Source: Candidatus Aenigmatarchaeota archaeon (lineage in GTDB: Archaea; Aenigmatarchaeota; Aenigmatarchaeia; QMZP01; QMZT01). From it: a stretch of 64,000 bases of DNA. Under the pieces are notes generated by a model. It saw only the letters and a program-made list of their open reading frames with translations, searched no databases and had not been told where the DNA came from. Numbering within the stretch: position 1 is the stretch's first letter; each line of letters begins with the position of its first letter. The position numbers were made by a program, and so were the translations under genes. The stretch spans positions 25,431 through 89,430 of the forward strand of contig JBGPQP010000001.1 in the NCBI GenBank assembly GCA_041489155.1, given 5' to 3'. Shown here piece after piece: positions 1 to 64,000 of the stretch.

Positions 1-404
1 CTTACGGTGTTGTAAAAAACATGCCAGTATATCCACCACATGAACATGACCAGCCTATTGCCTTCAAAAGTGTGCCTAACGATTGGTTCAATTTCCATTT
101 TGAAAGTGCCCTCGTTTTTGGCTTTCGATTTGAAGCCGACCATCTTAACGCTCAACAATATCTTTGAAAACCTGCCGCTTGTCCTCGTGTGCTGGGCGAT
201 CCTCCAGTAGTACATCTGTATCGGGTCGCCGGTCCAGTCCCACATCCACCTTGGCTCGCCGGTGCCTGTCGTCGTCACTTCCCAGACCGAACGCAGAATC
301 GAAGTAGCTTCCCTTGTCCAAGCCAGCGGGTCAGGACCTGAGTAGTCTATCCATCTGTTCCTCCTGGGAGCGAAGCAGTCATCTTCTATAACGAATTTGC
401 CCAT
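1..404 (-). CDS. hypothetical protein, C-terminus truncated by the window edge
   Basis: Translating the reverse complement from the ATG at 404..402 gives MGKFVIEDDCFAPRRNRWIDYSGPDPLAWTREATSILRSVWEVTTTGTGEPRW... with no stop before position 1. Composition is protein-like. It sits 17 nt downstream of the stop of the 421..939 minus-strand ORF. No recognisable motif. Confidence 0.4.
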   Translation of the reverse strand, partial: MGKFVIEDDCFAPRRNRWIDYSGPDPLAWTREATSILRSVWEVTTTGTGEPRWMWDWTGDPIQMYYWRIAQHTRTSGRFSKILLSVKMVGFKSKAKNEGTFKMEIEPIVRHTFEGNRLVMFMWWIYWHVFYNTV

Positions 405-420
405 TGAATACCACCAGGAA

Positions 421-939
421 CTACCCACTCTCTTCCCTAAGCTGCCTCAGAAATTCGTGAATGTTCCTAGTAAATATGGTGCACATGTTCCTGCAGTCTT
501 CGGCGTATTCCTCCCTCTTCCTGTAGTAGAAGGACCTGTGCCAGAAAACTCTGAGCATCTCGTAGAACAGCGAGCGCTGCCATATGGTATCCTGCGGGTA
601 TTCCGTCCTCATCACAGGCTTCAGCCTTATCTCTGCGTTGCCTGTTTTTTCGTCGCCATAGCCTGTGACGTCGACCCTCAGGAAAAGATATGTGTAAACA
701 TCAAGGTCCTTGTGCACATACCAGCGCACCTTGAACTTCTCCTTTTCGCCTTTGCCCCAGCTGAACTTCTCTTCCTGAACGTCGGAATCAGCTGCCCTGA
801 AAACCGCCTTCATGAGCTCGTAAAGCTTGTAGTAAAGTTTCATCGGGTTCGGGCCTACGTAATTTATGTTTATTCTCTCGGGTCTCTCTCTGTAACAATC
901 TTCTTGTATAAGCAATTTCGTTCTCGCAAACTGCGGCAT
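421..939 (-). CDS. hypothetical protein (172 aa)
   Basis: Minus-strand ORF with balanced, charged composition (…VDVTGYGDEKTGNAEIRLKPVMRTEYPQDTIW…). The overlapping plus-strand ORF 397..978 is L/P/V-rich and looks like an antisense artefact. No family assignment possible by eye. Confidence 0.5.
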   Translation of the reverse strand: MPQFARTKLLIQEDCYRERPERININYVGPNPMKLYYKLYELMKAVFRAADSDVQEEKFSWGKGEKEKFKVRWYVHKDLDVYTYLFLRVDVTGYGDEKTGNAEIRLKPVMRTEYPQDTIWQRSLFYEMLRVFWHRSFYYRKREEYAEDCRNMCTIFTRNIHEFLRQLREESG

Positions 940-1001
940 ATTAACACCTATTTATATTTTCCACAAACAAAATTATAAATTGATATGCCCGGCCACGGAC
1001 G

Positions 1002-1208
1002 GTGTTTTTTATGATATGGTGGCTTGCCGCGAAAATAATCGGAGTGGCGATGGTTGCGGTAGGCGTTTTTCTGGTCGTCTTTTTTCCCGGCATACCAGGC
1101 CATCAAGAAGTAGGGATGAGAGGAGGGCAAAGCAAATTCGGTCTGGCTGGAATAGTGATAGGCTTGGTGCTGGCGATAGTCGGCGGTTTCATAATTTTCA
1201 GCCCGTGA
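1002..1208 (+). CDS. small two-helix membrane protein (68 aa)
   Basis: Two hydrophobic helices (WWLAAKIIGVAMVAVGVFLVVFF… and GLAGIVIGLVLAIVGGFIIF). Overlaps the alternative frame ORF 980..1246, so the coding assignment is uncertain. Confidence 0.3.
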   Translation: MFFMIWWLAAKIIGVAMVAVGVFLVVFFPGIPGHQEVGMRGGQSKFGLAGIVIGLVLAIVGGFIIFSP

Positions 1209-1251
1209 GGCACAAAGAAACTTTTATCTCTTTCTATCCCAATTAATTATT

Positions 1252-2958
1252 ATGGCAGATCTGGAGAAGCCTCTGCAGAGGATGAGCATAGAAGAGAAGA
1301 AGCAGCTGATAGAGGAGAAGAAGAAGGCAAAATATGAAAGTCTGATAGCATACTGGAAAAAAGAGCTCAAAGGCTATGACATGGCCCTTGATTATTTTCT
1401 CGACAAGGCAAGGGCTACAGCCGGGATATACGGAGATGTGTGCATAAATCCGGCGCTTATCGACCAGATAGTAAGTCTCAATCCCGTCACGCTCGAAGGC
1501 CAGGCCGAAATAATCTATAATATTTTCATTTACAGGACGGCCAAGTGGCATTACCACGTCGAAAAGGCAGACGAATATCTCAGGGTCACGCCAACCGCTC
1601 CGCCTGCATTCGCTCCGTTGATGGCGCAGAAGGAGAGGCTGGAAGGCCATATAAAGGCCGGCCTCGCCTCAGCCGCGCAGGCCGTCGCAGACTACGAGCT
1701 TCTCAAGCATGACGAAAGGAAGTACAGGGAAATTCTCGACTATTTCGATCTGGGCAAGAAAGACGAGCATGTGCTCCGCGCACTATTCGTCGACAGGGTC
1801 GACGCCTTTGTCGGGGAAGGCTACTCGATGGTCACCATGACGAGGCGCTGGCCTACCATCATAGGCGATTTTCTGAAGATGAAGAGCGAGTGGACGGACA
1901 CCAAAATCATAAGGGAGAAGCTAAGCGTCACCAATGTTGAAGCAAACGTGCTTAAAACGAAGAACGAGCTCTTCAAGGAATGGAAAAAGCTTTTCTTCCC
2001 GGACGTGAGAGAGCGTTATGGCAGGATAAAAAACCTGCTGGACTCGAGGAAAAGGTCCGTCGACGAATACAGGGAATGGCTCAAACCGTATCTCAACAAG
2101 CTCAAGACCATAAAGGAAGAGGCGGAAATAAAGGATGCAGCTTCCGAACTCACGGAAATAACCAAGCTTTCCTTCACCCCGCAGGGCGAGGTCAATGCGA
2201 AACTCTGGTTCTGGAAACCCATAAGGCCGGAGGAAATGGGGAAACCGCTGGTGATACAGGGGTGGGGCGAGATACCGACTTTCGACGACTGGGTGAAGGA
2301 ACATCTGCCGGCGCTCGAAGCGAAGTATGAAGTCACAATGTCCGAGGAGGAGATAAGGAAGTTCCTTGACAAGTGCATAAGAGGCCACTACCGGGGCATG
2401 AAAAGGCCCGAGTTGCACATGATATACCCTGCTCCGTCGATTGACCCGAGATTCTTATATTATTTTTTCATCGATCTTGACTATGTCTGCCAGTACAAGA
2501 AAGGTTCCACTGGCCCGATGGTGGTTGAGGATCAGTACTGGCACTTCCACCCGTTTTTGATTTCAAAAAATTTCCTTCTTTTCGCCCTGCTCGAGCTCGA
2601 ATACAAAAAGAAAAAATTCGCAGAGGATATAGAAAGGCTGATAGGCGTGAAGAAGATAGAAGACGAATACATGGAAGAGGCCAAGAAGAAGTGGCCTGGG
2701 CAGGATAAACGCAAGAAGCAGAGGAAGAATTTTTCAGAAACATGGAACGAATCAAAGGTCAGGTGGATAGCAAGGAGGAGGAAGGTAAAGAAAGCGCTTA
2801 AGCCGATACTCAAATTCTTCATAAAGCCCGGCCCCTACGAGATCAACGCTGCTGAAAGGATTTCGAAAACCTACGGCCTGTATTCGGGAGCGCAGGTAGA
2901 GGAGCTCAGGGATCTCATAAAGGAAACTAGTTATAGGATAAGTGGCCAGAGACCGTGA
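1252..2958 (+). CDS. large uncharacterised protein (568 aa), first gene of a two-gene operon
   Basis: Long ORF with protein-like, K/E/W/Y-rich composition and no recognisable catalytic motif. Its stop overlaps the start of the next gene by 17 nt, implying co-translation. Confidence 0.6.
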   Translation: MADLEKPLQRMSIEEKKQLIEEKKKAKYESLIAYWKKELKGYDMALDYFLDKARATAGIYGDVCINPALIDQIVSLNPVTLEGQAEIIYNIFIYRTAKWHYHVEKADEYLRVTPTAPPAFAPLMAQKERLEGHIKAGLASAAQAVADYELLKHDERKYREILDYFDLGKKDEHVLRALFVDRVDAFVGEGYSMVTMTRRWPTIIGDFLKMKSEWTDTKIIREKLSVTNVEANVLKTKNELFKEWKKLFFPDVRERYGRIKNLLDSRKRSVDEYREWLKPYLNKLKTIKEEAEIKDAASELTEITKLSFTPQGEVNAKLWFWKPIRPEEMGKPLVIQGWGEIPTFDDWVKEHLPALEAKYEVTMSEEEIRKFLDKCIRGHYRGMKRPELHMIYPAPSIDPRFLYYFFIDLDYVCQYKKGSTGPMVVEDQYWHFHPFLISKNFLLFALLELEYKKKKFAEDIERLIGVKKIEDEYMEEAKKKWPGQDKRKKQRKNFSETWNESKVRWIARRRKVKKALKPILKFFIKPGPYEINAAERISKTYGLYSGAQVEELRDLIKETSYRISGQRP

Positions 2959-4768
2959 AACTATGATAAGGGTCGGAGTCACGACGGGTCTGTATTACAT
3001 CGCAAGGGCTGAGGAGCTCGCTACGTCGCTTAAGAAAATAGGCTATGCCCTCTCGAAAGGTTCAAACTCCATCGAAATCTCCGGCGATACGCCGCATGAA
3101 ATAGACTACACACTGGGCAAGGAGATACGCGCCCTCGCTGAAAAACAGGGCATCCACCTGTGTTTCCACGGCTCGCTGACGACGCCTTTCGAAATCCCCG
3201 AGCGCACGGACTGGAGGGACGCGCAGGACCACGTGTGCAAATCCATACGCTCCGCGGTTTTTTCGGGATGCAAATACGTCCTCTTCCATGCATGCCTGCA
3301 TTTCTGGCTCGAGATGATAACTTACACGTCGTCGAAGCTTGAGATAGTCATGTGCGACCATCACGGCAGGTTCATTTCAGAGGTATTCTTCGAGAACAAA
3401 AAAATGAGGGACTGGTTCGCAGTGAAGATGTGGCAATACGAAAGGCAATATCCCCAGCAGATACTGAGCGAAGAGGAATTGCAGGAAGCGAGCGGGAGGG
3501 TCGGAACGGAAATACGTATATGGGAAACCGAGGAAAACAGGAGAAGGCTTTCCGAGCGCCTGAAAAAGTACCCGATAATAATGACGCCCTACGGGCCAGA
3601 ACAGGACATAAAACCCGAGGAACGCAAACGCATAGAGAACGAGGTGGTAAGGGATGTCAGCATGGAAGGAGGCAAGATGTACTCGGAAAAGTACAGGAAG
3701 TACATGGGCGAGATGGTGAGGGAAAGGATGCAGAGGGACCCGATCGGTAACAGGAGATGGAGGGTCGACAACTGGGGCAAGCTGACTGACGCATACGATA
3801 TAATGGCGCATTTCATGTTCTACAACAGAGATCCCATCTGGATCGCGATGGCTGAAATATACAAGGACGTGCTCGCTTCCTACAAGATGGACTACAGCGA
3901 CGACTGGTGGGTCGACAGGGCATGGAGGCGCGCACAGGATCTGAACGACAGGGATTTCAAACAGTTCTGGTATGCCGCGATAGGGGCGAAGTTCCTTGAG
4001 GGCCACATGAGGGATGCGATGGATTTCCTGAACAGAAGGTTGATAGACGAAATTAAAAGTTCCCCGTTCCCTCCTGAGGACATCAAAAAACTGATTGACA
4101 TAACCAAAAACCTGAAGATAACGATAGAGATGCCCGACGCGAGGGAGCCTAGATACGCCGGCCTGTACATTCTCTGGCATCCGAAACAGATTTACACGGC
4201 AATAAAGACCATAAGGAAGACGATCGGGACCGACAGGCTTTTCATGACCGTCGACTGGGAGCACATCGCAGGGCACGGCGTCGATCCTTTGATTGAGAAG
4301 GACTACCTGAAGAAGCTTGCTCCGGACTTTGGCAAATTCGTGCTTTCGGTCCATTCCAACGCGCCAAATCCGCTGCACGCGCATTATCCGATAGAGCTTG
4401 GCGACATGGAAATTTACAGGCTCAACTGGTTCTTGCGCGAAACGGGTTTCGGCAAGCAGAATTTCGACGTTTACCTCTGGTTCGAGCGCGGAGGCGGCGA
4501 CGACCCTTTCAAGCAGTCGGTCGATACGCTGAAACTCTGCGCGAAATTCCTGGAGAAAGACGTCCCTCCAGACCATCTGCCCGAGGAATATTTCGGCATA
4601 AAGATGACGGGCATGGATTACTGGAGGCAGGAACAGATAATGAGGGACCACAGGTTCGAGCCGCTGAAAGACCTCATGGAAGTGCCTGAAGAAGAATGGG
4701 GCCTGCTGTCGAGCTCGGCGACAAAGAAAGGCAAGGCAAAGGAATTCAAGAAAGCCGAAATGAGGTAG
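2942..4768 (+). CDS. xylose-isomerase-like TIM-barrel protein (sugar-phosphate isomerase/epimerase or AP-endonuclease-2-like) with a large internal insertion
   Basis: The N-terminus MIRVGVTTGLYY…AEELATSLKKIGYALSKGSNSIEISGDTPHE…GIHLCFHGSL matches the start of xylose-isomerase-like barrels (hydrophobic beta1, E-I/L-S/W-G-D-H-PHE, then an H-A-P/H-G beta3). The C-terminus …LFMTVDWEHIAGHGVDPLIEKDYL…FVLSVHSNAPNPLHAHYPIELGDMEI…FDVYLWFERGG matches the metal-binding D-x-x-H, H-x-H and E segments. Residues ~130-410 form a charged insertion with no counterpart in canonical members. Inference from pattern only. Confidence 0.55.
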   Translation: MARDRETMIRVGVTTGLYYIARAEELATSLKKIGYALSKGSNSIEISGDTPHEIDYTLGKEIRALAEKQGIHLCFHGSLTTPFEIPERTDWRDAQDHVCKSIRSAVFSGCKYVLFHACLHFWLEMITYTSSKLEIVMCDHHGRFISEVFFENKKMRDWFAVKMWQYERQYPQQILSEEELQEASGRVGTEIRIWETEENRRRLSERLKKYPIIMTPYGPEQDIKPEERKRIENEVVRDVSMEGGKMYSEKYRKYMGEMVRERMQRDPIGNRRWRVDNWGKLTDAYDIMAHFMFYNRDPIWIAMAEIYKDVLASYKMDYSDDWWVDRAWRRAQDLNDRDFKQFWYAAIGAKFLEGHMRDAMDFLNRRLIDEIKSSPFPPEDIKKLIDITKNLKITIEMPDAREPRYAGLYILWHPKQIYTAIKTIRKTIGTDRLFMTVDWEHIAGHGVDPLIEKDYLKKLAPDFGKFVLSVHSNAPNPLHAHYPIELGDMEIYRLNWFLRETGFGKQNFDVYLWFERGGGDDPFKQSVDTLKLCAKFLEKDVPPDHLPEEYFGIKMTGMDYWRQEQIMRDHRFEPLKDLMEVPEEEWGLLSSSATKKGKAKEFKKAEMR

Positions 4769-4853
4769 AGGCGCTGCTAATTTTGAAAATTAGACACAAA
4801 ACCAATGGAAGTAAATAAAAAGATGGAAAAAACGAAAATCGAGGTTCTCGGCT

Positions 4854-5660
4854 TTATTCGGCCGCGCACTCGACCCATGTGCTGTTGAAGAAGGGTTCGA
4901 CAAAGCTCTTTATCGCATGCTGAGACTGCGCCCAGAATGCAATATCTTGCGTCTGGTGGACCTTGGTGTCGTCGGTAAGGGCGAAGACCACATGCTTGTC
5001 GTCGATGGTGTATATCCTGTTCAGCGGTTTCTTTACGTGCTTCATCTCGGCGATTTCCGAGAAAGCCTTTACCGGAACAGTCTCGCTCATGGGTGCAAGT
5101 ATCCTGAGTTTGATGCCTCTCTTGGTGATTCTCTTGAGCGAATTGTAGTGGCTAGAATACAGCTCGTTGAGGCCGCTTTCCGTGGTTATTATCCTTATCT
5201 CCTTCGTTGCCTTCTTGAAAAGCGAGCCAAGGTGCTGGTTTATGGAATGCCTTCCCTTGAGAGTCCCTGTCATTTCGAACGGCTGGACCAGATTCATTCC
5301 CTGTTTGTATATCGCCTCAAGCTCGTTTATGACCGGAGAAGTTTTCATGGTCTCGATTCTCTCAACCATTTCGTCATGCTTTATCTTGAGATTCTCCTTT
5401 GTCCTCTCCAGAGCGTCTCTCGGGGCAAGAGCGACGTATTTTATCGGTTTTGACGGCTGCACGACAACGAAGCCCTTTTCGGCTAAGGATTCTAGAATGT
5501 CGTAGGACCTCGATCTCGGCACGTTCGCTATCTGTGAAAGCTCTCCTGCACTCGCTACTCCTCTTGCTAGCAAAGCCACGAAGATTTTCCTCTCATACAG
5601 GTTCAAACCAATGCTCTTCAGCGCATCCAGGGTTTTTATTGTTGCTACCATTTTTTTCAC
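4854..5660 (-). CDS. TrmB-family transcriptional regulator
   Basis: N-terminal winged HTH (LYERKIFVALLARGVASAGELSQIANVPRSRSYDILESLAEKGFVV) followed by a ~170 aa C-terminal TrmB-type domain; typical length. Confidence 0.8.
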   Translation of the reverse strand: MKKMVATIKTLDALKSIGLNLYERKIFVALLARGVASAGELSQIANVPRSRSYDILESLAEKGFVVVQPSKPIKYVALAPRDALERTKENLKIKHDEMVERIETMKTSPVINELEAIYKQGMNLVQPFEMTGTLKGRHSINQHLGSLFKKATKEIRIITTESGLNELYSSHYNSLKRITKRGIKLRILAPMSETVPVKAFSEIAEMKHVKKPLNRIYTIDDKHVVFALTDDTKVHQTQDIAFWAQSQHAIKSFVEPFFNSTWVECAAE

Positions 5661-5798
5661 CTAACTGATAGTTAATTATGCCTTTTTGTTTATATAAACA
5701 TTTTCTTATACTTTTAATTGAGGCGAAAGCTTTATATATGTTTATTACTTCTCAGTGAATATATTTAAAAGGCATTTGTTCCATAAATTTCGCTATAT

Positions 5799-7517
5799 TC
5801 AGGTTTTCCTGCCCCTCTGCTGGCGGTAAAGGCCTTCTATGCGCTTCGCGTCATCCGCGTCCTCGGCCGCCTTCTCGACCCTTATCCTCAGAAGCCGCGG
5901 GAAGCGCAAGGCAAAGCCCGAAGAATACGTGGGCGACTTCTGTATCTCTTCGTAGGCGACTTCTACGACGATTTTCGGCCTTACCTTGATCTCGTTCCCC
6001 TTCTCGGAAATTATGTAAGGCTTCAGCTGTTTTGTGATCTCATCGAAGGTTATGTCGCCTTCATCCGTCTTCTTCTCCTTTATGCCGGTCCCCATCATGC
6101 CGCATTCGGCGAAGCCGTCGCCTTTTCTGCATGAAAGTATGAATGTCCCGAACCAGCTCGTTCTCTTGCCGGTCCCCCACTCCGCGCCGGTTATCACAAG
6201 GTCGAGCGTCTCCATTATCGGCTTTACCTTGAGCCAGTAGCCGACCCTGCGACCCGGTTGGTAGGATGCGTCGAGGTTCTTGACCATAACGCCTTCCTGC
6301 TTCGCTTTCAGCGCGCGCTCATAGAACTTTTCAGCTTCTTTCAGGTCCTTAGTCGCGAGTTTCTCGGCAAGCTGGAACTTGCCGGGTATTGACTTTATCA
6401 CGCCTTCCAGGAGTTTCCTGCGTTTTTCCAGCGGCTCGTCAAAAAGATCTCTGCCATCAAGATAAACGATATCAAAAAGATTCACTTGTACCGGGATTTC
6501 TTTGGCCATCTGCTCTATATGGTATTTCCTTTTTATCCGCTGTGAAAGTATCTGGAAAGGCAGTGGGTCGCCGCTCCTCGGGTTCGTGCCGAGCATCTCG
6601 CCCTCGATTATGCACTCTCTCGCTTTGATGCCCTTTCTGGCGAGATCGAGCAGATCGGGGAACTGCTTTGTCACGTTTTCCAGTCTTCGCGTATAAAACC
6701 AGAATTGGTCGCCTTTCTTATGCATGCAAACACGTGCGCCGTCGTATTTGAATTCGACAAGCGGGCGTTCAAAGGTCTCAAGCGCTTCCCTGAGGTCCTT
6801 CGCTTTTTCAGCGAGCAGGACCTGGTAAGGCTTTCCAATCTCGACAGTCACATTCTCCAGGCCGCGAAGGCCGCGTTCCTTGGCGATTTGAGCGATTTCA
6901 GCGTAATCTGGCCGCAGAAACCATGCCCATTCGATGGCGCTGATAATTTTCTTCTTCTCCTCCGGGTCTTTCACATCGAAGAAAGCAGAAGCGATCGAAT
7001 CGCGCAGCACGCCTTCCGCAACGCCGACCCTGAGCTGTTCAAGGACAGTTCGCACGATATACTTCGCTTCCTTCGGTTTCGCAAATGATATAAGCTCCTT
7101 GACAAGCGATATTTTCGATTCCTGCGATCCCTTGCCCCCAATGGACGCGAGCTTCCGCAGGTTCTCGAAAACTTTGCCGACTTCAAGTTCCCTTGCCACG
7201 AGGCTTCTCTGTTTTTTCGATGCCATCAGCTTCTCGACTGCAAAGCCTAAATCTCCCGTCCTGTTGAATTCGCTGACCACGTCTTTTTCGGCAAAGCCCG
7301 TCGCCGATGTTATCACCTTTATCATCACCTTGTCGGCGACACCCATCTCTTTTTCAGAGTAACTTGGAAAAACCTTTCCCTGGATAAGCAGCGTTATCTT
7401 GTCAAGCGAATCCGAATCTGCGGCTTTCAGGAAAGTGGCGATGCCCTCGATTTTTTTCAGGCGCGACGACGTCTGTTCGAGATAATCGTAAAGCTCAACG
7501 AGCTTGGAATATTTCAT
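5799..7517 (-). CDS. lig: ATP-dependent DNA ligase
   Basis: Adenylation motif I KYDGARV (…LVEFKYDGARVCMHKKGD…) and downstream ligase motifs (EGEMLG, LFDIVYLDG, EGVMVK…WLKVK); 572 aa is typical of archaeal LigA/Lig1-type enzymes. Confidence 0.9.
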   Translation of the reverse strand: MKYSKLVELYDYLEQTSSRLKKIEGIATFLKAADSDSLDKITLLIQGKVFPSYSEKEMGVADKVMIKVITSATGFAEKDVVSEFNRTGDLGFAVEKLMASKKQRSLVARELEVGKVFENLRKLASIGGKGSQESKISLVKELISFAKPKEAKYIVRTVLEQLRVGVAEGVLRDSIASAFFDVKDPEEKKKIISAIEWAWFLRPDYAEIAQIAKERGLRGLENVTVEIGKPYQVLLAEKAKDLREALETFERPLVEFKYDGARVCMHKKGDQFWFYTRRLENVTKQFPDLLDLARKGIKARECIIEGEMLGTNPRSGDPLPFQILSQRIKRKYHIEQMAKEIPVQVNLFDIVYLDGRDLFDEPLEKRRKLLEGVIKSIPGKFQLAEKLATKDLKEAEKFYERALKAKQEGVMVKNLDASYQPGRRVGYWLKVKPIMETLDLVITGAEWGTGKRTSWFGTFILSCRKGDGFAECGMMGTGIKEKKTDEGDITFDEITKQLKPYIISEKGNEIKVRPKIVVEVAYEEIQKSPTYSSGFALRFPRLLRIRVEKAAEDADDAKRIEGLYRQQRGRKT

Positions 7518-7627
7518 GATAAAATATTGTCTTCCCGATTTTAATTAAAACATCGCTATTTCTTGGGTCAGTATCTATTTAAAAAAATTGTCACGAACAG
7601 TTATTATTAACTTTCAGAGGTGATGAA

Positions 7628-7888
7628 GTGTCAAAAAGCACTAGCTATTTGAGGATAAATGCCCAGTCTATACCCAAATTCCAGTTGCCTTGGCATAATT
7701 ATGGGAACGATATGTTTAAGCCAGAATACTCGGAAAAAAAACTTTTGGAACTTTTAAAAGAAGCCAATCCCGATGTTAATATTAAAAAATTGAAATTAGG
7801 TTCAGATAATAAAGGAACTTTTGTGGAAGTGGTTTATAAAGGACAAACGATACAGGTCCCGGAAAATTTAAAGAAATGTTTCGAATGA
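7628..7888 (+). CDS. small hypothetical protein (86 aa)
   Basis: ORF in a markedly AT-richer stretch (about 7520-7930) directly upstream of the pilin-like glycoprotein gene; no motif. Confidence 0.3.
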   Translation: MSKSTSYLRINAQSIPKFQLPWHNYGNDMFKPEYSEKKLLELLKEANPDVNIKKLKLGSDNKGTFVEVVYKGQTIQVPENLKKCFE

Positions 7889-7928
7889 AATAAAACTCCA
7901 ATTTAATTAAACTCCTCATATTATTTAT

Positions 7929-9122
7929 ATGAGGGGGCAGTTTTATTCTATCATAGCGATATTTGTCACCATACCTATCGTCTTCTTCATATCGCTCTAC
8001 GTCGCCTCGCAAGGAGGCGAGAGCGGCGTCTACGAGAAAATAGTCTCCGACCAGATACATCAGGTGGAGAGGAGCGTGGAAAACGACTTCGGCAAAGCAA
8101 TCGTTACTTCGGGGAAGAGGGCGATGATAGCTGGGGACGATTACGTCGTGATGAACGGCCAGCCCATGAGCAATGCTGTGAGCGGCATGAAAGAGCTTAT
8201 GGAGAACGGGACGATCTACGGCAATGAAAGCATGCTCATGGTAAACAACACTATATCAAACTGGATCGCGAAAATTATCGCGGTTGCCGTGAACTTCGAC
8301 GTCAACATAAGCTATTCTGGCCTACAGATTTCGGGCAATAACTCATTCAACCTGAAAGCGTCGGCAAACATAAACGTGTCCGTTGCCGACGACCTCGGAA
8401 TCGCGAGGGTGGACAGACTAAACCAGTATTACGAAGCCCTTGTTCCAATCGAGGGGGCGGAAGATCCTGTATTCTCTCTCAAGACGAACGGCGTAATAAC
8501 GAGGTCGATAAAGATATCGCCTTACCCCTACAGGGCGAAAAGGCTCGTCACTGGCGGCTTGAATTCGACCGGCAATTGCACCGGCAATGTCACTTTCAAC
8601 AAGACGGACTGCACTTCCAAGATACTTGTTGCGGAAAACATTTCTGGCATCAGTTTCGGCTGCTTTTCCGGCTTCATTATAGAGGAATCGGCCAACCTTA
8701 CCGCCAGTTCAGACTGTTTTGTGACCGGCAATTCCACTGCGTTCGAAAGCATGACGCAGGCCATTGCCAACACAGGATATGCAAGAATTTATCTCGATGG
8801 CAGCACGAAATCGGCGTGGCATCTTCCGATACGGGAAGAAATAGACAACAAATATTATTTCACGGGGAATGGACCGGATTTCCTAAAAAGGCTCGAAGGC
8901 GATTTGAACGCGACAACAGATGGCATTGAGACAATAGTGAATCTCCCGGAACTGGAAAGTTATGGAATTCCGATAGACGACAACGTCATCTCCGTGGATT
9001 ATATATATTTCGGGAACCAAGACTATATTGGGTATCCCGTTAGGGGTTTGCAGGGCTGGCTCAGGCTAAACAGGACTTTTGCTGACAGGTACGGCCTGAC
9101 AGAATTGTGCGAAGGATGTTGA
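7929..9122 (+). CDS. large secreted pilin-like glycoprotein with KGQ-type class III signal peptide
   Basis: The N-terminus MRGQFYSIIAIFVTIPIVFFISLYVAS has a basic residue, then Gly, then Gln(+1), then a hydrophobic helix; this is the EppA-type prepilin signature. More than 15 N-x-S/T sequons (NGT, NES, NNT, NIS, NNS, NVS, NST, NCT, NVT, NKT, NLT, NAT, NRT) indicate an N-glycosylated extracellular protein. 397 aa. Confidence 0.55.
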   Translation: MRGQFYSIIAIFVTIPIVFFISLYVASQGGESGVYEKIVSDQIHQVERSVENDFGKAIVTSGKRAMIAGDDYVVMNGQPMSNAVSGMKELMENGTIYGNESMLMVNNTISNWIAKIIAVAVNFDVNISYSGLQISGNNSFNLKASANINVSVADDLGIARVDRLNQYYEALVPIEGAEDPVFSLKTNGVITRSIKISPYPYRAKRLVTGGLNSTGNCTGNVTFNKTDCTSKILVAENISGISFGCFSGFIIEESANLTASSDCFVTGNSTAFESMTQAIANTGYARIYLDGSTKSAWHLPIREEIDNKYYFTGNGPDFLKRLEGDLNATTDGIETIVNLPELESYGIPIDDNVISVDYIYFGNQDYIGYPVRGLQGWLRLNRTFADRYGLTELCEGC

Positions 9123-9904
9123 TTATGGACGAGGAATATGTAGAGCTGGAAGGAGCGAAGGATGATGAAAAAAAGAAGCCTGCAAAAAGAATGAAACAGC
9201 AACCCCAAGCCGAAAAATCAGATGCTGTTAAAGAAGCATTCGAACCACCCAAGCCAGCCAAACCGGTCAAAGCGGAAACGGCCAAAACCATGAAGAAACT
9301 GCCCGAGGAGCAAAAAGAGGAGGGTCCGGAAAAACCAACAGAAGTGGAAGAAACCAAAAAACCGAAGCCCAAGAGCAAACCAGCAAAACCCAGAGAAGTA
9401 AAGGCTGAAAAAATAATGGATCATGTCGAAACCGATGTTGATAAGCTTTACGAGCTAGTCAGGGATAAAGGCATACTGAAGGTGAAGGAAGCATCCAAAA
9501 TACTGGGCATCGACATGGATCAAGTCGAGGAATGGAGCAGAATCCTCGAGGAACACAAGCTGGTCAGGCTCCGCTATCCACCGGTAGGCGAGCCGGTTCT
9601 GATACTCAAAAGATTCACCACCGATTCAGAAAAATTACAGAAGCTGAAAGGCGGCAAGAAGCTCAAACCGAGAAGAAGGGTCTTCATAATAAACATAATT
9701 ATTCTTGTCTTTTTCCTTGCAGTCATTGCCATATTCAGTGTCAGAATTCCCACAATAAGGATAACTTATATCCAAGCTTATTTAGCCGTTGGAGCAATAA
9801 TTATCATAGGAGCCGTGTTTGTTTTCAGGGTTGTGAGAGGTAGAAAAAATGCAGGCAAAAAAGATGCAAAATCCGAAGAAAAGTCAGGAGAAAAAGCCGA
9901 CTGA
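9107..9904 (+). CDS. Lys/Pro/Glu-rich protein with a central winged-helix-like segment and C-terminal TM helices
   Basis: Low-complexity KPAKP/KEE N-terminal region, then a predicted helical/wH-like block (KLYELVRDKGILKVKEASKILGIDMDQVEEWSRILEEHKLVRL), then two hydrophobic helices (IINIIILVFFLAVIAIFSV…, AVGAIIIIGAVFVF). Sits immediately upstream of, and overlapping, the secretion ATPase gene. Confidence 0.5.
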   Translation: MRRMLIMDEEYVELEGAKDDEKKKPAKRMKQQPQAEKSDAVKEAFEPPKPAKPVKAETAKTMKKLPEEQKEEGPEKPTEVEETKKPKPKSKPAKPREVKAEKIMDHVETDVDKLYELVRDKGILKVKEASKILGIDMDQVEEWSRILEEHKLVRLRYPPVGEPVLILKRFTTDSEKLQKLKGGKKLKPRRRVFIINIIILVFFLAVIAIFSVRIPTIRITYIQAYLAVGAIIIIGAVFVFRVVRGRKNAGKKDAKSEEKSGEKAD

Positions 9905-11402
9905 TAGCAAAGAAAAAGGTATGGATGTTCTGGAGAATTATAATATAGAATACCAGAATGTCATCGCCATAGTAAGGATTTATCACGACCAGAACGAATA
10001 CGTGCCTATTTATGAAATAAAATATCCGAAAATAGAGGAGGCCACCTGGGCGATACTTGACTCAATAAGGGAAAAGATAGTCACCGAGCTTGCCTTCAGA
10101 ACTGACGACATACTGAGCCCGGAAGAAACCGGTGACGTAAGAAAAAAATTCGTGCAGAAGGCAACCAACCTCGTTGAATCTGAATTGCCCAATCTGGCAA
10201 AAAACGACGTCGACATACTTGTAGGAATTCTATCGCAGGAATCGCTCGGGCTGGGACCAATCGAGTTCATGCTTAAAGACAACAGCCTTGAAGAAATAGT
10301 GATAAACAACGCAAAAGAACCGATATGGGTTTACCACAGGACCTATGGCTGGCTGAAAACGAATGTCAAACTCAACGACGAGACAAAAATCTACAACTAC
10401 GCCGCGCAGATAGGCAGGAAAGTTGGGACTCAGATAACCAACCTGAACCCGCTCATGGACGCTTATCTGACGACGGGCGACAGGGCAAACGCCACGCTTT
10501 TCCCGATTTCATCAAAGGGCAACACGCTGACCATAAGGAAATTCGCTAGGAGGCCATGGACCATAACTGATTTCATAGAAACCAAGACCATTTCACCTGA
10601 AGTCGCCGCTTTCCTCTGGCTTGCGATACAGTTCGAAATGAACATCGTCTGCACGGGCGGAACGGCTTCCGGCAAAACGTCTTTCCTCAACGTCCTGTGC
10701 ATGTTCATACCTCCGACGCAGAGGATAATATCGATAGAGGACACTAGGGAAATCCAGCTCCCGCCGTTCCTTCACTGGCTGCCGCTCACGACAAGGCCGC
10801 CCAACATAGAGGGCAGGGGAGAGGTCACGATGCTGCAACTCATGATAAACGCACTTCGCATGAGGCCGGACAGGATGATAGTCGGGGAGATACGACGCTC
10901 GAAAGAGGCCGAGGTCCTCTTTGAAGCGATAAACACGGGCCACTCGGTGTATTCAACGCTCCACGCGAACACCGCGGAAGAAACTCTGAAGAGGCTTATT
11001 AACCCGCCCATCAACATCCCCTTGTCTTTGCTGACCTCGCTCCAGCTCATAGCGGTGATGCACAGGGACAGGAGAAAGAATATAAGAAGGGTTCTGGAGG
11101 TCACCGAACTCATACCATCCGGCGGGATCGACGAGATGAAAATCGAACTGAACAACGTTTTCAGGTGGGTGCCATCGAAGGACCAGATGATAGAATGGGG
11201 CAAATCCAACAGGGTGTGGAACGACATAAAATTGTTCTCGGGCATGGAGGACAACGAAATAAAGAAGAATCTCGAGGAAAAAAAGAGCGTACTTCTCTGG
11301 ATGGTGAAAAACAAGATAAACACGATAGACAAAGTAGGAAGGATAATATCGGACTACTATAAAGATCCTGAAAGCGTGCTAAAAATGGTAAGAAAGGCGT
11401 AG
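9849..11402 (+). CDS. type II/IV secretion-system ATPase (FlaI/TadA/PilB-like) paralog 1
   Basis: Walker A CTGGTASGKTSFLN, aspartate box IISIEDTREIQL, Walker B RMIVGEIR, His box NTGHSVYSTLHAN. An alternative start at the Met of MDVLENYN (9921) would remove the overlap with the upstream gene. Confidence 0.9.
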   Translation: MQAKKMQNPKKSQEKKPTDSKEKGMDVLENYNIEYQNVIAIVRIYHDQNEYVPIYEIKYPKIEEATWAILDSIREKIVTELAFRTDDILSPEETGDVRKKFVQKATNLVESELPNLAKNDVDILVGILSQESLGLGPIEFMLKDNSLEEIVINNAKEPIWVYHRTYGWLKTNVKLNDETKIYNYAAQIGRKVGTQITNLNPLMDAYLTTGDRANATLFPISSKGNTLTIRKFARRPWTITDFIETKTISPEVAAFLWLAIQFEMNIVCTGGTASGKTSFLNVLCMFIPPTQRIISIEDTREIQLPPFLHWLPLTTRPPNIEGRGEVTMLQLMINALRMRPDRMIVGEIRRSKEAEVLFEAINTGHSVYSTLHANTAEETLKRLINPPINIPLSLLTSLQLIAVMHRDRRKNIRRVLEVTELIPSGGIDEMKIELNNVFRWVPSKDQMIEWGKSNRVWNDIKLFSGMEDNEIKKNLEEKKSVLLWMVKNKINTIDKVGRIISDYYKDPESVLKMVRKA

Positions 11403-11407
11403 CGGAT

Positions 11408-11989
11408 TTATCTTTGCATCTGCGTTTTCTCGAACTTCGGAACGAACACCCTGTACTTGTCCTTGTCTTCCATTTCTTCCAGTATCCTCTTTATTATCAT
11501 CTTTTCCGGGTCCGGCAGCATGCTGACCCGCTTTTTCAGGTCATCGAAGCTTTCAAAGGACTTCTCCTTTCTCGCGGAAAGGATTTCCCAGAGATGTTTC
11601 TTGCCTATGCCCGGCAGAAGCTCAAGCTGGTGCAGTCTTGTAGTAATCGGTCCGGCCTTGTTGAAGAACTCAAGGAACTTCTGCTGGTTCACCTTCACTA
11701 TGCCTTCTACGATGTCCGTGACCTCATCCTTGGCTGCAGTTGTCAGGTCCTTGAAGTCTATTCTTCTTTTTATGAATTTGACCTCATCCCTTTTGCCGTC
11801 GCCTATGTAAACCCGTGAACCGACCTTAAGGTAAACGCCGTCCCTCACTATTACCTCGAGCAGTGAGAAATACGCCTCCCCCATTACCTGCGAAACCGGC
11901 TGGGAGATGCGCATGCCGTAATATCCGTGAGGCAGGTAGTCCAAAACTATCGCCCACTCGTCCTTTTTGATTTCTTTATGTTGAAGCAT
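11408..11989 (-). CDS. DUF655-family protein (OB-fold plus HhH), conserved partner of the L21e-Rpo4 operon
   Basis: C-terminal helix-hairpin-helix (LELLPGIGKKHLWEILSARKEK) and the conserved archaeal position downstream of rpoF. Confidence 0.7.
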   Translation of the reverse strand: MLQHKEIKKDEWAIVLDYLPHGYYGMRISQPVSQVMGEAYFSLLEVIVRDGVYLKVGSRVYIGDGKRDEVKFIKRRIDFKDLTTAAKDEVTDIVEGIVKVNQQKFLEFFNKAGPITTRLHQLELLPGIGKKHLWEILSARKEKSFESFDDLKKRVSMLPDPEKMIIKRILEEMEDKDKYRVFVPKFEKTQMQR

Positions 11990-12038
11990 AACCCACCTAT
12001 CTTGTTTTAATAAGATTAAAACAGGGATTTATAAAACG

Positions 12039-12365
12039 CTATTTGTTGTCCTTGACTATCTTCAGTATTTTCCTCTTGTCGTCATCGTTGAGAACTAGTC
12101 TTTCGTTCGCAAACAATACCCTCAGGTCGTTCTGGTTCTCTGGAAGGAAATTGATGATGCTTACAATGTGCCTTTCCTTGAGTTTCTCTATCGCTTTCAA
12201 GTCCTCTACCATCTTCTCGTATTTCTTCTCCGGAAGCTTGCAGAATTTTCTAAGGTGTTCCAGCGCATTCTTCTGCTCATAAACAAGTTCCCTGGTCTTT
12301 TCCTTTTCCGAGAGGATTTTCTTCGCCTCGGCCCAGCTCACGACTTTTTCATCCTTAACGTTCAT
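12039..12365 (-). CDS. rpoF: DNA-directed RNA polymerase subunit Rpo4 (RpoF, Rpb4 homologue)
   Basis: About 108 aa helical protein (…KKILSEKEKTRELVYEQKNALEHLRKF…HIVSIINFLP…) in the canonical L21e-RpoF-DUF655 gene order. Confidence 0.7.
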   Translation of the reverse strand: MNVKDEKVVSWAEAKKILSEKEKTRELVYEQKNALEHLRKFCKLPEKKYEKMVEDLKAIEKLKERHIVSIINFLPENQNDLRVLFANERLVLNDDDKRKILKIVKDNK

Positions 12366-12373
12366 GGAATCAC

Positions 12374-12661
12374 CTATTTCTTAAGCACCAGATGCTCGGG
12401 CCTTGATATGACTTCCTTGTTTTTGTTGCCGACCCTGATGACTACTATATATGCGTCCCCTCTTCTTTCCTTGACCTTGCCAGCAAGACCCTTGAATTTG
12501 GGAAAGGGCATTCCTTTGTGTGACGAGGGGTCCGGTTTTATGACTACCATATCGTGCGGCTTGAATTCCTTTAGATATGGGGTTACCTTGAACTTGTGCC
12601 TCAATTCTCTCTTAAGCTTCCTTCTTGTCGATCTCCTAAAGCCTTTTGTTGCTCTTACCAT
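12374..12661 (-). CDS. rpl21e: 50S ribosomal protein L21e
   Basis: MVRATKGFRRSTRRKLKRELRHKFKVTPYL…KPDPSSHKGMPFPKFKGLAGKVKERRGDAYIVVIRVGNKNKEVISRPEHLVLKK matches the L21e pattern (KGMPH/F..Y/FHGKxGxV..RRGxAYxV…PEHL). The internal Met is at 12661..12659, in the same frame as the upstream Pus10 ORF with no intervening stop. Confidence 0.8.
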   Translation of the reverse strand: MVRATKGFRRSTRRKLKRELRHKFKVTPYLKEFKPHDMVVIKPDPSSHKGMPFPKFKGLAGKVKERRGDAYIVVIRVGNKNKEVISRPEHLVLKK

Positions 12662-13819
12662 ATTATTCAGTCCTTGAAGACCTATCAGGTCGAACTCCTT
12701 TATTTTCGCGCTGTTTTTCAATACCTGCGAGACCGACGGCGTGGTTCTGCCAGCATCGCCGGTTATCAGTTCATGCAGGTATAAGCCGGACTCGACAGAT
12801 ATTTCAATTTGGTATCTTTTAGTATTAATCCTTTTCCATTTTATGCTTTTAACCTTTTTATGCTTTGTTTTGTCCGGTTTGCGACCCAAAACCCTGCTCG
12901 GCGTCCTCTGTTTTATTGTGCCGACCAGTTTTTTAAGTTCGCCTATTTCTGATACGGGATTTTCGAAATCAACTATTGCCCGGAAGATTTTGTAAGGTTT
13001 TTCTGACTTGATTCTGGCTATTTCATCCCTACCGGAAAGGCGGAGACCTGTAACCTTCACCTTCCTGTTCGCATTTATTGTTTTGGCGATTTCTTTCAGG
13101 TTCAGCCTCCTTCTGGCAGGCTGTTTTATTTCTATCACGAATGGTCTCCAGACGAGGCATCTTGCTTCCTTGTCCTCTCTTCCCAAGGCATGGAGCAGGT
13201 GTGTTTCGCCTTGCGTGGCTTTCATCATGGGTTTTGCTATTATATCCTCCACCGAATCCCTGTACCGATGCGAACTTGTCTGTGGGAGACCGCGACTGAA
13301 TTTCTTGTATTTGCCGTACACAAAAACCGGGTTGTATGAAACCTCGAACGCCATTTTCTGGACGTCAAATATTATAAGAACGTCAGGTTTTTCGTGGTCA
13401 ATTTTTGCCCCTGTTTTCTTTTTTATAATCTCAGAAAGCTGCCAGGATATTTCAGCTTTTATTGGCTCGGAATACTTTGCCCCGGTCTTCTCCCAGAGAG
13501 ACTCTTCGTTCATGACTAGCGAGTCGCTCATCCTGACACCAACCATGAAAGTACGTAAATCCATCTTATTCAGGCCTTTTAATTTTTTATTCACCAAACC
13601 GCCAAGACCGGCGAGAAAATTTTCGCAGAGCATGCATTTTTCTGCTCTGTTTTGGGGGAATGACATCCCCTCCCTTTCAAGCATTCTGCGGACAAGGCGG
13701 CCTTTGTCATTATTGTTCTTTCCAATGACCGCTTTCGAGAACTGACGACCGAGGCAGTTGTCGCAAACATATCCCAAGCTGAGAAGTTTTATCGCAGCCT
13801 CTTTTATCGTCTTTTTCAT
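12662..13819 (-). CDS. pus10: tRNA pseudouridine synthase Pus10 (the ORF continues in frame into L21e)
   Basis: N-terminal Zn-ribbon CDNC…C, a THUMP-like middle region, a catalytic block HALGREDKEARCLVWRPFVIE (Pus10 GREDxDxR…RPF motif) and a C-terminal …ELITGDAGRTTPSVSQVL… motif. The six-frame track shows one 481 aa ORF, 12374..13819, with no stop before the L21e Met. Confidence 0.75.
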
Positions 13820-13842
13820 ATTACCATTATGGCCGGCTGGTT

Positions 13843-14598
13843 TTAAACAGTTTTCAGGCGGAAAACGCGGACGGCATTTTCCTTCGCCTTGGCTAGGACC
13901 TCTTCCTGCGTCGTCTTTTTTAGTTCAGCTATCTTCTCCGCGGAAAGCTTTATGTTCCATGGATAGTTTCTCGTGTCCTGTTCCTTGTTTGGCGAGAGGA
14001 AGGGTGAATCGGTTTCAAGAAGAAGCTTGTCAAACGGGAGATCTTTTGCGATCTTTCTTATGTTTTTGGAGAAAAGCACCATTGTCGATATGGAAATGTA
14101 AAAGCCATTTTCTACGATTTTCTTGGCCAGCTCCCTTGTCCCGGAGAAACAGTGGAACACCGCATCAAGATTAGCAGCTCTGACCATTTCAAAACATTCC
14201 TCTTCCGCGTCCCATGAATGTATCACTATTGGTTTTTTCAGCTTCTGGGCAAGCTCGATGAAACTGGAAAATACTTCTTTCTGCGTTCTTTGCTTGTCAG
14301 CATTCTTCTCCCAGTGGTGGTCGAGCCCTACTTCGCCGACACCAACGATTTTCTCCCTGTTGGATTTAATGAGGTCCATTATCCTTTCCGGCCCGTCGCC
14401 TCCCTCTGTGGGGTGGTACCCAAGTGTTGAAAAAAGAAAACCGGGATCTTTTCCGGTGAGATCCAGTGCTTTCAACCCTTCGTCGTACCTTGCTGACGCG
14501 ACTATTACGGCCGAAAGCTCTTGCCTGCATCTCGATATTATCGAAGCCATGTCTTTGTCGTAATCACCGAAACAAAGATGCGCGTGTATGTCTATCAT
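13843..14598 (-). CDS. TatD-family metal-dependent hydrolase/DNase
   Basis: MIDIHAHL start (the HxH motif), internal GEVGLDHH, and the typical ~250 aa TIM-barrel hydrolase layout. Confidence 0.85.
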   Translation of the reverse strand: MIDIHAHLCFGDYDKDMASIISRCRQELSAVIVASARYDEGLKALDLTGKDPGFLFSTLGYHPTEGGDGPERIMDLIKSNREKIVGVGEVGLDHHWEKNADKQRTQKEVFSSFIELAQKLKKPIVIHSWDAEEECFEMVRAANLDAVFHCFSGTRELAKKIVENGFYISISTMVLFSKNIRKIAKDLPFDKLLLETDSPFLSPNKEQDTRNYPWNIKLSAEKIAELKKTTQEEVLAKAKENAVRVFRLKTV

Positions 14599-14599
14599 G

Positions 14600-15433
14600 T
14601 CATGCCTCGGAAAAGAAATACCTAAGCGCTTCCTGTATATCCTTGACTTCGATGACGTCTATTCCCACCTCTTCCGATATGTTGACTTTTTGGGGGACTT
14701 TCTCGTTGGTGCATATCTGGGCAGGACCTATCTGCTCGCAATATTTTCTTGTCTCGTACGTGATTTCCTGCGACTGCATAAGGGGGACAAGAAGCAGGCG
14801 CGCTCCGGCGTCTTTCGCTGCCTTTGCCTTTTCAAGCACCTGGCCGACCGGTCCTATCGTGCCGTCGTGGTTGATGGCGCCGGTTATGAAAACACGCTGG
14901 TCTATGTTCTTTTTCCATATTGCAGCGATGGTAGCGATGGTCAAAGCCGTCCCTGCTGACGGGCCTTCGACCGAGGTGGCGTTTGTGGTAATCGTATATA
15001 TCATGTCATAATTGGACATGTTCACGCCTGTTATGTTCGAAGCAACCTTGCTCGAGGTGCGGATAGAGTTCTGGGTATCGGTCCAGAAAAGCAGCTTGTC
15101 TATGTTCGCGAGGACCCTGCCGTCGCCTGGAACTATCTGGACTGTGATAACAGTCGTCAGGCCGTTGCCTTCCTCGTCCACCGCTGGTATTACTATGGAT
15201 GTGTACGAAACGTTCGCAAAAGAGCCCTGGACAGGGTTGTAGGGGACGTAGTTGACGATATTGATTGGCCTTGTTTCATTGCGATATATGATGACCGTTT
15301 CGTTCATGTTGCCCATGTAATAACCAATCAGAAACACAAGCGTAACAGAAATCAGGGCGGCCAAAAACCTGATTGTTTTTTTCTTTCCGGTCGGTTTGCT
15401 GTGAACCGTTCTTCTGTAGGCGTACATTGGCAC
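14600..15433 (-). CDS. membrane-anchored S16 (Lon-like) serine peptidase domain protein
   Basis: N-terminal TM helix. The catalytic Ser motif EGPSAGTALTIATIA and the Lys region ITGAINHDGTIGPVGQVLEKAKAAKDAGARLLLVP are both typical of the Lon proteolytic domain. Confidence 0.8.
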   Translation of the reverse strand: MPMYAYRRTVHSKPTGKKKTIRFLAALISVTLVFLIGYYMGNMNETVIIYRNETRPINIVNYVPYNPVQGSFANVSYTSIVIPAVDEEGNGLTTVITVQIVPGDGRVLANIDKLLFWTDTQNSIRTSSKVASNITGVNMSNYDMIYTITTNATSVEGPSAGTALTIATIAAIWKKNIDQRVFITGAINHDGTIGPVGQVLEKAKAAKDAGARLLLVPLMQSQEITYETRKYCEQIGPAQICTNEKVPQKVNISEEVGIDVIEVKDIQEALRYFFSEA

Positions 15434-15511
15434 AACCCCGATGCTAGCATGATTTCTATCTTTTTCATTCGCTGTTAAACAATTTAAATATTGACTGTTG
15501 GATTATTAATG

Positions 15512-15815
15512 CAGGGGGCCTCCAACTGCGGGGCTAGGCCTACCGCACCTTCGGGTGGCAAACGGTCTTCATGGCCGGTTGTAGTTTACGGGTGGCTTTG
15601 CGAGGACTGCAAGCCCAGTCCTGCCAACTGAGAAGCCTTGTCCTGCAGGATCATCTTCATAGTGAACCGGGTCAGGGTCGGAAAGTTTCGCACGTTCCGC
15701 GTGCGTGCCCCGAAAGACAGCAGCCCTAAACCGTGTTGGTGGTGCTTGCAGGGTTACAGGGTGGAGAAGGCGGACCGGATAACTTCCAGCTTTTCGTAAA
15801 AGTCTAACGTTAACA
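15512..15815 (+). ncRNA. signal recognition particle RNA (7S/SRP RNA), boundaries approximate
   Basis: A GC-rich non-coding island in an AT-rich genome. It contains GGGGCUAGGCC near the 5' end (common in archaeal 7S RNAs) and the helix-8 region CCGGGUCAGGGUCGGAAAG…GAAAGACAGCAGCCC, which resembles the conserved CCAGGUCAGGUCCGGAAGGAAGCAGCC core of SRP RNAs. The only ORF here (15569..15856, minus) is arginine/proline-rich and looks like an artefact. Confidence 0.6.
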
Positions 15816-15893
15816 CGCCTCCTGCTCTTTGTTATATTTCCGTAAACAAGCAGCAATTCTCGGATTTTTTATAGGCGATGACAATATTTTAAT

Positions 15894-16772
15894 ATGCCTT
15901 CCTTTTACAGAAAATTGTCCCTCGTTCTTTTCGGGGGTCTGGTTGAGAAGAACATCGCTTCGTTCAAGCCGCTGGAGCTGCATATAAGAAATGCCAACAT
16001 GAAAATCCTTCTGAAAACATGGATAAGCATGCTGTTTATGTCGACGTTCATTTCTTTCTTCGTTTCATTCATTCTGATTTACGTGCTCCTGAGCTACATC
16101 GTCCAAGTGGAATTCTACATATACATATTCTGCATTATATTTTTCCCGGTCTTCGTTGCATCACTGGTTTTCATATTTTTTTACCTGTATCCGGTCGAAA
16201 AGGAGAGGTCAAGGCAACGTTCAATAGAAAATAACATGCCCTTTGCCATCACGCATATGGCGGCTATTGCCTCATCTGGAATACCAACCGAATTCATGTT
16301 TGAGTTATTGACTGGCTTCAAGGAGTACGGGGAGATATCACAGGATTCGAAGCTCATAATGAGGAACATAAAAACATTCGGCATGAGTTCGATCGATGCC
16401 TTGAAGGACATCGCCGATAGAACGCCTTCCCAGAGCTTCAGGGAGCTTCTGCTGGGCATAGTCTCAACTACAGAGTCAGGAGGGGACATGGTGGAATACC
16501 TGCATGAGATGTCCGAGAGGGCCTTGTTTGACTACAGGATAAAAAGAGAGAGGTATATGAAAACGCTTTCCACATATGCAGACATATACACCGCGCTTCT
16601 TGTAGCCGCGCCTCTGATGATGCTCTCAATGCTTGCGACCATGAGCATAATAGGGGGAAGCGTGATGGGGCTTACGATAGATGAGATGATAATGCTGATT
16701 ACATGGGTCATGCTGCCGTTCCTCAATGTAGCTTTCATTGTATTCATTCATATCACATATCCCGGTGTGTAA
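15894..16772 (+). CDS. TadC/FlaJ-like pilus-assembly platform protein, half 1 (T2SS-F domain)
   Basis: Polytopic membrane protein with a cytoplasmic T2SS-F-type helical domain (…NMPFAITHMAAIASSGIPTEFMFELLTGFKEYGEISQDSKLIMRNIKTFGMSSIDALKDIADRT…). Confidence 0.7.
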   Translation: MPSFYRKLSLVLFGGLVEKNIASFKPLELHIRNANMKILLKTWISMLFMSTFISFFVSFILIYVLLSYIVQVEFYIYIFCIIFFPVFVASLVFIFFYLYPVEKERSRQRSIENNMPFAITHMAAIASSGIPTEFMFELLTGFKEYGEISQDSKLIMRNIKTFGMSSIDALKDIADRTPSQSFRELLLGIVSTTESGGDMVEYLHEMSERALFDYRIKRERYMKTLSTYADIYTALLVAAPLMMLSMLATMSIIGGSVMGLTIDEMIMLITWVMLPFLNVAFIVFIHITYPGV

Positions 16773-17631
16773 AATGGAAATGAGCAAAAACGTTATGAAC
16801 GAGGTGTTTTTTGTAGCGATAGGCATCTTGATACTGATGCTCAATTTCTTTGTAATAATCAATATATTCCCTTTCATATCACCGCTTTTCAACGTCCTCG
16901 GCGCCATGGTGGCTATAGTGCCGCCGTTCCTTATTTTCTATGGAAGATACAGGGTAAGCAAAGAGATAGAGGAACAATTCATAATATTCATAACCGATCT
17001 GACAGGGGCGATAGATTCCGGTATGACCCTGCCCATCGCCTTGAAGCATGTTTCAAAGAAAGACTACAGATCGCTGACGCCTTACGTAAAGGAGATAGAA
17101 GGCAAGGTCGAGTGGGGCATTCCTTTCGAAAAGGCACTGAACATATTCTCGCATAAAGTGAAGTCAACGCCCATTAGAAGATCTGTCAGCACGATAATAG
17201 AAACGTACAAGGTGGGCGGCAAGATATCAGATACGTTAAAGGCAATAGGTCAGTCGCTTATCGAAATAAACAAGATAAGGCAGGAACGTTCCACTTCTGT
17301 CCAATCGCAACTTGTTACGTCATACATGATATTCTTCGTTTTCATATTCATCCTTCTTATTCTGAAGAGCTTCCTGATCCCGTCACTGGGCAGCATGCAG
17401 ATGTCACCAAGCTTGATGGAGGAACAGGAAGAGACGCAAACTATGCCAACAGAAATCTACAACCAAACTTTCGTGAATTTTATACTTGTTCAGGGCTTTT
17501 TCGCCGGCCTTGCCACGGGGAAGATGGCAGAGGGCTCGGTGGTCGCCGGCATTAAGCACAGCATCGTTTTGATAGTGATAGGTTATACGGTTTTCTCTGT
17601 TCTCGGGCAGTTCCAGCTATCAATGTTTTAA
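16738..17631 (+). CDS. TadC/FlaJ-like pilus-assembly platform protein, half 2 (T2SS-F domain)
   Basis: A second T2SS-F-type domain (…FIIFITDLTGAIDSGMTLPIALKHVSKKDYRSLTPYVKEIEGKVEWGIPFEKALNIF…KVGGKISDTLKAIG…) flanked by TM helices. It overlaps the previous ORF by ~35 nt, i.e. the two-domain FlaJ/TadC is split TadB/TadC-style. Confidence 0.7.
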   Translation: MYSFISHIPVCKMEMSKNVMNEVFFVAIGILILMLNFFVIINIFPFISPLFNVLGAMVAIVPPFLIFYGRYRVSKEIEEQFIIFITDLTGAIDSGMTLPIALKHVSKKDYRSLTPYVKEIEGKVEWGIPFEKALNIFSHKVKSTPIRRSVSTIIETYKVGGKISDTLKAIGQSLIEINKIRQERSTSVQSQLVTSYMIFFVFIFILLILKSFLIPSLGSMQMSPSLMEEQEETQTMPTEIYNQTFVNFILVQGFFAGLATGKMAEGSVVAGIKHSIVLIVIGYTVFSVLGQFQLSMF

Positions 17632-17675
17632 ATATTCATCTGTAGGAATAAGTAATATTACTCAAGTGTGATGTT

Positions 17676-17882
17676 ATGGGAAGAATAAAAACGACCCCGA
17701 TAAAAACGCTCGGCGACCAGCTCATAAGAGAGCACACCGACAAGTTTAGCGTTGACTTTGAAAAGAACAAGGTTGTGCTGGGAGATTTAAAAGAGATAAA
17801 ATCGAAGAAGGTGAGGAACATACTTGCTGGTTACATAACCAAGGAAATGCAAAAGCTGAAGAAGAGCGACGTGAGTGTATGA
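17676..17882 (+). CDS. rps17e: 30S ribosomal protein S17e
   Basis: MGRIKTTPIKTLGDQLIREHTDKFSVDFEKNKVVLGDLKEIKSKKVRNILAGYITKEMQ aligns with S17e (MGRVRTKTVK…NDFxxNKxV…SKKLRNKIAGYVT). Confidence 0.85.
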   Translation: MGRIKTTPIKTLGDQLIREHTDKFSVDFEKNKVVLGDLKEIKSKKVRNILAGYITKEMQKLKKSDVSV

Positions 17883-18973
17883 AGCTTGAAGACGTGATAG
17901 AAAACGCATTCATGGTAAAGCCGGAAGAAGCGTTGTCGCAAGTGGCCTCAAGAATGGCAAACGAAAAGAAATATGAGGCTTTCGTTTTTGACAAAGAACT
18001 GAAGGGCATCGTAACCCTTGACGACATAGTCAAAAAAAGAGTCAGCGAGCCGCAGAAGATGAAGATTTCATATCTCATGAAGCCCGTGACCGTTTTTTCA
18101 GTAGAAGCGCCCGTCGAAGACATAATGAATTACATGTTGGTTAGTGAGCACAGGTCTTTGCCCATCGAGAAAGACGGTAAGATATACGCGATAACAAAAC
18201 CTAAGTTGCTCAAATTCGTAAAAGACGAAATTTTTGCCGGTAAAAAAGCAATAGATGTAATGCAGAAAACATACTGCGCAAGCACCAACGACACGATATC
18301 TACTGTTGCAACAGTAATGCGTGACACGGGCGTTAACAGGATACCCGTTGTAGACGAAGAGGGCAGATTCGCAGGCCTTGTCGACAGCCTCAGCCTGGCA
18401 GGCATGCTTGTAGGCAGGGAGAGATCGCAGTTCGGCGAGAGGGATGGAGAAAAGGTGAAACTCGGCAACGTGGGTGTCAGCACGTTCCTAAGGACTGATA
18501 TACTGAAGGTCTCGCCTGAAACCGACCTCAAACAAATCGTCAAGAAAATATCCAACGAGGATTCATGTACCGCTATAGTAGAGGAAAACGGAAAGCTCAT
18601 GGGCATGATAACAATAAAGGATATTTTCAAGCTGATAGGCAAATCGCTCGAAACCGTGTACATAAGAGTTAGCGGTCTCCATGACGAAGACGAATTCGTA
18701 AGAAATAAGATAGACGAGATGATAGAGAAGACCATAAACAAATTGCTGAAAACAGTCAAGGTGACTTACGTGGCACTCCATGTCGATACCCACAAAAAGA
18801 AGGTGAGGAGAGACGAAAGAATGAAATATTCGGTGCATGGCAGGCTTGTCACAGACAAGGGTAACTTCTACGCGAGCGATTACGAATGGGAGCCGACGAA
18901 GGCAGTTAAGGTTTTTCTTGACAGAATAGAAACCGAAGTTCACAGACAGATAGAAAAGACAAGAGGCTATTAG
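17879..18973 (+). CDS. four-CBS-domain protein fused to a C-terminal HPF/RaiA (ribosomal S30AE)-like domain
   Basis: Four CBS repeats of the form …V..D.L..I.T..D/N… are followed by ~100 aa, YIRVSGLHDEDEFVRNKIDEMIEKTINKLLKTVKVTYVALHVDTHKK…YSVHGRLVTDKGNFYASDYEWEPTKAVKVFLDRIETEVHRQIEK. This block matches the beta-alpha-beta-beta-beta-alpha pattern of HPF/YfiA (…NITGKxMEIT…, …[40 protein letters not shown]). Confidence 0.65.
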   Translation: MKLEDVIENAFMVKPEEALSQVASRMANEKKYEAFVFDKELKGIVTLDDIVKKRVSEPQKMKISYLMKPVTVFSVEAPVEDIMNYMLVSEHRSLPIEKDGKIYAITKPKLLKFVKDEIFAGKKAIDVMQKTYCASTNDTISTVATVMRDTGVNRIPVVDEEGRFAGLVDSLSLAGMLVGRERSQFGERDGEKVKLGNVGVSTFLRTDILKVSPETDLKQIVKKISNEDSCTAIVEENGKLMGMITIKDIFKLIGKSLETVYIRVSGLHDEDEFVRNKIDEMIEKTINKLLKTVKVTYVALHVDTHKKKVRRDERMKYSVHGRLVTDKGNFYASDYEWEPTKAVKVFLDRIETEVHRQIEKTRGY

Positions 18974-20448
18974 AAAATATTTTTACCTTCAAAAAATTCA
19001 TCAATCTTCTGCGGTAAATCCTTTATCTTGATTCTTATCTGCTTCATTGAGTCCCTTTCACGAAGGGTTACATCGTGTTTATCGACCGATTCGTAGTCGA
19101 TGGTTATGGCCAGCGGAATGCCAAGCTGATCATATATTACGTAACGCTTTCCTATCGACTGCTTTTCATCGTATCTAACCTCATATTTGGTTTTTAGCGT
19201 CTCGTATACTTCCCTCGCTTTCACGTCAAGCCCGTCCTTCCTGACTAGCGGAAGTACTACGACGTCGAGCGGTGCAAGGCTGCGCGAAAACTGCAGGACA
19301 GGTTTCCCGTCCCTTTCTGAAAGCGAGTTTTCAAGGATGGAATAAAATATGCGATCGAGTCCCATTGAAAGTTCAAAAACGTGGGGGATGAATTTCTCCT
19401 CATCTTCAACGACCGAAAGATCTGTTCCGGAAACTTTTGAATGCGATGCCATGTCGTAGTCAGTCCTGTAGTTACATGCCACTAGCTCTAGCCATCCCAC
19501 GCTGGTTTTTACCTCGAAGTCCCATGTCTCCTTCGAATAAAACGCCCTCGCATTTTCCTCAAGCTCACGGAAGCGCATGTCCTTCGGATCAAAGCCGCAC
19601 TTCTCGAAAAACTGCTGGGTTACGGCAAGATAATAACCGATGAGTCTGCCGGACACTGTTTTCTTCTCAACGGCTTTTTCAAGCGTGATGGATTGCGTTT
19701 CCTTTCCCATGAGCTTAAGCCTGAGCTCTAAGTTTTTGTATTTTTCAAATTCCGGGACATCATCTATCTTCTTGGGGTTGAAGAAAACTTCGGTCTCCAG
19801 CTGCGTGAATTCCCTCGAGCGAATCAGGCCCTGTCTGGGTGAAATTTCGTTCCTGAAGGATCTCCCGGCCTGTGAAATGCCTAGCGGCAGAGAAACCCTT
19901 GCAGTCTTGTATATCTTCTGGAAATCGGTAAATATGTTTTGGCATGTTTCAGGCCTCAGGTAGGCGTTCTTCTCGGCGGTGAGGGGACCAATAGAAACGC
20001 CGATCATCATGTTGAACTTCTGCACTTTTTCCAGTCTGCCTTTACACTCCGGGCATTTTACAGCGTGCTTTTCTATAAGTCCGTTGAACTCAGAGGGTTC
20101 CATTGCCTCCGGTATTGTTTTTCCGGCAACTTCCTCGATAAGCTTGTCTGCCCTGAATACCTTCCTGCATTTGGAACACTGCACCAGAGGATCAACGAAG
20201 TTCTTCAAGTGACCTGACGCCTCGAAATTTTTTCTGGGGAGAATAAGACACCCGTCAATTTCCAGAGAGTCAGTTCTGCGGACGATTTCCCTTCTCCAGA
20301 GGTCAATGATTTTCCTGCGCATTACTGTCCCAAGGTGGCCGAAATCCAGAAAACCGGCCAGTGCCGAGTGTATTTCAGCGGTGGGAAAAAACAAACCGCG
20401 TTGATCGGCGAGCTCCTGTATACGGGCGAACTTATCCATGAAAATCAC
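18970..20448 (-). CDS. glyS: glycyl-tRNA synthetase (archaeal/eukaryotic-type class II)
   Basis: Motif 2 GISQAGRSFRNEISPRQGLIRSREFTQLETEVF (GlyRS FRNEISPR…REFTxxExExF), an internal Zn-ribbon insertion (CSKC…CPEC) and a C-terminal anticodon-binding domain. Confidence 0.8.
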   Translation of the reverse strand: MIFMDKFARIQELADQRGLFFPTAEIHSALAGFLDFGHLGTVMRRKIIDLWRREIVRRTDSLEIDGCLILPRKNFEASGHLKNFVDPLVQCSKCRKVFRADKLIEEVAGKTIPEAMEPSEFNGLIEKHAVKCPECKGRLEKVQKFNMMIGVSIGPLTAEKNAYLRPETCQNIFTDFQKIYKTARVSLPLGISQAGRSFRNEISPRQGLIRSREFTQLETEVFFNPKKIDDVPEFEKYKNLELRLKLMGKETQSITLEKAVEKKTVSGRLIGYYLAVTQQFFEKCGFDPKDMRFRELEENARAFYSKETWDFEVKTSVGWLELVACNYRTDYDMASHSKVSGTDLSVVEDEEKFIPHVFELSMGLDRIFYSILENSLSERDGKPVLQFSRSLAPLDVVVLPLVRKDGLDVKAREVYETLKTKYEVRYDEKQSIGKRYVIYDQLGIPLAITIDYESVDKHDVTLRERDSMKQIRIKIKDLPQKIDEFFEGKNIF

Positions 20449-20483
20449 ATATAAATTTATTATGATTGTTTAAATAAGATAGT

Positions 20484-21146
20484 ATGCCAAGGAAGAGCTC
20501 TTTGAAAGTCGATTTTCACGTCCACTCCGATGTTTCGAGAGACAGTGATATGACGCCTAGAACCATAATAAGTTCCGCAAGGAAAAACGGGCTCGATGCG
20601 ATAGCCGTCACCGATCATGATACAATAAAAGGCGCGCTAGAGGTTCAGAAAATCTCAGATGGTTTGGTAGTTTTCGTTGGAGCAGAAATCAAAACCAAAA
20701 GCGGCGAGGTCATAGGTCTCAACCTTAAAAAAGACATCGAAGCAGGGCTTTCCCTTGAGGCGACATGCAAAAGGATAAAGGAACAGGGGGGGTTCCTGAT
20801 CGTCCCTCATCCTTTCGATAGATTCAGGAACGGCATCGGCAAGGCTATAGAAAAAATTGTAAATTACATAGACGCGGTCGAAGTTTTCAACGCAAGGGTA
20901 TTGGTAGACCGCTTCAACGAAGAGGCGATGGACTTCGCAAAAAAACACTCCCTCCCGGTTGTCGCAGGCTCTGATTCTCATTTTGTCAATGAAATCGGCT
21001 CTGCCTTCACTCTGGTTAAGGCTAACAAAAGCAGGGATGGCATACTAAGAGCGATAAAAAACGGTTATGCGGAAATAGGCGGCAAGAAAACAGGCGTACT
21101 GCCCCACTGGAAAACCTTTGTCACGAAAATGGGCAAAAAACTTTAG
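20484..21146 (+). CDS. PHP-domain metal-dependent phosphoesterase
   Basis: Start VDFHVHSDVSRDS, then DAIAVTDHDT, and later HxH/D ligands (PHPFD, GSDSHF). Confidence 0.8.
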   Translation: MPRKSSLKVDFHVHSDVSRDSDMTPRTIISSARKNGLDAIAVTDHDTIKGALEVQKISDGLVVFVGAEIKTKSGEVIGLNLKKDIEAGLSLEATCKRIKEQGGFLIVPHPFDRFRNGIGKAIEKIVNYIDAVEVFNARVLVDRFNEEAMDFAKKHSLPVVAGSDSHFVNEIGSAFTLVKANKSRDGILRAIKNGYAEIGGKKTGVLPHWKTFVTKMGKKL

Positions 21147-21152
21147 CTTTGC

Positions 21153-22184
21153 TTACGGTATGTTACTTATATTTTTGGTTATGTTTTCAAGGCCTGCCTC
21201 TAGTTCCTTTTTCAAATCGTCCAGTGTTTTGTACTTCTTTAGTTCTTCTGTCAGGTTGTCCACCGGTTTTTTCAGGTCTTCAGGCATTTCCCTCATGACG
21301 TTTTCCCTGTATTCACCAATCATGTTTGCAATTTGATCATTGGCTTCTCCAACAATCGGTATTATGAGGACCGCGAACGATATAATGACAATCGGCAGCA
21401 GCAGATACTCCAGCACTATCATGTTGCTTATCTTGTGAACCTCTATGTCCATTTTCTTGAAAAGAAGCAGTATAAAAAGCGGTATTAACACCAGAAGCGT
21501 CATGCTGAGCGGGAAACCGTATTGCACGAAGGATATAGCATAAGAAAACGCTCCTACAAGGCAGATAGTCGCGAACAGTTTTTTGTTGCTTTTTATGATG
21601 CTACCTGTAAATTTGAATTTGTATATAAGATAACTGGCAGTGTAAACAATCGAAAAAACGAATACTAGCCAGAAGGGGAATTTGGCTATATCAGACGTCA
21701 GCGCGAACCAGCCGCATGAAAATTTCAGAAATTCGATAGCCGTCATGTTGACAGCGGTTTTTTTCAGACCTCTTTTAAATCTGGTGTATGGGGATGAATG
21801 GAGAAAGTTGAGGAACAGCATTCCGGCAACCATCAAAAAAAACCATTGACTAACAAGCAAGGAAACCGACAAACCGGTGATTACGAAAATGAGGGCAAGT
21901 ATTTTCGCTGCTCTTTCGCTCAGCATCCCTCCTGCCACGAGCTTCCATTTGATCTTTTCAGCATCTTTCTTGTCCTCATGATAATCAACCAAGTCGTTGT
22001 AGACATAGACATAAGAGTAGGCTAATAGAAAGCCTGCAAGCGAAATGATAGCGACAAAAAGATCAGGTATCCCCATTACGAACCAGTAAAGCAAAATACC
22101 CAAAGAGAACTGGACGATGTTTTTGGGTATGCTTATAGTTATGCTGTTGAAAATTATTTTTTTAGCGCGACTCATTATCTGCAC
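21153..22184 (-). CDS. UbiA-family prenyltransferase with a ~80 aa soluble C-terminal extension
   Basis: Multi-TM protein with the first Asp-rich motif [17 protein letters not shown] (NDxxDxxxD). The C-terminal charged, helical tail (…[57 protein letters not shown]) is not part of the canonical UbiA fold. Confidence 0.6.
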
Positions 22185-22187
22185 CCA

Positions 22188-22937
22188 TCATTTCTCTTTA
22201 ACCTTTCTAGCCTTTATTATTATTGTCGAGGCAAACGTTACTTTTCTGGCAAATGCAGAATCAACGCTGTTCCATAGCTTTTCCTTCCATTTCTTGCGCG
22301 AGCCGTCCGCCAGTATAGGGCTGCCTGCGAATTTCTCGACTGAAAACCCATTGAGAGCGAGCAGATCTGAAAGCGAGCGTTTTGTGAAGGCGTGTATGTG
22401 TCCCACGCCTTCTTTCACGAAGGGGTTGCCCGTGTAAGTCCGCAGGGAGGATTCGATCCATGTGGGCATGTAGCCAAGGAAAAGGAAGCCACGGTTGTAC
22501 CAAGAAGCTATGTTCGGGACAGTGATAATTATATAACCGTTGGGCTTCAGCACGTTGCTTATGTTTTCAAGCAGCTTCTCTGTGTCGTACATGTGCTCCA
22601 GCACGTCGCCGCAGAAAGCGGCATCGAACGTGTTTTGGGGGAAGGGGAATTTGCCCCTGTCAAGATTTACCACCTTCGCTTCTATATGCTTCTTCCTTGC
22701 ATCTCTTACTGCGTTTTTGCTTATGTCCAGGCCGCAAACCTTCGCGTTTGTTTTCTTGGTTATAAGACTGGAAATGAAGCCGTCACCGCAACCGATATCG
22801 ATTATCCTTCCGCTGTCGTGCTTTTCGAACATATCCAGAACTTTCTGTATCTTCCTTTCCTGTATTCTGTAGTACCTCTCGGCCTCTTTTACGAATATGT
22901 TAGAATAGAAATACCTGTTGTATTCGTTCGTGTCCAT
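22188..22937 (-). CDS. class I SAM-dependent methyltransferase
   Basis: Motif I IIDIGCGDGFIS, motif post-I KVCGLDIS, motif II AAFCGDVLEHM and motif III LKPNGYIIITVPN. Confidence 0.8.
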   Translation of the reverse strand: MDTNEYNRYFYSNIFVKEAERYYRIQERKIQKVLDMFEKHDSGRIIDIGCGDGFISSLITKKTNAKVCGLDISKNAVRDARKKHIEAKVVNLDRGKFPFPQNTFDAAFCGDVLEHMYDTEKLLENISNVLKPNGYIIITVPNIASWYNRGFLFLGYMPTWIESSLRTYTGNPFVKEGVGHIHAFTKRSLSDLLALNGFSVEKFAGSPILADGSRKKWKEKLWNSVDSAFARKVTFASTIIIKARKVKEK

Positions 22938-22988
22938 GTAAAGATTTGTGGTCTAACAATTATAAAAAAGGAATCTCATTATTAATTT

Positions 22989-24494
22989 ATGGACTTGCAG
23001 AAAATTCTTGAGAGTCTGAGTCCCGTTGAAAGAAAGGTGCTGCCTTTTCTAAAGGATGGGCTTGAGTTGAGAGAAATCTCGAAAGTATCGAAAACCGAAG
23101 GAACAGAAGTTATGCGGGCTCTCCAGTGGCTTGAAAATAAGGGGGCCGTCAGGGTTAAAGCCTCGCCAAAGGAAATCATTGATCTGGGGGATAACGGCAA
23201 AATTTATGCTGACATCGGCCTTCCTGAAAAAAGATTCCTTGAAGTTCTTGCAGGCAAGATGGAGCTGGACGCGATAAAGAAGGCGACCGGCCTCGACGAC
23301 AATGAAATAAGGATCTGCCTTGGCCTGCTTAAAGCAAGGTATGCGATTTCCATAGACGGGAATGAAGTAAAACCGACAAGCGAAAGGGACCGCGTTCTGC
23401 AGCATGGTTTCCCGGAAGAAGCCTTGCTGAAAAAACTCCCGAAGGGTTTTGATGATCTCAGCGAGGATGAAAAATCAATGGTCAGCAGACTTATCAAAAG
23501 AAAGGACATCGTGAAAAAGGACATCGCCAAATTCAGGTATGTGGAACTAACAGAACTCGGCAAGAAGCTGGCAAAAGAAAGGGTGATGAAGGCTGATCTT
23601 ATCGAAAATCTTACGCCACAAATGCTGAGGGAGAGGAAATGGGTCGGTAAGGGGTTCAGAAGGTACGACATAAAAACCAGCGTACCTAGGCTTTACGCCG
23701 GCAACAGGCAGCCTTACAGCGAATTTTTGCAGGGTGTACGAGAGAAACTGGTTTCGCTGGGCTTCAGGGAGATGGATGGCCCCATAATCGAGCTTGAATT
23801 TTTCAACTTCGATTCGCTTTTTCAGCCGCAGAATCACCCGGCAAGGGACTGGAGCGCGACTTACAGGATAAAAGAACCCAGATATGGCATTCTCCCGGAA
23901 AGGGGGCTTGTGCTCGCCGTCAAAAAGGCGCATGAAGGCGGTATTGACGGTTCAACAGGATGGAAATATAAATGGGATGAAAAGATTGCCTCACAACTGA
24001 TGCCGAGGGCGCATGACACTGCAATTTCGCCGAGATTCCTTGCCAAAGGCGTGGAAATACCCGGGAAATACTTCAGCCTAGTACGCTGCTTCAGGCCGGA
24101 CGTTATTGATGCCAAACACGGCGTTGAATTCAACCAGCTGGGAGGCTTCGTAATAGACGAGGATCTTTCATTCCGGCATCTCTTGGGTCTGCTCAAAAAT
24201 TTTGTTTTCGAAATCACGGGCATAGAGGATGTAAAATTCCTCCCTGACTATTTCCCGTTCACCGAGCCTTCGGTTCAGGTGTCAGCGAAACATCCGGAAT
24301 TCGGCTGGATCGAGCTTGCAGGCGCAGGAGTATTCAGGCCTGAACTCACTAAACCGCTTGGTGTCAACGAACCTGTAATAGCATGGGGTTTCGGCCTTGA
24401 CAGGCTTGCAATGATGAGGCTGGGAGTAGGAGACATACGCAATCTCTTCTCCAATGATATGGAATTCCTTAGAAAAGCAAGGAAGGTGCTCTGA
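22989..24494 (+). CDS. pheS: phenylalanyl-tRNA synthetase alpha subunit (archaeal type, N-terminal wH domains)
   Basis: Class II core with motif 2 FRPDVIDAKHGVEFNQLGGFVI and motif 3 GAGVFRPELTKPLGVNEPVIAWGFGLDRLAM. The stop overlaps the pheT start (ATGA at 24491-24494). Confidence 0.9.
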   Translation: MDLQKILESLSPVERKVLPFLKDGLELREISKVSKTEGTEVMRALQWLENKGAVRVKASPKEIIDLGDNGKIYADIGLPEKRFLEVLAGKMELDAIKKATGLDDNEIRICLGLLKARYAISIDGNEVKPTSERDRVLQHGFPEEALLKKLPKGFDDLSEDEKSMVSRLIKRKDIVKKDIAKFRYVELTELGKKLAKERVMKADLIENLTPQMLRERKWVGKGFRRYDIKTSVPRLYAGNRQPYSEFLQGVREKLVSLGFREMDGPIIELEFFNFDSLFQPQNHPARDWSATYRIKEPRYGILPERGLVLAVKKAHEGGIDGSTGWKYKWDEKIASQLMPRAHDTAISPRFLAKGVEIPGKYFSLVRCFRPDVIDAKHGVEFNQLGGFVIDEDLSFRHLLGLLKNFVFEITGIEDVKFLPDYFPFTEPSVQVSAKHPEFGWIELAGAGVFRPELTKPLGVNEPVIAWGFGLDRLAMMRLGVGDIRNLFSNDMEFLRKARKVL

Positions 24495-26164
24495 TGCCGA
24501 CAATTGAAATTTCGCTTGAAGATCTCAGCAAAATGTCAGGTAAAAAATTCACAGAGAAATCACTAGGCAAAGCACTGGAATATGTAAAGGGCGAGATAGA
24601 ATCAGCCGATGGCGACAGGATAAAAATAGAAATGGCAGATACCAATAGGCCGGACCTGTGGTCAACAGAAGGCGTAGCGAGAGAACTGCGGGCAAGATTT
24701 ACGAAAGACAGGGGTCTTCCTAAATTCGCAACCAAGAAATCCGGTTTGATGGTAATAGTCAATAAAAACCTAGCAGACATAAGGCCAAAAACCGTGTGCG
24801 CTGTCGTAAGGGGGCTGAAAATCACCGAAGAATGCCTCTTACAGATGATACAACTGCAGGAGAAGATCTGCGAAAATTTCGGACGCGGACGGAGGGAGGT
24901 TGCGCTTGGGGTGTATGACTACCATAAGCTTTCACCGCCCATATATTACCGTGCTTACGGTCCGCATGAAATAAAATTCGTGCCCCTTGATTTCGACAGG
25001 GAATTATATCTAAATGAAATACTCGAACAGCATCCAAAAGGCAAGGAATATGGCCAATTGCTGAAAGACAATAAAAAATATCCTATTTTCATTGACGCCA
25101 AGGGTAACGTGCTTTCGATGCCACCGGTGATAAATTCAAATTATAGCGGCAAGGTAACGCAAGAGACAAGGGACGTATTCATTGAATGCTCGGGTTTCGA
25201 TATGAAATTCCTGATGCCTTCGCTTAACATAATGGTGGCTGCTCTTGCAGAACATGGCGGGAGGATTGAAACGGTTGACGTGATGTTCCCGAACGGAAAA
25301 ATCGAGACTCCGGATCTCAAGCCGAAAAAAATAAATGTCAGCCTTAACCGCCTGAAAAAACTTTCAGGCCTCAATCTGAAAAAAAACCAGATCAAGAACA
25401 TGCTTCAGAAATCAAGATACGACGTGAAAATCAAGAGGGATAATATGCTGGTATATTATCCTGCATACAGGCAGGATGTGATGCATGAAGTCGATGTGAT
25501 AGAAGATGTGATAATATCGTACGGCTACAACAAGATCGAGCCTATGATGCCAAAAATAGCCAGCACAGGCAGGCTGACGGAAATAAACGAATTTTCCAGG
25601 AAAATAGCTGAAATGATGGTCGGCCTTGGAAGCCAAGAAACAATGTCGTACATACTGACGAACAGGGACAACCTGGTCAATAGAATGAACCTGGAAGATA
25701 TGAGAACGATAGAGGTTGAAAACCCAATATCCAAAAACTGGAGCGTCTTCAGGACATGGTTAACACCATCACTGATCGAATTCCTCTCAAACAACACCAA
25801 CAGAGAATATCCGCAAAACATTTTCGAAATCGGCGAAGTGGTTATATACGATGAAAAAACGGAAACAAAGTCATCAAATCCGACAAGACTCGCGTGGGCT
25901 TATGCTGGTTCTGGTGCGAATTTCACAAAAGCGAAGCAACATCTCGATTTTCTATTCAGAAATCTCGGGCTGGAATACAAAATAGAAGAAACAGAACATG
26001 CCTCATTCATACTTGGTAGATCCGGAAGAATATCGGTATCGGGAAAAAATGTCGCCTACATCGGAGAACTCCATCCAAAGGTTCTTGAAAATTTCGGCAT
26101 CGAACAGCCTGTTTGCGCCTTCGAAATAAACCTGAGCGATATGCTTGGCATTTTGAAAAAATAG
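24494..26164 (+). CDS. pheT: phenylalanyl-tRNA synthetase beta subunit (archaeal type)
   Basis: Translationally coupled to pheS. B3/4 and B5 domain signatures; 556 aa is typical of the archaeal beta subunit. Confidence 0.9.
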   Translation: MPTIEISLEDLSKMSGKKFTEKSLGKALEYVKGEIESADGDRIKIEMADTNRPDLWSTEGVARELRARFTKDRGLPKFATKKSGLMVIVNKNLADIRPKTVCAVVRGLKITEECLLQMIQLQEKICENFGRGRREVALGVYDYHKLSPPIYYRAYGPHEIKFVPLDFDRELYLNEILEQHPKGKEYGQLLKDNKKYPIFIDAKGNVLSMPPVINSNYSGKVTQETRDVFIECSGFDMKFLMPSLNIMVAALAEHGGRIETVDVMFPNGKIETPDLKPKKINVSLNRLKKLSGLNLKKNQIKNMLQKSRYDVKIKRDNMLVYYPAYRQDVMHEVDVIEDVIISYGYNKIEPMMPKIASTGRLTEINEFSRKIAEMMVGLGSQETMSYILTNRDNLVNRMNLEDMRTIEVENPISKNWSVFRTWLTPSLIEFLSNNTNREYPQNIFEIGEVVIYDEKTETKSSNPTRLAWAYAGSGANFTKAKQHLDFLFRNLGLEYKIEETEHASFILGRSGRISVSGKNVAYIGELHPKVLENFGIEQPVCAFEINLSDMLGILKK

Positions 26165-26167
26165 CTT

Positions 26168-26932
26168 TTATCTGGAAGAAAGCCAGTTGAACAGGCGGAA
26201 GCTGAATGGTATTCTAGGTTCATAAACCTCGCCGATCAAAGCTGCCGCCAACGCACGTATGTGCTGGGCGGCAGGCGATTTCGGGTTGTAAGTCATGACT
26301 GGTTCTTTTAGGGCGATGGCTTTCCTCACCTCCCTGTCTTCCGGTATTTTTCCTATCGCCGGAAGGTTCAGCATCTTCTCTATCTGTTCTATTGGAAGTT
26401 CGTGTGTTTCTCCTTTTATCCTGTTGACAACCACTCCGAGATTGTGGGTGGAGTATCTTTTTGCTATAAGGCTTAATTTAAGGGCGTCCGTCACGGCCGG
26501 AAGCTCCGGGTTGGTTACTGTTATCAGCTCGTCTGCAGCCTCTATCGCTGCGAGGGAATCCTTGCCGAGTCCGGCTGGCGAATCTATCAGTATGAAATCA
26601 TTTCCATCAAGCAATTTGTACAGCACATCGATATAATGGTGTGATTTTATGTTCCTCTGCCGTCTTAATGAAATGTCCGCCGGAATTATTTTGAAGCCTG
26701 CTTTGTGCGTATATATAACATCCTTTATTCTTGCCCTGCCTTCGAAAACATCGTGAAGTGTTTTGGGATAAAGATGCATCCCGAGGTGAAGAGCGAGATT
26801 GGAGGTTGTGAGGTTGGCATCAACAGCCAGGACGGATTTCCCGTATTGCGCCAAGGCAGCCGAAAGATTGGAAACAAGCGTTGTCTTGCCAACGCCGCCC
26901 TTGCCAGAAGATATGGCTATTATTCTAGTCAT
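26168..26932 (-). CDS. MinD/ParA-family P-loop ATPase
   Basis: Deviant Walker A ISSGKGGVGKTT, plus the DSPAG and downstream motifs; 254 aa. Confidence 0.85.
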   Translation of the reverse strand: MTRIIAISSGKGGVGKTTLVSNLSAALAQYGKSVLAVDANLTTSNLALHLGMHLYPKTLHDVFEGRARIKDVIYTHKAGFKIIPADISLRRQRNIKSHHYIDVLYKLLDGNDFILIDSPAGLGKDSLAAIEAADELITVTNPELPAVTDALKLSLIAKRYSTHNLGVVVNRIKGETHELPIEQIEKMLNLPAIGKIPEDREVRKAIALKEPVMTYNPKSPAAQHIRALAAALIGEVYEPRIPFSFRLFNWLSSR

Positions 26933-27025
26933 GTTTATAGATTTATCTTCGAAAAGTTATAAATCCATATTGTTTCGATTATGCGGCGGCCTGAATTGCA
27001 AATTCAAGTCGTGATAAATTAATTA

Positions 27026-27139
27026 CGGACCTGGGGGGATTCGAACCCCCGACCTTTAGCTTAGGAGGCTACCGCTCTATTGTCGACCGAAGCAGACTAT
27101 GTCTGCTTACTACGAAGTTTCCAACTGAGCTACAGGTCC
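27026..27139 (-). tRNA. tRNA-Arg (anticodon CCU) with a ~41 nt intron in the D-loop
   Basis: The reverse complement reads GGACCTG-TA-GCTC-AGTTGG-[AAACTTCGTAGTAAGCAGACATAGTCTGCTTCGGTCGACAA]-TAGAGC-G-GTAGC-CTCCTAA-GCTAA-AGGTC-GGGGG-TTCGAAT-CCCCC-CAGGTCC-G. The acceptor (GGACCTG/CAGGTCC), D stem (GCTC/GAGC), T arm (GGGGG-TTCGAAT-CCCCC) and a 7 nt anticodon loop CUCCUAA are all canonical. The insertion sits between G19 and U20 of an otherwise standard AGUUGG-UA D-loop. Confidence 0.75.
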
Positions 27140-27161
27140 ATGGCTGCCATGATGCTTTATT

Positions 27162-28997
27162 CTATAGTTTGAACAGGTTTTTAAAGAAATTCAGTACTCC
27201 GTTTATAGCCGCCGAGAACCAGTTGTCTTCCTTCTTTGAGACCAAGCTGCCGGTTGGGGTTTTTATTTGCTTTTCTTTGGGATTTTCATTTTTATTGTTT
27301 GTAGCATTTTCCTTTTCCAAGGTCTCGTTTGCCTGTTCACTGTCCTGGCCGCCGGTTTTTTGCTGCATTTCTTCTGACGGTTCTTTCACGAGTATGTCCC
27401 GTGTGATATCATGCTCCTTTCCGTCATAGATTATTTTGATACGCAGCTTATACCTGCCGGGCTCGGTATCATTTGAAATTCTGTTATTTAGGGTAACTGT
27501 GGTTGAGTTTCTTGTAGTAACTTCAACTTTATTGGCGTTCCACGTGTTGAGCCATTTCTTTCCGTCAAAACCGAGTGATAGCGGCTTATTGCCATCATAA
27601 ATGTACGAGTATACCGTGAAGTTCTTCTCCTGCGGTGTCTTCAGCAGCAGTTTTATTGCAAGTTCGGCGTTTTTGGCTATTTCATCTGGACACGAAATTA
27701 TTTCGAAATCCTTGGACACTTCATTAGGTTTTTCCGAATTATTGATTTTTTGACAAGGCGGGCAGGCGGAAGAGGAACAGGGTTTCGAGGTTTCAATCGT
27801 CTTTATTTTGCAGAAAGAACCGGAACTTCCTTCTATGTTTATTTGTTTTTCGTTGCTACCGTTAAGGCCTTCAATTTTTATAAAATACGTTCCATTCGGC
27901 AATACACCATCACAATTTGGACTTATCTGCAAAGGCACGGAAATCGTGTAATTCGAGAATTTGGTATATATGTTGAAAGTTGTCTTGCCGGCCTTCCTGC
28001 CTTCGGTATCTTCAATCCGCATTTCAACCGCGTTCTTCGTCGTATCGCCCTTGTAAATATTTATCATGACCTCTATTTCGTCGCCAAACCTCGCCTTCCC
28101 GTCAGAACCAAGTCCAGCATCAATGATGGAGATGCTGGAATCGGAAACCGGCGTGTCGCCTTCAACGACAATGATTTTTTCTGCACGATTGTTCGAAACA
28201 TTGGTGTCATTGCATTTGGCATCGGTTATTATTGCATTTATTTTATATCCTTCTGTTCCTGCCAAGGCGGGCGGAGTCCATGATTTTACAGTGGCCGTGT
28301 TGTTGGTTTTTGTTTTCGGCTTCAGAATATTGTCAAAAAAATCTTCTATCCAGTATTCAACCTCAGCTGCGTTTTCTGTTCCATTTAAATTTTTCACAAC
28401 CAGTCTGAAACTGTTGCCCTTGCCCACCGCAAAAATTTCTTCGCTTTCTATGCTTATTGACATGTCGCACTCACCATCTGTGGCGTTTGTCTGGTTAGCT
28501 GTTTGGTTCGTCTCGCTTACGCAAATATTTGGCAAACCGGGAGTAGAAATATTCTGTCTGACTAGTGTTTTTCCGCAAAGCCCATAAGAAATGTTTTTGG
28601 CAGCATTGAAATATTCGATTCGGCTTGTCTCGTTAGAACCATTAAGAATAGATATGTTGTCAGAGCTGTCTGCAAGCCTCATCCTGCTGTTTTCAAAAAT
28701 CTTTATGTTGGTTGGTTTCCACATGCCTGAGAAAACGCTGGCGTTTTTGGTGATTATTATGAATTCCCCTTGCAGGATTGTGCCATTGAGACGTGTTAAC
28801 GTAGACTCGCCTGTGTCTACACTGATATTTTCTATCACCTCATCTTGATCGCTGGCAAGTTCTATCCACTCTGAGCATTGGGAACAAGTATCGTTGGGAG
28901 CAGGCATAAATTCATTAACAAACAGGGCTTCAGCATCTGAAGGGTATATGAGCAAGATAATAACTAGGCAAAATACAATGCAGCATCTCAAGTCCAT
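27162..28997 (-). CDS. large secreted, heavily N-glycosylation-sequon-rich cell-surface protein
   Basis: N-terminal signal peptide MDLRCCIVFCLVIILLIYPSDAEA and 611 aa with dozens of N-x-S/T sequons (NDT, NIS, NGT, NAS, NET, NQT, NAT, NGS, NNT, NYT, NCS…). Ser/Thr/Asn-rich, beta-rich composition and a C-terminal amphipathic/hydrophobic tail (…NWFSAAINGVLNFFKNLFKL). Confidence 0.5.
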   Translation of the reverse strand: MDLRCCIVFCLVIILLIYPSDAEALFVNEFMPAPNDTCSQCSEWIELASDQDEVIENISVDTGESTLTRLNGTILQGEFIIITKNASVFSGMWKPTNIKIFENSRMRLADSSDNISILNGSNETSRIEYFNAAKNISYGLCGKTLVRQNISTPGLPNICVSETNQTANQTNATDGECDMSISIESEEIFAVGKGNSFRLVVKNLNGTENAAEVEYWIEDFFDNILKPKTKTNNTATVKSWTPPALAGTEGYKINAIITDAKCNDTNVSNNRAEKIIVVEGDTPVSDSSISIIDAGLGSDGKARFGDEIEVMINIYKGDTTKNAVEMRIEDTEGRKAGKTTFNIYTKFSNYTISVPLQISPNCDGVLPNGTYFIKIEGLNGSNEKQINIEGSSGSFCKIKTIETSKPCSSSACPPCQKINNSEKPNEVSKDFEIISCPDEIAKNAELAIKLLLKTPQEKNFTVYSYIYDGNKPLSLGFDGKKWLNTWNANKVEVTTRNSTTVTLNNRISNDTEPGRYKLRIKIIYDGKEHDITRDILVKEPSEEMQQKTGGQDSEQANETLEKENATNNKNENPKEKQIKTPTGSLVSKKEDNWFSAAINGVLNFFKNLFKL

Positions 28998-29060
28998 GAA
29001 ACTAAAATGAAATATATATTAAAATATCTATGTTTAAACATTTGTTTAAACATCGCCGGC

Positions 29061-29597
29061 TCAGAGTTCCCGGCAGTCGTAGCAAATCCATCTGCCATTG
29101 ACGTTTCTAAGATCTTCTGTGAATTCCCCGCATTTCTCGCATATGCCTGAGATGGCCTGATCCGGCCTTGCGACGGCCTCTGCTTTCGCCTTCAATCTCT
29201 CCGAAAGAATTTCGATAAGCTCAGGGGACACTATCAGGACCTCTTTAGTCGAAACTATTCCCTTGAGCTCGTTGTTATAAACTACGGGGAATCTTTTGTA
29301 GCCAGTTTTCAGCATTTTCTTGGCGACTTTCATCAGGCTCTCTTCCGGAGAAACTGTCATGAAAGGTCTTTTAAGGCTCTTCCAGAAATCTCCTGCCCTG
29401 ACTCTTCTCAGATCCTTGTCTTTTGCGACGAGAGTCACTATGTCATTCGTTGTTACTAGACCGTTCGGTTTCTGTCTGTCCACTATAACAACGCAGCCTA
29501 TTTTGTTGTTTGTAAGAATCTTCGCTATCGTCGACATGTTCATTTTTGGATCCACTGTGACAACGTGCTTCTTCATTACGTCTTTTACTCTTATCAT
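29061..29597 (-). CDS. CBS-pair protein with a C-terminal zinc ribbon
   Basis: Two CBS repeats (MIRVKDVMKKHVVTVDP…, …KRPFMTVSPEESLMKVAKKM…) and a C-terminal CEKCGEF…ICYDC Cys4 ribbon. Confidence 0.75.
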   Translation of the reverse strand: MIRVKDVMKKHVVTVDPKMNMSTIAKILTNNKIGCVVIVDRQKPNGLVTTNDIVTLVAKDKDLRRVRAGDFWKSLKRPFMTVSPEESLMKVAKKMLKTGYKRFPVVYNNELKGIVSTKEVLIVSPELIEILSERLKAKAEAVARPDQAISGICEKCGEFTEDLRNVNGRWICYDCREL

Positions 29598-29669
29598 TTT
29601 ATCCCCAGATTATTATTGTACCAGATGTTTTTAAACCTTCTTCGCTGCAGCTACCAATATCGGTTTTCG

Positions 29670-32402
29670 TTATTTCATTTTTTCTTTTATTTTCGCCTGC
29701 GCGGCAGCGAGTCTCGCTATCGGAACCCTGAAAGGCGAGCAGCTTACATAATCCATGCCGACCTTGTGGCAGAATTCTATGGATTTCGGGTCTCCTCCGT
29801 GTTCTCCGCATATTCCGATTTCCAAGTTTTTTCTGGTTTTCCTCCCGCGCTCAATTCCGATTTTTATCAGCTCGCCTATGCCTTCCTGGTCGATGGACTG
29901 GAAAGGATCTTCGGGCAGTATGCCATTTTTTATATACTCCGGAAGGAAGCTGCCTATGTCGTCTCTTGAGAAACCGAAACCCATCTGGGTCAGATCGTTG
30001 GTTCCGAAGGAGAAGAATTCAGACACCTCTGCAAGCCTGTTCGCGAGTATTGATGCCCTGGGTATCTCTATCATGGTTCCGAACATGTGCCTTATGTTTT
30101 TCAGCTTGTATTTAGCAAGCACTTCCTGATAGACTGTTTTTAATATTTCATACTGGTTTTTCAATTCCTTGACATCCGAAACAACTGGTATCATTATTTC
30201 AGGCCAGGGCTTTTTGCCTTCTTTTATAAGCTCGGCAGCTGCCTCAAATATCGCACGTATCTGGGCTTCTGATATCTCTTTGTACGTTATTCCGAGGCGG
30301 ACGCCACGATGGCCCATCATCGGGTTTGATTCGTGAAGATTCTCTGCTCTCTGTTCCAATTCATCAAGAGAGATGTTCAAGTCATTTGCGAGCTGCCGTA
30401 ATTTTTCACTGTCTTTTGGAACGAATTCATGCAGAGGCGGGTCCAACAAACGTATGACCACCGGGAACCCATGCATCGTCTCAAGAGTTCCCTTGATGTC
30501 CTTTTTCATGTAGGGAAAAAGCTCCTGCAACGCTCTCCTCCTTTCATCTTCTGTTTTTGATACTATCATTTTGCGCAGGATGAACAAAGGCTGTTCAGAG
30601 CCTTTTCCGTAAAACATGTGTTCTGTCCTGAAAAGGCCGATGCCCTCTGCCCCGAATAGCCTTGCCTTCGCTGCGTCTTCCGGCGTGTCGGCATTTGTTC
30701 GGACTCCCAGCTTCCTTACAGAATCGCAAAGCCTGAGGAATTCCTTAAGTTTCTTGTTCTCCTCCATCGCATCTATCATGGGAAGCTGTCCTTCGTATAC
30801 AACGCCTTTTGTACCGTTAACCGTGATCCAGTCTCCTTCCTTTACAAGCTTCCCTTCTGCGTGGATTTCTCTTTTTTCCATGTCGATATGAAGCGCGCCA
30901 GCCCCTACTATGCAGGATTTGCCCCACCCTCTTGCAACGAGCGCGGCATGCGAAGTCATGCCGCCGCGGGCTGTAAGGATGGCATGCGCAGCCCTCATGC
31001 CCTCAACGTCCTCCGGATTTGTCTCCTCCCTTACGAGAATAACTTTCTTGCCCTGTCTGGTCCATTCTACAGCGTCCTTTGCGCTGAACACCACTTGGCC
31101 AGAAGCGCCTCCTGGCCCTGCAGGAAGGCCCTTGGCAATTGGTTTTTTGGCGGCCTCTGCCTTCGGGTCGATCACCGGGTGAAGCAATTCGTCAAGCTGG
31201 CTGGGCGTGACGCGCATTATCGCCTCTTCCCTGCTTATCAATCTTTCCCTGAACATATCGAGTGCCATTGCGATTGCAGCGGGGCCATTCCTTTTGCCGA
31301 CCCTGCACTGCAGCATGTAGAACTTGTCTTTCTCTATCGTGAACTCAATGTCCTGCATGTCTCTGTAATGCCTTTCCAGGCGCTTTTGATATTCAAAAAG
31401 CTCCTTGTAAAGTTTAGGCATTGCTTTTTCAAGCGTGACCAGCGACTTGTTTTGCTCTGATTTAGAATATTCGTTTACCGGAGCAGGCGTTCTTATGCCG
31501 GCGACAACGTCCTCGCCTTGGGCGTTTATCAGGTACTCGCCATAGAATCGGTTATCTCCGTTACCAGGGTTTCTGGTAAAGCCCACGCCAGTCGCCGAAT
31601 CACTTCCCATGTTTCCGAAAACCATGGTCTGGACATTAACTGCAGTCCCCCAGTCGTCCGGTATGTTCTCTATGCGGCGATAAGCGACTGCGCGTTTCCC
31701 GTTCCATGAGGCGAACACCGCTCCTACCCCTCCCCACAACTGCTGGTTGTGATCGTCGGGGAAGTCCTTTTTCAGCACTTCTTTCACCTTTTCCTTGAAA
31801 AGGCTGCAAAGTTTTTTGAGATCGTCCGCTGTAAGATCTGTGTCGCTTTTGTATCCCTTCTGCTTTTTCATGTCGTCCATTATCCTGTCGAGCTGCTTGC
31901 GTATTCCGGCCTCGTCGTTCTTGGGTTCAATTCCTGCTGCCTTCTCCATGACGACATCTGAATACATCATTATCAGCCTTCTGTAGGCGTCATACACGAA
32001 GCGCTCATTGCCGCTGTGTTTCACAAGACCGGGAATGGTTTTATCAGTGAGACCGATGTTAAGCACGGTTTCCATCATGCCTGGCATCGAGCGCCTTGCG
32101 CCGGAACGGACAGAAACAAGAAGCGGGTTGTCAGGATCACCGAATTTTTTGTGCGTGAGGGACTCTATCCTTCTCATCGCCTTTTCAACATTTTCCTTGA
32201 GTCCAGTAGGGTATTTTTTGTTTTTATTATAATAGTACATGCAAACCTCAGTTGTAATGGTGAAACCGGGAGGCACCGGGAGGCGAAGATCTTTATGCCC
32301 CGCCATTTCCGCAAGGTTCGCTCCCTTGCCACCGAGGAGCTCTTTCATTTTTTCATTACCATCCGCCTTTCCCCCGCCGAAAAAGTAAACCATCTTCTTC
32401 AT
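29670..32402 (-). CDS. ppdK: pyruvate, phosphate dikinase
   Basis: N-terminal ATP-grasp start LLGGKGANLAEM; the phospho-His domain GGMTSHAALVARGWGKSCIVGAG; the C-terminal PEP-utilising TIM barrel (NPMMGHRGVRLGITY…, FFSFGTNDLTQMGFGFSRDD, ICGEHGGDP). 910 aa fits PPDK rather than PEP synthase. Confidence 0.9.
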   Translation of the reverse strand: MKKMVYFFGGGKADGNEKMKELLGGKGANLAEMAGHKDLRLPVPPGFTITTEVCMYYYNKNKKYPTGLKENVEKAMRRIESLTHKKFGDPDNPLLVSVRSGARRSMPGMMETVLNIGLTDKTIPGLVKHSGNERFVYDAYRRLIMMYSDVVMEKAAGIEPKNDEAGIRKQLDRIMDDMKKQKGYKSDTDLTADDLKKLCSLFKEKVKEVLKKDFPDDHNQQLWGGVGAVFASWNGKRAVAYRRIENIPDDWGTAVNVQTMVFGNMGSDSATGVGFTRNPGNGDNRFYGEYLINAQGEDVVAGIRTPAPVNEYSKSEQNKSLVTLEKAMPKLYKELFEYQKRLERHYRDMQDIEFTIEKDKFYMLQCRVGKRNGPAAIAMALDMFRERLISREEAIMRVTPSQLDELLHPVIDPKAEAAKKPIAKGLPAGPGGASGQVVFSAKDAVEWTRQGKKVILVREETNPEDVEGMRAAHAILTARGGMTSHAALVARGWGKSCIVGAGALHIDMEKREIHAEGKLVKEGDWITVNGTKGVVYEGQLPMIDAMEENKKLKEFLRLCDSVRKLGVRTNADTPEDAAKARLFGAEGIGLFRTEHMFYGKGSEQPLFILRKMIVSKTEDERRRALQELFPYMKKDIKGTLETMHGFPVVIRLLDPPLHEFVPKDSEKLRQLANDLNISLDELEQRAENLHESNPMMGHRGVRLGITYKEISEAQIRAIFEAAAELIKEGKKPWPEIMIPVVSDVKELKNQYEILKTVYQEVLAKYKLKNIRHMFGTMIEIPRASILANRLAEVSEFFSFGTNDLTQMGFGFSRDDIGSFLPEYIKNGILPEDPFQSIDQEGIGELIKIGIERGRKTRKNLEIGICGEHGGDPKSIEFCHKVGMDYVSCSPFRVPIARLAAAQAKIKEKMK

Positions 32403-32465
32403 ATTATCATCCCGCCTTTATCCTTTTTCAATAGTTGTTAAGCATTCCTATAAGGATTAAATCTG

Positions 32466-32496
32466 TGTCTTTTTATTTTAAAATATATATTAAAGC
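32466..32496 (+). promoter_or_regulatory. putative TATA/BRE promoter for the tandem pilin genes
   Basis: The AT-rich element ttttaaaatatatattaaagcc lies ~25-35 nt upstream of the ATG at 32515. That spacing is compatible with a leaderless or short-leader archaeal transcript. Confidence 0.35.
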
Positions 32497-32514
32497 CGGT
32501 CCAAACTTATATAT

Positions 32515-32994
32515 ATGGGCATGAAAGGGGTGTCACCAGTAATAGCCAGCGTGCTGCTAATCGGCATAACCGTCGCGATCGGCGTCATGCTGTCGTCATG
32601 GTTGACGCACTGGGTCTCCACAAGAACGCAACAGGCGAGCAGCGCGTGCGTGACGAGCACGAATTACAGGATCGATACAGCGATCTTCTCTTCAGTGACC
32701 GATAACGCCACAATAATAATAACCAATCTTGGAAGCGTTGAGCTTTACGGCTTCAGCGTGCAGGTGATGAACAAAACGGATGTTTCGGTTTTCAATTCAA
32801 GCGACTCCAGATTCAGGATAAGCCCGAACATAACACAGACTAGTCCCCTGAAAGAGCAGAGGTCTGCCATAATCATACTGGATATGAATGGAGATTATGA
32901 ATCGAATCTCGGAAGCACAGCGGACTTGATAAAGGTCCTCAACAGCGCATGCCCGACGTCTTCGGCCGAGACTTCGAGCATAATAAAGGAGTGA
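32515..32994 (+). CDS. class III signal peptide protein (archaeal type IV pilin-like)
   Basis: MGMKGVSPVIASVLLIGITVAIGVMLSS has the canonical prepilin-peptidase site K-G|V-S-P-V-I-A followed by a hydrophobic helix. A small (159 aa) Ser/Thr/Asn-rich mature domain with sequons (NAT, NKT, NSS, NIT). Confidence 0.75.
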   Translation: MGMKGVSPVIASVLLIGITVAIGVMLSSWLTHWVSTRTQQASSACVTSTNYRIDTAIFSSVTDNATIIITNLGSVELYGFSVQVMNKTDVSVFNSSDSRFRISPNITQTSPLKEQRSAIIILDMNGDYESNLGSTADLIKVLNSACPTSSAETSSIIKE

Positions 32995-33461
32995 TGAAGA
33001 TGAGAAAAGGAATATCCCCGCTGATATCAGTTATAATGTTGATAGCTTTTACGATGATAGTCGCCGGTATTCTGGCAGGATGGGCAACGCAGTTCGTTAC
33101 GCAGAGCCGTTCAGAACTGCAATTCTGTTCCAAGGCACAAGTTTTGATACAAAGGGCATACTATAACAACGATTCCAAGACCCTCAGCCTTGCGTTGTTC
33201 AATACAGGTGATGTCCCTCTGCACGGGTTTTCGGTCAGGATAACTTACAACAATGAATCCTTAATGTCGACGAAGTTTGAAACCCTGAACATATCATTCC
33301 AGGAAATAAAAACAATAAACCTGCCTGCAGATGACCTGCTCAATCAACTCGCTGTCGATGACACGATAAAGCAGGTAGTGGTGCAGTCGATGGAATGCAG
33401 GGGCGCGCAGGACCTAGTTGGCAGGTATGATATACAGGGCCTTGGCTTCAAGGCATACTAA
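32994..33461 (+). CDS. class III signal peptide protein (pilin-like), second of a tandem pair
   Basis: MKMRKGISPLISVIMLIAFTMIVAGILAGW carries the K-G|I-S-P-L-I-S site. The track ORF starts upstream at 32949, but the SD AAGGAG at 32986-32991 followed by ATG at 32994/33000 and the position of the signal peptide argue for the later start. The stop of the first pilin overlaps this start (TGATG). Confidence 0.7.
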   Translation: MKMRKGISPLISVIMLIAFTMIVAGILAGWATQFVTQSRSELQFCSKAQVLIQRAYYNNDSKTLSLALFNTGDVPLHGFSVRITYNNESLMSTKFETLNISFQEIKTINLPADDLLNQLAVDDTIKQVVVQSMECRGAQDLVGRYDIQGLGFKAY

Positions 33462-33463
33462 AC

Positions 33464-33500
33464 CATAGGAGCAAGCTGTTTTTATTTATTTTAAGCGTAA
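33464..33500 (+). terminator. oligo-T terminator-like tract after the pilin pair
   Basis: Sequence gctgtttttatttattttaagcg lies immediately after the stop at 33461. Archaeal intrinsic terminators are T-tracts. Confidence 0.35.
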
Positions 33501-33508
33501 TTCTTTCT

Positions 33509-33919
33509 ATGAAGTTCAAGTTTGTTAGCGATCTGACTTCGGACGTTGTTTTCGAGGCGTACGGGAAGGATCTGAAGGAAGTTTTTGAAAACGCAGCCAT
33601 CGCTCTATTCAGCGTGATATGCGATATCAAGAAAGTGAACCCTCTCATGAGAAAGGATGCCGAAGTCCAAGGCAAAGATGCCAAAGATCTTATGTTCAAC
33701 TGGCTCCAGACCCTGATAAGCATGGTCGACATCGAGTGTGCCTTTTTCTCAAAATTCGAAATAAAAAAAATATCCGAAAAACATTTGAAGGCACAGGTCT
33801 ATGGTGAGGATGCCGAACCGAAAAAGGGCCTTACTGTCGTGAAGGCCGTGACCTATTACAAGTTCAACTTGGAAGAAACAAAAAGCGGGTACAAGGTAAC
33901 AGTGGCGCTGGATATATAG
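33509..33919 (+). CDS. archease (RtcB activator)
   Basis: MKFKFVSDLTSDVVFEAYGKDLKEVFENAAIALFSV… matches the archease N-terminus (M.KFEfLeHTADvkfrAyGktLeEaFenAA.Am); ~136 aa; convergent with rtcB. Confidence 0.8.
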   Translation: MKFKFVSDLTSDVVFEAYGKDLKEVFENAAIALFSVICDIKKVNPLMRKDAEVQGKDAKDLMFNWLQTLISMVDIECAFFSKFEIKKISEKHLKAQVYGEDAEPKKGLTVVKAVTYYKFNLEETKSGYKVTVALDI

Positions 33920-33924
33920 CTTGT

Positions 33925-35331
33925 TTATCCTTTGCATACGCCAACAGGCACCGCTCTTGCAACTTTGAGCGAGATGCCGATGCCGTGCACGCTTTCTATC
34001 ACGTCGTCGACGTTTTTGTAGGCATCAGGCGCTTCCTCAGCTAAGACCATGGGATGGGTTGACTGCGCAATTATGCCCTTCCTAGCAAGGTCTTCCTTGA
34101 CCTTGCCGCCCCAGAACCTCTTTATGGCATCATTCCTCGACATCGCTCTTCCTGCACCGTGCACGGTCGAGCCGAACGCCTTTTCCATCGATTTCTCGGT
34201 TCCCTTGAGCAGATAGCTTGAAGTGCCCATGGTACCGGCAATAAGCACCGGATCGCCGGGAAAGCTCCTTGTCGAGCCTTTACGGTGCACATAAACCTTG
34301 CGCTTCTTTTCCTCGATCTTGTGCTCCTCAACTTTCACGACGTTATGACAGAGGCCGTAAACCGTATGCATATCCATCGCCTCCCAATTCTTATGAAAAA
34401 CTTTTTCAAACGTCTCGCGAATCCACTGGGTCATCACCAAACGGTTTGTAAAGGAATAATTCACGGCGCATTTCATGGCTGAAAAATAATCCAGGCCTTC
34501 CGGCGATTTCGCAGGCGCGCAGGCGAGCTGCCTGTCAGGAAGCCATATCTTGTATTTGTCGACCGCTTCCTCCTGAATTTTTAGGTAATCTGTCGCCACT
34601 TGGTGACCAAGACCGCGCGAACCGCAGTGAAGCATTATCAGTACCTGATCCTGATTTCTAATGCCCCATTTTTTTGCAGTTTCTGCGTCGTAAATATCAG
34701 TGACCCTCTGCACTTCAAGGAAATGGTTTCCTGCACCCAGCGTACCGAGCTGCTGAAGGCCACGCTGCCTTGCAAGAGGCGAAACCTTTTTCGGGTCCCC
34801 GCCGTTCATGCATCCCTTCTCTTCCATGTGTTCCTTGTCATCGGCGATGCCATAACCGTTCTCTATTGCCCAGTTCACGCCGCGCGTCAGGACCTGATCA
34901 AGCTGGTCGCTCGTCAGCTTAAGCGTGCCCTTCGCCCCGACGCCACAGGGTATCTTTTTGAAAAGCGATGATATGAGCTCGTTTAGCTTTGGTTTCAGTT
35001 CGCTGTAAGTCAGATTGGTCCTTATCGAATTGACGCCGCAGTTGATGTCAAAGCCACATAGGCCGGACGATATTATGCCGTCCTCGAAATCAAAAGCGCT
35101 CACCGCTCCCATCGGCAGGCCGTATCCCCAGTGCATGTCCGGCAGGCCGATAACAGGCTCTATCACGCCGGGCAGGCAGGCGACATTCGTAAGCTGTTCT
35201 ACAGCCGCGTTTTCAAGACCATCAATCACCTTTTTGTTGCCTATGATCTTCGCCTTGACGTTCATCCTTGGTCTAACGTTTTTTTCCAGTTCCCATTCGT
35301 AAGGCGAAATCTGCTTCAGTTTTTCTTTCAT
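33925..35331 (-). CDS. rtcB: RNA-splicing ligase RtcB
   Basis: Conserved blocks GLPDMHWGYGLPMGAV, GFDINCGV, HCGSRGLGHQVATDY, AGTMGTSSYLLKGT and HGAGRAMSR; 468 aa. Confidence 0.9.
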   Translation of the reverse strand: MKEKLKQISPYEWELEKNVRPRMNVKAKIIGNKKVIDGLENAAVEQLTNVACLPGVIEPVIGLPDMHWGYGLPMGAVSAFDFEDGIISSGLCGFDINCGVNSIRTNLTYSELKPKLNELISSLFKKIPCGVGAKGTLKLTSDQLDQVLTRGVNWAIENGYGIADDKEHMEEKGCMNGGDPKKVSPLARQRGLQQLGTLGAGNHFLEVQRVTDIYDAETAKKWGIRNQDQVLIMLHCGSRGLGHQVATDYLKIQEEAVDKYKIWLPDRQLACAPAKSPEGLDYFSAMKCAVNYSFTNRLVMTQWIRETFEKVFHKNWEAMDMHTVYGLCHNVVKVEEHKIEEKKRKVYVHRKGSTRSFPGDPVLIAGTMGTSSYLLKGTEKSMEKAFGSTVHGAGRAMSRNDAIKRFWGGKVKEDLARKGIIAQSTHPMVLAEEAPDAYKNVDDVIESVHGIGISLKVARAVPVGVCKG

Positions 35332-35412
35332 CTCTATCCCTCCAAGAACTATCTGTCTATGTTATTAATATTTAAAAATTTTTCTTATATAGGAATAACC
35401 AATATATTATAA

Positions 35413-35685
35413 TTGTTGGCAGGTGAGATGATGTCGAGGAAACAGTTCTACAAAAGGGGTTGGCACCACACGAAGACCAGGGGGAAGGAGACCAATGTAA
35501 CATGCGGTTTTTGCGGAAGAATGGTTCCTAAATACAAAACCTTCGCAGTCTTCAGGGGCTTCTCAATATCAGACCCTTCGCTCAGGAAAGAGCTCGGAGG
35601 GAGAAATTTTTCGCTCTCCTCCACAAAAATTTACGCATGCCCCTCGTGTGCCAGACATAGAAGAATAATAAAAAAGAAAAGATAG
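35413..35685 (+). CDS. rps26e: 30S ribosomal protein S26e
   Basis: Basic N-terminus (…RKQFYKRGWHHTKTRGKE) and the Cys4 pattern VTCGFCGRMVPKYKTFAVFRG…YACPSCARH match S26e (C.NCxRCVPKDKAIK…YCVSCAIH). The true start may be the internal MMSRK Met. Confidence 0.7.
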   Translation: MLAGEMMSRKQFYKRGWHHTKTRGKETNVTCGFCGRMVPKYKTFAVFRGFSISDPSLRKELGGRNFSLSSTKIYACPSCARHRRIIKKKR

Positions 35686-35697
35686 TGGTGTTTTGTA

Positions 35698-37383
35698 ATG
35701 GGTTTCAGGGGGAAGTTGAGGGAAAAAATAGTCAACATAAGAAAATTCAGCAAAATAGAGTATCCGCATTTGGAAATAAGGGAGCCAAAAAATTTCATCA
35801 TATTCCCTTCTTTCAAGAAGCCTTCTGAGATAGACATAAAATATCCTCTCCTCGAGCCATTTGTTTATGCACACATAAGATGGGAGCCACGCAAAAGGGG
35901 CCTTGTTTACGAGGTGGTAGAACCCTGTCTTTCCAATAACGAAAAAGAGATTCTGGAAACAATAAAGAAGGATCTACTCGAGATAATAGACGTGGAGCTT
36001 TCCGCAGTAAAGGAAGGCGGAAAGGTTCTGAAATATGTACAAGAAAAAATTGAGAAAATACTCGAAGAAGAGAACATGGTTTTGCCCAAGGAAACGTATG
36101 TCAAGATGATGTATTACATCTACAGGGATTTTGTCGGGTTCAACGAGATTGAAGGCCTTCTCCATGACCCTTACATTGAAGACATAGGCTGCCCTGGGCT
36201 GGATATACCTGTTTTTGTGGTGCACAGGAAGTTCGGTTCTGTAGAAACTAACATCGTTTTCACAGACAGCGGTTACTTTAACAATTTCGTTATCAAACTT
36301 GCGGAGCGCAGCGGCAGATATATTTCATATGCAAAACCCCTGCTGGACGGCTCCCTGCCAGATGGTTCAAGGGTGCAGGCAACACTCGCGAAGGATGTCA
36401 CTACCAAAGGACCGACGTTCTCGATAAGAAAATTCAGGGTCGAGCCGTTTTCGCCGATAGACGTGATAAACTTCAATACCGCCTCATCTGAAATAATGGC
36501 ATACCTGTGGCTGATGGTGGAATCGAGGACTTCTACGCTGATATGCGGTGGCGTTTCGACTGGAAAGACTACATTTCTGAACGTAATGGGCATGTTCATA
36601 CCTCCGGAGGACAAGATTGTCTCGATAGAAGACACCCGCGAACTGAACCTACAGCATGAAAACTGGATACCAAGCGTTTCCAGGGTGGGCTTCGGCGTGC
36701 CTGAAATAGGCGGCAAAAGATACGGCGAAGTAACGCTTTTCGAGTTGCTCAAGGAATCCTTCAGGCAGAATCCGGATTATGTTATCGTGGGCGAGGTGAG
36801 GGGAAAGGAAGCTTACGTGATGTTCCAGGGGATGGCAAGCGGGCACCCATCGATGGGGACCATACACGCGGGATCTGTCGAAGACGTCATAAAGCGCCTG
36901 GAAATGCCGCCAATCGAGCTTTCTCCTAGCCTCATAGAGACATTGGACATCGTGGTGGTCATGACACATGCAAAGGAAAGGGGCAAGTCCGCGAGAAGGG
37001 TAAAGGAAATCGATGAAATAGAATCCATAGACCCTAAAACAGGGACTGCCCATAACATAAAGATTTTTTCCTGGAACCCGTCCTCAGATACCTACTCCAC
37101 AAATCTTGACGAATCCTATCTGACGAAAAAGATGGCCTTCGAGAAGGGCATAACCTATGAGGAAATGATGAAGGAAATGAGGAAACGCGAGAAAATACTT
37201 GAATGGATGAGAAAATTCGGGGTGACGAATTTCGACGATGTGGCAAAAATGATCAATCTCTATTGCAAGGAGCCTTCCATAGTGATGGAATGGGTTGAAA
37301 AAGGAGTCCCGCCCTACAAGACAAAGGCCAAGGAAGCGAGTAAAATACTACAATCCTTCAGCGGCCTGAGGGTAATCGAGTGA
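35698..37383 (+). CDS. type II/IV secretion-system ATPase (FlaI/TadA/PilB-like) paralog 2
   Basis: Walker A CGGVSTGKTTFLN, Asp box IVSIEDTRELNL, Walker B YVIVGEVRGKEA, His box ASGHPSMGTIHAG. Core identity to paralog 1 is roughly 40% by eye. Confidence 0.9.
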   Translation: MGFRGKLREKIVNIRKFSKIEYPHLEIREPKNFIIFPSFKKPSEIDIKYPLLEPFVYAHIRWEPRKRGLVYEVVEPCLSNNEKEILETIKKDLLEIIDVELSAVKEGGKVLKYVQEKIEKILEEENMVLPKETYVKMMYYIYRDFVGFNEIEGLLHDPYIEDIGCPGLDIPVFVVHRKFGSVETNIVFTDSGYFNNFVIKLAERSGRYISYAKPLLDGSLPDGSRVQATLAKDVTTKGPTFSIRKFRVEPFSPIDVINFNTASSEIMAYLWLMVESRTSTLICGGVSTGKTTFLNVMGMFIPPEDKIVSIEDTRELNLQHENWIPSVSRVGFGVPEIGGKRYGEVTLFELLKESFRQNPDYVIVGEVRGKEAYVMFQGMASGHPSMGTIHAGSVEDVIKRLEMPPIELSPSLIETLDIVVVMTHAKERGKSARRVKEIDEIESIDPKTGTAHNIKIFSWNPSSDTYSTNLDESYLTKKMAFEKGITYEEMMKEMRKREKILEWMRKFGVTNFDDVAKMINLYCKEPSIVMEWVEKGVPPYKTKAKEASKILQSFSGLRVIE

Positions 37384-37438
37384 AGTTTAAACATAGACTT
37401 TTATAACTATTCCTCAATCTTTATTCAGGGGTTTTAAT

Positions 37439-38470
37439 ATGTTTTCCGTGAAAGAGATGGTGAAGGAGATTTCAAAGGCATCAGGCCTTAGTGAAGATGA
37501 CGTGAAACATAAAATAGAGGACAAACAGCTTGAGCTTTCGGGGCTTGTTTCACCGGAGGGGGCGGCCTACATCGTAGGCAAGGAGCTGGGAGCGAATCTC
37601 CTGGGAGAAACGGTTAACAGAAGGCTCAAAATCAAAAATGTCACCCCTGGCCTGAGATCCGCGGACATAACCGGAAGAATCATAAGAATTTCGAACAGGA
37701 GAGATTTCGAAAAAGACGGGAAGACAAAGGGTGTCGTGAATCTCGACATAGGTGACGAGACAGGGACGATAAAGTTCTCTTTGTGGGACAATGAAATAGA
37801 ATTGCTTAGCAGGCTTGGTGTGGGAGAAGGCGATGCCATCGACATAAGGAACGGGTATGTGAAAGAAACGAACACTGGCAATGTTGAAATACGCCTTGGA
37901 AGAAAGGGCAGATTTAGCAAATCAGAACTTAAAATAGCTGAATTGGACGAGATTAAAAAGAGTTTCGAAGCCGTGAAGGCGAAGAAAATAAGCGAACTGA
38001 GGGAAGCCGAATACGATGAAATCAGGGCCTCACTGGTTCAGATTTTCAGGCGCCATCCGTTCTTCGAGGTATGCCCCAAATGCGAATCACGCATCGAGAA
38101 TGTTGATGGGGTCTGGAAATGCAAGGAGCACGATAGTGTTGAACCAAAATACAATCTGGTGCTCTCGGGCGTGCTTGACGATGGTTCGGGTAACATACGC
38201 GTTGTTTTCTTCCGCGAACTTGCCGAAAAGGTTTTCGGCATGGATGCGAATACGCTTCAAAAAATGGCAAAAGGTAAAGGCGGCGATGAGGAAATATACG
38301 AAAAACTTCAATTGGGGAAGGAGCTCGTAATAAGAGGCAGGGTTAAGAAAAACCAGGTTACAGAGAAGCTGGAACTTGTTGCCAGCGACGTGGAAGAAGT
38401 AGATCCGAAAAGAGAATCTGAAAAACTTGTCAAGGAAATAGAGGGATTAAAGATTAAAAATCTAAGATGA
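37439..38470 (+). CDS. replication protein A-like ssDNA-binding protein (OB folds plus zinc ribbon)
   Basis: OB-fold blocks (…ITGRIIRISNRRDFEKDGKTKGVVNLDIGDETGTIKFSLWDNE…) and the ribbon CPKCESRIENVDGVWKCKEHD. Positioned immediately upstream of radA. Confidence 0.75.
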   Translation: MFSVKEMVKEISKASGLSEDDVKHKIEDKQLELSGLVSPEGAAYIVGKELGANLLGETVNRRLKIKNVTPGLRSADITGRIIRISNRRDFEKDGKTKGVVNLDIGDETGTIKFSLWDNEIELLSRLGVGEGDAIDIRNGYVKETNTGNVEIRLGRKGRFSKSELKIAELDEIKKSFEAVKAKKISELREAEYDEIRASLVQIFRRHPFFEVCPKCESRIENVDGVWKCKEHDSVEPKYNLVLSGVLDDGSGNIRVVFFRELAEKVFGMDANTLQKMAKGKGGDEEIYEKLQLGKELVIRGRVKKNQVTEKLELVASDVEEVDPKRESEKLVKEIEGLKIKNLR

Positions 38471-38499
38471 AATATAAATTCCCTGAGTGAGGTGTTGGT

Positions 38500-39444
38500 A
38501 TGACAAAGGATGATATTGAGAGTCTGCCAGGTGTGGGCGAAAAAACTCTTGAAAAATTCATAGAAGCTGGTTATGATAACCTGATGGGCATAGCCGCTGC
38601 TTCTGCGGGCGAGCTTGTGGCCGCGACCGGAATAGGCGTGGACACTGCAAATAAGATAATAACTGCCGCGCGGCAAAGGATGAAAATGGGGTTTGAGACA
38701 GCGAAGGACGTTATGAAGAAGCGAGAGAAGGTAGGGAGGATAACCACGTGTTCGAAGTCTCTTGACACGCTTCTTGGTGGCGGCATCGAAACCCAGGCCA
38801 TAACAGAAATGTACGGTGCTTTTGGTTCCGGTAAATCGCAACTTGCGCACCAGCTTTCCGTTTCGGTCCAGCTTCCGAAGGAAAAGGGTGGTTTGGGGGG
38901 AAAGGCGATATTCATAGACACGGAGCAAACCTTCAGGCCGGAAAGGGTGAAGCAGATGGCAGATGGGCTTGGTTTGGATCCGGAGAAAACCATGGAAAAC
39001 ATATTCGTCGCCAGAGCTTACAACTCTGACCACCAGGTCATTCTTTTGGACAGCGCAGAAGATATAATAAAGAAGGAGGGCAGCATAAAACTGATAGTAA
39101 TCGACTCCCTTACATCATCCTTCAGATCAGAATACGCTGGGAGAGGAACGCTCGCGGACCGCCAGCAAAAGCTTAACAGGCACCTCCACCAGCTTCAAAA
39201 ACTTGCAGACGTTTACAATCTGGCAGTTTACGTTACAAACCAAGTGATGTCTAGGCCGGACGTGCTTTTTGGAGACCCGACTGCTCCAATTGGAGGCCAC
39301 ATCGTGGGTCATCAGGCAACGTATAGGGTATACCTGCGAAAGTCGAAAGAAGACAAGAGGATAGCGAAATTGATAGATTCCCCGAACCTCCCGGAAGGTG
39401 AGACCGTGTTCAGAGTGTTGCTCGAAGGAGTGAGAGATATTTAA
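38500..39444 (+). CDS. radA: DNA repair and recombination protein RadA
   Basis: N-terminal HhH ([20 protein letters not shown]…), Walker [20 protein letters not shown], Walker [13 protein letters not shown]; 314 aa. Confidence 0.9.
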
Positions 39445-39743
39445 AAAGTGAGACTTCGCAGCTTAAGGAACCTCAGAGCCTGCTCTTTTGTCATTTTCGG
39501 ATTCTTCAGCCTCACGAATTTTATCTTGAGACCGACCTCATCGAAACCTTCAGGGATTGAAATTTCGACATACGGAGCCATATAAATGTCCAATGTTCTT
39601 GAAACGGTCCATTTGTGAAGCCCTGTAAGCCTCGAGATTTTTGAAATTGTTAAAATCTCTCCCCCGGCTTCGGCCTCTTTTAGAAGATTGAAGACCTGCA
39701 TAACGTTTTTTAAAGTTTTCTTATAGTAATCCTTCTTTGCCAT
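39441..39743 (-). CDS. small winged-helix DNA-binding protein (100 aa)
   Basis: Predicted HTH in [28 protein letters not shown]. Convergent with radA with a 4 nt overlap. Confidence 0.4.
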
Positions 39744-39810
39744 GATATATATTTGACGGGGTCAAAATTTATATCTATTTTCTTCTAGAAAAGGAGGAAA
39801 ATATAAAGAT

Positions 39811-40074
39811 TTACATTATGTCCTTTTCGGATACTATGACGAAGTCCCCCACGGATTTGACCGCAGAGAATGGTACCAGCGTGCGTCCTTTGTCATCTTC
39901 CTGCAGGTTGAGTTCACCAGCATGCTTCGTTGGTTGAACTAGGACCAGATTGATGAGTTCTCCAGATTCAACAATGTAATCAAGATCGCCTACCACTCCG
40001 AATTTCTTTCCGCTTTCCTCCGAAATGAGTATCTTACCTATAAGGTCCCTGCTTCTTACTCTTTCTTCTGACAT
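39811..40074 (-). CDS. PRC-barrel domain protein
   Basis: 87 aa with the characteristic …LIGKILISEESGKKFGVVGDLDYIVESGELINLVLV… beta-barrel pattern. Confidence 0.65.
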   Translation of the reverse strand: MSEERVRSRDLIGKILISEESGKKFGVVGDLDYIVESGELINLVLVQPTKHAGELNLQEDDKGRTLVPFSAVKSVGDFVIVSEKDIM

Positions 40075-40123
40075 AAAAACCCTCCCTCGATAATGATATT
40101 ATTAAAGTGTGATATTTAAAAAT

Positions 40124-41215
40124 TTATGCATGAACCATAAGGGTTCTTATCTTTTCAGATAATACATACTGGTAGCTTTTGCCTCTTTTCTTTCTTATGA
40201 TAGTTGCGTCTTTCACAAGCCTTTTAAGAATGTTGTTTATGGACCGTATCGCATTATCCTTGCTCTTGTAGTCGCCCATGTCCATTTTCTCAACGATTTC
40301 CGTCGGTGTCAGCTCTCCGTATTTCCATAATATTTCGATTATATTCCTTTGTTTTGACGGCAGAGATTTCAGGGAACCGAATGAGGTTCTTCGAGAATGG
40401 CTAATGTGTGTTTCGAATTCTGCATCTCTCATGAAGTTCATGTCAACAGTAGAGATGTTGTCCACAAGTGCCTTGTTCACCAAATCGTTGCACATCCTTA
40501 TAACTTCACGCGGGAAGCCTCCTGTTTTTTCGTATATCATTTCTACTGTTTCCGAAGTGAACGGCTTTATGTCTTCGCCACCAACGTGTTCTATCCTTCT
40601 TTTTATAAGCTCCCTGATTTCTGATTTTGTAAGATTTATGAGTTCAACCTTTGTGTTGGCCCTTCTCATGAATGTTTCAAGTCTGTCTCTCAGAATAGGT
40701 TCTAGTGTAGGCAGACCTGCAATTACAACAGATAGATTGTCTATCTGGTCGGTAAGAGTTCTAAGCCACTCTAGCGTTTCCGTGCTTGCCTCATGGCCTT
40801 CATCCACGAGAAGAACGGCTTTTTTATTCTTCATTTTTTCGTTCACCCATTCACTGAGATTGTAAATGTTTATGTTTTTGCTGCGTGAAAATAATCTTTC
40901 GAGTGTTCCTACGTGTATGAAGTTGGTGAAAATCTTCACCCAGTCGTCTGGATTGCTCGGTGGTTTCGAAAGGTAAAATATTTTTCTGTGTTTTTCGAAC
41001 CTATTCGTCAAAAACTTCAAGAGCGTTGTTTTTCCTGATCCCGTTGGGCCTATTAATATTGACAATTTGTCATTGTTTTGTATACTGGTTGACAATTTTT
41101 CTGTCTCTCTGCTATATCCTACGATTAAATCCGGAAGTATCTTGAAACTGAAGGGGTTTTCTCTCCAGCTAAATACCTTCATATATTTTTCATCTAACTT
41201 CATTTCCAAATTCAT
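40124..41215 (-). CDS. Orc1/Cdc6-like AAA+ ATPase with C-terminal winged helix
   Basis: The N-terminus …ENPFSFKILPDLIVGYSRETEKLSTSIQ…LSILIGPTGSGKTTLLKFL follows the Orc1/Cdc6 pattern (Lxxd-Y-P..L..RExE…GxxGTGKT). Walker B LLVDEGHE; sensor regions; a C-terminal wH (…KQRNIIEILWKYGELTPTEIVEKMD…). It is shorter (363 aa) than canonical Orc1. Confidence 0.5.
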   Translation of the reverse strand: MNLEMKLDEKYMKVFSWRENPFSFKILPDLIVGYSRETEKLSTSIQNNDKLSILIGPTGSGKTTLLKFLTNRFEKHRKIFYLSKPPSNPDDWVKIFTNFIHVGTLERLFSRSKNINIYNLSEWVNEKMKNKKAVLLVDEGHEASTETLEWLRTLTDQIDNLSVVIAGLPTLEPILRDRLETFMRRANTKVELINLTKSEIRELIKRRIEHVGGEDIKPFTSETVEMIYEKTGGFPREVIRMCNDLVNKALVDNISTVDMNFMRDAEFETHISHSRRTSFGSLKSLPSKQRNIIEILWKYGELTPTEIVEKMDMGDYKSKDNAIRSINNILKRLVKDATIIRKKRGKSYQYVLSEKIRTLMVHA

Positions 41216-41337
41216 AATTTCATATAATTAGGAAAGCTATTTAAATGCTTTTCGTGAAGTTGTGTGAACTTTGACTGAAAAAGGTCTATGTTTATACGTG
41301 ATGAAAACAATTTATATAAGTTCTCCAAATTCATTTC

Positions 41338-41892
41338 ATGAGGTGCTTCATAGCTATAGACGTCGATGAAAAACTTTTTGATAAGATTACAGAACTGCAG
41401 AAAGGAATTAATAAACTGAATGTTGACGTGAAGCTTGTTGAACCTGAAAATCTTCATTTCACGGTTAAATTTCTGGGGGACATGAATGAAGATGAAGTGA
41501 ATGAAATTAAGAATTCGCTTGGCGAATGTCTTAAAAATGAACATGAATTTAAAATCAACATTACAGGCTTTAATTATTTTGGAAACCCGAGCTACATTAG
41601 AACTCTGTGGTTGGATGTGAAAGAAGGCCAAAATGAGCTTAAAAAACTGGTTCAAATGGTTAACGATTGTGTTAAAATAGGCAAACTTGAAGTTTTGCCT
41701 CATCTGACACTTGGAAGAGTGAAAAGTCCCATAAATAAAGATTATTTGATCAAGTTCATAAACGAGAATAAAAACGTGAAGATTGGTGAAATGAACGTGA
41801 ACTACGTGAAATTAAAAGCGAGTACGCTTACGAAAAACGGTCCAGTATACAATAATTTGGCTGTTTTCAACTTGGTGCCTTGTTATGAATGA
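41338..41892 (+). CDS. thpR: RNA 2',3'-cyclic phosphodiesterase / 2'-5' RNA ligase (ThpR/LigT, 2H family)
   Basis: Two H-x-T/S-x motifs of the 2H phosphoesterase fold: LHFTVKFLG and PHLTLGRV. 184 aa. Confidence 0.8.
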   Translation: MRCFIAIDVDEKLFDKITELQKGINKLNVDVKLVEPENLHFTVKFLGDMNEDEVNEIKNSLGECLKNEHEFKINITGFNYFGNPSYIRTLWLDVKEGQNELKKLVQMVNDCVKIGKLEVLPHLTLGRVKSPINKDYLIKFINENKNVKIGEMNVNYVKLKASTLTKNGPVYNNLAVFNLVPCYE

Positions 41893-42268
41893 GAAAAAAC
41901 TAACGAAGATAAGTGCTGTTGGTGTGTGCATAAGCATAATAGCTCTGTATATTGTAACAAATCAAATCTTTTCAGTAAATGTGAATATTGGTGAAATTGA
42001 CAAGTCATTCATCGGAAAGAGCGTTAATATAACAGGTACGGTGGTTGGCATAACAAAAAACAAGGGTAATTTTTTCGTGGACCTTGAAGATGACACGGGC
42101 AAAATAAAATTGATATTGTGGGAGGATACTGCTGAATTGTTGCAATCAAACGGCATTGAAATCAACGAACTGAACAAAGGTAACATTATTAACGTTGTGG
42201 GTGAGGTTCAGGTATACAGGGGCGAATTAGAAATTATACCTATAAGAGGAAATTTGAATTTTTTGTGA
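41885..42268 (+). CDS. membrane-anchored OB-fold nucleic-acid-binding domain protein
   Basis: N-terminal TM helix (ISAVGVCISIIALYIVT), then an OB-fold-like block (KSVNITGTVVGITKNKGNFFVDLEDDTGKIKLILWED…INVVGEVQVYRGELEI), similar to the tRNA_anti/RPA-type OB folds. Translationally coupled to thpR. Confidence 0.5.
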   Translation: MNEKKLTKISAVGVCISIIALYIVTNQIFSVNVNIGEIDKSFIGKSVNITGTVVGITKNKGNFFVDLEDDTGKIKLILWEDTAELLQSNGIEINELNKGNIINVVGEVQVYRGELEIIPIRGNLNFL

Positions 42269-42269
42269 A

Positions 42270-43307
42270 CTAGAAACGTTCATGCGCAGTTTTGATAAGT
42301 TCTGTCACGAGTTTAATTATATCCTTCACATCATTCATATCCGAAACTTCTGTTGGTGTGTGAAGATAACGTGAAGGTGCCAATATCGCTAGTGAGGGTA
42401 TACCTTCTCTTATCATCGGTGTCATTGAAGCGTCAGTTGCACCTCCTGAAACAATGTCGAATTGTATCTTCATGTTGTTCTTTTTTGCAGTATCAACTAC
42501 CCATTGTTTAACCTCATTTTGTATAATACTTATTGCATCTTTTATCATAAGAACCGGTCCTTCTCCAAGTTTTGCAGTGGCCTCATATGGTTTGATTTCA
42601 GGTGTATCGCCGGCTGTTGTTACATCAAGGGATATCACTATGTCAGGGTTTGTTGCAAATACAGAGCCCCTTATGCCTATAAGCCCTATTTCTTCTTTCA
42701 CTGTTCCAACTGCATAAACTGTCCCTTTGAATTTAGTTTTCTTTAAATTTTTCATGACTTCTATTAATTCCAAGCATCCTATGCGATCATCGAATCCATA
42801 TCCCGTTATTCTAGAACCACAAAGTTTGTCGAACTCGCCATAATTTGTTATGAAATCTCCTGTCCTGATACCCATTTTTTCAACTTCTTTTTTGTTCTTT
42901 GCCCCCACATCTATGAACATTTCTGCTAACTTCACGGGCTTGTTCACGTCTTCTTTGTCTTGGAGGTGAATTGGTTTTGAACCAATAACTCCTATGACGG
43001 GTCCCTTGGAGCTATGTATCTTGAATTTTTGCGAAAGAAGGATTTTGGGATCCCATCCTCCTATGGTTTCAAATCTTATGAAACCCTCATCGTCTATATA
43101 TTTCACCATTAAACCTACTTCATCCATGTGGGCACTGAGCATTATTTTAGGAGAACCAGATCCTTTTCTGCATATCAAGTTACCTATTTTGTCAACTTTA
43201 AGTTCTTCAACATATGGTTTCAGTTCTTTAATCAGCACATCTCTTACGTTTTTTTCATCGCCGGAAATTGAAGGAGAATCTACAAGTTTTTTCAATGTTT
43301 CTTCCAT
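42270..43307 (-). CDS. M42-family metallo-aminopeptidase (FrvX/TET-like)
   Basis: Metal-binding blocks SAHMDEVGLMV, GFDDRIGC and later E/D/H ligands; 345 aa typical of M42 peptidases. Confidence 0.85.
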   Translation of the reverse strand: MEETLKKLVDSPSISGDEKNVRDVLIKELKPYVEELKVDKIGNLICRKGSGSPKIMLSAHMDEVGLMVKYIDDEGFIRFETIGGWDPKILLSQKFKIHSSKGPVIGVIGSKPIHLQDKEDVNKPVKLAEMFIDVGAKNKKEVEKMGIRTGDFITNYGEFDKLCGSRITGYGFDDRIGCLELIEVMKNLKKTKFKGTVYAVGTVKEEIGLIGIRGSVFATNPDIVISLDVTTAGDTPEIKPYEATAKLGEGPVLMIKDAISIIQNEVKQWVVDTAKKNNMKIQFDIVSGGATDASMTPMIREGIPSLAILAPSRYLHTPTEVSDMNDVKDIIKLVTELIKTAHERF

Positions 43308-43367
43308 ACGGACACCACCTACCTACTATCGACTAGATATAAAATATTGGTTTTCCGGTCTATAAAT

Positions 43368-44660
43368 TCATTCTATATCTTCTTTTGACAGGATGTTAAC
43401 TGGAGATTTTAAGTTTTCCTTTTCCATTCCAACCAAGAACTTCACGGATTTCCTTCTGGCTATCATGTCAAGTTTGTAGTCAACCCTGCCGTCGAATATG
43501 ACTGCGTACGGGTTGTCAAGCGTTTTCAGCGTATTCTGTAATTCTTTGGTTGGAACCTTACCCAGAATGTTGAAAAAAGAATCGAAAATGCATGCGGCTC
43601 TGGTTCCTATAAGTTCGTCAAGTGTTTTCTTGAATATCTTTTTCTGTTCATCGGTTATCGTTGTTCTCTTGGGAAGAGGTTGCTGCTGTTTAAAATCCTT
43701 ATCTCTCTGGACGAATTCGTTCATTGGTCTTTCTGTCGATGGCGGCCTCTCAAAGGGTTTCTCAATTGGTCTTTCAATGGGCCTTTCTATGGGTCTTTCT
43801 CTTCTTTCATTGTTGTTCTGCCTATCGATCTTGCCTTCGAGTTTAAATTGTGATGCCGATATCTTGTCCCTCAATGCCTTGAAAACCTCTTTTTTGGTGA
43901 GCTCTTCTACCTCTTTGCCTTCTGGAGCAATGGCAACAAAATCAAGGTCTGTCGTTTCCATCAGGCTTTTCAAGTTCAAAAAGCCGCCCCTGTCACCATC
44001 AAAAAATGCAGTGGTTGTTTTTTGTTTTGAAAGGTTGATTATTGTTTGTGGTATCGAGCTGCCTTCTATGGCTATTACGTTCTTGATTCCGTATCTAATC
44101 ATATTTATTACGTCTGCCCTTCCTTCAACTATTATTATTTCTTCCGACTCTAGAACACCTGGGCCGCAAGGCAAACCCTGATAGCTGGTTATTTCATAGG
44201 TCTTTATCTCCTGTCTTATCTCTTCCGCTATCTTGGTTGTGTCCGGTATGCCTTTCTCAAGAAGTTCTCTCAATATCGATTTTGCCTTTTCTATGACGAA
44301 TTTTCTCTTTAATTCCCTAGTGTCCTCGACTGATTTCAGTATTATCTTTGCGATGCAGGGTCCGACCCTCTCTATAGTTTCCAAAGTAGCGGCTATTAGA
44401 GCAGTTTCTGCTGAGTCGAGAGAAGACGGAATTATGACCTCTCCGTGAGATTTACCTCTTTCGGAATTTATGTTAACCTCGATTCTTCCAATTCTTCCAG
44501 TTCTTTGCAGTTCCCTGAGATCGAGATCAGAACCAAGCAGCCCTTCTGTTTGTCCGAATATTGCTCCTATAACATCAGGTTTTTCTATTACTCCCTGAGC
44601 GTCTATTTCTGCCCTTACAACGTATTTTATCGACGTTGGCGCGAGTTTTGACATGAACAT
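43368..44660 (-). CDS. dnaG: archaeal DnaG-type primase (Toprim)
   Basis: Archaeal DnaG N-terminal signature VIGAIFGQTEGLLGSDLDLRELQRTGRIGRIEV. Toprim core IIIVEGRADVINMIRYGIKNVIAIEGS with DxD (FDGDRGG). An internal tandem peptide repeat ERPIERPIERPIEKPFERPP is present. Confidence 0.85.
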   Translation of the reverse strand: MFMSKLAPTSIKYVVRAEIDAQGVIEKPDVIGAIFGQTEGLLGSDLDLRELQRTGRIGRIEVNINSERGKSHGEVIIPSSLDSAETALIAATLETIERVGPCIAKIILKSVEDTRELKRKFVIEKAKSILRELLEKGIPDTTKIAEEIRQEIKTYEITSYQGLPCGPGVLESEEIIIVEGRADVINMIRYGIKNVIAIEGSSIPQTIINLSKQKTTTAFFDGDRGGFLNLKSLMETTDLDFVAIAPEGKEVEELTKKEVFKALRDKISASQFKLEGKIDRQNNNERRERPIERPIERPIEKPFERPPSTERPMNEFVQRDKDFKQQQPLPKRTTITDEQKKIFKKTLDELIGTRAACIFDSFFNILGKVPTKELQNTLKTLDNPYAVIFDGRVDYKLDMIARRKSVKFLVGMEKENLKSPVNILSKEDIE

Positions 44661-45033
44661 CCTCCTCCAATGAAAGAGAATCCGGGCTATTCAGAGCTCC
44701 GAAATCCTCAATTTTATTTTTTCCCAAAGTCATTACCTTCCACCTTAATTCCGAATTTGGACTTTTTCCTTGCCTTTGAAGCAGGTATTTCAATTTTTTT
44801 GCAATCTCCCTGCCTTTTGTGTCGAAATCGGTCAGTATGACTACCTGTTTTTTCGCACTTAATGCGACCTCGGCCACCTCATAAAGCGGCCTGCCGTTGA
44901 TCGCAATAATATCTTTCAGGCCGAGGGTTTTTAAAGCTTTTTTGTCCATTTTCCCCTCGACTATGATCAGTTTGTCCTCCAAGCCCCTTATAACCTCATC
45001 GAGTTGCTCTTCATCGATTTGTTTGTTTTTCAT
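44575..45033 (-). CDS. small Toprim-domain protein
   Basis: LIIVEGKMDKKALKTLGL…VVILTDFDTKGREIAKKL is a Toprim (E…DxD) core. The 3' ~85 nt overlap the dnaG start; the Arg/Ser-rich tail may be out-of-frame read-on. Confidence 0.5.
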   Translation of the reverse strand: MKNKQIDEEQLDEVIRGLEDKLIIVEGKMDKKALKTLGLKDIIAINGRPLYEVAEVALSAKKQVVILTDFDTKGREIAKKLKYLLQRQGKSPNSELRWKVMTLGKNKIEDFGALNSPDSLSLEEDVHVKTRANVDKIRCKGRNRRSGSNRKT

Positions 45034-45860
45034 ATCAATGCGTCCACTATGTCTCTTTTAGTTACAATGCCAATAAGCTCTTCTTCATCAGTGACTGGCA
45101 AGCCACCTATATGCATGCTTTTCATGAGGTTTATTACTGAAAACAAGTCAGCATTGAACTGGATTGTGACCAGATCCTTGTTCATAATTTTTTCTATCTT
45201 CGTCTTATCCGTGACTAGAGTATTCAAACTCTTGTTTTTATATAAATGCTTCAGTATATCGATCGGTGTCACAACACCAAGCAGTATGTTGTCTTCCACG
45301 ACTGGCAGCCTCCTAAAACCACCCCTGCACATCATTTTTGCGACATCGTGTATATTGTTGTCTTTCCGTATGAATATTGGCCTTTCCACCATTATTTCGC
45401 TTACCTCTATGCCCACTGGTCTGTTTATTAGTTTGACTAAATCCAATTCGGAGACCACCGATATTATCTTTTTGGAATCAACTATTGGATAAAGACCACT
45501 TCTTTCCATCTTGAAAATTTCAAGCGCTCTGCCTATACTGGTCATGTAATGTATGGTTCTAACGTGTGTTGTCATGAATTTTTCGACTTTAAGTTCTATG
45601 TTTTCCCTGTTTCTCTTGAAAATCTCGTGTTTTTCGCCGCCACCGAGCAATTCCAACAGATCAATTGTTGTAACCATGCCCTTCAGAGATTCCGAATGAT
45701 CGACTACTGGTATTTTTCTTACCCCTTCCGAGAACATGAGCCTCAAAACATCCAAAAGTTTTGTTTTTTCATCAGAAAACACCAATCTTCTTGATGATAT
45801 CTCTGTTACTGTCTTTTTTGTGTCCACAAAGGCTCCGAGAACAACTTTTCTGTTAAGCAT
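45030..45860 (-). CDS. four-CBS-domain protein
   Basis: Four CBS repeats (…VRKIPVVDHSE…, …GLYPIVDSKKIISVVSELDL…, …FRRLPVVEDNILLGVVTPIDIL…, …IGGLPVTDEEELIGIVTKRDIV…). The track ORF extends to 46055, but the upstream part is hydrophobic junk overlapping the opposite-strand gene. The start was chosen at the MLNRKVV Met. Confidence 0.65.
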   Translation of the reverse strand: MLNRKVVLGAFVDTKKTVTEISSRRLVFSDEKTKLLDVLRLMFSEGVRKIPVVDHSESLKGMVTTIDLLELLGGGEKHEIFKRNRENIELKVEKFMTTHVRTIHYMTSIGRALEIFKMERSGLYPIVDSKKIISVVSELDLVKLINRPVGIEVSEIMVERPIFIRKDNNIHDVAKMMCRGGFRRLPVVEDNILLGVVTPIDILKHLYKNKSLNTLVTDKTKIEKIMNKDLVTIQFNADLFSVINLMKSMHIGGLPVTDEEELIGIVTKRDIVDALI

Positions 45861-45909
45861 AACAATCCATGAACATTTTATTTTAATTGGAATGAAATAA
45901 AAAATTATC

Positions 45910-47010
45910 ATGCCGAATTTTAAAGGAGCGCTGAAAACAAAGCTACCAAAAAAATTAGAGGACAGGGTATCTCTGCTGTTTATAATCATTACGCTGCTTT
46001 TGGCTTTTTTTCTTACGTTTTCCATTTCATTTATAGTAGGTAAACCGATTGGCACAGATTTCTGGTTTCACCTTAAAATAGCAGAATCTTACGCGAGAGG
46101 CGAGAACGCGCTCTTCAATGAAGAATTCATGGCCCCCAACAGAGGTCCATATCCACCGCTTTTTCACCTGATGCTGGCATTGTTTGTTACTTCGGGTTTT
46201 ATTTTGCAGATAGCAACTTTTCTGCAGGTAATGTTTTATCCTTTGGCTTTGTTCACATCTGTTTTTCTGGTTTGGAAAAGGATTAATGCGTCTTCAGCGT
46301 CTTTTGTTTCTATTGCCCTCTTTTCATCGGTCGCCTTCTTTGACAGATCTATGCAAGTAATTCCTCAGGCCTTCGACATGATACTCTTTCCGCTTGCAAT
46401 TTATTTTTTTCTCACAAAGAGACGGATATTCTTCCTGATTTCTATGTCGATAATGATATATTCACACGGTGCGTTTGGTTTTCTCCTATTTAGTTCTCTC
46501 GTCTTATACAATTTAAAATACAAAGTTTCAAAGAAAATGATAATAGATGTTCTTGTTGCAACTATTCCAATACTGGTATTAATACTTGTTTTTCTTCCAT
46601 CACAAATCGGTTTGATCAATGACATAAAAAATCCGCAGGAAAAACTTATCAAGGAAAATCCAATATCTTTATTTGTTTATATGGGTATTTTTCCCACATC
46701 AACATTCATAGTTTCATTGATGCATTTTTTTCATAAAAAGAGGAAATTAAGTAAAACGGAAATAATGTCACTTTTGTGGTTAATAGTATTACTGCCGGTG
46801 ATAGTTTTTTACCCAGACAGATTTTGTACCTATGCAGTCGTTCCCGTGTCAATCTTGGCTTCAAAATTTTTGTCAGATATTTCTTTTGCTCATGGTAGAT
46901 GGTTGGGTCTCTTATTACTCGTATTTTCATTTGCAATATCATTGATTACATATTTGAACTGGTGGCAGGTTTTATATGAAACTTCTTCTGTGAGTTTTGA
47001 TATTCATTAA
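45910..47010 (+). CDS. polytopic membrane protein, possibly GT-C-type glycosyltransferase-like
   Basis: About 10 predicted TM helices with a conserved-looking first periplasmic loop (KPIGTDFWFHLKIAESYARGEN). This resembles PMT/ArnT/AglB-like GT-C N-terminal loops only loosely. Confidence 0.4.
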   Translation: MPNFKGALKTKLPKKLEDRVSLLFIIITLLLAFFLTFSISFIVGKPIGTDFWFHLKIAESYARGENALFNEEFMAPNRGPYPPLFHLMLALFVTSGFILQIATFLQVMFYPLALFTSVFLVWKRINASSASFVSIALFSSVAFFDRSMQVIPQAFDMILFPLAIYFFLTKRRIFFLISMSIMIYSHGAFGFLLFSSLVLYNLKYKVSKKMIIDVLVATIPILVLILVFLPSQIGLINDIKNPQEKLIKENPISLFVYMGIFPTSTFIVSLMHFFHKKRKLSKTEIMSLLWLIVLLPVIVFYPDRFCTYAVVPVSILASKFLSDISFAHGRWLGLLLLVFSFAISLITYLNWWQVLYETSSVSFDIH

Positions 47011-47032
47011 TAAGAATGGATAAATTATAACT

Positions 47033-48412
47033 ATGAAAAATGTACTTGAAAAGGTTCTTAAAAAAATAGTGCCAAGCAAGAATGAGATAGAAGAATTTTC
47101 TAGAATACTGAAAGACGTTCTGCATGCCGCCGACATGGTTTTGAAGCCTCTGAAGCTTGAAAAAACAATCGCCGGTTCATTCATACGTGATACGTGGCTT
47201 GCTGACAAGCGTGAGCTGGATCTTTTCATAATGTTTCCTGTTTCATATTCGCGCGAAAGACTTGAGAAGGTTGGCATAAAGATTGGCAAAAAAATCATGA
47301 AAAAACTAAATGGCAGATACGAGATAGCCTATGCTGAACATCCGTATGTTAAGGGGTGGTTCAGAGGCTTCATGTTAGATATAGTTCCATGTTATAAAGT
47401 CGAATCAGCTTCAAAAATAAAATCTGCTGTCGATAGAACGCCTTTCCATAACAAATACATTATTGAAAATCTGAAACCGAAAATGGCAAACGAGGTCCGT
47501 CTTCTTAAACAATTCTGCAAGGCGATGGGGGTTTATGGCTCTGACGTAAGAACCCAGGGATTTTCGGGTTACCTATGCGAACTGCTGATAATAAAATACA
47601 AAACTTTCAAAAATTTGTTGATTGAAGCTAAAAAATGGGAATTCGGCATTTTTATAGATTTGGAGAACCACTGCAAATTCGACTATCCTACCGAACAATT
47701 TAAAGGCCAGCCATTGATTGTTATAGACCCAACAGACCCAAAAAGAAATGTTGCTGCTGCCCTCTCAGACGATAATTTCATGAAATTCATTGAAACCTCT
47801 GGGGAGTTTATTAAAAACCCATCTACAAAGTTTTTCGAAATAGACAAGACTGCACTTAAAGGAATTCTGTTAAAAAAATATTTGAAAAAAAGAGGTACGG
47901 AGTTTTTTGTGATAGAGTTCAAAAGACCGGAAATTGTTGATGATATATTATGGTCCCAGATGAGGAAAACTTCAGTTAGAATGGCCAATCTTTTGGGAGA
48001 AAACGAATTCGAAATTTTCAAAAAAGAGGTATGGAGTGATGAAAAACGTTCTTATCTATTATTCGAGATGAAGGTGTGGAAACTGCCAGAAATAAGAAAG
48101 GTTATGGGGCCACCCGTCGGTTCGCAGAAACACGCAGATGAATTTAAAAAGAAATATGCAAGTAGTGCTTACATAGAAGGAGATAGATGGGCAGCCGAAG
48201 TTAAGAGAAAAAACAGGGACTGCGCTTTACTTTTTAAAAAATTCCTAAAAAAACCTAGTAAAAAATTGCAGAACGAAGGGGTAAGATCTTATATTGCAAA
48301 GAGCATTTCTAACGGTTTTAAAATTCTTGGAAGCAAAAAAATTGAAGAGTTGATTGCAAAAAATAAAGATTTTGCTGTTTTTCTCAAAAAATATTTTGAG
48401 AGGAAATTATGA
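47033..48412 (+). CDS. cca: CCA-adding enzyme (archaeal class I tRNA nucleotidyltransferase)
   Basis: N-terminal nucleotidyltransferase signature AGSFIRDTWLADKRELDLFIMF (GS…R.T.L…D.D); ~459 aa, typical for archaeal CCA enzymes. Confidence 0.8.
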   Translation: MKNVLEKVLKKIVPSKNEIEEFSRILKDVLHAADMVLKPLKLEKTIAGSFIRDTWLADKRELDLFIMFPVSYSRERLEKVGIKIGKKIMKKLNGRYEIAYAEHPYVKGWFRGFMLDIVPCYKVESASKIKSAVDRTPFHNKYIIENLKPKMANEVRLLKQFCKAMGVYGSDVRTQGFSGYLCELLIIKYKTFKNLLIEAKKWEFGIFIDLENHCKFDYPTEQFKGQPLIVIDPTDPKRNVAAALSDDNFMKFIETSGEFIKNPSTKFFEIDKTALKGILLKKYLKKRGTEFFVIEFKRPEIVDDILWSQMRKTSVRMANLLGENEFEIFKKEVWSDEKRSYLLFEMKVWKLPEIRKVMGPPVGSQKHADEFKKKYASSAYIEGDRWAAEVKRKNRDCALLFKKFLKKPSKKLQNEGVRSYIAKSISNGFKILGSKKIEELIAKNKDFAVFLKKYFERKL

Positions 48413-48876
48413 ATATTCTGTTTCATTTTCTCTTGAATTATCTTTTCGTTGATTTGTTTTTTGGAAATGCCTGGAATTACTTAATTGCCATATTTGTCTT
48501 TTCCGTGCTGATTGATATCACCCATTTGCCATATCTTTTCAAGTTCGGAAAGAACGTCGTTAAAAAAAGATTCGGCTCGGAGGCGAGAACGAGATTTCAT
48601 GAAATATATGGCTTGACTCTGTTTTCAGCGATTGGCTGCCTGCTTTATTTCTTCTTTGATCAGATGATAGTGGAAATGGCCGTATTGTGCGTGATCCTGC
48701 ATTTTGCAGTGGATTTCGTGGCAGGAAAATCCATGCCTTTTTACCCATACTCCAGAACCGAGATTTTTCTTGGCGTATCACCTTATGGGTACAGAAACAA
48801 GATAATTTTTGAAATTGTTTCTACTGTTTTGGTGGGGGTGTTATTCTGGTTCAATACAGCAAGCCTTCTTTTATGA
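48409..48876 (+). CDS. small integral membrane protein (possibly membrane-bound metal-dependent hydrolase-like)
   Basis: Four or five TM helices with conserved-looking His/Asp positions (LIDITHLPY, LHFAVDFVAG). Translationally coupled on both sides (ATGA overlaps with cca and the next gene). Confidence 0.4.
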   Translation: MNILFHFLLNYLFVDLFFGNAWNYLIAIFVFSVLIDITHLPYLFKFGKNVVKKRFGSEARTRFHEIYGLTLFSAIGCLLYFFFDQMIVEMAVLCVILHFAVDFVAGKSMPFYPYSRTEIFLGVSPYGYRNKIIFEIVSTVLVGVLFWFNTASLLL

Positions 48877-49301
48877 AAAAAATGCGAAACTACACGGACA
48901 AAATTGGTTTGAAGCTACCATTGCCAGATGTGAATCCCAATATGCTTTCAGGGCTGTCCGTAATAACTTCTTTTATTTTTCTCTTGACAATAAAATTCTC
49001 GTTTATACTTTCTCTGGTGATTTTACTAACAACGCTTTTGCTCGACTGGTTTGACGGCATAGTTGCAAGAAAATTCGGCCATGCCTCCGAGGGGGGACAT
49101 ATAGTTGATGTTGCGAGCGACAGGTTCTCTGAGGGGCTGTTTTTTGTGGCTCCAGCTTTCTTTTTTCCATGGTTCTACTTGTTCACCCTTAACTGTGCAC
49201 TTTCGCTTCTCTCTATAAAGAGGAAAAGGCATGTGATACTCCCCCTGAGGCACGTTTTTTTCGTGTTTTGCGTGTTTATTCTGCTCTTTGGCGGTAGGTG
49301 A
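48873..49301 (+). CDS. minimal CDP-alcohol phosphatidyltransferase family protein
   Basis: Complete signature D-x2-D-G-x2-A-R-x8-G-x3-D-x3-D in LLLDWFDGIVARKFGHASEGGHIVDVASD. Only 142 aa, shorter than typical family members. Confidence 0.7.
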   Translation: MKKMRNYTDKIGLKLPLPDVNPNMLSGLSVITSFIFLLTIKFSFILSLVILLTTLLLDWFDGIVARKFGHASEGGHIVDVASDRFSEGLFFVAPAFFFPWFYLFTLNCALSLLSIKRKRHVILPLRHVFFVFCVFILLFGGR

Positions 49302-49372
49302 ATATTTAAATACCTTATCTGACAAGAATAAAGAATTACAGCCGTGTACTGCGTAAGCAGGAGGTTGCCATA

Positions 49373-50005
49373 ATGGAAGAATTTTTGAAGGAAATAAAGG
49401 AAGCCAAAGAAAAGGCAAAAAAAAGGAAATTTGTCCAAACTTGGGACCTAATTATCAACCTAAAGAATCTAGACCTGAAAAAACCGGAGAACAAGCTTAA
49501 CCTCGAATTCGCTCTACCAGAAGGTAAGGGCAAAGAATCGAAATTCTTGTTCATAGCCGACATGCTTCTCTCCGAAGCAAATAAGACCGGAGGCATGGTC
49601 ATAGTTAAGAACGATCTTGAGACTTTGGGGAGAGACAAGAAAAGATTGAAAAAATTCGCTGACGAATACGAATGGTGGTTTTGCGAGGCGCCACTTATGC
49701 CTATTGTGGGCAAAACGCTCGGTGTGGTGCTGGGTCCACGCGGCAAGATGCCAAAGCCCATTCCACCGAAGGGAAGTTTACAGCCCTTCGTAGAAATGTC
49801 CAAAAGAATGATTAAAATAAGAATCAAGGATTCGCCGGTAATTCACGTCGCAATTGGAAGGGAGGACATGAAAGAGGAGCAAATAATGAAGAATGCAATT
49901 GCCGTCATGAACTTCGTAAAGGAAAAGCTTCCAAAGGGTAATATGAACATAAAGAATGCTTATGTTAAATTAACGATGGGACCGCCGATTAAACTCAAGG
50001 TGTAA
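49373..50005 (+). CDS. rpl1: 50S ribosomal protein L1
   Basis: …RKFVQTWDLIINLKNLDLKKPENKLNLEFALPEGKG… and the downstream GKTLGVVLGPRGKMP block typical of L1. It is followed by P0 and P1, as in the archaeal L1-L10-L12 operon. Confidence 0.9.
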   Translation: MEEFLKEIKEAKEKAKKRKFVQTWDLIINLKNLDLKKPENKLNLEFALPEGKGKESKFLFIADMLLSEANKTGGMVIVKNDLETLGRDKKRLKKFADEYEWWFCEAPLMPIVGKTLGVVLGPRGKMPKPIPPKGSLQPFVEMSKRMIKIRIKDSPVIHVAIGREDMKEEQIMKNAIAVMNFVKEKLPKGNMNIKNAYVKLTMGPPIKLKV

Positions 50006-50007
50006 AT

Positions 50008-50832
50008 ATGGTTTCGGAAATTAAAAAACAAGCCGTCAAGCAACTGAGCAAAGAAATGAAAGAGTACTCGGTAATAGGATTGCTGGACATGCACAAGTTG
50101 CCCGCCAAGCAGCTTCAGGAATTGAGGGACAGCCTTAGGGGGAAGGCTACAATAAAGGTCACGAAGAAAAATGTGATCAAACTTGCGATAGAAAATTCAG
50201 GCATAGGTGGACTTGGCAAGCTTGAAGACTTGATGAAAAGCCAGCCTGCCTTGTTACTTAGCAATGTTGATCCATTCGAGCTTGCAAGAATCATAGAATC
50301 ATCCAAATCTTCGGCCCCTGCGAAACCGGGTGACATCGCCAACAAAAAAATAATGATTCCGGCAGGTCCGACTAGCCTTAAACCAGGACCGGTAATAGGC
50401 GAATTACAGAGGGTGAAATTACCAGCAGGCGTTGAGGGGGATAAAATAGTGATAAAAAAAGACACTGTGATTGTGAAGGAAGGGGAAACGATAACAAAGC
50501 CAGTTGCTGATGTGCTGATGAAACTCGGTGTCGAGCCAGTGGAAATATCGCTCAATCTCCTTGCAGCATACGACAGAGGGATGATATACAATAAAGAACT
50601 GCTGTTCATACCGAGGGAGAAATACGTAAATGATGTCGTGAATGCTTACAGAAATGCACTGGGTCTAGCCTTGGGTATTGGGCTTTCAACACCCGAAACG
50701 TTGCCGATATTAATAACAAAAGCACAGAGGGAGGCGATGAGCATCGCATCGAAAGTTAATTTGCCGAGCGAGTCGCCTATTATGGCAGAAGAAGCTGATG
50801 TTAATAAAAAACCAGAGGAGGAGTCAGAATGA
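50008..50832 (+). CDS. rplP0: 50S ribosomal stalk protein P0 (L10e)
   Basis: Conserved N-terminal domain (…VIGLLDMHKLPAKQLQELRDSLRG…), L10 core, and an acidic C-terminal tail with …EEADVNKKPEEESE. Confidence 0.9.
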   Translation: MVSEIKKQAVKQLSKEMKEYSVIGLLDMHKLPAKQLQELRDSLRGKATIKVTKKNVIKLAIENSGIGGLGKLEDLMKSQPALLLSNVDPFELARIIESSKSSAPAKPGDIANKKIMIPAGPTSLKPGPVIGELQRVKLPAGVEGDKIVIKKDTVIVKEGETITKPVADVLMKLGVEPVEISLNLLAAYDRGMIYNKELLFIPREKYVNDVVNAYRNALGLALGIGLSTPETLPILITKAQREAMSIASKVNLPSESPIMAEEADVNKKPEEESE

Positions 50833-51131
50833 AAATGATATATGCAGCCTTGCTCCTTCACTCTCTTGGAAAGGAAGTCGACGAAACTGGCATAAAGCAT
50901 GTGATGGAAGCAGCAGGTGCCAGCGTCGATCACGCAGAGCTTAAGGCGCTAGTGTCGAACCTGAAGAGCGTGAACATAGACGAAGCGATAAAAAACGCAT
51001 CGCTCATGCAGGCAGCACCGGTAGCATCTGAAAAACCAGCAGAGGAGAAGGCTGAAGGCAAAAAAGAAGAAAAGGCAGATGAAGAGAAAGCAGAAGAAGC
51101 TGCAGCGGGGCTTAGCGCGCTTTTTGGTTAA
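50829..51131 (+). CDS. rpl12: 50S ribosomal stalk protein P1 (L12e)
   Basis: MKMIYAALLLHSLGKEVDE… N-terminal dimerisation domain, Ala/Glu/Lys-rich hinge, and the C-terminal …AAAGLSALFG. Confidence 0.85.
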   Translation: MKMIYAALLLHSLGKEVDETGIKHVMEAAGASVDHAELKALVSNLKSVNIDEAIKNASLMQAAPVASEKPAEEKAEGKKEEKADEEKAEEAAAGLSALFG

Positions 51132-51263
51132 TTCATTTTGATCTCTTAGGAAAAGCGCGGCCCTTTCCTAATTCTGAAAATGTTAAAAGGTTTGCAGAAG
51201 GAATATTGCATGTGGGTCGGAATTCCACGTTAATTTAAGCAGTCGATTAGAAAATAATAAATT

Positions 51264-54098
51264 ATGAAACCGGATAAGGAAATTAAAAAGGAGTTTCGCC
51301 CGAAGTTCTGGGCGCATCCCGAGAAATATTATGCGACCGAGGTTTTGAAAGATGAAGGTTTTTCGAGAAAAATTTGTGTTAAGTGCAAAAAACCTTTCTG
51401 GTCAACGGATATTGAAAGAAAGGTTTGCGGGGACCCTTCATGCAGCGGTGAAGGCTTCGCCTTCATAGGCAATTCGCCTGCGAAAAGGAAGCTGGGTTAT
51501 GTTGAAGTCTGGCAGGATTTCTCAAGGATGTTCAAAGGCTTAGGATACACGCCGATAAACAGATACCCTGTTGTGGCGAGATGGAATCCGACCATGGATT
51601 ACGTAAATGCTTCCATCGCTGCATTTCAGCCTTACGTTATTTCTGGTGAGGTCGAACCACCGGCGAATCCGCTGGTAATCCCTCAGTTCTGTCTCAGGTT
51701 TAATGATATAGATAATGTAGGTATTACCCAATCGCATAACACCGGCTTCGTTATGATCGGCCAGCACATGTTTGTAAAACCGATGCAGTGGGATCAGAAC
51801 AGGGTATTCAGAGACATACATACATGGCTGAAGAAGGGTCTTGGCTTGCAGAACTCCGATATAATATTTCATGAGGATGCATGGGCAGGAGGGGGAAACT
51901 TCGGGCCCTGCATGGAATTTTTTTCAAAGGGATGCGAGCTGGGAAACCAGGTTTACATGCTCTACGAACAAACGCCTTCTGGCAACAGGGACCTGAGCAT
52001 AAAAGTTCTTGACATGGGAATGGGGCAGGAAAGAAATGCCTGGTTTTCGCAAGGTTGCGAGACGATTTATGATGCATCATTTCCGCACGTAATTGAAAAA
52101 CTTTTATCATTAACTGGCTTGAAAGTCGACAATGACCTTATGAGAAAATACATTCATCATGCTGGCCTTCTGAATCTGGATGAAACTGAAAATATAGAAA
52201 AGGCATGGAAGACCGTGGCGAAATTGGTAGGAGCGGATGTTGATTTTTTGAGGAACTTCATACTTCCCCTATCCGGCGTCTATTCAATTGCAGAGCACAT
52301 GAGAACGCTCCTATTTGCACTGGCTGACGGCGGTCTTCCTAGCAACGTGGGAGGCGGCTATAATCTCAGGGTAGTTGCCAGAAGGGCTATGATGTTCAAA
52401 AGCAGATACGGATGGGAAATCGATTTCACAAAGGTTTGTGAATGGCATGCAAGTTACCTAAAGCCAATTTTCCCAGAACTTTCAGAAAACATAGAAGACG
52501 TTAAAAAAATAATAGAGGTTGAGGAAAGGAAATACGAAAATACGAGAAGGAACTCTATAGCCATCGTCGGCAAACTGATTGAAAAAGGCGTGAACGAGCA
52601 TGACCTTGTAAGACTTTATGACAGTCATGGCATACCACCAGAGATAATAAAAATGGAGTTCGAGGAACGAGGGAAAAAATTGATGGTGCCGGATGACTTC
52701 TATTCAAAAGTCTCGGCACTTCATGAAAAAACGAAACAGGAAACTGAAACTGAAAGATCAGAGAAACTACCGCTTGATGGAATCCCTGATACCATAAATC
52801 TTTATTTTGGCGACTACAAGAAGCTTGGGTTCGAGGCTAAAGTTCTCAAGGCCGGTAGTGATTTTGTAGTTCTTGACCAGACAGCTTTTTATCCGACATC
52901 GGGCGGACAACTGCATGACATCGGTGAAATAAGCGGCAGGGTGGTGGATGACGTATTCAAACAGGGCGGCATCATAGTTCACAAGGTTGAGAAGGGTCAT
53001 GGTTTAAAGGAAGGTGCTGAAGTTGTCGGGAAGGTTAACTTGCAGAGACGATTAAAGCTTTCGCAACAGCACACTGCAGCGCATATAATCAATGCAGCAG
53101 CAAGAAAGGTATTAGGTAATCATGTTAATCAGGCAGGTGCAAAAAAAACCGAGGATAAATCCCATCTGGACATAACCCATTATCAGCCACTGGGCACGGA
53201 AGAAATCAGAAGGATAGAAGAAATCTCCAACAAAATGGTGCAGGATGAAATAAAGGTTGAGAAGCTTCTGATGCCGAGAAACGATGCTGAAAAGAGATTC
53301 GGCATGAGAATATACCAAGGTGGCGCAGTTCCGGGCAAGCTTTTAAGGATAGTTAACATTCCGGGGATAGATGTTGAGGCATGCGGTGGAACCCATTTAA
53401 ACAACACGAAAGAAGTCGGAAATATCAAGATATTAAAAACCACTAAAATACAAGACGGGATCGATAGAATAGAATTCACAGTCGGCGAAGAGGCCGGTAA
53501 AATATCAGAAAGGGAAGGGAGAATTTTCGATGAAGTTGTACTTAATGTGAAAAAATTCGCTGCATTTGATTATGACAAGGCTTCTTCTAAACAATTAAGA
53601 GATTGCGCAGAGTTCTTTTCTGTTCCAGTGGAACAAGTTGGCAAAACAACCAAAAAATTCGCCGAGGAGGCAGAGAATTACAGCAAGAAGACCGGGAAGC
53701 GGATAGTCAAAAGAAAGGCCAAAAACATGAAAGAAGCATGCGAAATTCTGTTTGAAACATGGAAAGACCTGAAGAAGGAATCTGAAAGAATGTCGAAGGA
53801 TATAGCTGATTCCAGAATAGAAGATCTTGTTGGCAAAGCCAAAAATAATGAAATTTTCGAGATTGTTGATATGGGAAGGGAAGATATGATAAATCTCTGC
53901 GATTTGCTCGTCACGCAAGATCCAGAGCTAACCGTGATTCTGGTGAACAAGGGTGGCGATGTAGTTGGCATGAGCGAAAAAAAAGACATATCAAAGGCTG
54001 TCAAACATCTGTGCGAAAAATTCTCCGGATGCGGCGGCGGAAGGGGGAGATTAGCGCAAGGTAAATTGGACCCGGAAAGGCTAGAAAGCAAAGAATAA
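51264..54098 (+). CDS. alaS: alanyl-tRNA synthetase (archaeal type)
   Basis: Class II core (FLNLDE… FHEDAWAGGGNFGPCMEFF, GMGQER), editing-domain zinc motifs HTAAHIINAA and CGGTHL, a C-terminal DHHA1-like region; 944 aa. Confidence 0.9.
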   Translation: MKPDKEIKKEFRPKFWAHPEKYYATEVLKDEGFSRKICVKCKKPFWSTDIERKVCGDPSCSGEGFAFIGNSPAKRKLGYVEVWQDFSRMFKGLGYTPINRYPVVARWNPTMDYVNASIAAFQPYVISGEVEPPANPLVIPQFCLRFNDIDNVGITQSHNTGFVMIGQHMFVKPMQWDQNRVFRDIHTWLKKGLGLQNSDIIFHEDAWAGGGNFGPCMEFFSKGCELGNQVYMLYEQTPSGNRDLSIKVLDMGMGQERNAWFSQGCETIYDASFPHVIEKLLSLTGLKVDNDLMRKYIHHAGLLNLDETENIEKAWKTVAKLVGADVDFLRNFILPLSGVYSIAEHMRTLLFALADGGLPSNVGGGYNLRVVARRAMMFKSRYGWEIDFTKVCEWHASYLKPIFPELSENIEDVKKIIEVEERKYENTRRNSIAIVGKLIEKGVNEHDLVRLYDSHGIPPEIIKMEFEERGKKLMVPDDFYSKVSALHEKTKQETETERSEKLPLDGIPDTINLYFGDYKKLGFEAKVLKAGSDFVVLDQTAFYPTSGGQLHDIGEISGRVVDDVFKQGGIIVHKVEKGHGLKEGAEVVGKVNLQRRLKLSQQHTAAHIINAAARKVLGNHVNQAGAKKTEDKSHLDITHYQPLGTEEIRRIEEISNKMVQDEIKVEKLLMPRNDAEKRFGMRIYQGGAVPGKLLRIVNIPGIDVEACGGTHLNNTKEVGNIKILKTTKIQDGIDRIEFTVGEEAGKISEREGRIFDEVVLNVKKFAAFDYDKASSKQLRDCAEFFSVPVEQVGKTTKKFAEEAENYSKKTGKRIVKRKAKNMKEACEILFETWKDLKKESERMSKDIADSRIEDLVGKAKNNEIFEIVDMGREDMINLCDLLVTQDPELTVILVNKGGDVVGMSEKKDISKAVKHLCEKFSGCGGGRGRLAQGKLDPERLESKE

Positions 54099-54153
54099 TA
54101 GAAATATGTTATTTTTTCAATTAAAATTAAGAAATGCCCAGATGCTTTTTATT

Positions 54154-54594
54154 TTAAGCGCCTGGACAATAGACGCTTATCGACTGTGCTCTGCCTGAAA
54201 CAATCATGTCATATGAGCATGTTCTCGGACAATCAGTTGAGCAGCATGCCGTGTTTATTGTCACTTTTGCATAGCCGCCTGAGTTTATTAACGTTTTTTC
54301 AGTCGTCGTGCATGTTGTTTGGTTCAGCTCACACCAGTCCAGTTGCGTATCGCTCAGGGCGGTACTGCCTAACATCACCAGTATGTCGTTTCTTATGTTT
54401 ATCGACTGCGTCCCTATGTTGTGCAGTATCGCCATTACGTTCTGGCCGTTGGGGCATTTTTGTGTCGGGATTTCCACAACCTTCGCTGTCAGCGACGTGA
54501 AGTAGTTGCTCATGTATGTCCATGCAGCTGATGCCAAGCCGACTGTTATCAGCAAAAGTATTATTACCGATATTATTGGCGTTATACCCTTCAT
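54154..54594 (-). CDS. class III signal peptide protein (pilin-like), Cys-rich mature domain
   Basis: MKGITPIISVIILLLITVGLASAAW has the K-G|I-T-P-I-I-S site. The mature domain carries 10 Cys (…CPNGQ…, DWCELNQTTCTTT…, TACCSTDCPRTCSY…, YCPGA), suggesting disulfide-stabilised folding. Confidence 0.7.
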   Translation of the reverse strand: MKGITPIISVIILLLITVGLASAAWTYMSNYFTSLTAKVVEIPTQKCPNGQNVMAILHNIGTQSINIRNDILVMLGSTALSDTQLDWCELNQTTCTTTEKTLINSGGYAKVTINTACCSTDCPRTCSYDMIVSGRAQSISVYCPGA

Positions 54595-54806
54595 TTTTTT
54601 GACCTCCCTAATTGATCTTGAATCTGGCTTAGTATCGACATTATAGCCAGCAGGATTATGCCTATCACTATTAATATTAGCGATATTATTGTATTCTGCG
54701 GGTCAAGGAAACCGACAGATAGTAGCATAAAAAAGCTTAAGGCTAACACTATGCTTACTACGATCGTCCCTCCCTGTATTATCAGGTATTTCTTCATGCC
54801 AGTCAC
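54591..54806 (-). CDS. small two-TM membrane protein (71 aa)
   Basis: Two hydrophobic helices (TIVVSIVLALSFFMLLSVGFL, IISLILIVIGIILLAIMSIL). 4 nt overlaps with both neighbours (operon). Confidence 0.45.
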   Translation of the reverse strand: MTGMKKYLIIQGGTIVVSIVLALSFFMLLSVGFLDPQNTIISLILIVIGIILLAIMSILSQIQDQLGRSKK

Positions 54807-55312
54807 CTGAGCTCTGTCCTGTATTCAGAAGCTGGTCTCACTGGCCCCATTGCAGGCGAGGGCGCTGGAGCATAGAATCTCTTGAGTCTTTTCTCGATTA
54901 TACCAAGGGTTGTCAGAACTGCCTGGTTGGTCTCAAAGCTTTTCTTGTTCTGCTCTATGAGCTCTGTCATTTTGTCCACAAGCGGTGTCATGACCTCTTT
55001 CGAAATGTTGGAGACTTCATCTTCCTCGGCCGATATTTTCAGCAGCTTCATGAACTCTCTCATCTCGAGTATAAGGTCGTCTATTTTTTTGGGGAGCTTC
55101 GAAACCTCTGTTATCAGGTCATTGTTTGCTCTTATGGTGCTGTCGATTATTTTCTGATTCGCTTTTATGAGGTCAACCACCTGTTCTATGAGCCTGCCGA
55201 CCTCCGAAGAATACGTCCCTCCCTCAACCTTCTCTATCCTTTTTTCAAGCCTTCTTATGGGCGATGTCGGTATTATCTCGAATTCCTCGTCTGGACTAAT
55301 GTCTGGTGTCAT
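54803..55312 (-). CDS. coiled-coil protein (169 aa), first gene of a three-gene pilin operon
   Basis: Heptad-like, highly charged helical sequence (…IEQVVDLIKANQKIIDSTIRANNDLITEVSKLPKKIDDLILEMREFMKLLKIS…). No catalytic motif. Confidence 0.5.
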   Translation of the reverse strand: MTPDISPDEEFEIIPTSPIRRLEKRIEKVEGGTYSSEVGRLIEQVVDLIKANQKIIDSTIRANNDLITEVSKLPKKIDDLILEMREFMKLLKISAEEDEVSNISKEVMTPLVDKMTELIEQNKKSFETNQAVLTTLGIIEKRLKRFYAPAPSPAMGPVRPASEYRTELR

Positions 55313-55377
55313 AATAATAATTGGCTCAAGCCTAATATAAATATTTAAAGGGGGAAGGAACGGGGATATACGTCGCT

Positions 55378-57015
55378 TTAGTATTCTTCCGGCATTCCTC
55401 CGCCTGACGGCATCGGCATGCCTTTCTTCTCGCCTGAGCCGGCGGAAATTATATCGTCAATCCTGAGTATCATTTCCGCTACCTCACTCGCGCTCTTTAT
55501 TGCCTGTATCTTTATTTTCAGCGGCTCTATCACGCCGAGGGCCATCATGTCCTGGACGTTTCCGGTGAAAACGTCAAGGCCGACTGTTATCCTGTTCTTG
55601 TCGTGCTCTGCCCTGAGCTGCGCTATTTTGTCAATAGGGTCTAGACCGGCGTTTTCAGCGAGACTCCTGGGAACGACTTCCATTGCATTCGCAAACGCGT
55701 TTACTGCTAGCTGCTCCCTTCCCTTGAACGAATCGGCGTATTTTCTGAGCTGTCTGGCGACCTGCATTTCTGCTGCTCCGCCTCCGGCTACTATCTTTCC
55801 AAGTTCAAGCGACGCTGCCACTCCTTTAACTGCGTCTACCATTGCCCTTTCTACTTCGTCTATAACATGTTCGCTGCCGCCGCGGATAAGTATCGTGACT
55901 GCCTTCGGCTCCTTGCATTTCTCCACGAACAGCATCTCGTCGCCGGCAATTTTCTTCTCCTCTACGACGCCAGCGAAGCCGAGGTCTGTTTTGTTAAGTT
56001 CTTTGATGCTGCTTACAAGCTTGGCACCAGTCGCCCTTGCCAGCTTCTCCATGTCAGATTTCTTGACTCTTCTGGCGGCAATTATGCCTGCCTTGGCAAG
56101 ATAATGCTGCGCCATGTCATCTATGCCTTTCTGGCAGAAGACGACGTTCGCCCCTGATTTTATAACCATGTCAGCCATTTCTTTAAGAACCCTTTCCTCT
56201 CCGTCAAGGAATGCCTGGAGTTTTTCAGGAGAATCTATGCTTATTTTCGCATCCCCTTCCAGTTCTTTGATTTCGAGGGCGGAATCGAGCAATGCTATTT
56301 TTGCTTTTTCAAGCCTCTTCGGCATTGCTGAATGCACGACTTCCTTGTCAAGGACTATGCCGTCTATCAGTTCGGTCTCGTTCATCGAGCCACCTGACTT
56401 TTTCTCGATTTTCACATTTTCTGTGTCAACATAGACCTTGCCCTCCTTTACCTCTGCTATTTTCTTAACTGCCCTCACTGCAAGGTCGGAGAGCTTTTCT
56501 GACGCCCTATCTGCTGATTTTCCTGTCATTGCGGTTTTGGCTATATTGTGCAGGGTTTCCTCGTTTTCTATGGTAACGTTTTTTGCAAGCTTTTCGACGA
56601 TCTCAAGTGCCTTTAGCTTCGCGAGTCTGAAGCCTTTTGTGACGACGGTCGGGTGTATCTGCTGCTCCAAGAGTTTTTCTGCTTCATGCAGAAGCTCGCC
56701 TGCAATTATGACAGCCGTGGTCGTTCCATCGCCCACTGCCTCGTCCTGCGTTTTAGCTACTTCCACCATCATCTTCGCAGCAGGATGCTCTATCTGCATC
56801 TCGCTGAGTATAGTCGCCCCGTCATTCGTTATCGTCACGTCGCCCAATGAGTCTACCAGCATTTTGTCCATGCCTTTCGGACCCAATGTCGTTCGAACAG
56901 CATCAGCCACCAGCTTTGCTGCGGCTATGTTGTTTTTGTGCGCCTCCCTTCCTTTCGTCCTCAAAGTGCCTTCCGGCAGAATAAATATCGGCTGTATAGT
57001 CTGCGCTCCATTCAT
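55378..57015 (-). CDS. ths: thermosome subunit (group II chaperonin)
   Basis: [18 protein letters not shown]-binding motif, …[10 protein letters not shown]…, a C-terminal GGM-type tail (…[13 protein letters not shown]); 545 aa. Confidence 0.95.
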
Positions 57016-57169
57016 GAAACCACATCTCCTTTGCCTCTATTTATCGATTTATAACTATCTAATGGATATACAGATTATGAATGGGTTATTTATAAGCTTT
57101 TCTCCAATTTTTCTAAGCACCGTCATTAACCAATTAATTTAAGCCTTGACCAATATAGATTATCAAAAC

Positions 57170-57299
57170 GGGCTCGTAGCTCAGCTGGTTAGAGCGCCGG
57201 TCTTATAAGACCGTCAGGCGTCATGCCTGATAGCTTTGAACCGACAATCATCGGTTATAGGAAAGCCGGAGGCCAGGGGTTCGAATCCCCTCGAGCCCA
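57170..57299 (+). tRNA. intron-containing tRNA with anticodon loop CUUAUAA (UAU, Ile/AUA-decoding)
   Basis: GGGCTCG-TA-GCTC-AGCTGGTTA-GAGC-G-CCGGT-CTTATA[AGACCGTCAGGCGTCATGCCTGATAGCTTTGAACCGACAATCATCGGTTATAGGAA]A-GCCGG-AGGCC-AGGGG-TTCGAAT-CCCCT-CGAGCCC-A. Acceptor, D and T arms are canonical. The ~56 nt insert sits at or near the canonical 37/38 site. The anticodon TATA can pair with TATA at the intron 3' end, and ACCG/CGGT can form the outer helix, as a bulge-helix-bulge motif would require. Confidence 0.7.
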
Positions 57300-57301
57300 T
57301 G

Positions 57302-57897
57302 CTACTTTTTGATTTTTAAAAGGCTGAAAAACCACGATAACTTTTCATACAAATTTTCATACAAATAGACTGTTATACTAATGCAGAAACCCTCTGCCAA
57401 CGTCATTGTTACAGGCACGCCATTGAAAAATAGTTTCATGTAAGCTTGTTCCGTGTAGCTATAATATCCCATATTTACCTGAATTATGTCGAAAAGGAAA
57501 CCCGTCAACGCGCCAAAAATGAAGTAAAGAATGAATCTGTAGTCTCTTTCGCGCACCAAAATGTAGGCAAATGATAAGAAAAATACAATGAAACTGGAGG
57601 CCCAGAATAACGGAGCGTCAATCATTTTTAAACCTCCTGAAAACAACATCGGCCAGAAAATATGAAATGCAAATGAACTGAAAATATGCAAAAAGCGTGA
57701 TGATGGAAACCCCCAAAAACTGCGGATATGCATGATATTCCCACAGGCCGAAATAAACACCAATCGGCTCCCACACAGAAGCCAGTAACACGGTAAACAA
57801 CCCCAGAGTTATGTATTTTCCAAGTTTTTTTCTTTCGGCAAACAGTATGAGAATAAGAGGCAGGGACATTATCAGGAAAAAGACAAGTTGCTCCATA
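57302..57897 (-). pseudogene. polytopic membrane protein encoded in two overlapping frames (possible frameshift)
   Basis: ORF 57618..57897 (MEQLVFFLIMSLPLILILF…YHAYPQFLGVSIITLFAYFQF…) and ORF 57302..57763 (…ILYFIFGALTGFLFDIIQVNMGYYSYTEQAYMKLFFNG…) are both hydrophobic membrane-protein-like. They overlap by ~146 nt in different frames, consistent with a single ~240 aa gene interrupted by a frameshift or a sequencing error. Confidence 0.35.
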
Positions 57898-57932
57898 TTT
57901 ATAATTAAAATAACCACATTAAAACTGATTAT

Positions 57933-59192
57933 ATGAAAATCATATCGGATCTGCACATCCATTCCCGTTTTTCCAGGGCGACAAGCAGCGACCTCAGCAT
58001 AGCCAATCTCGTGAAATACGCCAAGATGAAAGGCCTTCATCTTCTCGGTACTGGCGACTTCACCCATCCCGCCTGGCTCCAGGAGCTGAAAAACGAGCTG
58101 AAGGAAGACGGGACGGGAATACTAAAAACAGATGACGGGTTTCCTTTCATCCTTTCGGGCGAGATAGCGAGCATTTACAACCAGAATAATGCTCTGAGGA
58201 GAATACATAACATCCTGCTTTGTCCGGATTTTGCAACAGCCGAGCAGGTACATGAAACTCTGAAAGGGAAGCACGTCAAAATAGACGCTGACGGCAGGCC
58301 GATATGCGGCATCCGCTGCCCTGAATTGGTTGAAACCCTGAAAGGCATAAATCCAAGAATCGAAATTATTCCTGCCCACATATGGACGCCGTGGTTCTCG
58401 CTTTTCGGGTCGAAATCTGGTTTCGACCGTATAGGGGATTGTTTTCAGGATCAGACAAAAAACATACATGCGCTGGAGACAGGCTTGTCTTCGGATCCAG
58501 CCATGAACTGGCGGCTGTCACAGCTTGACGGGTTTTCTCTCGTTTCGTTTTCAGATTCCCATTCATTCTGGCCATGGAGGATCGGGAGAGAGGCGACGGT
58601 ATTTGATCTGAAACATGTCAACTATGACAATCTGATAAAGGCCTTGAGAACCGGGGATGGTTTAGTGGAGACGATAGAAGTCGACCCTTCTTATGGCAAA
58701 TATCATTATGATGGCCACAGGGACTGTAATGTTTCGCTCAGTCCGGAGGAATCGAAAAAATTGCGGAACATCTGCCCGGTGTGCGGGAGGCCGCTGACAA
58801 TAGGTGTTTTGCACCGTGTGGAAGAACTTGCAGACAGGCCGGAAGGCTTCACGCCCAAAGATTCAAGACCCTTTCGTTCCGTTGTCCCGTTATCGGAAAT
58901 AATATCTTTTGCTCTGGGGGCGAGCATGAGTTCTTCGAAGGTCTGGGGGGAATACAGCAGGCTCGTGGGCGCCTTCGGGTCCGAACTTGGAGTGTTGTTT
59001 GACGCAGATGAAGAGAAATTAAGAACTACAACAGAAAGTAAAATTGCAGAACTGATAAACAAGATGGGAAGCAGCAGGATAAAAATAAAGCCCGGATATG
59101 ATGGCGTGTACGGGGAAATCGAAACCGAAAGCGTGAGAAGATCTCAGAAAAAAAGTATAACAAAACCTCAAAAGAGGCTGGTTGATTTCTAA
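57933..59192 (+). CDS. PHP-domain protein (TIGR00375-like archaeal phosphoesterase family) with Cys-rich insert
   Basis: MKIISDLHIHSRFSRATS start (PHP motif I), …LLGTGDFTHP…, further His/Asp ligands (PAHIWTP, SFSDSHSF), and an internal CPVCGRP Zn-binding-like element; 419 aa. Confidence 0.65.
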   Translation: MKIISDLHIHSRFSRATSSDLSIANLVKYAKMKGLHLLGTGDFTHPAWLQELKNELKEDGTGILKTDDGFPFILSGEIASIYNQNNALRRIHNILLCPDFATAEQVHETLKGKHVKIDADGRPICGIRCPELVETLKGINPRIEIIPAHIWTPWFSLFGSKSGFDRIGDCFQDQTKNIHALETGLSSDPAMNWRLSQLDGFSLVSFSDSHSFWPWRIGREATVFDLKHVNYDNLIKALRTGDGLVETIEVDPSYGKYHYDGHRDCNVSLSPEESKKLRNICPVCGRPLTIGVLHRVEELADRPEGFTPKDSRPFRSVVPLSEIISFALGASMSSSKVWGEYSRLVGAFGSELGVLFDADEEKLRTTTESKIAELINKMGSSRIKIKPGYDGVYGEIETESVRRSQKKSITKPQKRLVDF

Positions 59193-60151
59193 ATATATGG
59201 TTTCCTTCCGATTACATTTACTGATGTGGATGCGTCCACGAAATAATCATATTCCAGTTTAAATATTAGGTTTTTCTGTATGTATTTGGCCGTGCTGCCA
59301 GGGGGTACCGGCATCTCAATTTCGCATGTCAGGGTCGCTGCTTGGCTCTTCCATAAATCAACAAGCATGCTTCTCTCGGGAATGCCTGAATTGCATATAA
59401 GATTGACCGAAACGTCACTTTCAAAAAAGAGTTTTGCCTTGTTCCAGTTGTCTGTTTTTTGACAGCCTTGTTGCTCGGGGTTGCAGACAACGCCGCCGCC
59501 TATGTTCTGTATTTTTATATTTATAGGGAAGTTGATCTTCCCCTCACCGCTCCAGTATCTTATGGGGCCGTTGACAACGATCTCCATGCTCACCGGACCG
59601 CTGGTCGTGCTGACATCCTCAAGGGGGAGTGATTCACCGCGTGTTTCAAGTGATATAAGTTCTTCCTGTGAGGCTATATTGACCGCTTTTATCGTGCTGG
59701 TCTTGTACATATAATAAGTTCTCATGCTCGGGTTGAAGGTTACAGAAATGCCTTCTGGTATGTTGGGTGGTGCTATGCAGTCCCATGTGCATGTTTTTGT
59801 TTCCCCCACTGTGCCACTCTCCTGATCAGGGGCCAGCAAAACCTCTTCAGAAGCGCATAAGTCAAAACGTTCTATGCATGAAATTTCTATTTTGTTGCCG
59901 CCAAATACGCTTTCTACATTGTAAAGCTTCATAAAAACATTTTCCGCGTCGGAAGCGCCGATATTTCTTATTTTCGCTCTTAATTCGAATGCTTCGCTGG
60001 CATAGATATCTTTCAGTGGGCTGACCTCAAAATTTTCTATAACAACGCCGCTGCCTGCGGCTATGTTGCCTCCGAAAAAGGTGCAACCTGAAATTAAAAC
60101 TGCTGCTAAAATTACAAGCAATGCCGCAGTAGCTGCCTGTAGCTTGGTCAT
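59189..60151 (-). CDS. secreted lipobox protein, paralog 4 of a tandem family (CARDB/Ig-like N-terminal domain)
   Basis: Signal peptide with the lipobox …VLISGC|T. CARDB-like block GSGVVIENFEVSPLKDIYASEAFELRAKIRNIGASDAENV. Family motifs TCTWDCIAPPN…RTYYMYKTSTIKAV, GESLPLED, IQNIGGGVV, YDYFVDASTSVNV. Confidence 0.6.
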   Translation of the reverse strand: MTKLQAATAALLVILAAVLISGCTFFGGNIAAGSGVVIENFEVSPLKDIYASEAFELRAKIRNIGASDAENVFMKLYNVESVFGGNKIEISCIERFDLCASEEVLLAPDQESGTVGETKTCTWDCIAPPNIPEGISVTFNPSMRTYYMYKTSTIKAVNIASQEELISLETRGESLPLEDVSTTSGPVSMEIVVNGPIRYWSGEGKINFPINIKIQNIGGGVVCNPEQQGCQKTDNWNKAKLFFESDVSVNLICNSGIPERSMLVDLWKSQAATLTCEIEMPVPPGSTAKYIQKNLIFKLEYDYFVDASTSVNVIGRKPYI

Positions 60152-60187
60152 ATTTATAAAATGAGATTCAGCCTTTTATCCTTTCGG

Positions 60188-61201
60188 TCAGCCTGGCATT
60201 GTAGACGGTTTCACGTAAACTTCTGATGCTTTGTCTATGAAATAACCGTATTTTGCATTCAGTTCTATGTTCTTTTGAACAAGGCCTACGTATTGGCTGG
60301 TATCAGCGATTATTTTGCAAGAAATAGTCTGCGGATCTCCGCCGACAAGGAGTATATCTTCTGTGGTACCGCAAGAGCCTTGGGCCGGTTGAAACCCAAT
60401 CGGTAATACTATGTTCAGCTTAAGTTTATAAAGGTCGGGGTTTGTCATCAGGCCGCCTTCTTTTTTGCAGTTGGTGCTTTCTTCTAGGCAGACTGTTCCG
60501 CCGCCCACATTCTTTACCGTAATGACAATCGGAAATTCGACGCTGCTGCTGTACGTTCTTATCGGTGTTGTTGCCTCCATCTCTATGGATATGGGTGAAT
60601 TGGTCTTGCTGTACGCTTCCGTTGGCAGACTCTTGCCCTGATCCTGCAGTGTCTTGAGCTCGTCTTTTGAAACCAGAGTTACTGTTTTTATGGTAGTTGA
60701 CTTGTATGTGTAATAAAATCTTACCCTCGGATTCGCAGTTATGCTTAAACCCGGCAGAACTTCAGGGGCGATGTATCTCCAACTACATGTCGTTTCTCCG
60801 CCAGTTATGCCTGCATTCGTATCTTCTGGCAGAAGTCTTATTTGACGAGTGGTATATCTGCAATAATTTTCGTCCGGGAAGTTCTCGCCTGTGGGGTTTG
60901 AGGTGGTGCCAGCTGCTCTTCTCCATACCTGGTCCAAGCCAAGCAATTCAGCGAAGCCGTTTTCTGCTGTGACCGAGCCGGTGTTTTTCACCTTTAGCTT
61001 GAACGCGACAGTCTCACCTGAATTGACATTCTGGAAATCTGGGCCGAATTCCTCTACTATAACGCCCGTGCCTGGCGGTGTATCGGAATTGAAAGGTGTT
61101 ATCGACGGCAGAGTGCAGCCAGATGCCAGAATAATCGAGAAAATAGACAAAAACAAAATGGGATATTTATTGCTCATGCTATATAATTTGGAAAAAAACA
61201 A
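60188..61201 (-). CDS. secreted lipobox protein, paralog 3 of the tandem family
   Basis: Lipobox ILASGC|T; GTGVIVEEFGPDFQNVNSGETVAFKLKVKNTGSVTAENG; TCSWRYIAPEV…RFYYTYKSTTIKTV; GKSLPTEA; VKNVGGGTV; YGYFIDKASEVYV. Confidence 0.6.
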   Translation of the reverse strand: MFFSKLYSMSNKYPILFLSIFSIILASGCTLPSITPFNSDTPPGTGVIVEEFGPDFQNVNSGETVAFKLKVKNTGSVTAENGFAELLGLDQVWRRAAGTTSNPTGENFPDENYCRYTTRQIRLLPEDTNAGITGGETTCSWRYIAPEVLPGLSITANPRVRFYYTYKSTTIKTVTLVSKDELKTLQDQGKSLPTEAYSKTNSPISIEMEATTPIRTYSSSVEFPIVITVKNVGGGTVCLEESTNCKKEGGLMTNPDLYKLKLNIVLPIGFQPAQGSCGTTEDILLVGGDPQTISCKIIADTSQYVGLVQKNIELNAKYGYFIDKASEVYVKPSTMPG

Positions 61202-61210
61202 ATAAAAGGT

Positions 61211-62191
61211 TTAGAATTCTTCCATGCCTTTGACTGTTATCTGTGTTGAAGCGTCCACTGAGTAGAGGTAGTTGAGATTCACCTTGAAGTTGCCCTGTGT
61301 TCTGCTAGACGGCGGCTGCATTATCTGGAATTCGCATGTGACGTCTGTTGTTCTTCCGTCCCATATGTATACGAAAGTCCCTGTAGGCTGCGGCAGAAGC
61401 GTTGGCACATCAGTGTACAACGGCGTTCCCCATTGCGTCTGTGTCGGGCAATAGCCACCGACTGGCGAAACCCATGTCGGCCATTCGACCGATATCGCGA
61501 CCGGGTAGTTTCTGCCCCTTATCTGCCCTCCGCCTGTGTTATCAATTCTTATTTGCAACTGGAATCTGGCATCTGTGAGTTCTCTTGCCTTAACGAATGG
61601 ACCTGCGTTAACCGTGACCGTCAAAGGACCTGCCGTCTGTGACACGACTTCGCTGGTCAGTGATTCACCGGACTGGACGAGTCTCCTAAGCTCCTCGCTA
61701 GTCACAAACCATACAGGTTTTATTGCCTTGGTTTCATACAGGTAGTAAACTCTCGCCCTCACTGGATAGAGTTTCCTCTCACCCCTCTGAAGGGTCGGAG
61801 CGGTTAGTTCCCATGTTACCTTTCCCAGACCGCCTTCCGTCTGTGACTCTACGTCTGGTGCAAGAAGTGAACCAAGGTCCACGACTGTTGATGGTGTTAC
61901 GATCCATTCTGTGGGATCTATAGCCATTATCTCCGCGACTGCGGGTGCTCCTGATCCCATAAGGCCGTTGTAGTCTCCTCTGTTCCTCACTTCAAGCTGT
62001 AGTCCTACTGGTTCCCCTGATTCTATGGCAGTGTCTAGTGTTGGCAGGAATTTTTCTATCACGAGGCCCTGTCCTATTGCTGTCTGGTTGCCTCCTCCTA
62101 TGCAACCTGAAACTGGCAGTATAGCTAGCACGAATAACAGCGAAAGTAAATTCGTTTTTTTGAATGCGTCGGCCATATTTATTTTATACAC
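61211..62191 (-). CDS. secreted lipobox protein, paralog 2 of the tandem family
   Basis: Lipobox LPVSGC|I; GQGLVIEKFLPTLDTAIESGEPVGLQLEVRNRGD; VTWELTAP…RVYYLYETKAIKPV; GESLTSEV; IDNTGGGQI; YLYSVDASTQITV. Confidence 0.6.
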   Translation of the reverse strand: MYKINMADAFKKTNLLSLLFVLAILPVSGCIGGGNQTAIGQGLVIEKFLPTLDTAIESGEPVGLQLEVRNRGDYNGLMGSGAPAVAEIMAIDPTEWIVTPSTVVDLGSLLAPDVESQTEGGLGKVTWELTAPTLQRGERKLYPVRARVYYLYETKAIKPVWFVTSEELRRLVQSGESLTSEVVSQTAGPLTVTVNAGPFVKARELTDARFQLQIRIDNTGGGQIRGRNYPVAISVEWPTWVSPVGGYCPTQTQWGTPLYTDVPTLLPQPTGTFVYIWDGRTTDVTCEFQIMQPPSSRTQGNFKVNLNYLYSVDASTQITVKGMEEF

Positions 62192-62210
62192 AAATAAGCT
62201 TTTATATCTT

Positions 62211-63311
62211 TCACAGCTTTATTTTAGGCTCGACCGTTATCGACAACTCTTTTGTGAACTTATACCAGTAGCCGATTTCCGCGGTTATCTGGGAGGTGAG
62301 CTCCTGCTTTATTCTTGTTCTGTCTGCGGCTGTTATGGCACAGGAATATTTGGGCGTGGCTTTGCCTATGAAATTTATACTGATGATATCATTCCCGTTC
62401 GCCTTGCTTTTCAGGTGCGTTTCAATGCATCTGATTATTGCATTCTGGTTGCCGTTGGTGTCAATCGCGGTCACGAATTCACTGCTTATCTTAAGGCACA
62501 GCTTCTTCTGGCTTTGGTCCATGTTCTTGCAATCCGTTGTTGATATATCAACATTAGGTGTGGATGAGTCGGAAAGTTCTAATATGCCGCCGCCCTTGTT
62601 CTCTATCCAGAAGCTCATTATGCCTCCGCCCTGGTTTTTGACATCGCCTTCTGCATCAATTACCAGCGGCTGATTAAGCACTTCTATATATGGTTTGACC
62701 GGGCCTTCACCTATTGAAAGGATGCCTGTTTCTGAGAAGCTCTTGCCTTCGGAAATTATCCTTTCAAGCTCTGCCTTATTTACAAAGGTGACTGACGCGG
62801 TCGAAAATGTCCTGTATTTGTATTTGGCCATCACGCCCATTTTGCACGGGGTCTCTACGTTCAGGTTTTCCCTTGCTGTAAGTTTCCATTCGACAAGCGC
62901 CGTCGACTGCGGATGCATTTCTATTGTGCACTCTGACATGCCAGTTGCCGGGTTGTATCTTGGAGCGGTTGTGCCTGAGCAAAACTCACCGCTTACGCCT
63001 TCATTTTTTTCGTCCAAGCCAAAGAGGCCGCAATCGTTGTAAAGACCTATTGTGACTGTTGTTTTGTCGTATTCTGGGCTTTGCAGGTTCTTTACTACCG
63101 CCCTCAGGCGCATTGTCTGGCCTGCCCGGACGGTTGATGAAGGTATCGCCTGCAGGCTTTCTATCGAGATTACGTCATGTCGTTGTTCCTGTACACTAAC
63201 GCCGCCAAAAATGTCCGGCAAAAACGGAATTTCTATGTCAAGCAAAGGAACCGTGCAGCCAGAGCTTAACAACACCAGAAACAGCGCTGATAGGACTAGA
63301 ATCCTTTTCAT
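62211..63311 (-). CDS. secreted lipobox protein, paralog 1 (most divergent) of the tandem family
   Basis: Lipobox LLSSGC|T; the Ig-like block …VRAGQTMRLRAVVKNLQSPEYDKTTVTIGL…; LVEWKLTAREN…AKYKYRTFSTASVTFV; GKSFSETG; VKNQGGGIM. Shares spacing of motifs with the other three but low identity. Confidence 0.55.
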   Translation of the reverse strand: MKRILVLSALFLVLLSSGCTVPLLDIEIPFLPDIFGGVSVQEQRHDVISIESLQAIPSSTVRAGQTMRLRAVVKNLQSPEYDKTTVTIGLYNDCGLFGLDEKNEGVSGEFCSGTTAPRYNPATGMSECTIEMHPQSTALVEWKLTARENLNVETPCKMGVMAKYKYRTFSTASVTFVNKAELERIISEGKSFSETGILSIGEGPVKPYIEVLNQPLVIDAEGDVKNQGGGIMSFWIENKGGGILELSDSSTPNVDISTTDCKNMDQSQKKLCLKISSEFVTAIDTNGNQNAIIRCIETHLKSKANGNDIISINFIGKATPKYSCAITAADRTRIKQELTSQITAEIGYWYKFTKELSITVEPKIKL

Positions 63312-63372
63312 GATAATATATTATTCGACACGTGAGCATTTATTTTTATTGACAGCTCAGAAAGTATAGATT

Positions 63373-63864
63373 ATGAAAGGTCAGCTAATTTTCGAGTTCC
63401 TTATAGCCGGCTTCCTTTTTTTTGCAATTGTTCTCTATGCCATAAATTACATGAACGTGAACGTCACGGATTTCAAGGGCAAATTTTACCAGAGCCGGCT
63501 ACAGAGCAGGGCGGTTCAGATATCAGAGATTTTGATGGGTGGTACATCCTCAATGAGTCTTATGGACAACTCGGAATTTAACATCACGAAAATCCAGAAA
63601 TTTAATTCAACCTACTGTTCTTTCGAGAACTACAATAAACTGGTAAACGACCTGTATCTTTATGAAACGACCGGTTTCGCTATCCTGCCTGATAATATCA
63701 GGATAGAACTCGCTTCAATACAGTCAGGCGTATTGCTTGCCTGCGGACCCAACTTCCCGAGGGGCGCACCTACAGGAAGTGCAAAAGCAGAGATAGGAAG
63801 GGTTGGTATGCTGCAAAACGGGTCTGCAAAAGAAACTATGAAATTGATGGTTGTTGTGTGGTAG
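63373..63864 (+). CDS. KGQ-type class III signal peptide protein (pilin-like, Glu at +5)
   Basis: MKGQLIFEFLIAGFLFFAIVLYAI has K-G|Q, then L-I-F-E(+5), then a hydrophobic helix. This is the EppA/Gln+1 type, with a bacterial-like Glu5. 163 aa mature domain with sequons (NVT, NIT, NST, NGS). Divergently transcribed from the lipoprotein array. Confidence 0.6.
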   Translation: MKGQLIFEFLIAGFLFFAIVLYAINYMNVNVTDFKGKFYQSRLQSRAVQISEILMGGTSSMSLMDNSEFNITKIQKFNSTYCSFENYNKLVNDLYLYETTGFAILPDNIRIELASIQSGVLLACGPNFPRGAPTGSAKAEIGRVGMLQNGSAKETMKLMVVVW

Positions 63865-63929
63865 GCGGATTTCTCGTGGTTTCTGCTCGCACTCGGATGG
63901 AATATTAATTAATGCACCAATATATTTAC

Positions 63930-64000
63930 ATGAAAATAATTGTGGTTGGCGGCGGTAAACTGGGCGAAACGCTTTCGAAAATTCTTGTCAAGGAAAGGCA
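63930..64000 (+). CDS. N-terminal fragment of a Rossmann-fold NAD-binding (TrkA-N-like) protein, truncated by the window end
   Basis: MKIIVVGGGKLGETLSKILVKER: a GxGxxG dinucleotide-binding start running off the window. Confidence 0.35.
   Translation, partial: MKIIVVGGGKLGETLSKILVKER

Follow-up and report, generated by a model that had tools for sequence, protein, structure and literature searches.

A five-gene module, nearly exclusive to genomes labelled Aenigmarchaeota and detected in 87 genomes at species level, all of a single phylum, encodes a split TIM-barrel protein (ORF2) with an intact set of putative metal ligands, and this gene is linked to those for a large partner protein (ORF1) and three small proteins. 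ORF2 may be the catalytic subunit of a phosphodiesterase complex tethered to the membrane, a reading to which we give just under even weight.

Gene organization of the module

In the window (the whole 64,000-nt stretch of DNA that was analysed), we assigned the following features.

1..404, minus strand: distal small paralogue p165, 5′ part of the gene (~134 codons), truncated by the window edge
421..939, minus strand: p172, a 172-aa soluble protein, divergent from ORF1 (ORF listing)
940..1010, no strand: A/T-rich divergent intergenic region (read from the sequence)
1011..1208, plus strand: small two-transmembrane-helix (2-TM) protein, 65 aa from ATG 1011 (68 aa if from GTG 1002)
1252..2958, plus strand: ORF1, 568 aa, ATG start (ORF listing)
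2963..4768, plus strand: ORF2, 601 aa when started at the ATG that homologues support (608 aa if from GTG 2942)
2963..3325, plus strand: N-terminal half of the ORF2 barrel, residues 8–128, strands 1–4, putative ligands H76 and H116
3326..4069, plus strand: ORF2 insertion, residues 129–376
4070..4561, plus strand: C-terminal half of the ORF2 barrel, residues 377–540, strands 5–8, putative ligands E396, D438, H441, H471, H479, H481 and E515
4562..4765, plus strand: conserved C-terminal tail of ORF2, residues 541–608

The original prediction placed two plus-strand ORFs at 1252–2958 (568 aa, ATG) and 2942–4768 (608 aa, GTG), and both proved to be real genes, each with about 290 homologue clusters at 38–98% identity. 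The 17-nt overlap said to couple them translationally arises because GTG 2942 was taken as the ORF2 start, and it is probably a start-codon artefact: homologues begin at Met8, which is ATG 2963, and a 98% identical homologue (P0001) is 601 aa long. Starting at ATG 2963, most likely the true start codon, leaves a 4-nt gap behind the ORF1 stop codon (TGA at 2956–2958); across 61 other loci most spacings measure 3–40 nt, and a conserved overlap is found in none. Residue numbers below follow the 608-aa form from GTG 2942.

On the opposite strand, p165 starts at ATG 404 with the N-terminal translation MGKFVIEDDCFAP. The intergenic region contains TATA-like boxes, TTTATATTTT at 951–960 and AAATTATAAA at 970–979, and is presumed to be a bidirectional archaeal promoter with p172 on one side and the 2-TM gene on the other. 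The 2-TM protein, ORF1 and ORF2 read as one transcription unit, and p172 and p165 as a divergent one.

The module is conserved across Aenigmarchaeota

What had been called a two-gene operon turned out to contain a genuine ORF1–ORF2 pair within a larger unit of five genes, which adds the 2-TM protein, p172 and p165. ORF1 is present in 59 of the 61 loci with upstream space (58 by clustering and L082 by separate searches), confirming the suggested partnership, and in other genomes the two genes co-occur, with ORF1 directly 5′ of ORF2 in 57 loci. Of 80 species loci searched with tblastn, 59 gave a p172 match, at 37–91% identity (median 52%); p172 adjoins ORF1, in 56 loci on the minus strand ahead of plus-strand ORF1 and ORF2, and in 3 with rearranged orders. 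Genes of the p172 family number 102 copies in 54 loci. The p172/p165 genes stay with the ORF1–ORF2 pair in about 60 genomes at species level, and several rearrangements have not parted them (L046/L057, L069/L070/L073, L087 and L088 keep the cluster), and in a few genomes (L077/L088, L089) module genes are scattered. A deep-branching lineage carries adjacent ORF1-like and ORF2-like genes behind membrane-protein genes.

The best-conserved gene of the module is p172, whose 241 homologue clusters are nearly all from Aenigmarchaeota and which has two near-invariant cysteines, C15 and C149. p165 clusters with the p172 family (cluster 2); the two families are paralogous (hhalign probability 100%, E 5e-50) and have the two near-invariant cysteines in common. 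Between p172 and ORF1, on the strand of ORF1, a hydrophobic ORF of 52–80 aa occurs in 54 of 54 divergently arranged loci; it lacks cysteine in all 54, and its product, the 2-TM protein, has a conserved loop motif, FFPG..HQ. Searches of Pfam and of solved-structure sequences matched none of the small module proteins, with p172 likewise giving no Pfam or PDB match.

The archaeal origin implied in the original prediction was correct. The phylum-wide distribution and the absence on viral contigs suggest a core, lineage-defining function. That the module is instead a mobile, viral or defence element, not a housekeeping one, is highly improbable: in 33 loci ORF2 is followed by a nucleotidyltransferase gene that weakly matches HEPN, and pairs of the MNT/HEPN kind are characteristic of toxin–antitoxin and defence loci, but we found no PADLOC match, only insignificant PHROG matches, no relative on IMG/VR contigs and no GC anomaly at 1–5 kb. 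Moreover, the module occurs as one copy per locus, among core genes, in complete chromosomes, and its graded divergence across species-level genomes (38–98% identity) would fit vertical inheritance.

ORF1 has a predicted novel fold

ORF1 is a basic (pI 9.15) alpha/beta protein with two helices of ~50–60 residues and a basic disordered segment at 471–522. Its sequence matched nothing in Pfam, NCBIfam or PDB sequences, bearing out the earlier view that it falls outside any nameable family, and its AF2 model (pLDDT 78.7, pTM 0.71) gave no significant Foldseek match against PDB or the viral proteins of BFVD. Only 241 representatives of the family are found among 1.84 billion sequences, and the model points to a novel fold. 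The description of ORF1 as having no motif did not hold, as residues 116–290 contain 68 columns conserved at at least 90%.

ORF2 is a TIM barrel split by a partly conserved insertion

The AF2 model of ORF2 (pLDDT 86.4, pTM 0.83) has eight barrel strands, four before the insertion (residues 9–14, 43–47, 72–76 and 112–116) and four after it (392–396, 433–438, 467–471 and 510–514), and the parts on either side of the insertion together make up a single (beta/alpha)8 barrel, as the original prediction had proposed, according to AF2, Foldseek and PF01261. With residues 129–376 removed, ORF2 matches PF01261 (AP_endonuc_2) at 31.3 bits over profile positions 8–246 of 249, against a gathering score of 31.1 bits, whereas the full-length protein scores 27.3 bits over its N-terminal half only. 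A divergent homologue (L090) reaches 55.6 bits, and many homologues carry a precomputed PF01261 match. Foldseek aligned the model with ketose 3-epimerase and endonuclease IV (Endo IV) structures at TM(target) 0.60–0.70 and probability 1.00. By its modelled structure, ORF2 is a xylose-isomerase-like TIM barrel of the AP_endonuc_2 superfamily.

The insertion, about 265 aa and helical, separates strand 4 from strand 5 and leaves the barrel directly past ligand H116. It had been described as W/Y/R/E-rich and without canonical counterpart, which stands insofar as it has no Pfam match and only a weak PriL-like one (E 0.015), but it is not charged filler throughout. Its flanks, 129–165 and 271–376, are about as conserved as the barrel (47–48% identity across species, 22 columns at at least 95%) and contain the motif NDRxFKxFFY..GAKFLEGH, whereas the ~105-aa middle (166–270) is a variable (20%), charged helical hairpin. 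The C-terminal tail (541–608) has a mean column conservation of 0.68, with 9 columns at at least 95% and the consensus RQxQIMxDHRFEPLKDLLExPEEEWGLLS..A.KKGK.KEFKK; it is predicted, at reduced confidence, to be helical (pLDDT 59–75) and is kept in the divergent L090 homologue. The tails of both ORF1 and ORF2 are basic, and that of ORF2 is possibly a partner-binding segment.

A nine-residue ligand set points to a multinuclear metal centre

The putative metal ligands of ORF2 lie at the strand ends: H76, H116, E396, D438-x-x-H441, H471, H479-x-H481 and E515. Among 71 species-level homologues, seven of these nine positions, including H76 and H116 as well as E396, D438, H471 and E515 (all four at strand ends of the AF2 model), are invariant (71/71) and two are kept in 68–69, so the predicted His/Asp/Glu ligands are intact. 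The ligands of E. coli Nfo, which we take to be H69, H109, E145, D179, H182, H216, D229, H231 and E261 (numbering checked on the Nfo sequence), correspond closely: hhalign pairs H76/H69, H116/H109, D438/D179, H441/H182, H471/H216, H479/D229, H481/H231 and E515/E261 (ORF2/Nfo), that is, eight positions of which seven have the same residue and D229 is replaced by His. The ninth pair, E396/E145, lies outside the alignment and was matched by strand position. The three-Zn ligands of the class II AP endonuclease AsfvAP follow a positional pattern matching that of ORF2 (PMC7076025). By contrast, ketose epimerases use four metal ligands (Glu, Asp, His, Glu; PMC8167858), both Glu being catalytic bases; ORF2 has the nine-position Endo IV-type set, of which the epimerase set is a subset. 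From these sequence comparisons, we predict that ORF2 holds a multinuclear metal centre resembling that of Endo IV, probably trinuclear.

We therefore weighed whether ORF2 could be a mononuclear sugar or sugar-phosphate isomerase/epimerase, as in its JGI annotation, with the insertion and partners regulating or scaffolding it. Homologues go by the name 'sugar phosphate isomerase/epimerase' in some sources, the four epimerase positions E396, D438, H471 and E515 are all present, and the best Foldseek E-values are those of L-ribulose, D-allulose and D-tagatose 3-epimerases (6e-4 to 1e-3). Nevertheless, we consider this unlikely: a mononuclear epimerase would have no use for the five further conserved histidines (H76, H116, H441, H479 and H481), Foldseek rmsd is 6–9 Å for Endo IV versus 13–18 Å for most epimerases, and a PDB sequence-profile search with the ORF2 core ranks Endo IV above epimerases, the top three matches being Endo IV enzymes (E 0.12–0.22, short of significance). 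Furthermore, no sugar-metabolism genes are consistently linked to the module across the compared loci.

Resemblance to Endo IV need not make ORF2 the standard AP endonuclease of base-excision repair in its genome. Strict orthology with Nfo, with an insertion acquired and unrelated neighbours kept by inherited synteny, would explain the Endo IV-like ligand set, the ATP-dependent DNA ligase gene two genes 3′ of ORF2 in the clade of the window, and the PCNA, HhH-GPD glycosylase and TatD genes close to the module in locus L002. However, the hhalign match of ORF2 to Nfo (E 0.022) falls short of significance, and neither full-length nor insertion-deleted ORF2 matched the NCBIfam nfo models (TIGR00587, NF002196–9) at E <= 10, whereas E. 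coli Nfo scored 391–555 bits in the identical search. The DNA-gating tyrosine of Endo IV, three residues past the strand-3 His (Tyr72 in Nfo, Tyr81 in AsfvAP; PMC7076025), is also absent: ORF2 reads H76-G-S-L79, with L79 invariant. The ligase/TrmB linkage holds in only 17–26 of 80 loci, those of closer relatives, where these genes are convergently oriented. Finally, plain inherited synteny is inadequate for the neighbours, because the clustering of ORF1 and p172/p165 outlasts inversions and translocations. We regard orthology with Nfo as quite improbable.

A nine-position ligand set does not by itself imply hydrolysis, because tri-iron oxidases of the MNIO type use an equivalent pattern: in MbnB, H, H, E, D-x-x-N, H, D-x-H, E occupy equivalent barrel positions (H55, H91, E135, D165, N168, H194, D209 (H211) and E238; PMC8888699). 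ORF2 could thus be an MNIO-like (DUF692-type) multinuclear iron oxidase that has ORF1 as its obligatory partner and post-translationally modifies a protein or peptide from the cluster, for example at the cysteines of p172/p165. MbnB requires an adjacent novel-fold partner that shapes its catalytic cavity, a place that ORF1, a fixed partner with a predicted novel fold, might fill; p172/p165 offer two near-invariant cysteines, and one divergent ORF2 homologue bears a thioredoxin-fold domain. Several results nevertheless make an oxidase improbable. Insertion-deleted ORF2 has no Pfam DUF692 match at E <= 10, with PF01261 the sole family found; its best 50 Foldseek matches include no MbnB or TglH structure; and the ORF1 model has no MbnC-like match in PDB, which includes MbnBC and TglHI entries. 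In addition, the small upstream ORF is cysteine-free and resembles a membrane hairpin rather than a precursor peptide, the glutaredoxin-like domain of the divergent homologue has DSLS instead of CxxC, and, unlike RiPP clusters, the module occurs almost throughout the phylum and in single copy.

A proposed membrane-tethered phosphodiesterase

We favour ORF2 as the catalytic subunit of a phosphodiesterase complex, in which its barrel would most likely catalyse the metal-activated hydrolysis of a phosphodiester or phosphomonoester. The conserved flanks of the insertion may form a lid, or a platform for substrate or partners, above the catalytic face, and from its variable middle a helical arm may project. 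ORF1, p172/p165 and the 2-TM protein would be non-catalytic partners that place ORF2 at the cytoplasmic face of the membrane, present its substrate, or both. The first candidate for the substrate would be a nucleic-acid end or lesion, the second a lipid or cofactor phosphodiester. The original prediction spoke of a repair or sugar-modification module; repair fits better than sugar modification, because the ligands are of the nine-position Endo IV type and not of the four-ligand epimerase type, although membership in Endo IV fails on several counts, as above. A bolder and rather doubtful extension is that the module is an Aenigmarchaeota-wide, membrane-tethered multi-subunit machine, in which three families without known relatives (ORF1, the p172/p165 pair and the 2-TM protein) surround a split Endo IV-like trimetal barrel and carry out a lineage-specific process. 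Such a machine could, for example, act at the inner membrane face on nucleic acids or lipids that the cell has scavenged, and would serve reduced, probably host-dependent archaea.

The genomes of DPANN archaea, Aenigmarchaeota among them, are small, and no function has been assigned to a large part of their conserved genes. One such gene block is now a defined and testable unit, with a predicted multinuclear enzyme, four candidate partners and residues to mutate, and the annotation of homologues now labelled 'sugar phosphate isomerase/epimerase' or 'hypothetical protein' can be corrected. A phosphodiesterase that works with novel-fold partners at the membrane, if true, would be a new architecture in the endonuclease IV/xylose-isomerase superfamily and could bear on the repair or acquisition of nucleic acids or lipids in Aenigmarchaeota.

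Comparison with known systems

The PF01261 epimerases (D-tagatose, D-allulose and L-ribulose 3-epimerases, UlaE and YcjR) belong to the same Pfam family as ORF2, and all four of their ligands (E, D, H, E) recur among its conserved residues, but their site holds a single metal, and they have neither the five additional histidines nor the insertion, the tail and the fixed partners. CbiR, a cobamide-remodelling phosphodiesterase of the AP endonuclease 2 superfamily, is proof that a small-molecule phosphodiester can be hydrolysed by a barrel of this type. It has no insertion or partners and no significant similarity to ORF2; the CbiR NCBIfam model weakly matches both the divergent L090 homologue (E 0.012) and Nfo.

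The MbnB–MbnC and TglH–TglI systems resemble the module in combining a TIM barrel with a tri-metal-type ligand pattern, an adjacent novel-fold partner (MbnC or TglI; DUF2063 is another partner family) and a small ORF alongside. MbnB N168 and D209 are His in ORF2, and the positional pattern otherwise matches. MNIO proteins differ in their DUF692 signal, in that MbnC is unrelated to ORF1, and in their occurrence in sporadic natural-product clusters, in contrast to an apparent core-genome module.

Endo IV is a compact ~285-aa barrel that acts as a monomer on DNA. ORF2 departs from this, being a 601-aa protein with an insertion, a tail and fixed partner genes. Endo IV/APN1 (AP endonuclease family 2; E. 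coli Nfo, PDB 1QTW/1QUM) and ORF2 have their TIM-barrel superfamily in common, place their ligands, putative in ORF2, at the ends of strands 3–8 in equal order and with nearly equal chemistry (H, H, E, D-x-x-H, H, x-H, E) and resemble each other in local motifs (HGS past strand 3, FH past strand 4 and VHSN past strand 7). Nfo D229 is His and Nfo Tyr72 is Leu79 in ORF2, which, unlike Endo IV, has the large insertion, a 70-aa conserved C-terminal tail, dedicated partner genes and a membrane mini-protein.

A tightly packed gene pair within a conserved five-gene module

The two ORFs of the original prediction, ORF1 and, downstream of it, the putative metalloenzyme ORF2, stand as first described and are real genes, each with ~290 homologue clusters in a 5.8-billion-protein collection (38–98% identity, near-full coverage). 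Named matches are nearly all Candidatus Aenigmarchaeota/Aenigmatarchaeota MAGs. A few homologues (locus L084; proteins P0271, P0278 and P0183) lie on short contigs assigned to candidate division TA06, Deltaproteobacteria, Woesearchaeota or Micrarchaeota. Mis-binning or loose labelling of MAG contigs, not genuine presence outside Aenigmarchaeota, probably accounts for these. The genes considered here are as follows.

1–404 (−): p165, truncated ORF cut by the window edge
421–939 (−): p172, 172 aa, unannotated
1011–1208 (+): two-transmembrane (2-TM) protein
1252–2958 (+): ORF1, 568 aa, ATG start
2942–4768 (+): ORF2, 608 aa, GTG start

The 17-nt overlap between ORF1 and ORF2, on which translational coupling had been proposed, is probably not real: nearly all ORF2 homologues share a start (M-I/L-K/R-V-G-V...) that corresponds to Met8 of the window ORF, equivalent to the ATG at 2963, four bases past the ORF1 TGA (2956–2958), and P0001, a protein 98% identical to ORF2, is 601 aa long. 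Across 61 other loci, the distance from ORF1 stop to ORF2 start is mostly 3–40 nt (≤60 nt in 43/61), with no conserved overlap. The genes are packed tightly, and coupling by overlap is not a family trait.

Scanning one genome per GTDB species by pattern, we found 87 loci with ORF2 relatives and kept 80; loci encoding such relatives are almost all labelled Aenigmatarchaeota. Using tblastn and clustering of all ORFs, we observed ORF1 as the same-strand gene immediately upstream of ORF2 in 57 loci; of the 61 loci with 2 kb or more of sequence upstream of ORF2, 59 contain ORF1 (58 by clustering, plus L082). The predicted fixed partnership therefore holds, but the unit has five genes rather than two. 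Homologues of p172 occur in 59 loci at 37–91% identity, and its median identity (52%) exceeds that of ORF2 (49%) and ORF1 (39%). Beyond p172 lies p165 (~165 aa). Its family and that of p172 are paralogous (hhalign probability 100%, E 5e-50) and have two near-invariant cysteines in common, and neither matched Pfam or the PDB, including when 44 members were scanned singly. The 2-TM protein, a hydrophobic product of 52–80 aa with two helices and a conserved FFPG..HQ loop, lies between p172 and ORF1 on the ORF1 strand in 54/54 loci of that layout. An antisense ORF (397–978, +, 193 aa) is longer than the genuine, conserved p172, so that gene calling by length could pick the wrong strand; the same artefact is present in 26 related loci (cluster 6).

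Linkage of the module persists through rearrangement. At two loci (L046 and L057), ORF1 is inverted with respect to p172-p165-ORF2; at three (L069, L070 and L073), p165 lies directly 3' of ORF2; and p172 is co-directional with ORF1 at L087 and L088, the latter in a genome where ORF2 is located elsewhere. Only in the ENG42 lineage was p172-p165 found without an adjoining ORF1 or ORF2.

ORF2 is a TIM barrel split by a partly conserved insertion

Full-length ORF2 matches the Pfam family AP_endonuc_2 (PF01261) on residues 40–117 only, at 27.3 bits, under the gathering score of 31.1. When residues 129–376 were swapped for a short linker, the match covered profile positions 8–246 of 249 and reached the gathering score (31.3 bits). 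The AlphaFold2 model (56 homologues as input; pLDDT 86.4, pTM 0.83) has eight strands in barrel order, four before a long helical excursion (9–14, 43–47, 72–76 and 112–116) and four after it (392–396, 433–438, 467–471 and 510–514). Both results bear out the predicted split TIM barrel. Foldseek against the PDB returned ketose 3-epimerases, endonuclease IV (Endo IV) structures, UlaE and YcjR, all with probability 1.00, TM(target) 0.60–0.70, 6–11% sequence identity and E about 1e-3.

Searched alone against Pfam, the insertion matched no family, in line with the claim that it lacks a canonical counterpart, but it is not uniform. Among 71 species-level homologues, its flanks (129–165 and 271–376) are 47–48% identical to the window protein and hold 22 columns conserved at ≥95%, including the motif NDRxFKxFFY..GAKFLEGH; only the middle, a predicted helical hairpin (166–270), is variable, at just 20% identity. 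The 68-residue C-terminal tail is as conserved as the barrel, with lower model confidence. Residues ~139–205 (window 3356–3556), in the first conserved part of the insertion and with the motif C-D-H..G.FI......LR.WF, show a weak profile match (E 0.015–0.05) to PRIM2 99–166, the helical N-terminal domain of the large subunit of eukaryotic primase. This link to PriL is probably due to chance, being confined to a single protein family at borderline E, with the motif absent from the divergent homologue at locus L090.

ORF1 carries a conserved core of its own

ORF1 is basic (pI 9.15) and consists of a variable N-terminus, a highly conserved core and a basic variable segment (19 K+R in residues 471–522). 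It had been described as a partner without a motif, which does not fit the core at 116–290, where 68 columns are conserved at ≥90%. Its AlphaFold2 model (pLDDT 78.7, pTM 0.71) contains two helices of about 50–60 residues and several beta-hairpins, and neither the PDB (best E 0.08) nor the viral models (TM ≤0.2) yielded a significant Foldseek match. An ORF1 profile recovered just 241 relatives at E ≤1e-3 from 1.84 billion representative proteins, among them a shorter subfamily (~390–500 aa) with the core only, whose named members are again labelled Aenigmatarchaeota; 0/10 sampled members of this subfamily have a Pfam domain above threshold.

For ORF1, p172 and the ORF2 insertion, no usable match came from Pfam, NCBIfam, PADLOC, PHROGs or PDB sequence searches. 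With hhalign, p172 was not recovered as a domain of ORF1 or ORF2, and internal repeats were not found in ORF1. Lipid binding through a START/Bet v 1-like fold was suggested, for p172 and for part of ORF1, only by Foldseek matches of probability ≤0.1, with no Pfam support among 44 p172/p165 family members.

A divergent lineage and the genes around the module

At the deep-branching locus L090, the order is two multi-pass membrane proteins, a 409-aa ORF1-like protein, a 617-aa ORF2 homologue, a nucleotidyltransferase and Trm1. This ORF2 homologue, confirmed by hhalign (probability 99.96%, E 4e-39), has an N-terminal glutaredoxin-fold domain, a redox clue weakened because its CxxC reads DSLS. In 33 of the 80 loci, a ~405-aa nucleotidyltransferase (Pol-beta-type domain, weak HEPN match) directly follows ORF2 on the same strand and may be a sixth module member; it is not in the 64-kb window.

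9263–11116, contig carrying QQG39308.1: L090 ORF2 homologue
11868–13085, L035: example of the linked nucleotidyltransferase (33 of loci L008–L087)

We rejected its identification as a CCA-adding enzyme: the window has a canonical archaeal one (47033–48412), and the linked protein lacks tRNA_NucTransf2. TrmB and DNA ligase, downstream in the window, are linked to the module only in closer relatives (17–26 loci). Three co-oriented genes 3' of the ligase (7929–11402, +; 397 aa with a hydrophobic N-terminal segment, ~265 aa and ~515 aa) are kept in 15–16 related loci and may form a type IV pilus-like locus, since the L004 counterpart of the third is a T2SSE-type secretion/pilus ATPase. In 16 loci, the module is followed a few genes later by a second, compact AP_endonuc_2 barrel of 293 aa (for example, L041 14333–15214, −), with a degenerate Endo IV-like ligand set and a weak nfo match (E 4.6e-4).

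A mobile or defence origin of the module is unlikely, because PADLOC gave zero matches, PHROG only insignificant ones and IMG/VR contigs no relatives, the locus shows no GC anomaly, and the module sits among core genes in complete chromosomes. Elsewhere in the window, GC falls to 0.36–0.39 at 40000–50000 (about 0.44–0.50 elsewhere); this stretch does not look like an island and holds housekeeping genes for an M42 aminopeptidase, a Toprim/DnaG-like protein, a four-CBS protein, the CCA-adding enzyme and ribosomal proteins L1 and L10. ARAGORN found zero tRNAs across the window; an Rfam tRNA (RF00005, 62.2 bits) at 57170–57299 (+) spans 130 nt and so presumably has an intron.

A predicted multinuclear metal site and comparison with known enzymes

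The metal ligands predicted for ORF2 are intact: the strand-end residues H76, H116, E396, D438, H441, H471 and E515 are conserved in 71/71 homologues, H479 in 68/71 and H481 in 69/71. At L090, H471 is replaced by Asp and H481 by Met. An identity as Rpp30, the TIM-barrel subunit of RNase P, was rejected: ORF2 retains the full predicted site and matches PF01261, and the literature consulted showed no connection. Local-mode hhalign of the insertion-deleted family profile with Nfo, the Endo IV of E. coli K-12, paired H76/H69, H116/H109, D438/D179, H441/H182, H471/H216, H479/D229, H481/H231 and E515/E261 (pairwise E 0.022); E396/E145 is paired by topology only, E396 ending strand 5, because that segment is mis-registered.

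Ketose 3-epimerases hold one metal through Glu152, Asp185, His211 and Glu246 (PMC8167858). A class II AP endonuclease coordinates three Zn with His78, His115, Glu142, Asp179, His182, Asp231, His233 and Glu271, its site being described as nearly the same as the one in Nfo (PMC7076025), and the tri-iron oxidase MbnB uses His55, His91, Glu135, Asp165, Asn168, His194, Asp209 (+His211) and Glu238 (PMC8888699). ORF2 therefore has the multinuclear pattern, of which the epimerase site is merely a subset. That ORF2 is a sugar epimerase, as the best Foldseek E-values and the database label "sugar phosphate isomerase/epimerase" borne by some module proteins (others are "hypothetical") would have it, is improbable; with the core-barrel profile, APN1 and two enzymes named "endonuclease 4", all three of the Endo IV type, outrank epimerases in the PDB, but at E 0.12–0.22. 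Sequence alone does not tell whether the ORF2 site would be hydrolytic with Zn/Mn or oxidative with Fe. We consider an MNIO-like oxidase acting on the Cys-bearing small proteins just as improbable; the cysteines of p172 and p165 would suit it, and the lack of a Pfam DUF692 signal in ORF2 speaks against it.

The best-supported reading casts ORF2 as the catalytic subunit in a complex restricted to Aenigmarchaeota, with an Endo IV-type multinuclear metal centre and phosphoester hydrolysis as its most likely reaction. The insertion exits the barrel directly after the putative ligand H116; its conserved flanks would probably serve as a lid or a surface for docking, with the variable middle projecting as an arm. 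The other four proteins (ORF1, p172, p165 and the 2-TM protein) would probably be structural or substrate-presenting partners that keep ORF2 membrane-bound. These lid, arm, partner and membrane roles are suggested by how the genes are linked, by conservation and by the secondary structure predicted.

Despite the shared ligand pattern, a plain Nfo orthologue is slightly less probable still than either alternative: ORF2 matched no NCBIfam nfo model in a search where Nfo itself scored 391–555 bits, the DNA-gating Tyr72 of Nfo corresponds to an invariant Leu79, and the insertion and C-terminal tail count against true Endo IV membership. A full-text literature search for Aenigmarchaeota and "TIM barrel" returned only unrelated work. 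The ORF2 barrel belongs to a known superfamily; the way it is split, its three partner families lacking relatives and the five-gene layout found across the phylum appear undescribed, and are of interest for archaeal/DPANN biology and for the Endo IV/xylose-isomerase superfamily.

What the first reader, a model, noticed from the sequence alone, without database searches (positions are those of the whole stretch)
17879..18973. Four CBS domains fused to an HPF/RaiA-like ribosome-binding domain, next to S17e
The C-terminal ~100 residues (YIRVSGLHDEDEFVRNKIDEMIEKTINKLLKTVKVTYVALHVDTHKK…YSVHGRLVTDKGNFYASDYEWEPTKAVKVFLDRIETEVHRQIEK) follow the secondary-structure order and key positions of bacterial hibernation-promoting factor / S30AE proteins. 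The N-terminal ~260 residues are two CBS pairs, which are adenosyl-ligand sensors. Together they suggest an energy-charge-gated ribosome hibernation or silencing factor. The gene is co-oriented with, and 4 nt-overlapping, rps17e.
Basis: inference. Interest (0 to 1): 0.55.

Follow-up and report, generated by a model that had tools for sequence, protein, structure and literature searches.

The report
Archaeal ribosome hibernation factor HibA/AHA

Summary
ORF 17879..18973 (+) encodes 364 aa and starts in an ATGA overlap with the stop codon of rps17e. It has four Pfam CBS motifs (E 4.9e-31). [quoted passage not shown]

A model of the C-terminal domain alone (pLDDT 86.7) retrieves only bacterial and chloroplast HPF/RaiA/YfiA/pY structures as its top 36 Foldseek PDB hits (TM 0.5-0.77).

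The whole protein aligns end to end with Pyrococcus abyssi HibA, solved on the ribosome (PDB 9sr9 chain H; E 6.7e-30, 29% identity). The alignment includes an ungapped 18-residue "PTC loop" in CBS3 with the G-E-x-x-G-E-K motif, and the CBS4 nucleotide motif G-h-h-T-x-x-D.

The family is published as HibA (Nat Commun 2026) and AHA (bioRxiv 2026), and is also noted in the Sri paper. It is reported in about 42-47% of archaeal genomes.

"Energy-charge gating" remains a hypothesis even for the characterised members.

The only detail I did not find in those papers is that rps17e-hibA adjacency is fixed in the Aenigmarchaeota clade (6 of 6 loci) and absent from 4 distant relatives.

The parts
17879..18973 (+). 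hibA/AHA coding sequence (364 aa plus TAG stop)
   Evidence: ORF. Full-length alignment to P. abyssi HibA (PDB 9sr9_H), E 6.7e-30. 28.6% identity over 339 columns. 65 homologues.
17879..18043 (+). CBS1 (aa 1-55); carries a canonical G43-I-V-T46-L-D-D49 motif
   Evidence: Pfam CBS, four stretches. Secondary structure of the model. Motif scan.
18062..18217 (+). CBS2 (aa 62-113)
18242..18406 (+). CBS3 (aa 122-176); its own motif G166-L-V-D-S-L-S172 is non-canonical
   Evidence: P156 is nearly invariant and aligns with P165 of P. abyssi HibA, an ATP-contact residue.
18416..18469 (+). Extended loop after CBS3 (aa 180-197, RERSQFGERDGEKVKLGN), equivalent to the HibA 'PTC loop' and AHA 'loop 3'
   Evidence: It aligns without gaps to P. 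abyssi HibA 190-207, RFKAQYGELAGEKIPPFS. G186 and G190 are nearly invariant in the family. pLDDT is below 50 for 180-193. The paper's conserved 200-GEKIP-204 corresponds to GEKVK here.
18470..18637 (+). CBS4 (aa 198-253) with nucleotide motif G242-M-I-T245-I-K-D248
   Evidence: Best Pfam CBS stretch is 200-253. T245 is invariant and D248 at least 90% conserved. They align with T256 and D259 of P. abyssi HibA, which contact ATP.
18656..18964 (+). [quoted passage not shown]
   Evidence: Models. Foldseek PDB top 36 hits are all HPF/RaiA/YfiA/pY. Profile against PDB. PF02482 in 23 of 38 homologues. Domain pI 9.07.
17676..17882 (+). rps17e (eS17, 68 aa), immediately upstream and overlapping by 4 nt; probably co-transcribed and translationally coupled
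   Evidence: Pfam Ribosomal_S17e, E 2.4e-14. ATGA overlap read. Adjacency found in 6 of 6 clade relatives.
18970..20448 (-). Class II aminoacyl-tRNA synthetase (GlyRS-like by my reading of the translation), convergent, with stop codons overlapping at TTAG 18970-18973
   Evidence: ORF. Sequence. The same convergent gene (tRNA-synt_2b plus HGTP_anticodon) is present in L001, L002 and L003.

Best explanation
The gene encodes an Aenigmarchaeota (DPANN) orthologue of the archaeal ribosome hibernation factor HibA, also called AHA. By homology to the P. abyssi and Haloferax volcanii proteins solved on the ribosome, the proposed mechanism is as follows. The basic C-terminal HPF/RaiA-like domain sits in the mRNA/tRNA channel of the small subunit at the decoding centre. 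The N-terminal four-CBS disc docks on the large subunit over the A/P (or P/E, or E/L1) tRNA sites. The 18-residue loop after CBS3 reaches into the peptidyl-transferase centre. One polypeptide therefore clamps the two subunits together, blocks mRNA and tRNA binding, silences translation and shields rRNA from degradation during starvation. The CBS3/CBS4 interface probably binds an adenine nucleotide, AMP preferred. Whether that binding switches ribosome binding on or off is unproven. What is shown here: the architecture, the fold, homology to the solved protein, and conservation of the loop and of the CBS4 nucleotide motif. What is inferred by homology: ribosome binding, translation inhibition and AMP binding. 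In this lineage the gene is probably co-transcribed and translationally coupled with rps17e, which would fit post-translational rather than transcriptional control. That last point is inference.
For: phmmer against PDB sequences gives P. abyssi HibA (9sr9_H and seven further entries) at E 6.7e-30 over residues 28-359, spanning both modules. A second CBS-plus-HPF chain, 9l96_a, scores 2.1e-12. Pairwise BLASTP gives 28.6% identity and E 2.3e-31. Pfam finds four CBS stretches. [quoted passage not shown] The top 36 Foldseek PDB hits of the C-terminal domain are all hibernation factors of the HPF/RaiA family, with E down to 2.6e-05 and TM up to 0.77. The CBS tetrad matches SriA/B/D, Dri, MJ1225 and AMPK-gamma. 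PF02482 is hit in 23 of 38 homologues, and one homologue is already labelled 'CBS/RaiA' by JGI. The PTC-loop equivalent has the same length with no gaps and keeps G-E-x-x-G-E-K. ATP-contact residues P165, T256 and D259 of P. abyssi HibA correspond to P156, T245 and D248, which are invariant or nearly so in this clade. Function of the family is documented in PMC13324472 (cryo-EM, in vitro translation inhibition, the hibA deletion phenotype), in PMC12934967 and in PMC13454478.
Against: Nothing was measured for this protein or for any DPANN member. Identity to the solved protein is only about 29%. The window protein's own C-terminus does not reach any Pfam S30AE score. T137, a ribose contact in P. 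abyssi, is Q129 here. The CBS3 motif is degenerate (GLVDSLS against GLVTLHD), so nucleotide stoichiometry or specificity may differ. The C-terminal tail is about 14 residues shorter than in P. abyssi, so the tail contacts with eS28 (F384, E386) are probably missing. The Foldseek PDB library stops at 2026-04-08. The HibA entries did not appear among the full-length model's listed top 50 hits, possibly because they were released later, so there is no direct structural superposition on HibA itself.
Confidence: 0.92

Rival explanations
1. It is a CBS-tetrad transcriptional regulator of the HhpR/CM-3 type, or a generic 'predicted transcriptional regulator' as JGI labels some homologues. On this reading the C-terminal domain would be a nucleic-acid-binding or oligomerisation module unrelated to ribosomes.
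For: The top NCBIfam hit is HhpR (E 6e-13). Three homologues carry the JGI name 'predicted transcriptional regulator'.
Against: The HhpR score is 48.6 bits against a cutoff of 520, and the match covers only CBS motifs. The C-terminal domain is an HPF/RaiA fold. The full-length best match is ribosome-bound HibA. CM-3/HhpR lacks an HPF domain.
Confidence: 0.02
2. It is a Sri/ARC/Dri-type CBS hibernation factor. In that case the CBS tetrad plus a short 'occlusion element' does the work on one subunit and there is no HPF-type 30S binding.
For: The best Foldseek hits of the full-length model are M. acetivorans Sri chains and Dri. phmmer hits Dri at 3.2e-09 and Sri chains at about 1e-07.
Against: Those matches cover only the CBS tetrad (about 260-300 columns). 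Sri, ARC and Dri have no HPF/RaiA domain. The window protein has one, and it aligns far better to HibA over its whole length. The Sri paper itself separates 'SriA fused to RaiA/HPF' as HibA.
Confidence: 0.03
3. It is a HibA-family protein that works as a constitutive, ribosome-stoichiometric translation modulator rather than a stress-specific hibernation factor. Its fixed operon with rps17e in this DPANN lineage would be the reason.
For: rps17e-hibA adjacency, with a 4-nt overlap or a 4-nt spacer, occurs in 6 of 6 clade loci at 46-75% identity. The AHA authors argue that archaeal hibernation is not governed mainly by transcription.
Against: Gene adjacency does not show co-expression or stoichiometry. 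An internal promoter is not excluded. There are no expression data.
Confidence: 0.15

Closest known systems
HibA of Pyrococcus abyssi / Thermococcus barophilus (PAB0961, TERMP_00697; PDB 9sr9 series; Madru et al., Nat Commun 2026, PMC13324472)
   Same: [quoted passage not shown] Full-length alignment at E 6.7e-30. The 18-residue PTC loop has the same length and keeps G-E-x-x-G-E-K. The CBS4 G-h-h-T-x-x-D motif and P156 are conserved.
   Different: About 29% identity. 364 aa against 392 aa, with a C-terminal tail about 14 residues shorter that ends in a clade-conserved R-G-Y. T137 is Q129 here. The CBS3 motif is degenerate, while CBS1 has a canonical T/D motif that P. abyssi lacks. The beta2-beta3 hairpin is 2 residues longer and very basic. 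The gene is fused into an operon with rps17e.
AHA of Haloferax volcanii (HVO_2384; Souza et al., bioRxiv 2026, PMC12934967)
   Same: Same family and architecture. Loop 3 of CBS3 enters the PTC. The HPF domain sits in the 30S A/P site. AMP binds at the CBS3/CBS4 junction.
   Different: AHA binds two AMP. Here only one of the two CBS3/CBS4 motifs is canonical, so one site is more likely (inference). I could not confirm which PDB entry holds AHA. The 406-aa chain 9l96_a (E 2.1e-12) has the same architecture, but I could not trace its source.
Bacterial and plastid HPF / RaiA (YfiA, pY) / long HPF N-terminal domain (Pfam PF02482 Ribosomal_S30AE)
   Same: Same fold. All of the top 36 Foldseek hits belong to it. 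By homology it uses the same binding site on the small subunit.
   Different: Sequence similarity is marginal: no Pfam hit for this protein, and profile E-values of 0.08-0.7 against bacterial chains. The beta-hairpin and the last helix are longer. It is fused to an N-terminal CBS tetrad rather than standing alone or carrying the long-HPF dimerisation domain.
SriA-D / ARC-A/P and Dri (archaeal CBS-tetrad hibernation factors; PMC13454478, 10.64898/2026.01.19.700304)
   Same: Homologous CBS tetrad (Foldseek E down to 2.8e-17). SriA and the Dri N-lobe also occupy the A/P sites of the large subunit and send a loop to the PTC.
   Different: They have no HPF domain. They act as separate proteins in tandem (Sri/ARC) or as a double tetrad (Dri). 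ATP-triggered release has been shown only for ARC.
AMPK gamma subunit / MJ1225
   Same: Four-CBS disc that binds adenine nucleotides at the CBS3/CBS4 sites (Foldseek E about 1e-15).
   Different: It is the regulatory subunit of a kinase, with no ribosome-binding domain.

Membership tests
HibA / AHA (archaeal CBS-HPF hibernation factor) | N-terminal module of four tandem CBS motifs forming a disc (two Bateman modules) | tested here: met
   Pfam CBS, four stretches, E 4.9e-31. The AF2 model shows four beta-alpha-beta-beta-alpha units. Foldseek matches to CBS tetrads run over 260-300 columns.
HibA / AHA (archaeal CBS-HPF hibernation factor) | [quoted passage not shown] | tested here: met
   Models. 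Foldseek PDB top 36 hits are all HPF/RaiA/YfiA/pY, TM up to 0.77. PF02482 in 23 of 38 homologues.
HibA / AHA (archaeal CBS-HPF hibernation factor) | Significant full-length sequence similarity to an experimentally characterised member | tested here: met
   P. abyssi HibA 9sr9_H at E 6.7e-30 over residues 28-359. BLASTP E 2.3e-31. The C-terminal profile alone gives 5.5e-11.
HibA / AHA (archaeal CBS-HPF hibernation factor) | Extended loop in or after CBS3 (PTC loop / loop 3) with a conserved G-E-K core | tested here: met
   Residues 180-197 align without gaps to P. abyssi 190-207, and GEKVK corresponds to GEKIP. G186 and G190 are at least 90% conserved. The loop is disordered in the free model.
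HibA / AHA (archaeal CBS-HPF hibernation factor) | Adenine-nucleotide site at the CBS3/CBS4 interface (AMP > ADP > ATP) | tested here: inconclusive
   By sequence, P156, T245 and D248 match the contact residues P165, T256 and D259. But T137 is Q129 and the CBS3 motif is degenerate. Binding itself cannot be tested with these tools.
HibA / AHA (archaeal CBS-HPF hibernation factor) | Binds 70S ribosomes across both subunits, inhibits translation and preserves ribosomes in stationary phase | not testable with these tools
   Shown only for the P. abyssi, T. barophilus and H. volcanii proteins.
Bacterial HPF/RaiA (Pfam PF02482 Ribosomal_S30AE) | Matches the Pfam model | tested here: not met
   No PF02482 hit for the whole protein or for the 124-aa C-terminus, even at E <= 10. 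Homologues do hit (best 8.2e-07). It is a distant homologue, not a Pfam-level member.
Bacterial HPF/RaiA (Pfam PF02482 Ribosomal_S30AE) | Stand-alone ~95-120 aa protein, or long HPF with a C-terminal dimerisation domain | tested here: not met
   The domain is the C-terminal third of a 364-aa protein and is preceded by a CBS tetrad.
Sri / ARC / Dri CBS-tetrad factors | CBS tetrad(s) without an HPF/RaiA domain | tested here: not met
   An HPF-like domain is present. phmmer E-values to Sri and Dri (1e-07 to 3e-09) are far weaker than to HibA.
HhpR / CM-3 CBS transcription regulators | Reaches the NCBIfam NF053603 cutoff | tested here: not met
   48.6 bits against a cutoff of 520.

The most novel reading that the evidence does not exclude
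In the Aenigmarchaeota (DPANN) clade, hibA has become a fixed, translationally coupled downstream partner of rps17e. The hibernation factor would then be made in step with ribosomal proteins and controlled purely post-translationally through adenylate binding to the CBS tetrad. In these small-genome archaea it also coexists with a second, stand-alone SriB-short/MJ1225-like CBS tetrad (45030..45860), although hibA and sri genes are reported to be largely mutually exclusive. This would be a lineage-specific regulatory wiring of a known factor, not a new kind of factor.
Probability: 0.25. Interest if true: 0.3.

Novelty: already known. Interest (0 to 1): 0.2.

Why it matters
It matters mostly as a validation. 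A reader working from raw sequence alone reconstructed the architecture and function of a family that needed cryo-EM to be discovered. HibA/AHA is the archaeal counterpart of bacterial HPF and is linked to AMPK-gamma-type energy sensing. For the biology, this member adds little. It shows that the complete CBS-HPF form, with its PTC loop and CBS4 nucleotide motif intact, is kept in small DPANN genomes. There it sits in a conserved rps17e-hibA arrangement. That arrangement could be used to test whether hibernation-factor dosage is tied to ribosome synthesis.

Tried and rejected
1. A direct Pfam/NCBIfam scan of the 124-aa C-terminus found no S30AE hit. The link had to come from homologues, a profile against PDB sequences and structure.
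2. Foldseek of the full-length model against the PDB returned only CBS tetrads (Sri, AMPK-gamma, MJ1225, Dri). The CBS module dominates the score, and the library ends at 2026-04-08, which may predate release of the HibA entries. I therefore modelled the C-terminal domain separately.
3. The search for related loci with the 38-sequence alignment failed because no stretch was conserved enough. The single-protein scan of genome contigs gave only 3 close loci.
4. I looked for rps17e next to distant HibA-like genes (P0055, P0057, P0059, P0063). It was absent within 3-4 kb in all four, so the linkage is clade-specific and not a family trait.
5. I tried to confirm from supplements that Aenigmatarchaeota genomes were scored HibA-positive in the published surveys. 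The HibA paper's genome list includes the phylum, but the held text gives no per-genome calls. No supplements are held for the Sri paper.
6. I could not trace the origin of PDB 9l96.
7. The HhpR-type regulator and legacy 'dehydrogenase' annotations were considered and rejected. There is no catalytic or HTH domain, and the HhpR score is far below cutoff.
Full report
**1. The observation**

- The ORF just upstream (17676..17882, 68 aa) is ribosomal protein S17e (Pfam E 2.4e-14).
- The sequence reads ...GTG AGT GTA TGA with the hibA ATG at 17879, so the two genes share ATGA, a 4-nt overlap.
- Pfam finds four CBS stretches (E 4.9e-31).
- At the 3' end the gene converges on a class II aminoacyl-tRNA synthetase gene (18970..20448, - strand). 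Their stop codons overlap as TTAG.

The gene is conserved. 54 homologues at 44-99% identity cover 77-100% of it (most cover all of it), nearly all from metagenomes or MAGs that their sources label Aenigmarchaeota. A tail of relatives at 20-29% identity keeps both modules.

**2. What the C-terminus is**

Scanned on its own, the last 124 aa hit nothing relevant in Pfam or NCBIfam. Evidence for an HPF/RaiA domain comes from three independent directions.
- **Homologues.** 23 of 38 aligned homologues match PF02482 (Ribosomal_S30AE) at E <= 1, best 8.2e-07. One cluster had that Pfam precomputed, and one is named 'CBS domain-containing protein/ribosome-associated translation inhibitor RaiA' by JGI.
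- **Profile against PDB sequences.** A profile of the C-terminal domain (alignment A2) hits P. abyssi chain 9sr9_H at 5.5e-11 and 9l96_a at 0.004. Below that, 11 of the remaining 15 hits are bacterial HPF/RaiA/YfiA/protein Y chains at E 0.085-0.7, aligned in one register.
[quoted passage not shown] Foldseek of the domain model against the PDB returns HPF, RaiA/YfiA, plastid pY, mycobacterial MPY/RafH and long-HPF N-domains as all of the top 36 hits. E goes down to 2.6e-05, probability is 0.99-1.00, and TM is 0.5-0.77. The first unrelated hits come at E of about 0.04 or worse with TM of about 0.4.

**3. What the whole protein is**

phmmer against all PDB chain sequences gives a full-length match (residues 28-359) to an 8-entry set, 9sr9-9srf and 9t7h chain H, 392 aa, deposited as 'Dehydrogenase' (E 6.7e-30). 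A literature search identifies the family.
- **HibA** (Madru et al., Nat Commun 2026, PMC13324472): discovered by cryo-EM of stressed P. abyssi ribosomes, 392 aa, CBS module 1-269 plus HPF/RaiA-like domain 270-392.
- **AHA** (Souza et al., bioRxiv 2026, PMC12934967): the same family, found in Haloferax volcanii.
- **The Sri paper** (PMC13454478): noted it independently as 'SriA fused to RaiA/HPF'.
- **Reported prevalence:** 47% of 4026 archaeal genomes, 2,723 of 6,968 species in 17 phyla, and 2,951 (42%) species.

Pairwise, the window protein and the P. abyssi fragment are 28.6% identical over 339 columns (E 2.3e-31).

**4. Family-specific details, checked residue by residue from the HMMER alignment**

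- **The PTC loop.** P. abyssi residues 190-207 (RFKAQYGELAGEKIPPFS) wrap the universally conserved A2602-equivalent adenine in the peptidyl-transferase centre. They align without a gap to window residues 180-197 (RERSQFGERDGEKVKLGN). The GEK core that the authors highlight (200-GEKIP-204) is GEKVK here. G186 and G190 are at least 90% conserved in my alignment. The segment is the only long low-confidence stretch of the model (pLDDT below 50 for 180-193), as expected for a loop that orders only on the ribosome.
- **The nucleotide site.** ATP contacts listed for P. abyssi HibA include D96, T137, D139, V140, R163, P165, I254, T256 and D259. These map to E90, Q129, T131, Y132, R154, P156, M243, T245 and D248.
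  - The CBS4 G-h-h-T-x-x-D motif is intact (G242-M-I-T245-I-K-D248). T245 is invariant, and D248 and P156 are nearly invariant in the clade.
  - Differences: T137 is Q129. The CBS3 motif is degenerate (GLVDSLS against GLVTLHD). CBS1 carries a canonical GIVTLDD.
  - I infer one functional site at CBS3/4 and possibly one in the first Bateman module. This is untested.
- **The HPF-like domain.** It is basic (pI 9.07) with a very basic beta2-beta3 hairpin, HKKKVRRDERMK. That fits rRNA binding.
- **The C-terminal tail.** It is about 14 residues shorter than in P. abyssi, so the eS28 contacts of F384 and E386 probably have no counterpart. The clade instead conserves a terminal R-G-Y.

**5. Mechanism**

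By homology, one polypeptide bridges the subunits.
- The HPF domain occupies the 30S mRNA/tRNA channel at the decoding centre.
- The CBS disc occupies tRNA sites on the 50S. In P. abyssi it takes three alternative positions: PTC, uL5 and L1 stalk.
- The loop plugs the PTC.

This blocks translation and protects 70S ribosomes. In P. abyssi, full-length HibA cuts in vitro translation about 10-fold, while the N-terminal module alone barely inhibits (source data). Deletion mutants recover poorly from stationary phase and lose ribosomes.

Nucleotide sensing is only partly established.
- The P. abyssi CBS module binds AMP, ADP and ATP with Kd of 12, 65 and 113 uM.
- Neither AMP nor ATP changed ribosome binding detectably.
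- AHA was found with two AMP bound, and its authors only hypothesise gating.
- ATP-dependent release has been shown for the non-fused relatives ARC-A/P.

So 'energy-charge-gated' remains a hypothesis for the family and for this protein.

**6. Context**

The block T2SSF-T2SSF-rps17e-hibA, followed by a convergent class II aminoacyl-tRNA synthetase gene (GlyRS-like by my reading; Pfam tRNA-synt_2b plus HGTP_anticodon in the relatives), then PHP and UbiA genes, recurs in relatives.
- tblastn finds S17e directly upstream of hibA in 6 of 6 clade loci (L001, L002, L003, L005, L006, L007; HibA identity 46-75%). Where ORFs or gene calls were read (L001, L002, L003, L006) the spacer is 4 nt rather than the overlap.
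- It is absent within 3-4 kb of four distant HibA-like genes.
- None of the papers I read mentions eS17 or this linkage.
- A TTTTAAATA element about 45 nt upstream of the rps17e ATG, and a GTGAT just before it, look like an archaeal TATA box and Shine-Dalgarno sequence. This is my direct reading and is inference only.
- The arrangement suggests co-transcription with a ribosomal protein gene. That would fit the AHA authors' view that control is not mainly transcriptional.

This lineage-specific detail is the only one I did not find in the papers I read.

**7. Rivals**

- **HhpR-type regulator.** Rejected: 48.6 bits against a cutoff of 520, and an HPF domain is present.
- **Sri/ARC/Dri-type factor.** Rejected as membership, because those lack the HPF domain and score far lower. 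The CBS tetrad is nevertheless homologous to them.
- **Bacterial HPF Pfam family.** Same fold and, by homology, the same binding site. Membership at Pfam level is not met.

**8. Verdict**

The object is therefore already known, and this copy is a typical member. The residual open questions are nucleotide gating, the meaning of the rps17e operon, and coexistence with a second CBS tetrad in the same window. They concern the family as a whole or are minor.

Noticed in passing
window 45030..46055 (-); likely true start at the ATG near 45860: A second four-CBS protein (Pfam CBS E 5.8e-42) lies 26 kb from hibA. Its best PDB sequence matches are MJ1225 (1.3e-27) and the 339-aa M. acetivorans Sri chain 9znf_5 (6.2e-26; SriB, judging by its N-terminal extension). 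HibA scores only 1.9e-10. Without the doubtful 65-aa N-terminus it would be a 'SriB-short'/MJ1225-like stand-alone tetrad. [quoted passage not shown]
   Followed up: partly
window 15512..15824 (+): An archaeal SRP RNA lies between the Lon-like protease gene and the T2SSF genes. It is a full-length match to Rfam RF01857 at 80.3 bits, E 2.4e-18. That is below the gathering score of 96.5, so the default scan missed it. It explains the GC-rich stretch with spurious ORFs on both strands.
   Followed up: partly
window 57170..57299 (+): A 130-nt tRNA match covers the whole 71-position Rfam model (62.2 bits), so the tRNA carries an intron of roughly 55-60 nt. ARAGORN found no tRNA anywhere in the window.
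   Followed up: no
window about 40000..50000: This stretch has lower G+C (0.36-0.40 against about 0.44-0.50 elsewhere). It holds a STAND/AAA ATPase with a winged-helix C-terminus, an M42 aminopeptidase, a Toprim-domain protein, the second CBS tetrad, a CCA-adding enzyme, two ORFs with no Pfam match (41212..41703 -, 45910..47010 +), and then ribosomal proteins L1 and L10.
   Followed up: partly
window 18970..18973: hibA and the convergent synthetase gene end on overlapping stop codons (TTAG), which leaves no intergenic room for a terminator. The rps17e/hibA overlap is similarly tight, typical of a very compact genome.
   Followed up: yes
L010 709..1869 and 2616..4058: A distant HibA-like gene (29% identity) also has a convergent class II synthetase gene (tRNA-synt_2b plus HGTP_anticodon) about 750 bp downstream. 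It has a tRNA-splicing endonuclease gene upstream instead of rps17e. This may be remnant synteny.
   Followed up: no

Follow-up and report, generated by a model that had tools for sequence, protein, structure and literature searches.

Does a tRNA-like locus whose D-loop is split by a long insert still give rise to a tRNA, and if so, which nucleotides are removed? The locus lies on the minus strand at positions 27026..27139 of the window, i.e. the whole 64,000-nucleotide stretch of DNA that was analysed, and belongs to a tiny archaeon of the Aenigmarchaeota (DPANN). It is a genuine tRNA-Arg(CCU) gene with an interrupted D-loop. With a probability of roughly 0.85, we take it to be a functional gene that carries a bulge-helix-bulge (BHB) intron, its transcription, cleavage and ligation being steps that we infer.

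A tRNA-Arg(CCU) gene with an interrupted D-loop

Read on the minus strand from 27139 to 27026, the gene begins with GGACCUG UA GCUC AGUUGGA (40 nt) UA GAGC G GUAGC CUCCUAA GCUAA and continues, after the anticodon arm, with AGGUC GGGGG UUCGAAU CCCCC CAGGUCC G. The following elements were assigned:

27026..27139 (-): complete tRNA-Arg(CCU) gene; a precursor body of 114 nt that would give 74 nt after splicing
27120..27139 (-): 5' exon, nt 1-20, delimited by the BHB scan
27026..27079 (-): 3' exon, 54 nt, delimited by sequence, Rfam and the BHB scan
27063..27065 (-): anticodon CCU, which reads AGG, from the sequence and from ARAGORN on the spliced form
27156..27166 (-): TATA-like element TATAGAATAAA, read from the sequence, 17-27 nt upstream of the mature 5' end

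An earlier note on this DNA had described a tRNA-Arg(CCU) with an insert in the D-loop and with arms that are otherwise canonical. The identity of the gene is borne out, since acceptor, D, anticodon and T arms are all there and ARAGORN calls a 74-nt tRNA-Arg(cct) as soon as the insert is removed. The description of the arms has to be amended at one point, as the anticodon stem is topped by a G27.A43 mismatch, the sole irregularity in the arms. The 5' exon comprises the 5' strand of the acceptor stem, U8 A9, the D-stem strand GCUC and the D-loop nucleotides A14 G15 U16 U17 G18 G19 A20. The 3' exon supplies U20a A21, the D-stem strand GAGC, the anticodon arm, the variable loop, the T arm, the 3' strand of the acceptor stem and the discriminator base G73; CCA is not encoded. 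Excision of 40 nt leaves a cloverleaf with the arginine anticodon CCU and retains A20, an identity element for arginyl-tRNA synthetase (ArgRS). The codon read, AGG, is the commonest arginine codon in the 13 long ORFs of the window (26 per 1000).

The TATA-like element TATAGAATAAA overlaps the stop codon TAG of an upstream ORF of 611 aa, and similar A/T-rich elements are found upstream of most syntenic orthologues. TATAGAATAAA may thus serve as the promoter of the tRNA-Arg gene. The 611-aa ORF itself (27162-28997, minus strand), located immediately upstream of the tRNA gene, has no Pfam match. A lamin-tail (LTD) domain is found in some of its orthologues, and the DNA sequence that codes for the C-terminus of the ORF, aatttctttaaaaacctgtt, has been conserved among relatives.

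Standard searches are blind to the gene

With default settings, ARAGORN reported no tRNA in the whole window, and Rfam at the gathering score found only a tRNA-Ile at 57170-57299. The expectation that ordinary searches would miss the gene was therefore correct. A permissive Rfam search returned a partial tRNA match to the 3' two thirds of the gene (27.5 bits against a threshold of 29; E about 1e-3 in a 401-nt search), and this match was built on a false D-stem. ARAGORN, which the earlier note had proposed as a check, detects the gene when introns are allowed (option -i), although with a forced and wrong intron at position 31/32. For the BHB models of tRNAscan-SE 2, the training sets came from Crenarchaeota/Euryarchaeota and from Thaumarchaeota. 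A T-arm motif search for hidden tRNAs in the window yielded the two tRNAs, plus one chance match inside alaS. Thus, both default ARAGORN and the Rfam gathering score overlook a tRNA for the arginine codon that the organism uses most. As a consequence, annotations of Aenigmarchaeota and similar DPANN genomes seem to lack tRNA-Arg(CCU), and estimates of completeness and codon capacity can be distorted.

A bulge-helix-bulge motif places the intron after A20

The sequence alone cannot place the exon-intron junctions (GGA/AAC...CAA/UAG), because A residues are present on both sides. A systematic scan of the junctions looked for 4-bp helices with a 3-nt bulge at either end, one on each strand. In the best solution, G15UUG18 pairs with CGAC close to the 3' terminus of the insert, with four of four pairs formed. 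The elements of the motif are as follows:

27122..27125 (-): helix H, exon strand G15 U16 U17 G18, pairing with CGAC at 27082-27085
27082..27085 (-): helix H, intron strand CGAC, from the BHB scan and the orthologue alignment
27119..27121 (-): 5' bulge G19 A20 / A, with the predicted cut after A20, from BHB geometry
27079..27081 (-): 3' bulge A A / U20a, with the predicted cut before U20a
27116..27118 (-): helix h', 5' strand ACU, pairing with GGU at 27086-27088
27086..27088 (-): helix h', 3' strand GGU, from the orthologue alignment
27080..27119 (-): predicted 40-nt BHB intron AACUUCGUAGUAAGCAGACAUAGUCUGCUUCGGUCGACAA, from the BHB scan, coordinates confirmed by blastn
27090..27108 (-): intron-internal hairpin AAGCAGAC-AUA-GUCUGCUU, from folding

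The archaeal endonuclease EndA cuts after the second nucleotide of each bulge. Under this rule the splice sites of the BHB lie at nt 20/21 and 60/61 of the precursor, and excision of 40 nt would give a 74-nt tRNA with the D-loop AGUUGGAUA, whose junction is that of the intron-less orthologues. BHB geometry and the uninterrupted GGAUAG of those orthologues together place the predicted intron as 40 nt following A20.

A BHB motif is present at the junctions, in which two 3-nt bulges frame the 4-bp helix GUUG/CGAC and a further helix lies on the intron side. The exon-side helix h is the 4-bp D-stem, and it is set apart from helix H by an A14.A21 mismatch beside the 3' bulge. On the exon side, this mismatch leaves the motif slightly relaxed, resembling the HBh' form. 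The intron-side helix h' has 3 bp in the window and 2-6 bp in orthologues, with covariation.

The hairpin AAGCAGAC-AUA-GUCUGCUU inside the insert, which had been noticed before, exists at 27108-27090. The hairpin sequence shows no conservation, being disrupted even in L001, a relative whose PheT is 95% identical, and most other orthologues have a different hairpin at its place. A C/D-box guide RNA was also considered for the 40-nt intron and was rejected on reading the sequence, as the intron is too short and has no C box.

The motif is retained in ten orthologous genes

The tRNA-Arg gene is located just downstream of pheS-pheT, between a gene for a MinD/ParA-like ATPase and the ORF of about 600 aa, and this order is kept in metagenomic relatives. 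The best named relatives of the PheRS beta subunit (PheT) are found in MAGs of Candidatus Aenigmarchaeota (63-69% identity); among metagenomic relatives one is 95% identical and several are 70-74% identical. Ten distinct orthologous sequences have an intron at the same D-loop site (the window, L001, L003, L005, L008, L010, L015, L016, L018 and L021), with lengths of 40, 40, 39, 40, 41, 26, 31, 31, 40 and 36 nt, respectively, and with largely unrelated interiors. Synteny downstream of pheS-pheT is common to eight of these ten loci. The two others, L008 and L010, were found by DNA pattern only, in an exact-pattern search with the 3' exon. Four further PheT relatives (L020, L022, L023 and L024) are not syntenic downstream and added nothing.

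A BHB is present at the same place in all ten sequences, and each predicted product has 74 nt and the junction GUUGGA^UAGAGC. Likewise, the two 3-nt bulges occur in 10/10, as GA/A and AA/U (AU/U in L005 and L008). Pairs were counted in an alignment of exons and intron ends of the ten orthologues. Helix H is paired in 39 of 40 cells, its intron strand being CGAC, CAGC, CAAC or CUGC, with neutral changes from U:A to U:G. For helix h' the count is 29 of 30 paired cells, with both partners changed at two of its three pairs. Neither the covariation score nor the percentage of paired cells was reached by any of 500 shuffles, and slid controls were paired in 24-67% of cells.

L005 and L008 also allow the cut rule to be checked. 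With their 3' bulge AU/U, the product reads GGAUAG solely if each bulge is cut after its second nucleotide, which is independent support for both the rule and the predicted intron boundaries. The ten introns do not count as ten independent events, since orthologous introns are probably homologous.

The exons vary little. Among the ten intron-containing sequences the 5' exon differs at acceptor positions 3 and 6 only, and GGA at positions 18-20 is common to all orthologues. Where pairs of the acceptor, anticodon and T stems vary, both partners have changed. Variation without a pairing partner is confined to five columns in unpaired regions (position 26, two in the variable loop, the G27.A43 column and T-loop position 59).

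Alternative readings of the locus

The way in which exons and insert have diverged bears directly on whether the insertion simply broke the D-loop, leaving a pseudogene that yields no functional tRNA. In lineages with PheT 67-74% identical, just the five unpaired exon columns vary unpartnered; over the same span the insert diverged almost completely, yet the H and h' pairings were kept. Such constancy of the exons, together with the retained pairings, is predicted for a spliced functional gene and not for a decaying pseudogene. A pseudogene would fit the rejection by default tRNA finders, the fact that the BHB is not predicted as the minimum-energy fold, and the endonuclease gene not being visible in the window; however, it sits poorly with a predicted product that equals the intron-less orthologue sequence, with a conserved promoter-like element and conserved synteny, and with AGG as the main arginine codon. 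We consider loss of function very unlikely. The position of the intron invites a second doubt. The earlier note had placed an insert of 41 nt between positions 19 and 20 and expected a spliced product of 73 nt, i.e. the same mechanism with an intron between G19 and U20 and the D-loop AGUUGGUA. ARAGORN accepts the 73-nt version as well, and the flanking A residues make the junction ambiguous, but this cut misfits a 4-bp helix with two 3-nt bulges and would drop the ArgRS identity element A20. The intron-less orthologues, with GGAUAG or GGACAG, have nine D-loop nucleotides including A20, and L005 and L008 (3' bulge AUU) reach GGAUAG solely with the 40/41-nt BHB cut. The BHB cut and the orthologues thus give 40 nt after A20 and a 74-nt product, and the 41-nt version is about as improbable as the pseudogene. 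Still less weight, close to none, attaches to the 41-nt intron in the anticodon stem at 31/32 that ARAGORN -i reports. This model was rejected, as it builds a D-arm of two pairs from intron sequence, has no BHB and is inapplicable to orthologues with different introns; the call is an artefact, because the program allows introns in the anticodon arm only.

Folding predictions raise a different issue, concerning the conformation of the precursor. In ViennaRNA folds, unconstrained or partly constrained, the BHB did not come out as the structure of lowest energy. When the other arms were enforced, GUUG was paired with CAAU, a register shifted by 3 nt (27079-27085 with 27122-27125, minus strand) that consumes the 3' bulge and the first nucleotide of the 3' exon. 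Conceivably, the precursor is mainly in this register, without a proper 3' bulge, and the intron would then be removed by a relaxed recognition of the bulge-helix-loop type or after refolding induced by the enzyme. Of nine orthologues folded with ViennaRNA, seven indeed have the GUUG:CAAU fold as their optimum, better by 2.8-8.0 kcal/mol, and this register is paired in 38/40 cells, against 39/40 for helix H. Conservation speaks against it. The shifted register leaves the invariant C at the 5' end of the CNNC pattern unexplained, and likewise the purine preference at its two middle positions; the one change that occurs in this register, A to U in L005 and L008, abolishes a pair; and it sets no cleavage sites that would give the observed orthologue sequence. 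As the CNNC pattern is unexplained and no cleavage sites are defined, we take the shifted register as a competing conformation rather than the substrate, and the chance that it governs removal of the intron appears slim, slightly below that of a pseudogene. The preferred reading remains a BHB intron of 40 nt, excised after A20 from a functional tRNA-Arg(CCU) precursor.

Intron-less relatives and a second intron site in the T-loop

Among the relatives, three distinct sequences have no intron at all, a fourth is interrupted in the T-loop only (59/60), and a fifth carries both introns. The D-loop is uninterrupted and reads GGAUAG in L006/L012/L014, L017 and L019, and GGACAG in L007. The intron-less orthologues score 69-71.5 bits with the Rfam tRNA model. 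In L017, a 48-nt T-loop intron occupies 8522-8569 (minus strand) at position 59/60, and the D-loop is intact. Its BHB is strict (UUCG/CGGA, bulges AA/U and AA/U), with the T-stem as exon helix. L021 combines a 91-nt T-loop intron at the same position (7574-7664, minus strand) with a D-loop intron of 36 nt, and removal of both leaves a 74-nt tRNA-Arg. The introns of L017 and L021 indicate that non-canonical as well as multiple introns are tolerated in the clade.

Both T-loop introns end in a second copy of GUUCG(G)AAAU, and that of L021 contains a further GGUUCGAGAAAUCC hairpin. Since UUCGAA is palindromic, the central helix of a BHB would arise by itself if part of the T-loop were duplicated. 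Partial T-loop duplication is thus a possible origin of the 59/60 introns, as judged from their ends.

A neighbour-joining tree of PheT placed the intron-less L007 and the T-loop-only L017 among lineages with the D-loop intron, and the intron-less L019 outside of them. This topology, weakly supported at the relevant nodes, suggests a single gain of the D-loop intron with later losses. The states seen among relatives (D-loop only, T-loop at 59/60 only, both, neither) might be read as a natural series of ongoing BHB-intron turnover in one orthologous gene, which would imply a DPANN-type EndA of broad specificity that is not yet characterised; we hold this wider reading only tentatively and think it rather doubtful. 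In blastn searches of the window and 23 loci (309 kb), no further copies of the D-loop, T-loop or tRNA-Ile introns were found outside tRNA genes, and hence there is no direct sign of transposition. With ten introns at one site along with intron-less and T-loop forms, the genes make up a compact set of orthologues for the study of intron gain and loss.

Predicted splicing pathway

The TATA-like element that lies directly upstream would direct transcription of the gene. The precursor is predicted to fold such that G15-G18 pair with CGAC and form the central helix of the BHB, with the bulges G19 A20/A and A A/U20a. The D-stem would then lie on the exon side, behind A14.A21, and a 3-bp helix plus the hairpin on the intron side. 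EndA would cut after the second nucleotide of each bulge and free the 40-nt intron, and the exons would be ligated by RtcB together with archease. As the gene encodes no CCA, a CCA-adding enzyme is needed, which would complete the 3' end and give a 74-nt tRNA with the D-loop AGUUGGAUA that reads AGG. Three candidates for these steps are encoded in the window:

33925..35331 (-): RtcB, archaeal tRNA-splicing ligase (Pfam PF01139, E = 2e-155)
33509..33919 (+): archease, RtcB cofactor (Pfam PF01951, E = 2e-34)
47033..48412 (+): CCA-adding enzyme (Pfam PF09249, PF21133, PF01909)

Archease and RtcB form a divergent pair 6.4-8.2 kb from the tRNA-Arg gene, a placement that is kept in L001, L003, L005 and L017. 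A LigT-like 2',3'-cyclic phosphodiesterase/ligase is encoded at 41338-41892. Several tRNA-maturation genes (archease, RtcB, the LigT-like protein, the CCA-adding enzyme and Pus10) are thus held by one 64-kb window.

The 65 ORFs of the window gave no EndA-family Pfam match, including a lenient rescan of the small unannotated ORFs. A tblastn search of 309 kb (the window and 23 loci) with an approximate M. jannaschii EndA query, a weak probe, returned nothing. By analogy with characterised enzymes, it is plausible that the tRNA-Arg(CCU) intron needs an endonuclease of broad specificity. More generally, the non-canonical introns predict an endonuclease of relaxed specificity in Aenigmarchaeota.

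Comparison with known archaeal tRNA introns

Protein-spliced BHB introns outside position 37/38 are known from Crenarchaeota, Thaumarchaeota, Nanoarchaeota, Korarchaeota, M. kandleri and ARMAN (PMC4090602, PMC4033280, PMC5829648, PMC8450103). The known non-canonical sites include 20/21 and 20b/21 in the D-loop and also 59/60 (PMC4090602, PMC5829648). D-loop introns have been described in tRNA-Glu(UUC) of Methanopyrus kandleri, at 20b/21, and in tRNA-Thr(UGU) of Aeropyrum pernix (PMC5829648, PMC3241643, PMC4090602). The HBh' intron of M. kandleri at 20b/21 is cut efficiently only by a loop-bearing enzyme of broad specificity (PMC5829648). Akin to the M. kandleri and A. pernix introns, the D-loop intron described here would be short and spliced by proteins, its splice sites are predicted to lie in two 3-nt bulges, its 4-bp helix uses D-loop nucleotides and its interior is free to vary; it also shares the imperfect exon-side helix with the relaxed HBh' motif of M. 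kandleri. It differs in its host, a member of the Aenigmarchaeota (DPANN), in the tRNA concerned, Arg(CCU), and in its site, which follows A20 (20/20a in a 9-nt D-loop).

Other DPANN lineages, too, are reported to have disrupted tRNA genes (PMC5829648), and several DPANN genomes surveyed by Kaneta et al. were found to contain them. Such genes are associated with DPANN alpha4 EndAs that possess an L3 loop (PMC4090602, PMC5829648). Elsewhere in the superphylum, ARMAN-1/2 (Micrarchaeum) have an epsilon2 EndA, Nanoarchaeum equitans has split tRNAs, and alpha4 EndAs carry the L3 loop (PMC3239211, PMC3488258, PMC5829648). The present lineage resembles these members of its superphylum in having non-canonical and multiple introns, with an endonuclease assumed to be of broad specificity; in contrast to them, no split or permuted gene was seen in it. 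The multiple-intron tRNAs of Thermoproteales, with gain, loss and transposition of introns (PMC4033280, PMC4090602), offer another parallel, in that an orthologous gene has 0, 1 or 2 introns among close relatives. However, turnover in the present case is limited to two sites in one gene, and no second intron copy was present in 309 kb.

The literature searched yielded no description of tRNA introns in Aenigmarchaeota. Non-canonical BHB introns in DPANN tRNAs as such are known, and the tRNA-Arg(CCU) gene adds a good, unsurprising example. It adds one DPANN phylum to the lineages with tRNA introns that are non-canonical and, in relatives, multiple, and leaves the current view of archaeal tRNA splicing unchanged.

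Other features of the window

A second intron-bearing tRNA gene, for tRNA-Ile(UAU), is located at 57170-57299 on the plus strand. Its intron of 56 nt is at the canonical position 37/38, and the BHB comprises CUUA/UAGG with the bulges UA/A and AA/A and one extra nucleotide beside h'. ARAGORN likewise missed this gene. The commonest isoleucine codon in the window is ATA (41 per 1000). A genome-encoded UAU anticodon for isoleucine is uncommon among archaea, most of which rely on CAU plus agmatidine.

At 15512-15824 (plus strand), archaeal SRP RNA is matched over its full length with 80.3 bits, compared with an Rfam gathering score of 96.5. The match probably reflects a divergent SRP RNA of DPANN type, one that annotation by score threshold would overlook. 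On the minus strand, 12374-13819 is an uninterrupted ORF of 481 aa in which Pus10 domains (residues 79-379) are followed by a ribosomal protein L21e domain (389-478), reflecting either a gene fusion, or a missing stop codon or frameshift, or an internal start for L21e. The genes of the window further include those for archaeal-type PheRS alpha and beta and for PPDK; together with the SRP RNA match and the relatives of PheT, they identify the host as a member of the Aenigmarchaeota (DPANN).

The region 40001-50000 has a G+C content of 0.36-0.39, compared with 0.43-0.50 elsewhere in the window. Its genes encode an AAA ATPase with a winged-helix end, LigT, an OB-fold protein, an M42 peptidase, a Toprim protein and the CCA-adding enzyme, along with unannotated ORFs. 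Towards the end of the window (57933-63864), there are six consecutive ORFs of 163-419 aa without a Pfam match at E <= 1e-5.
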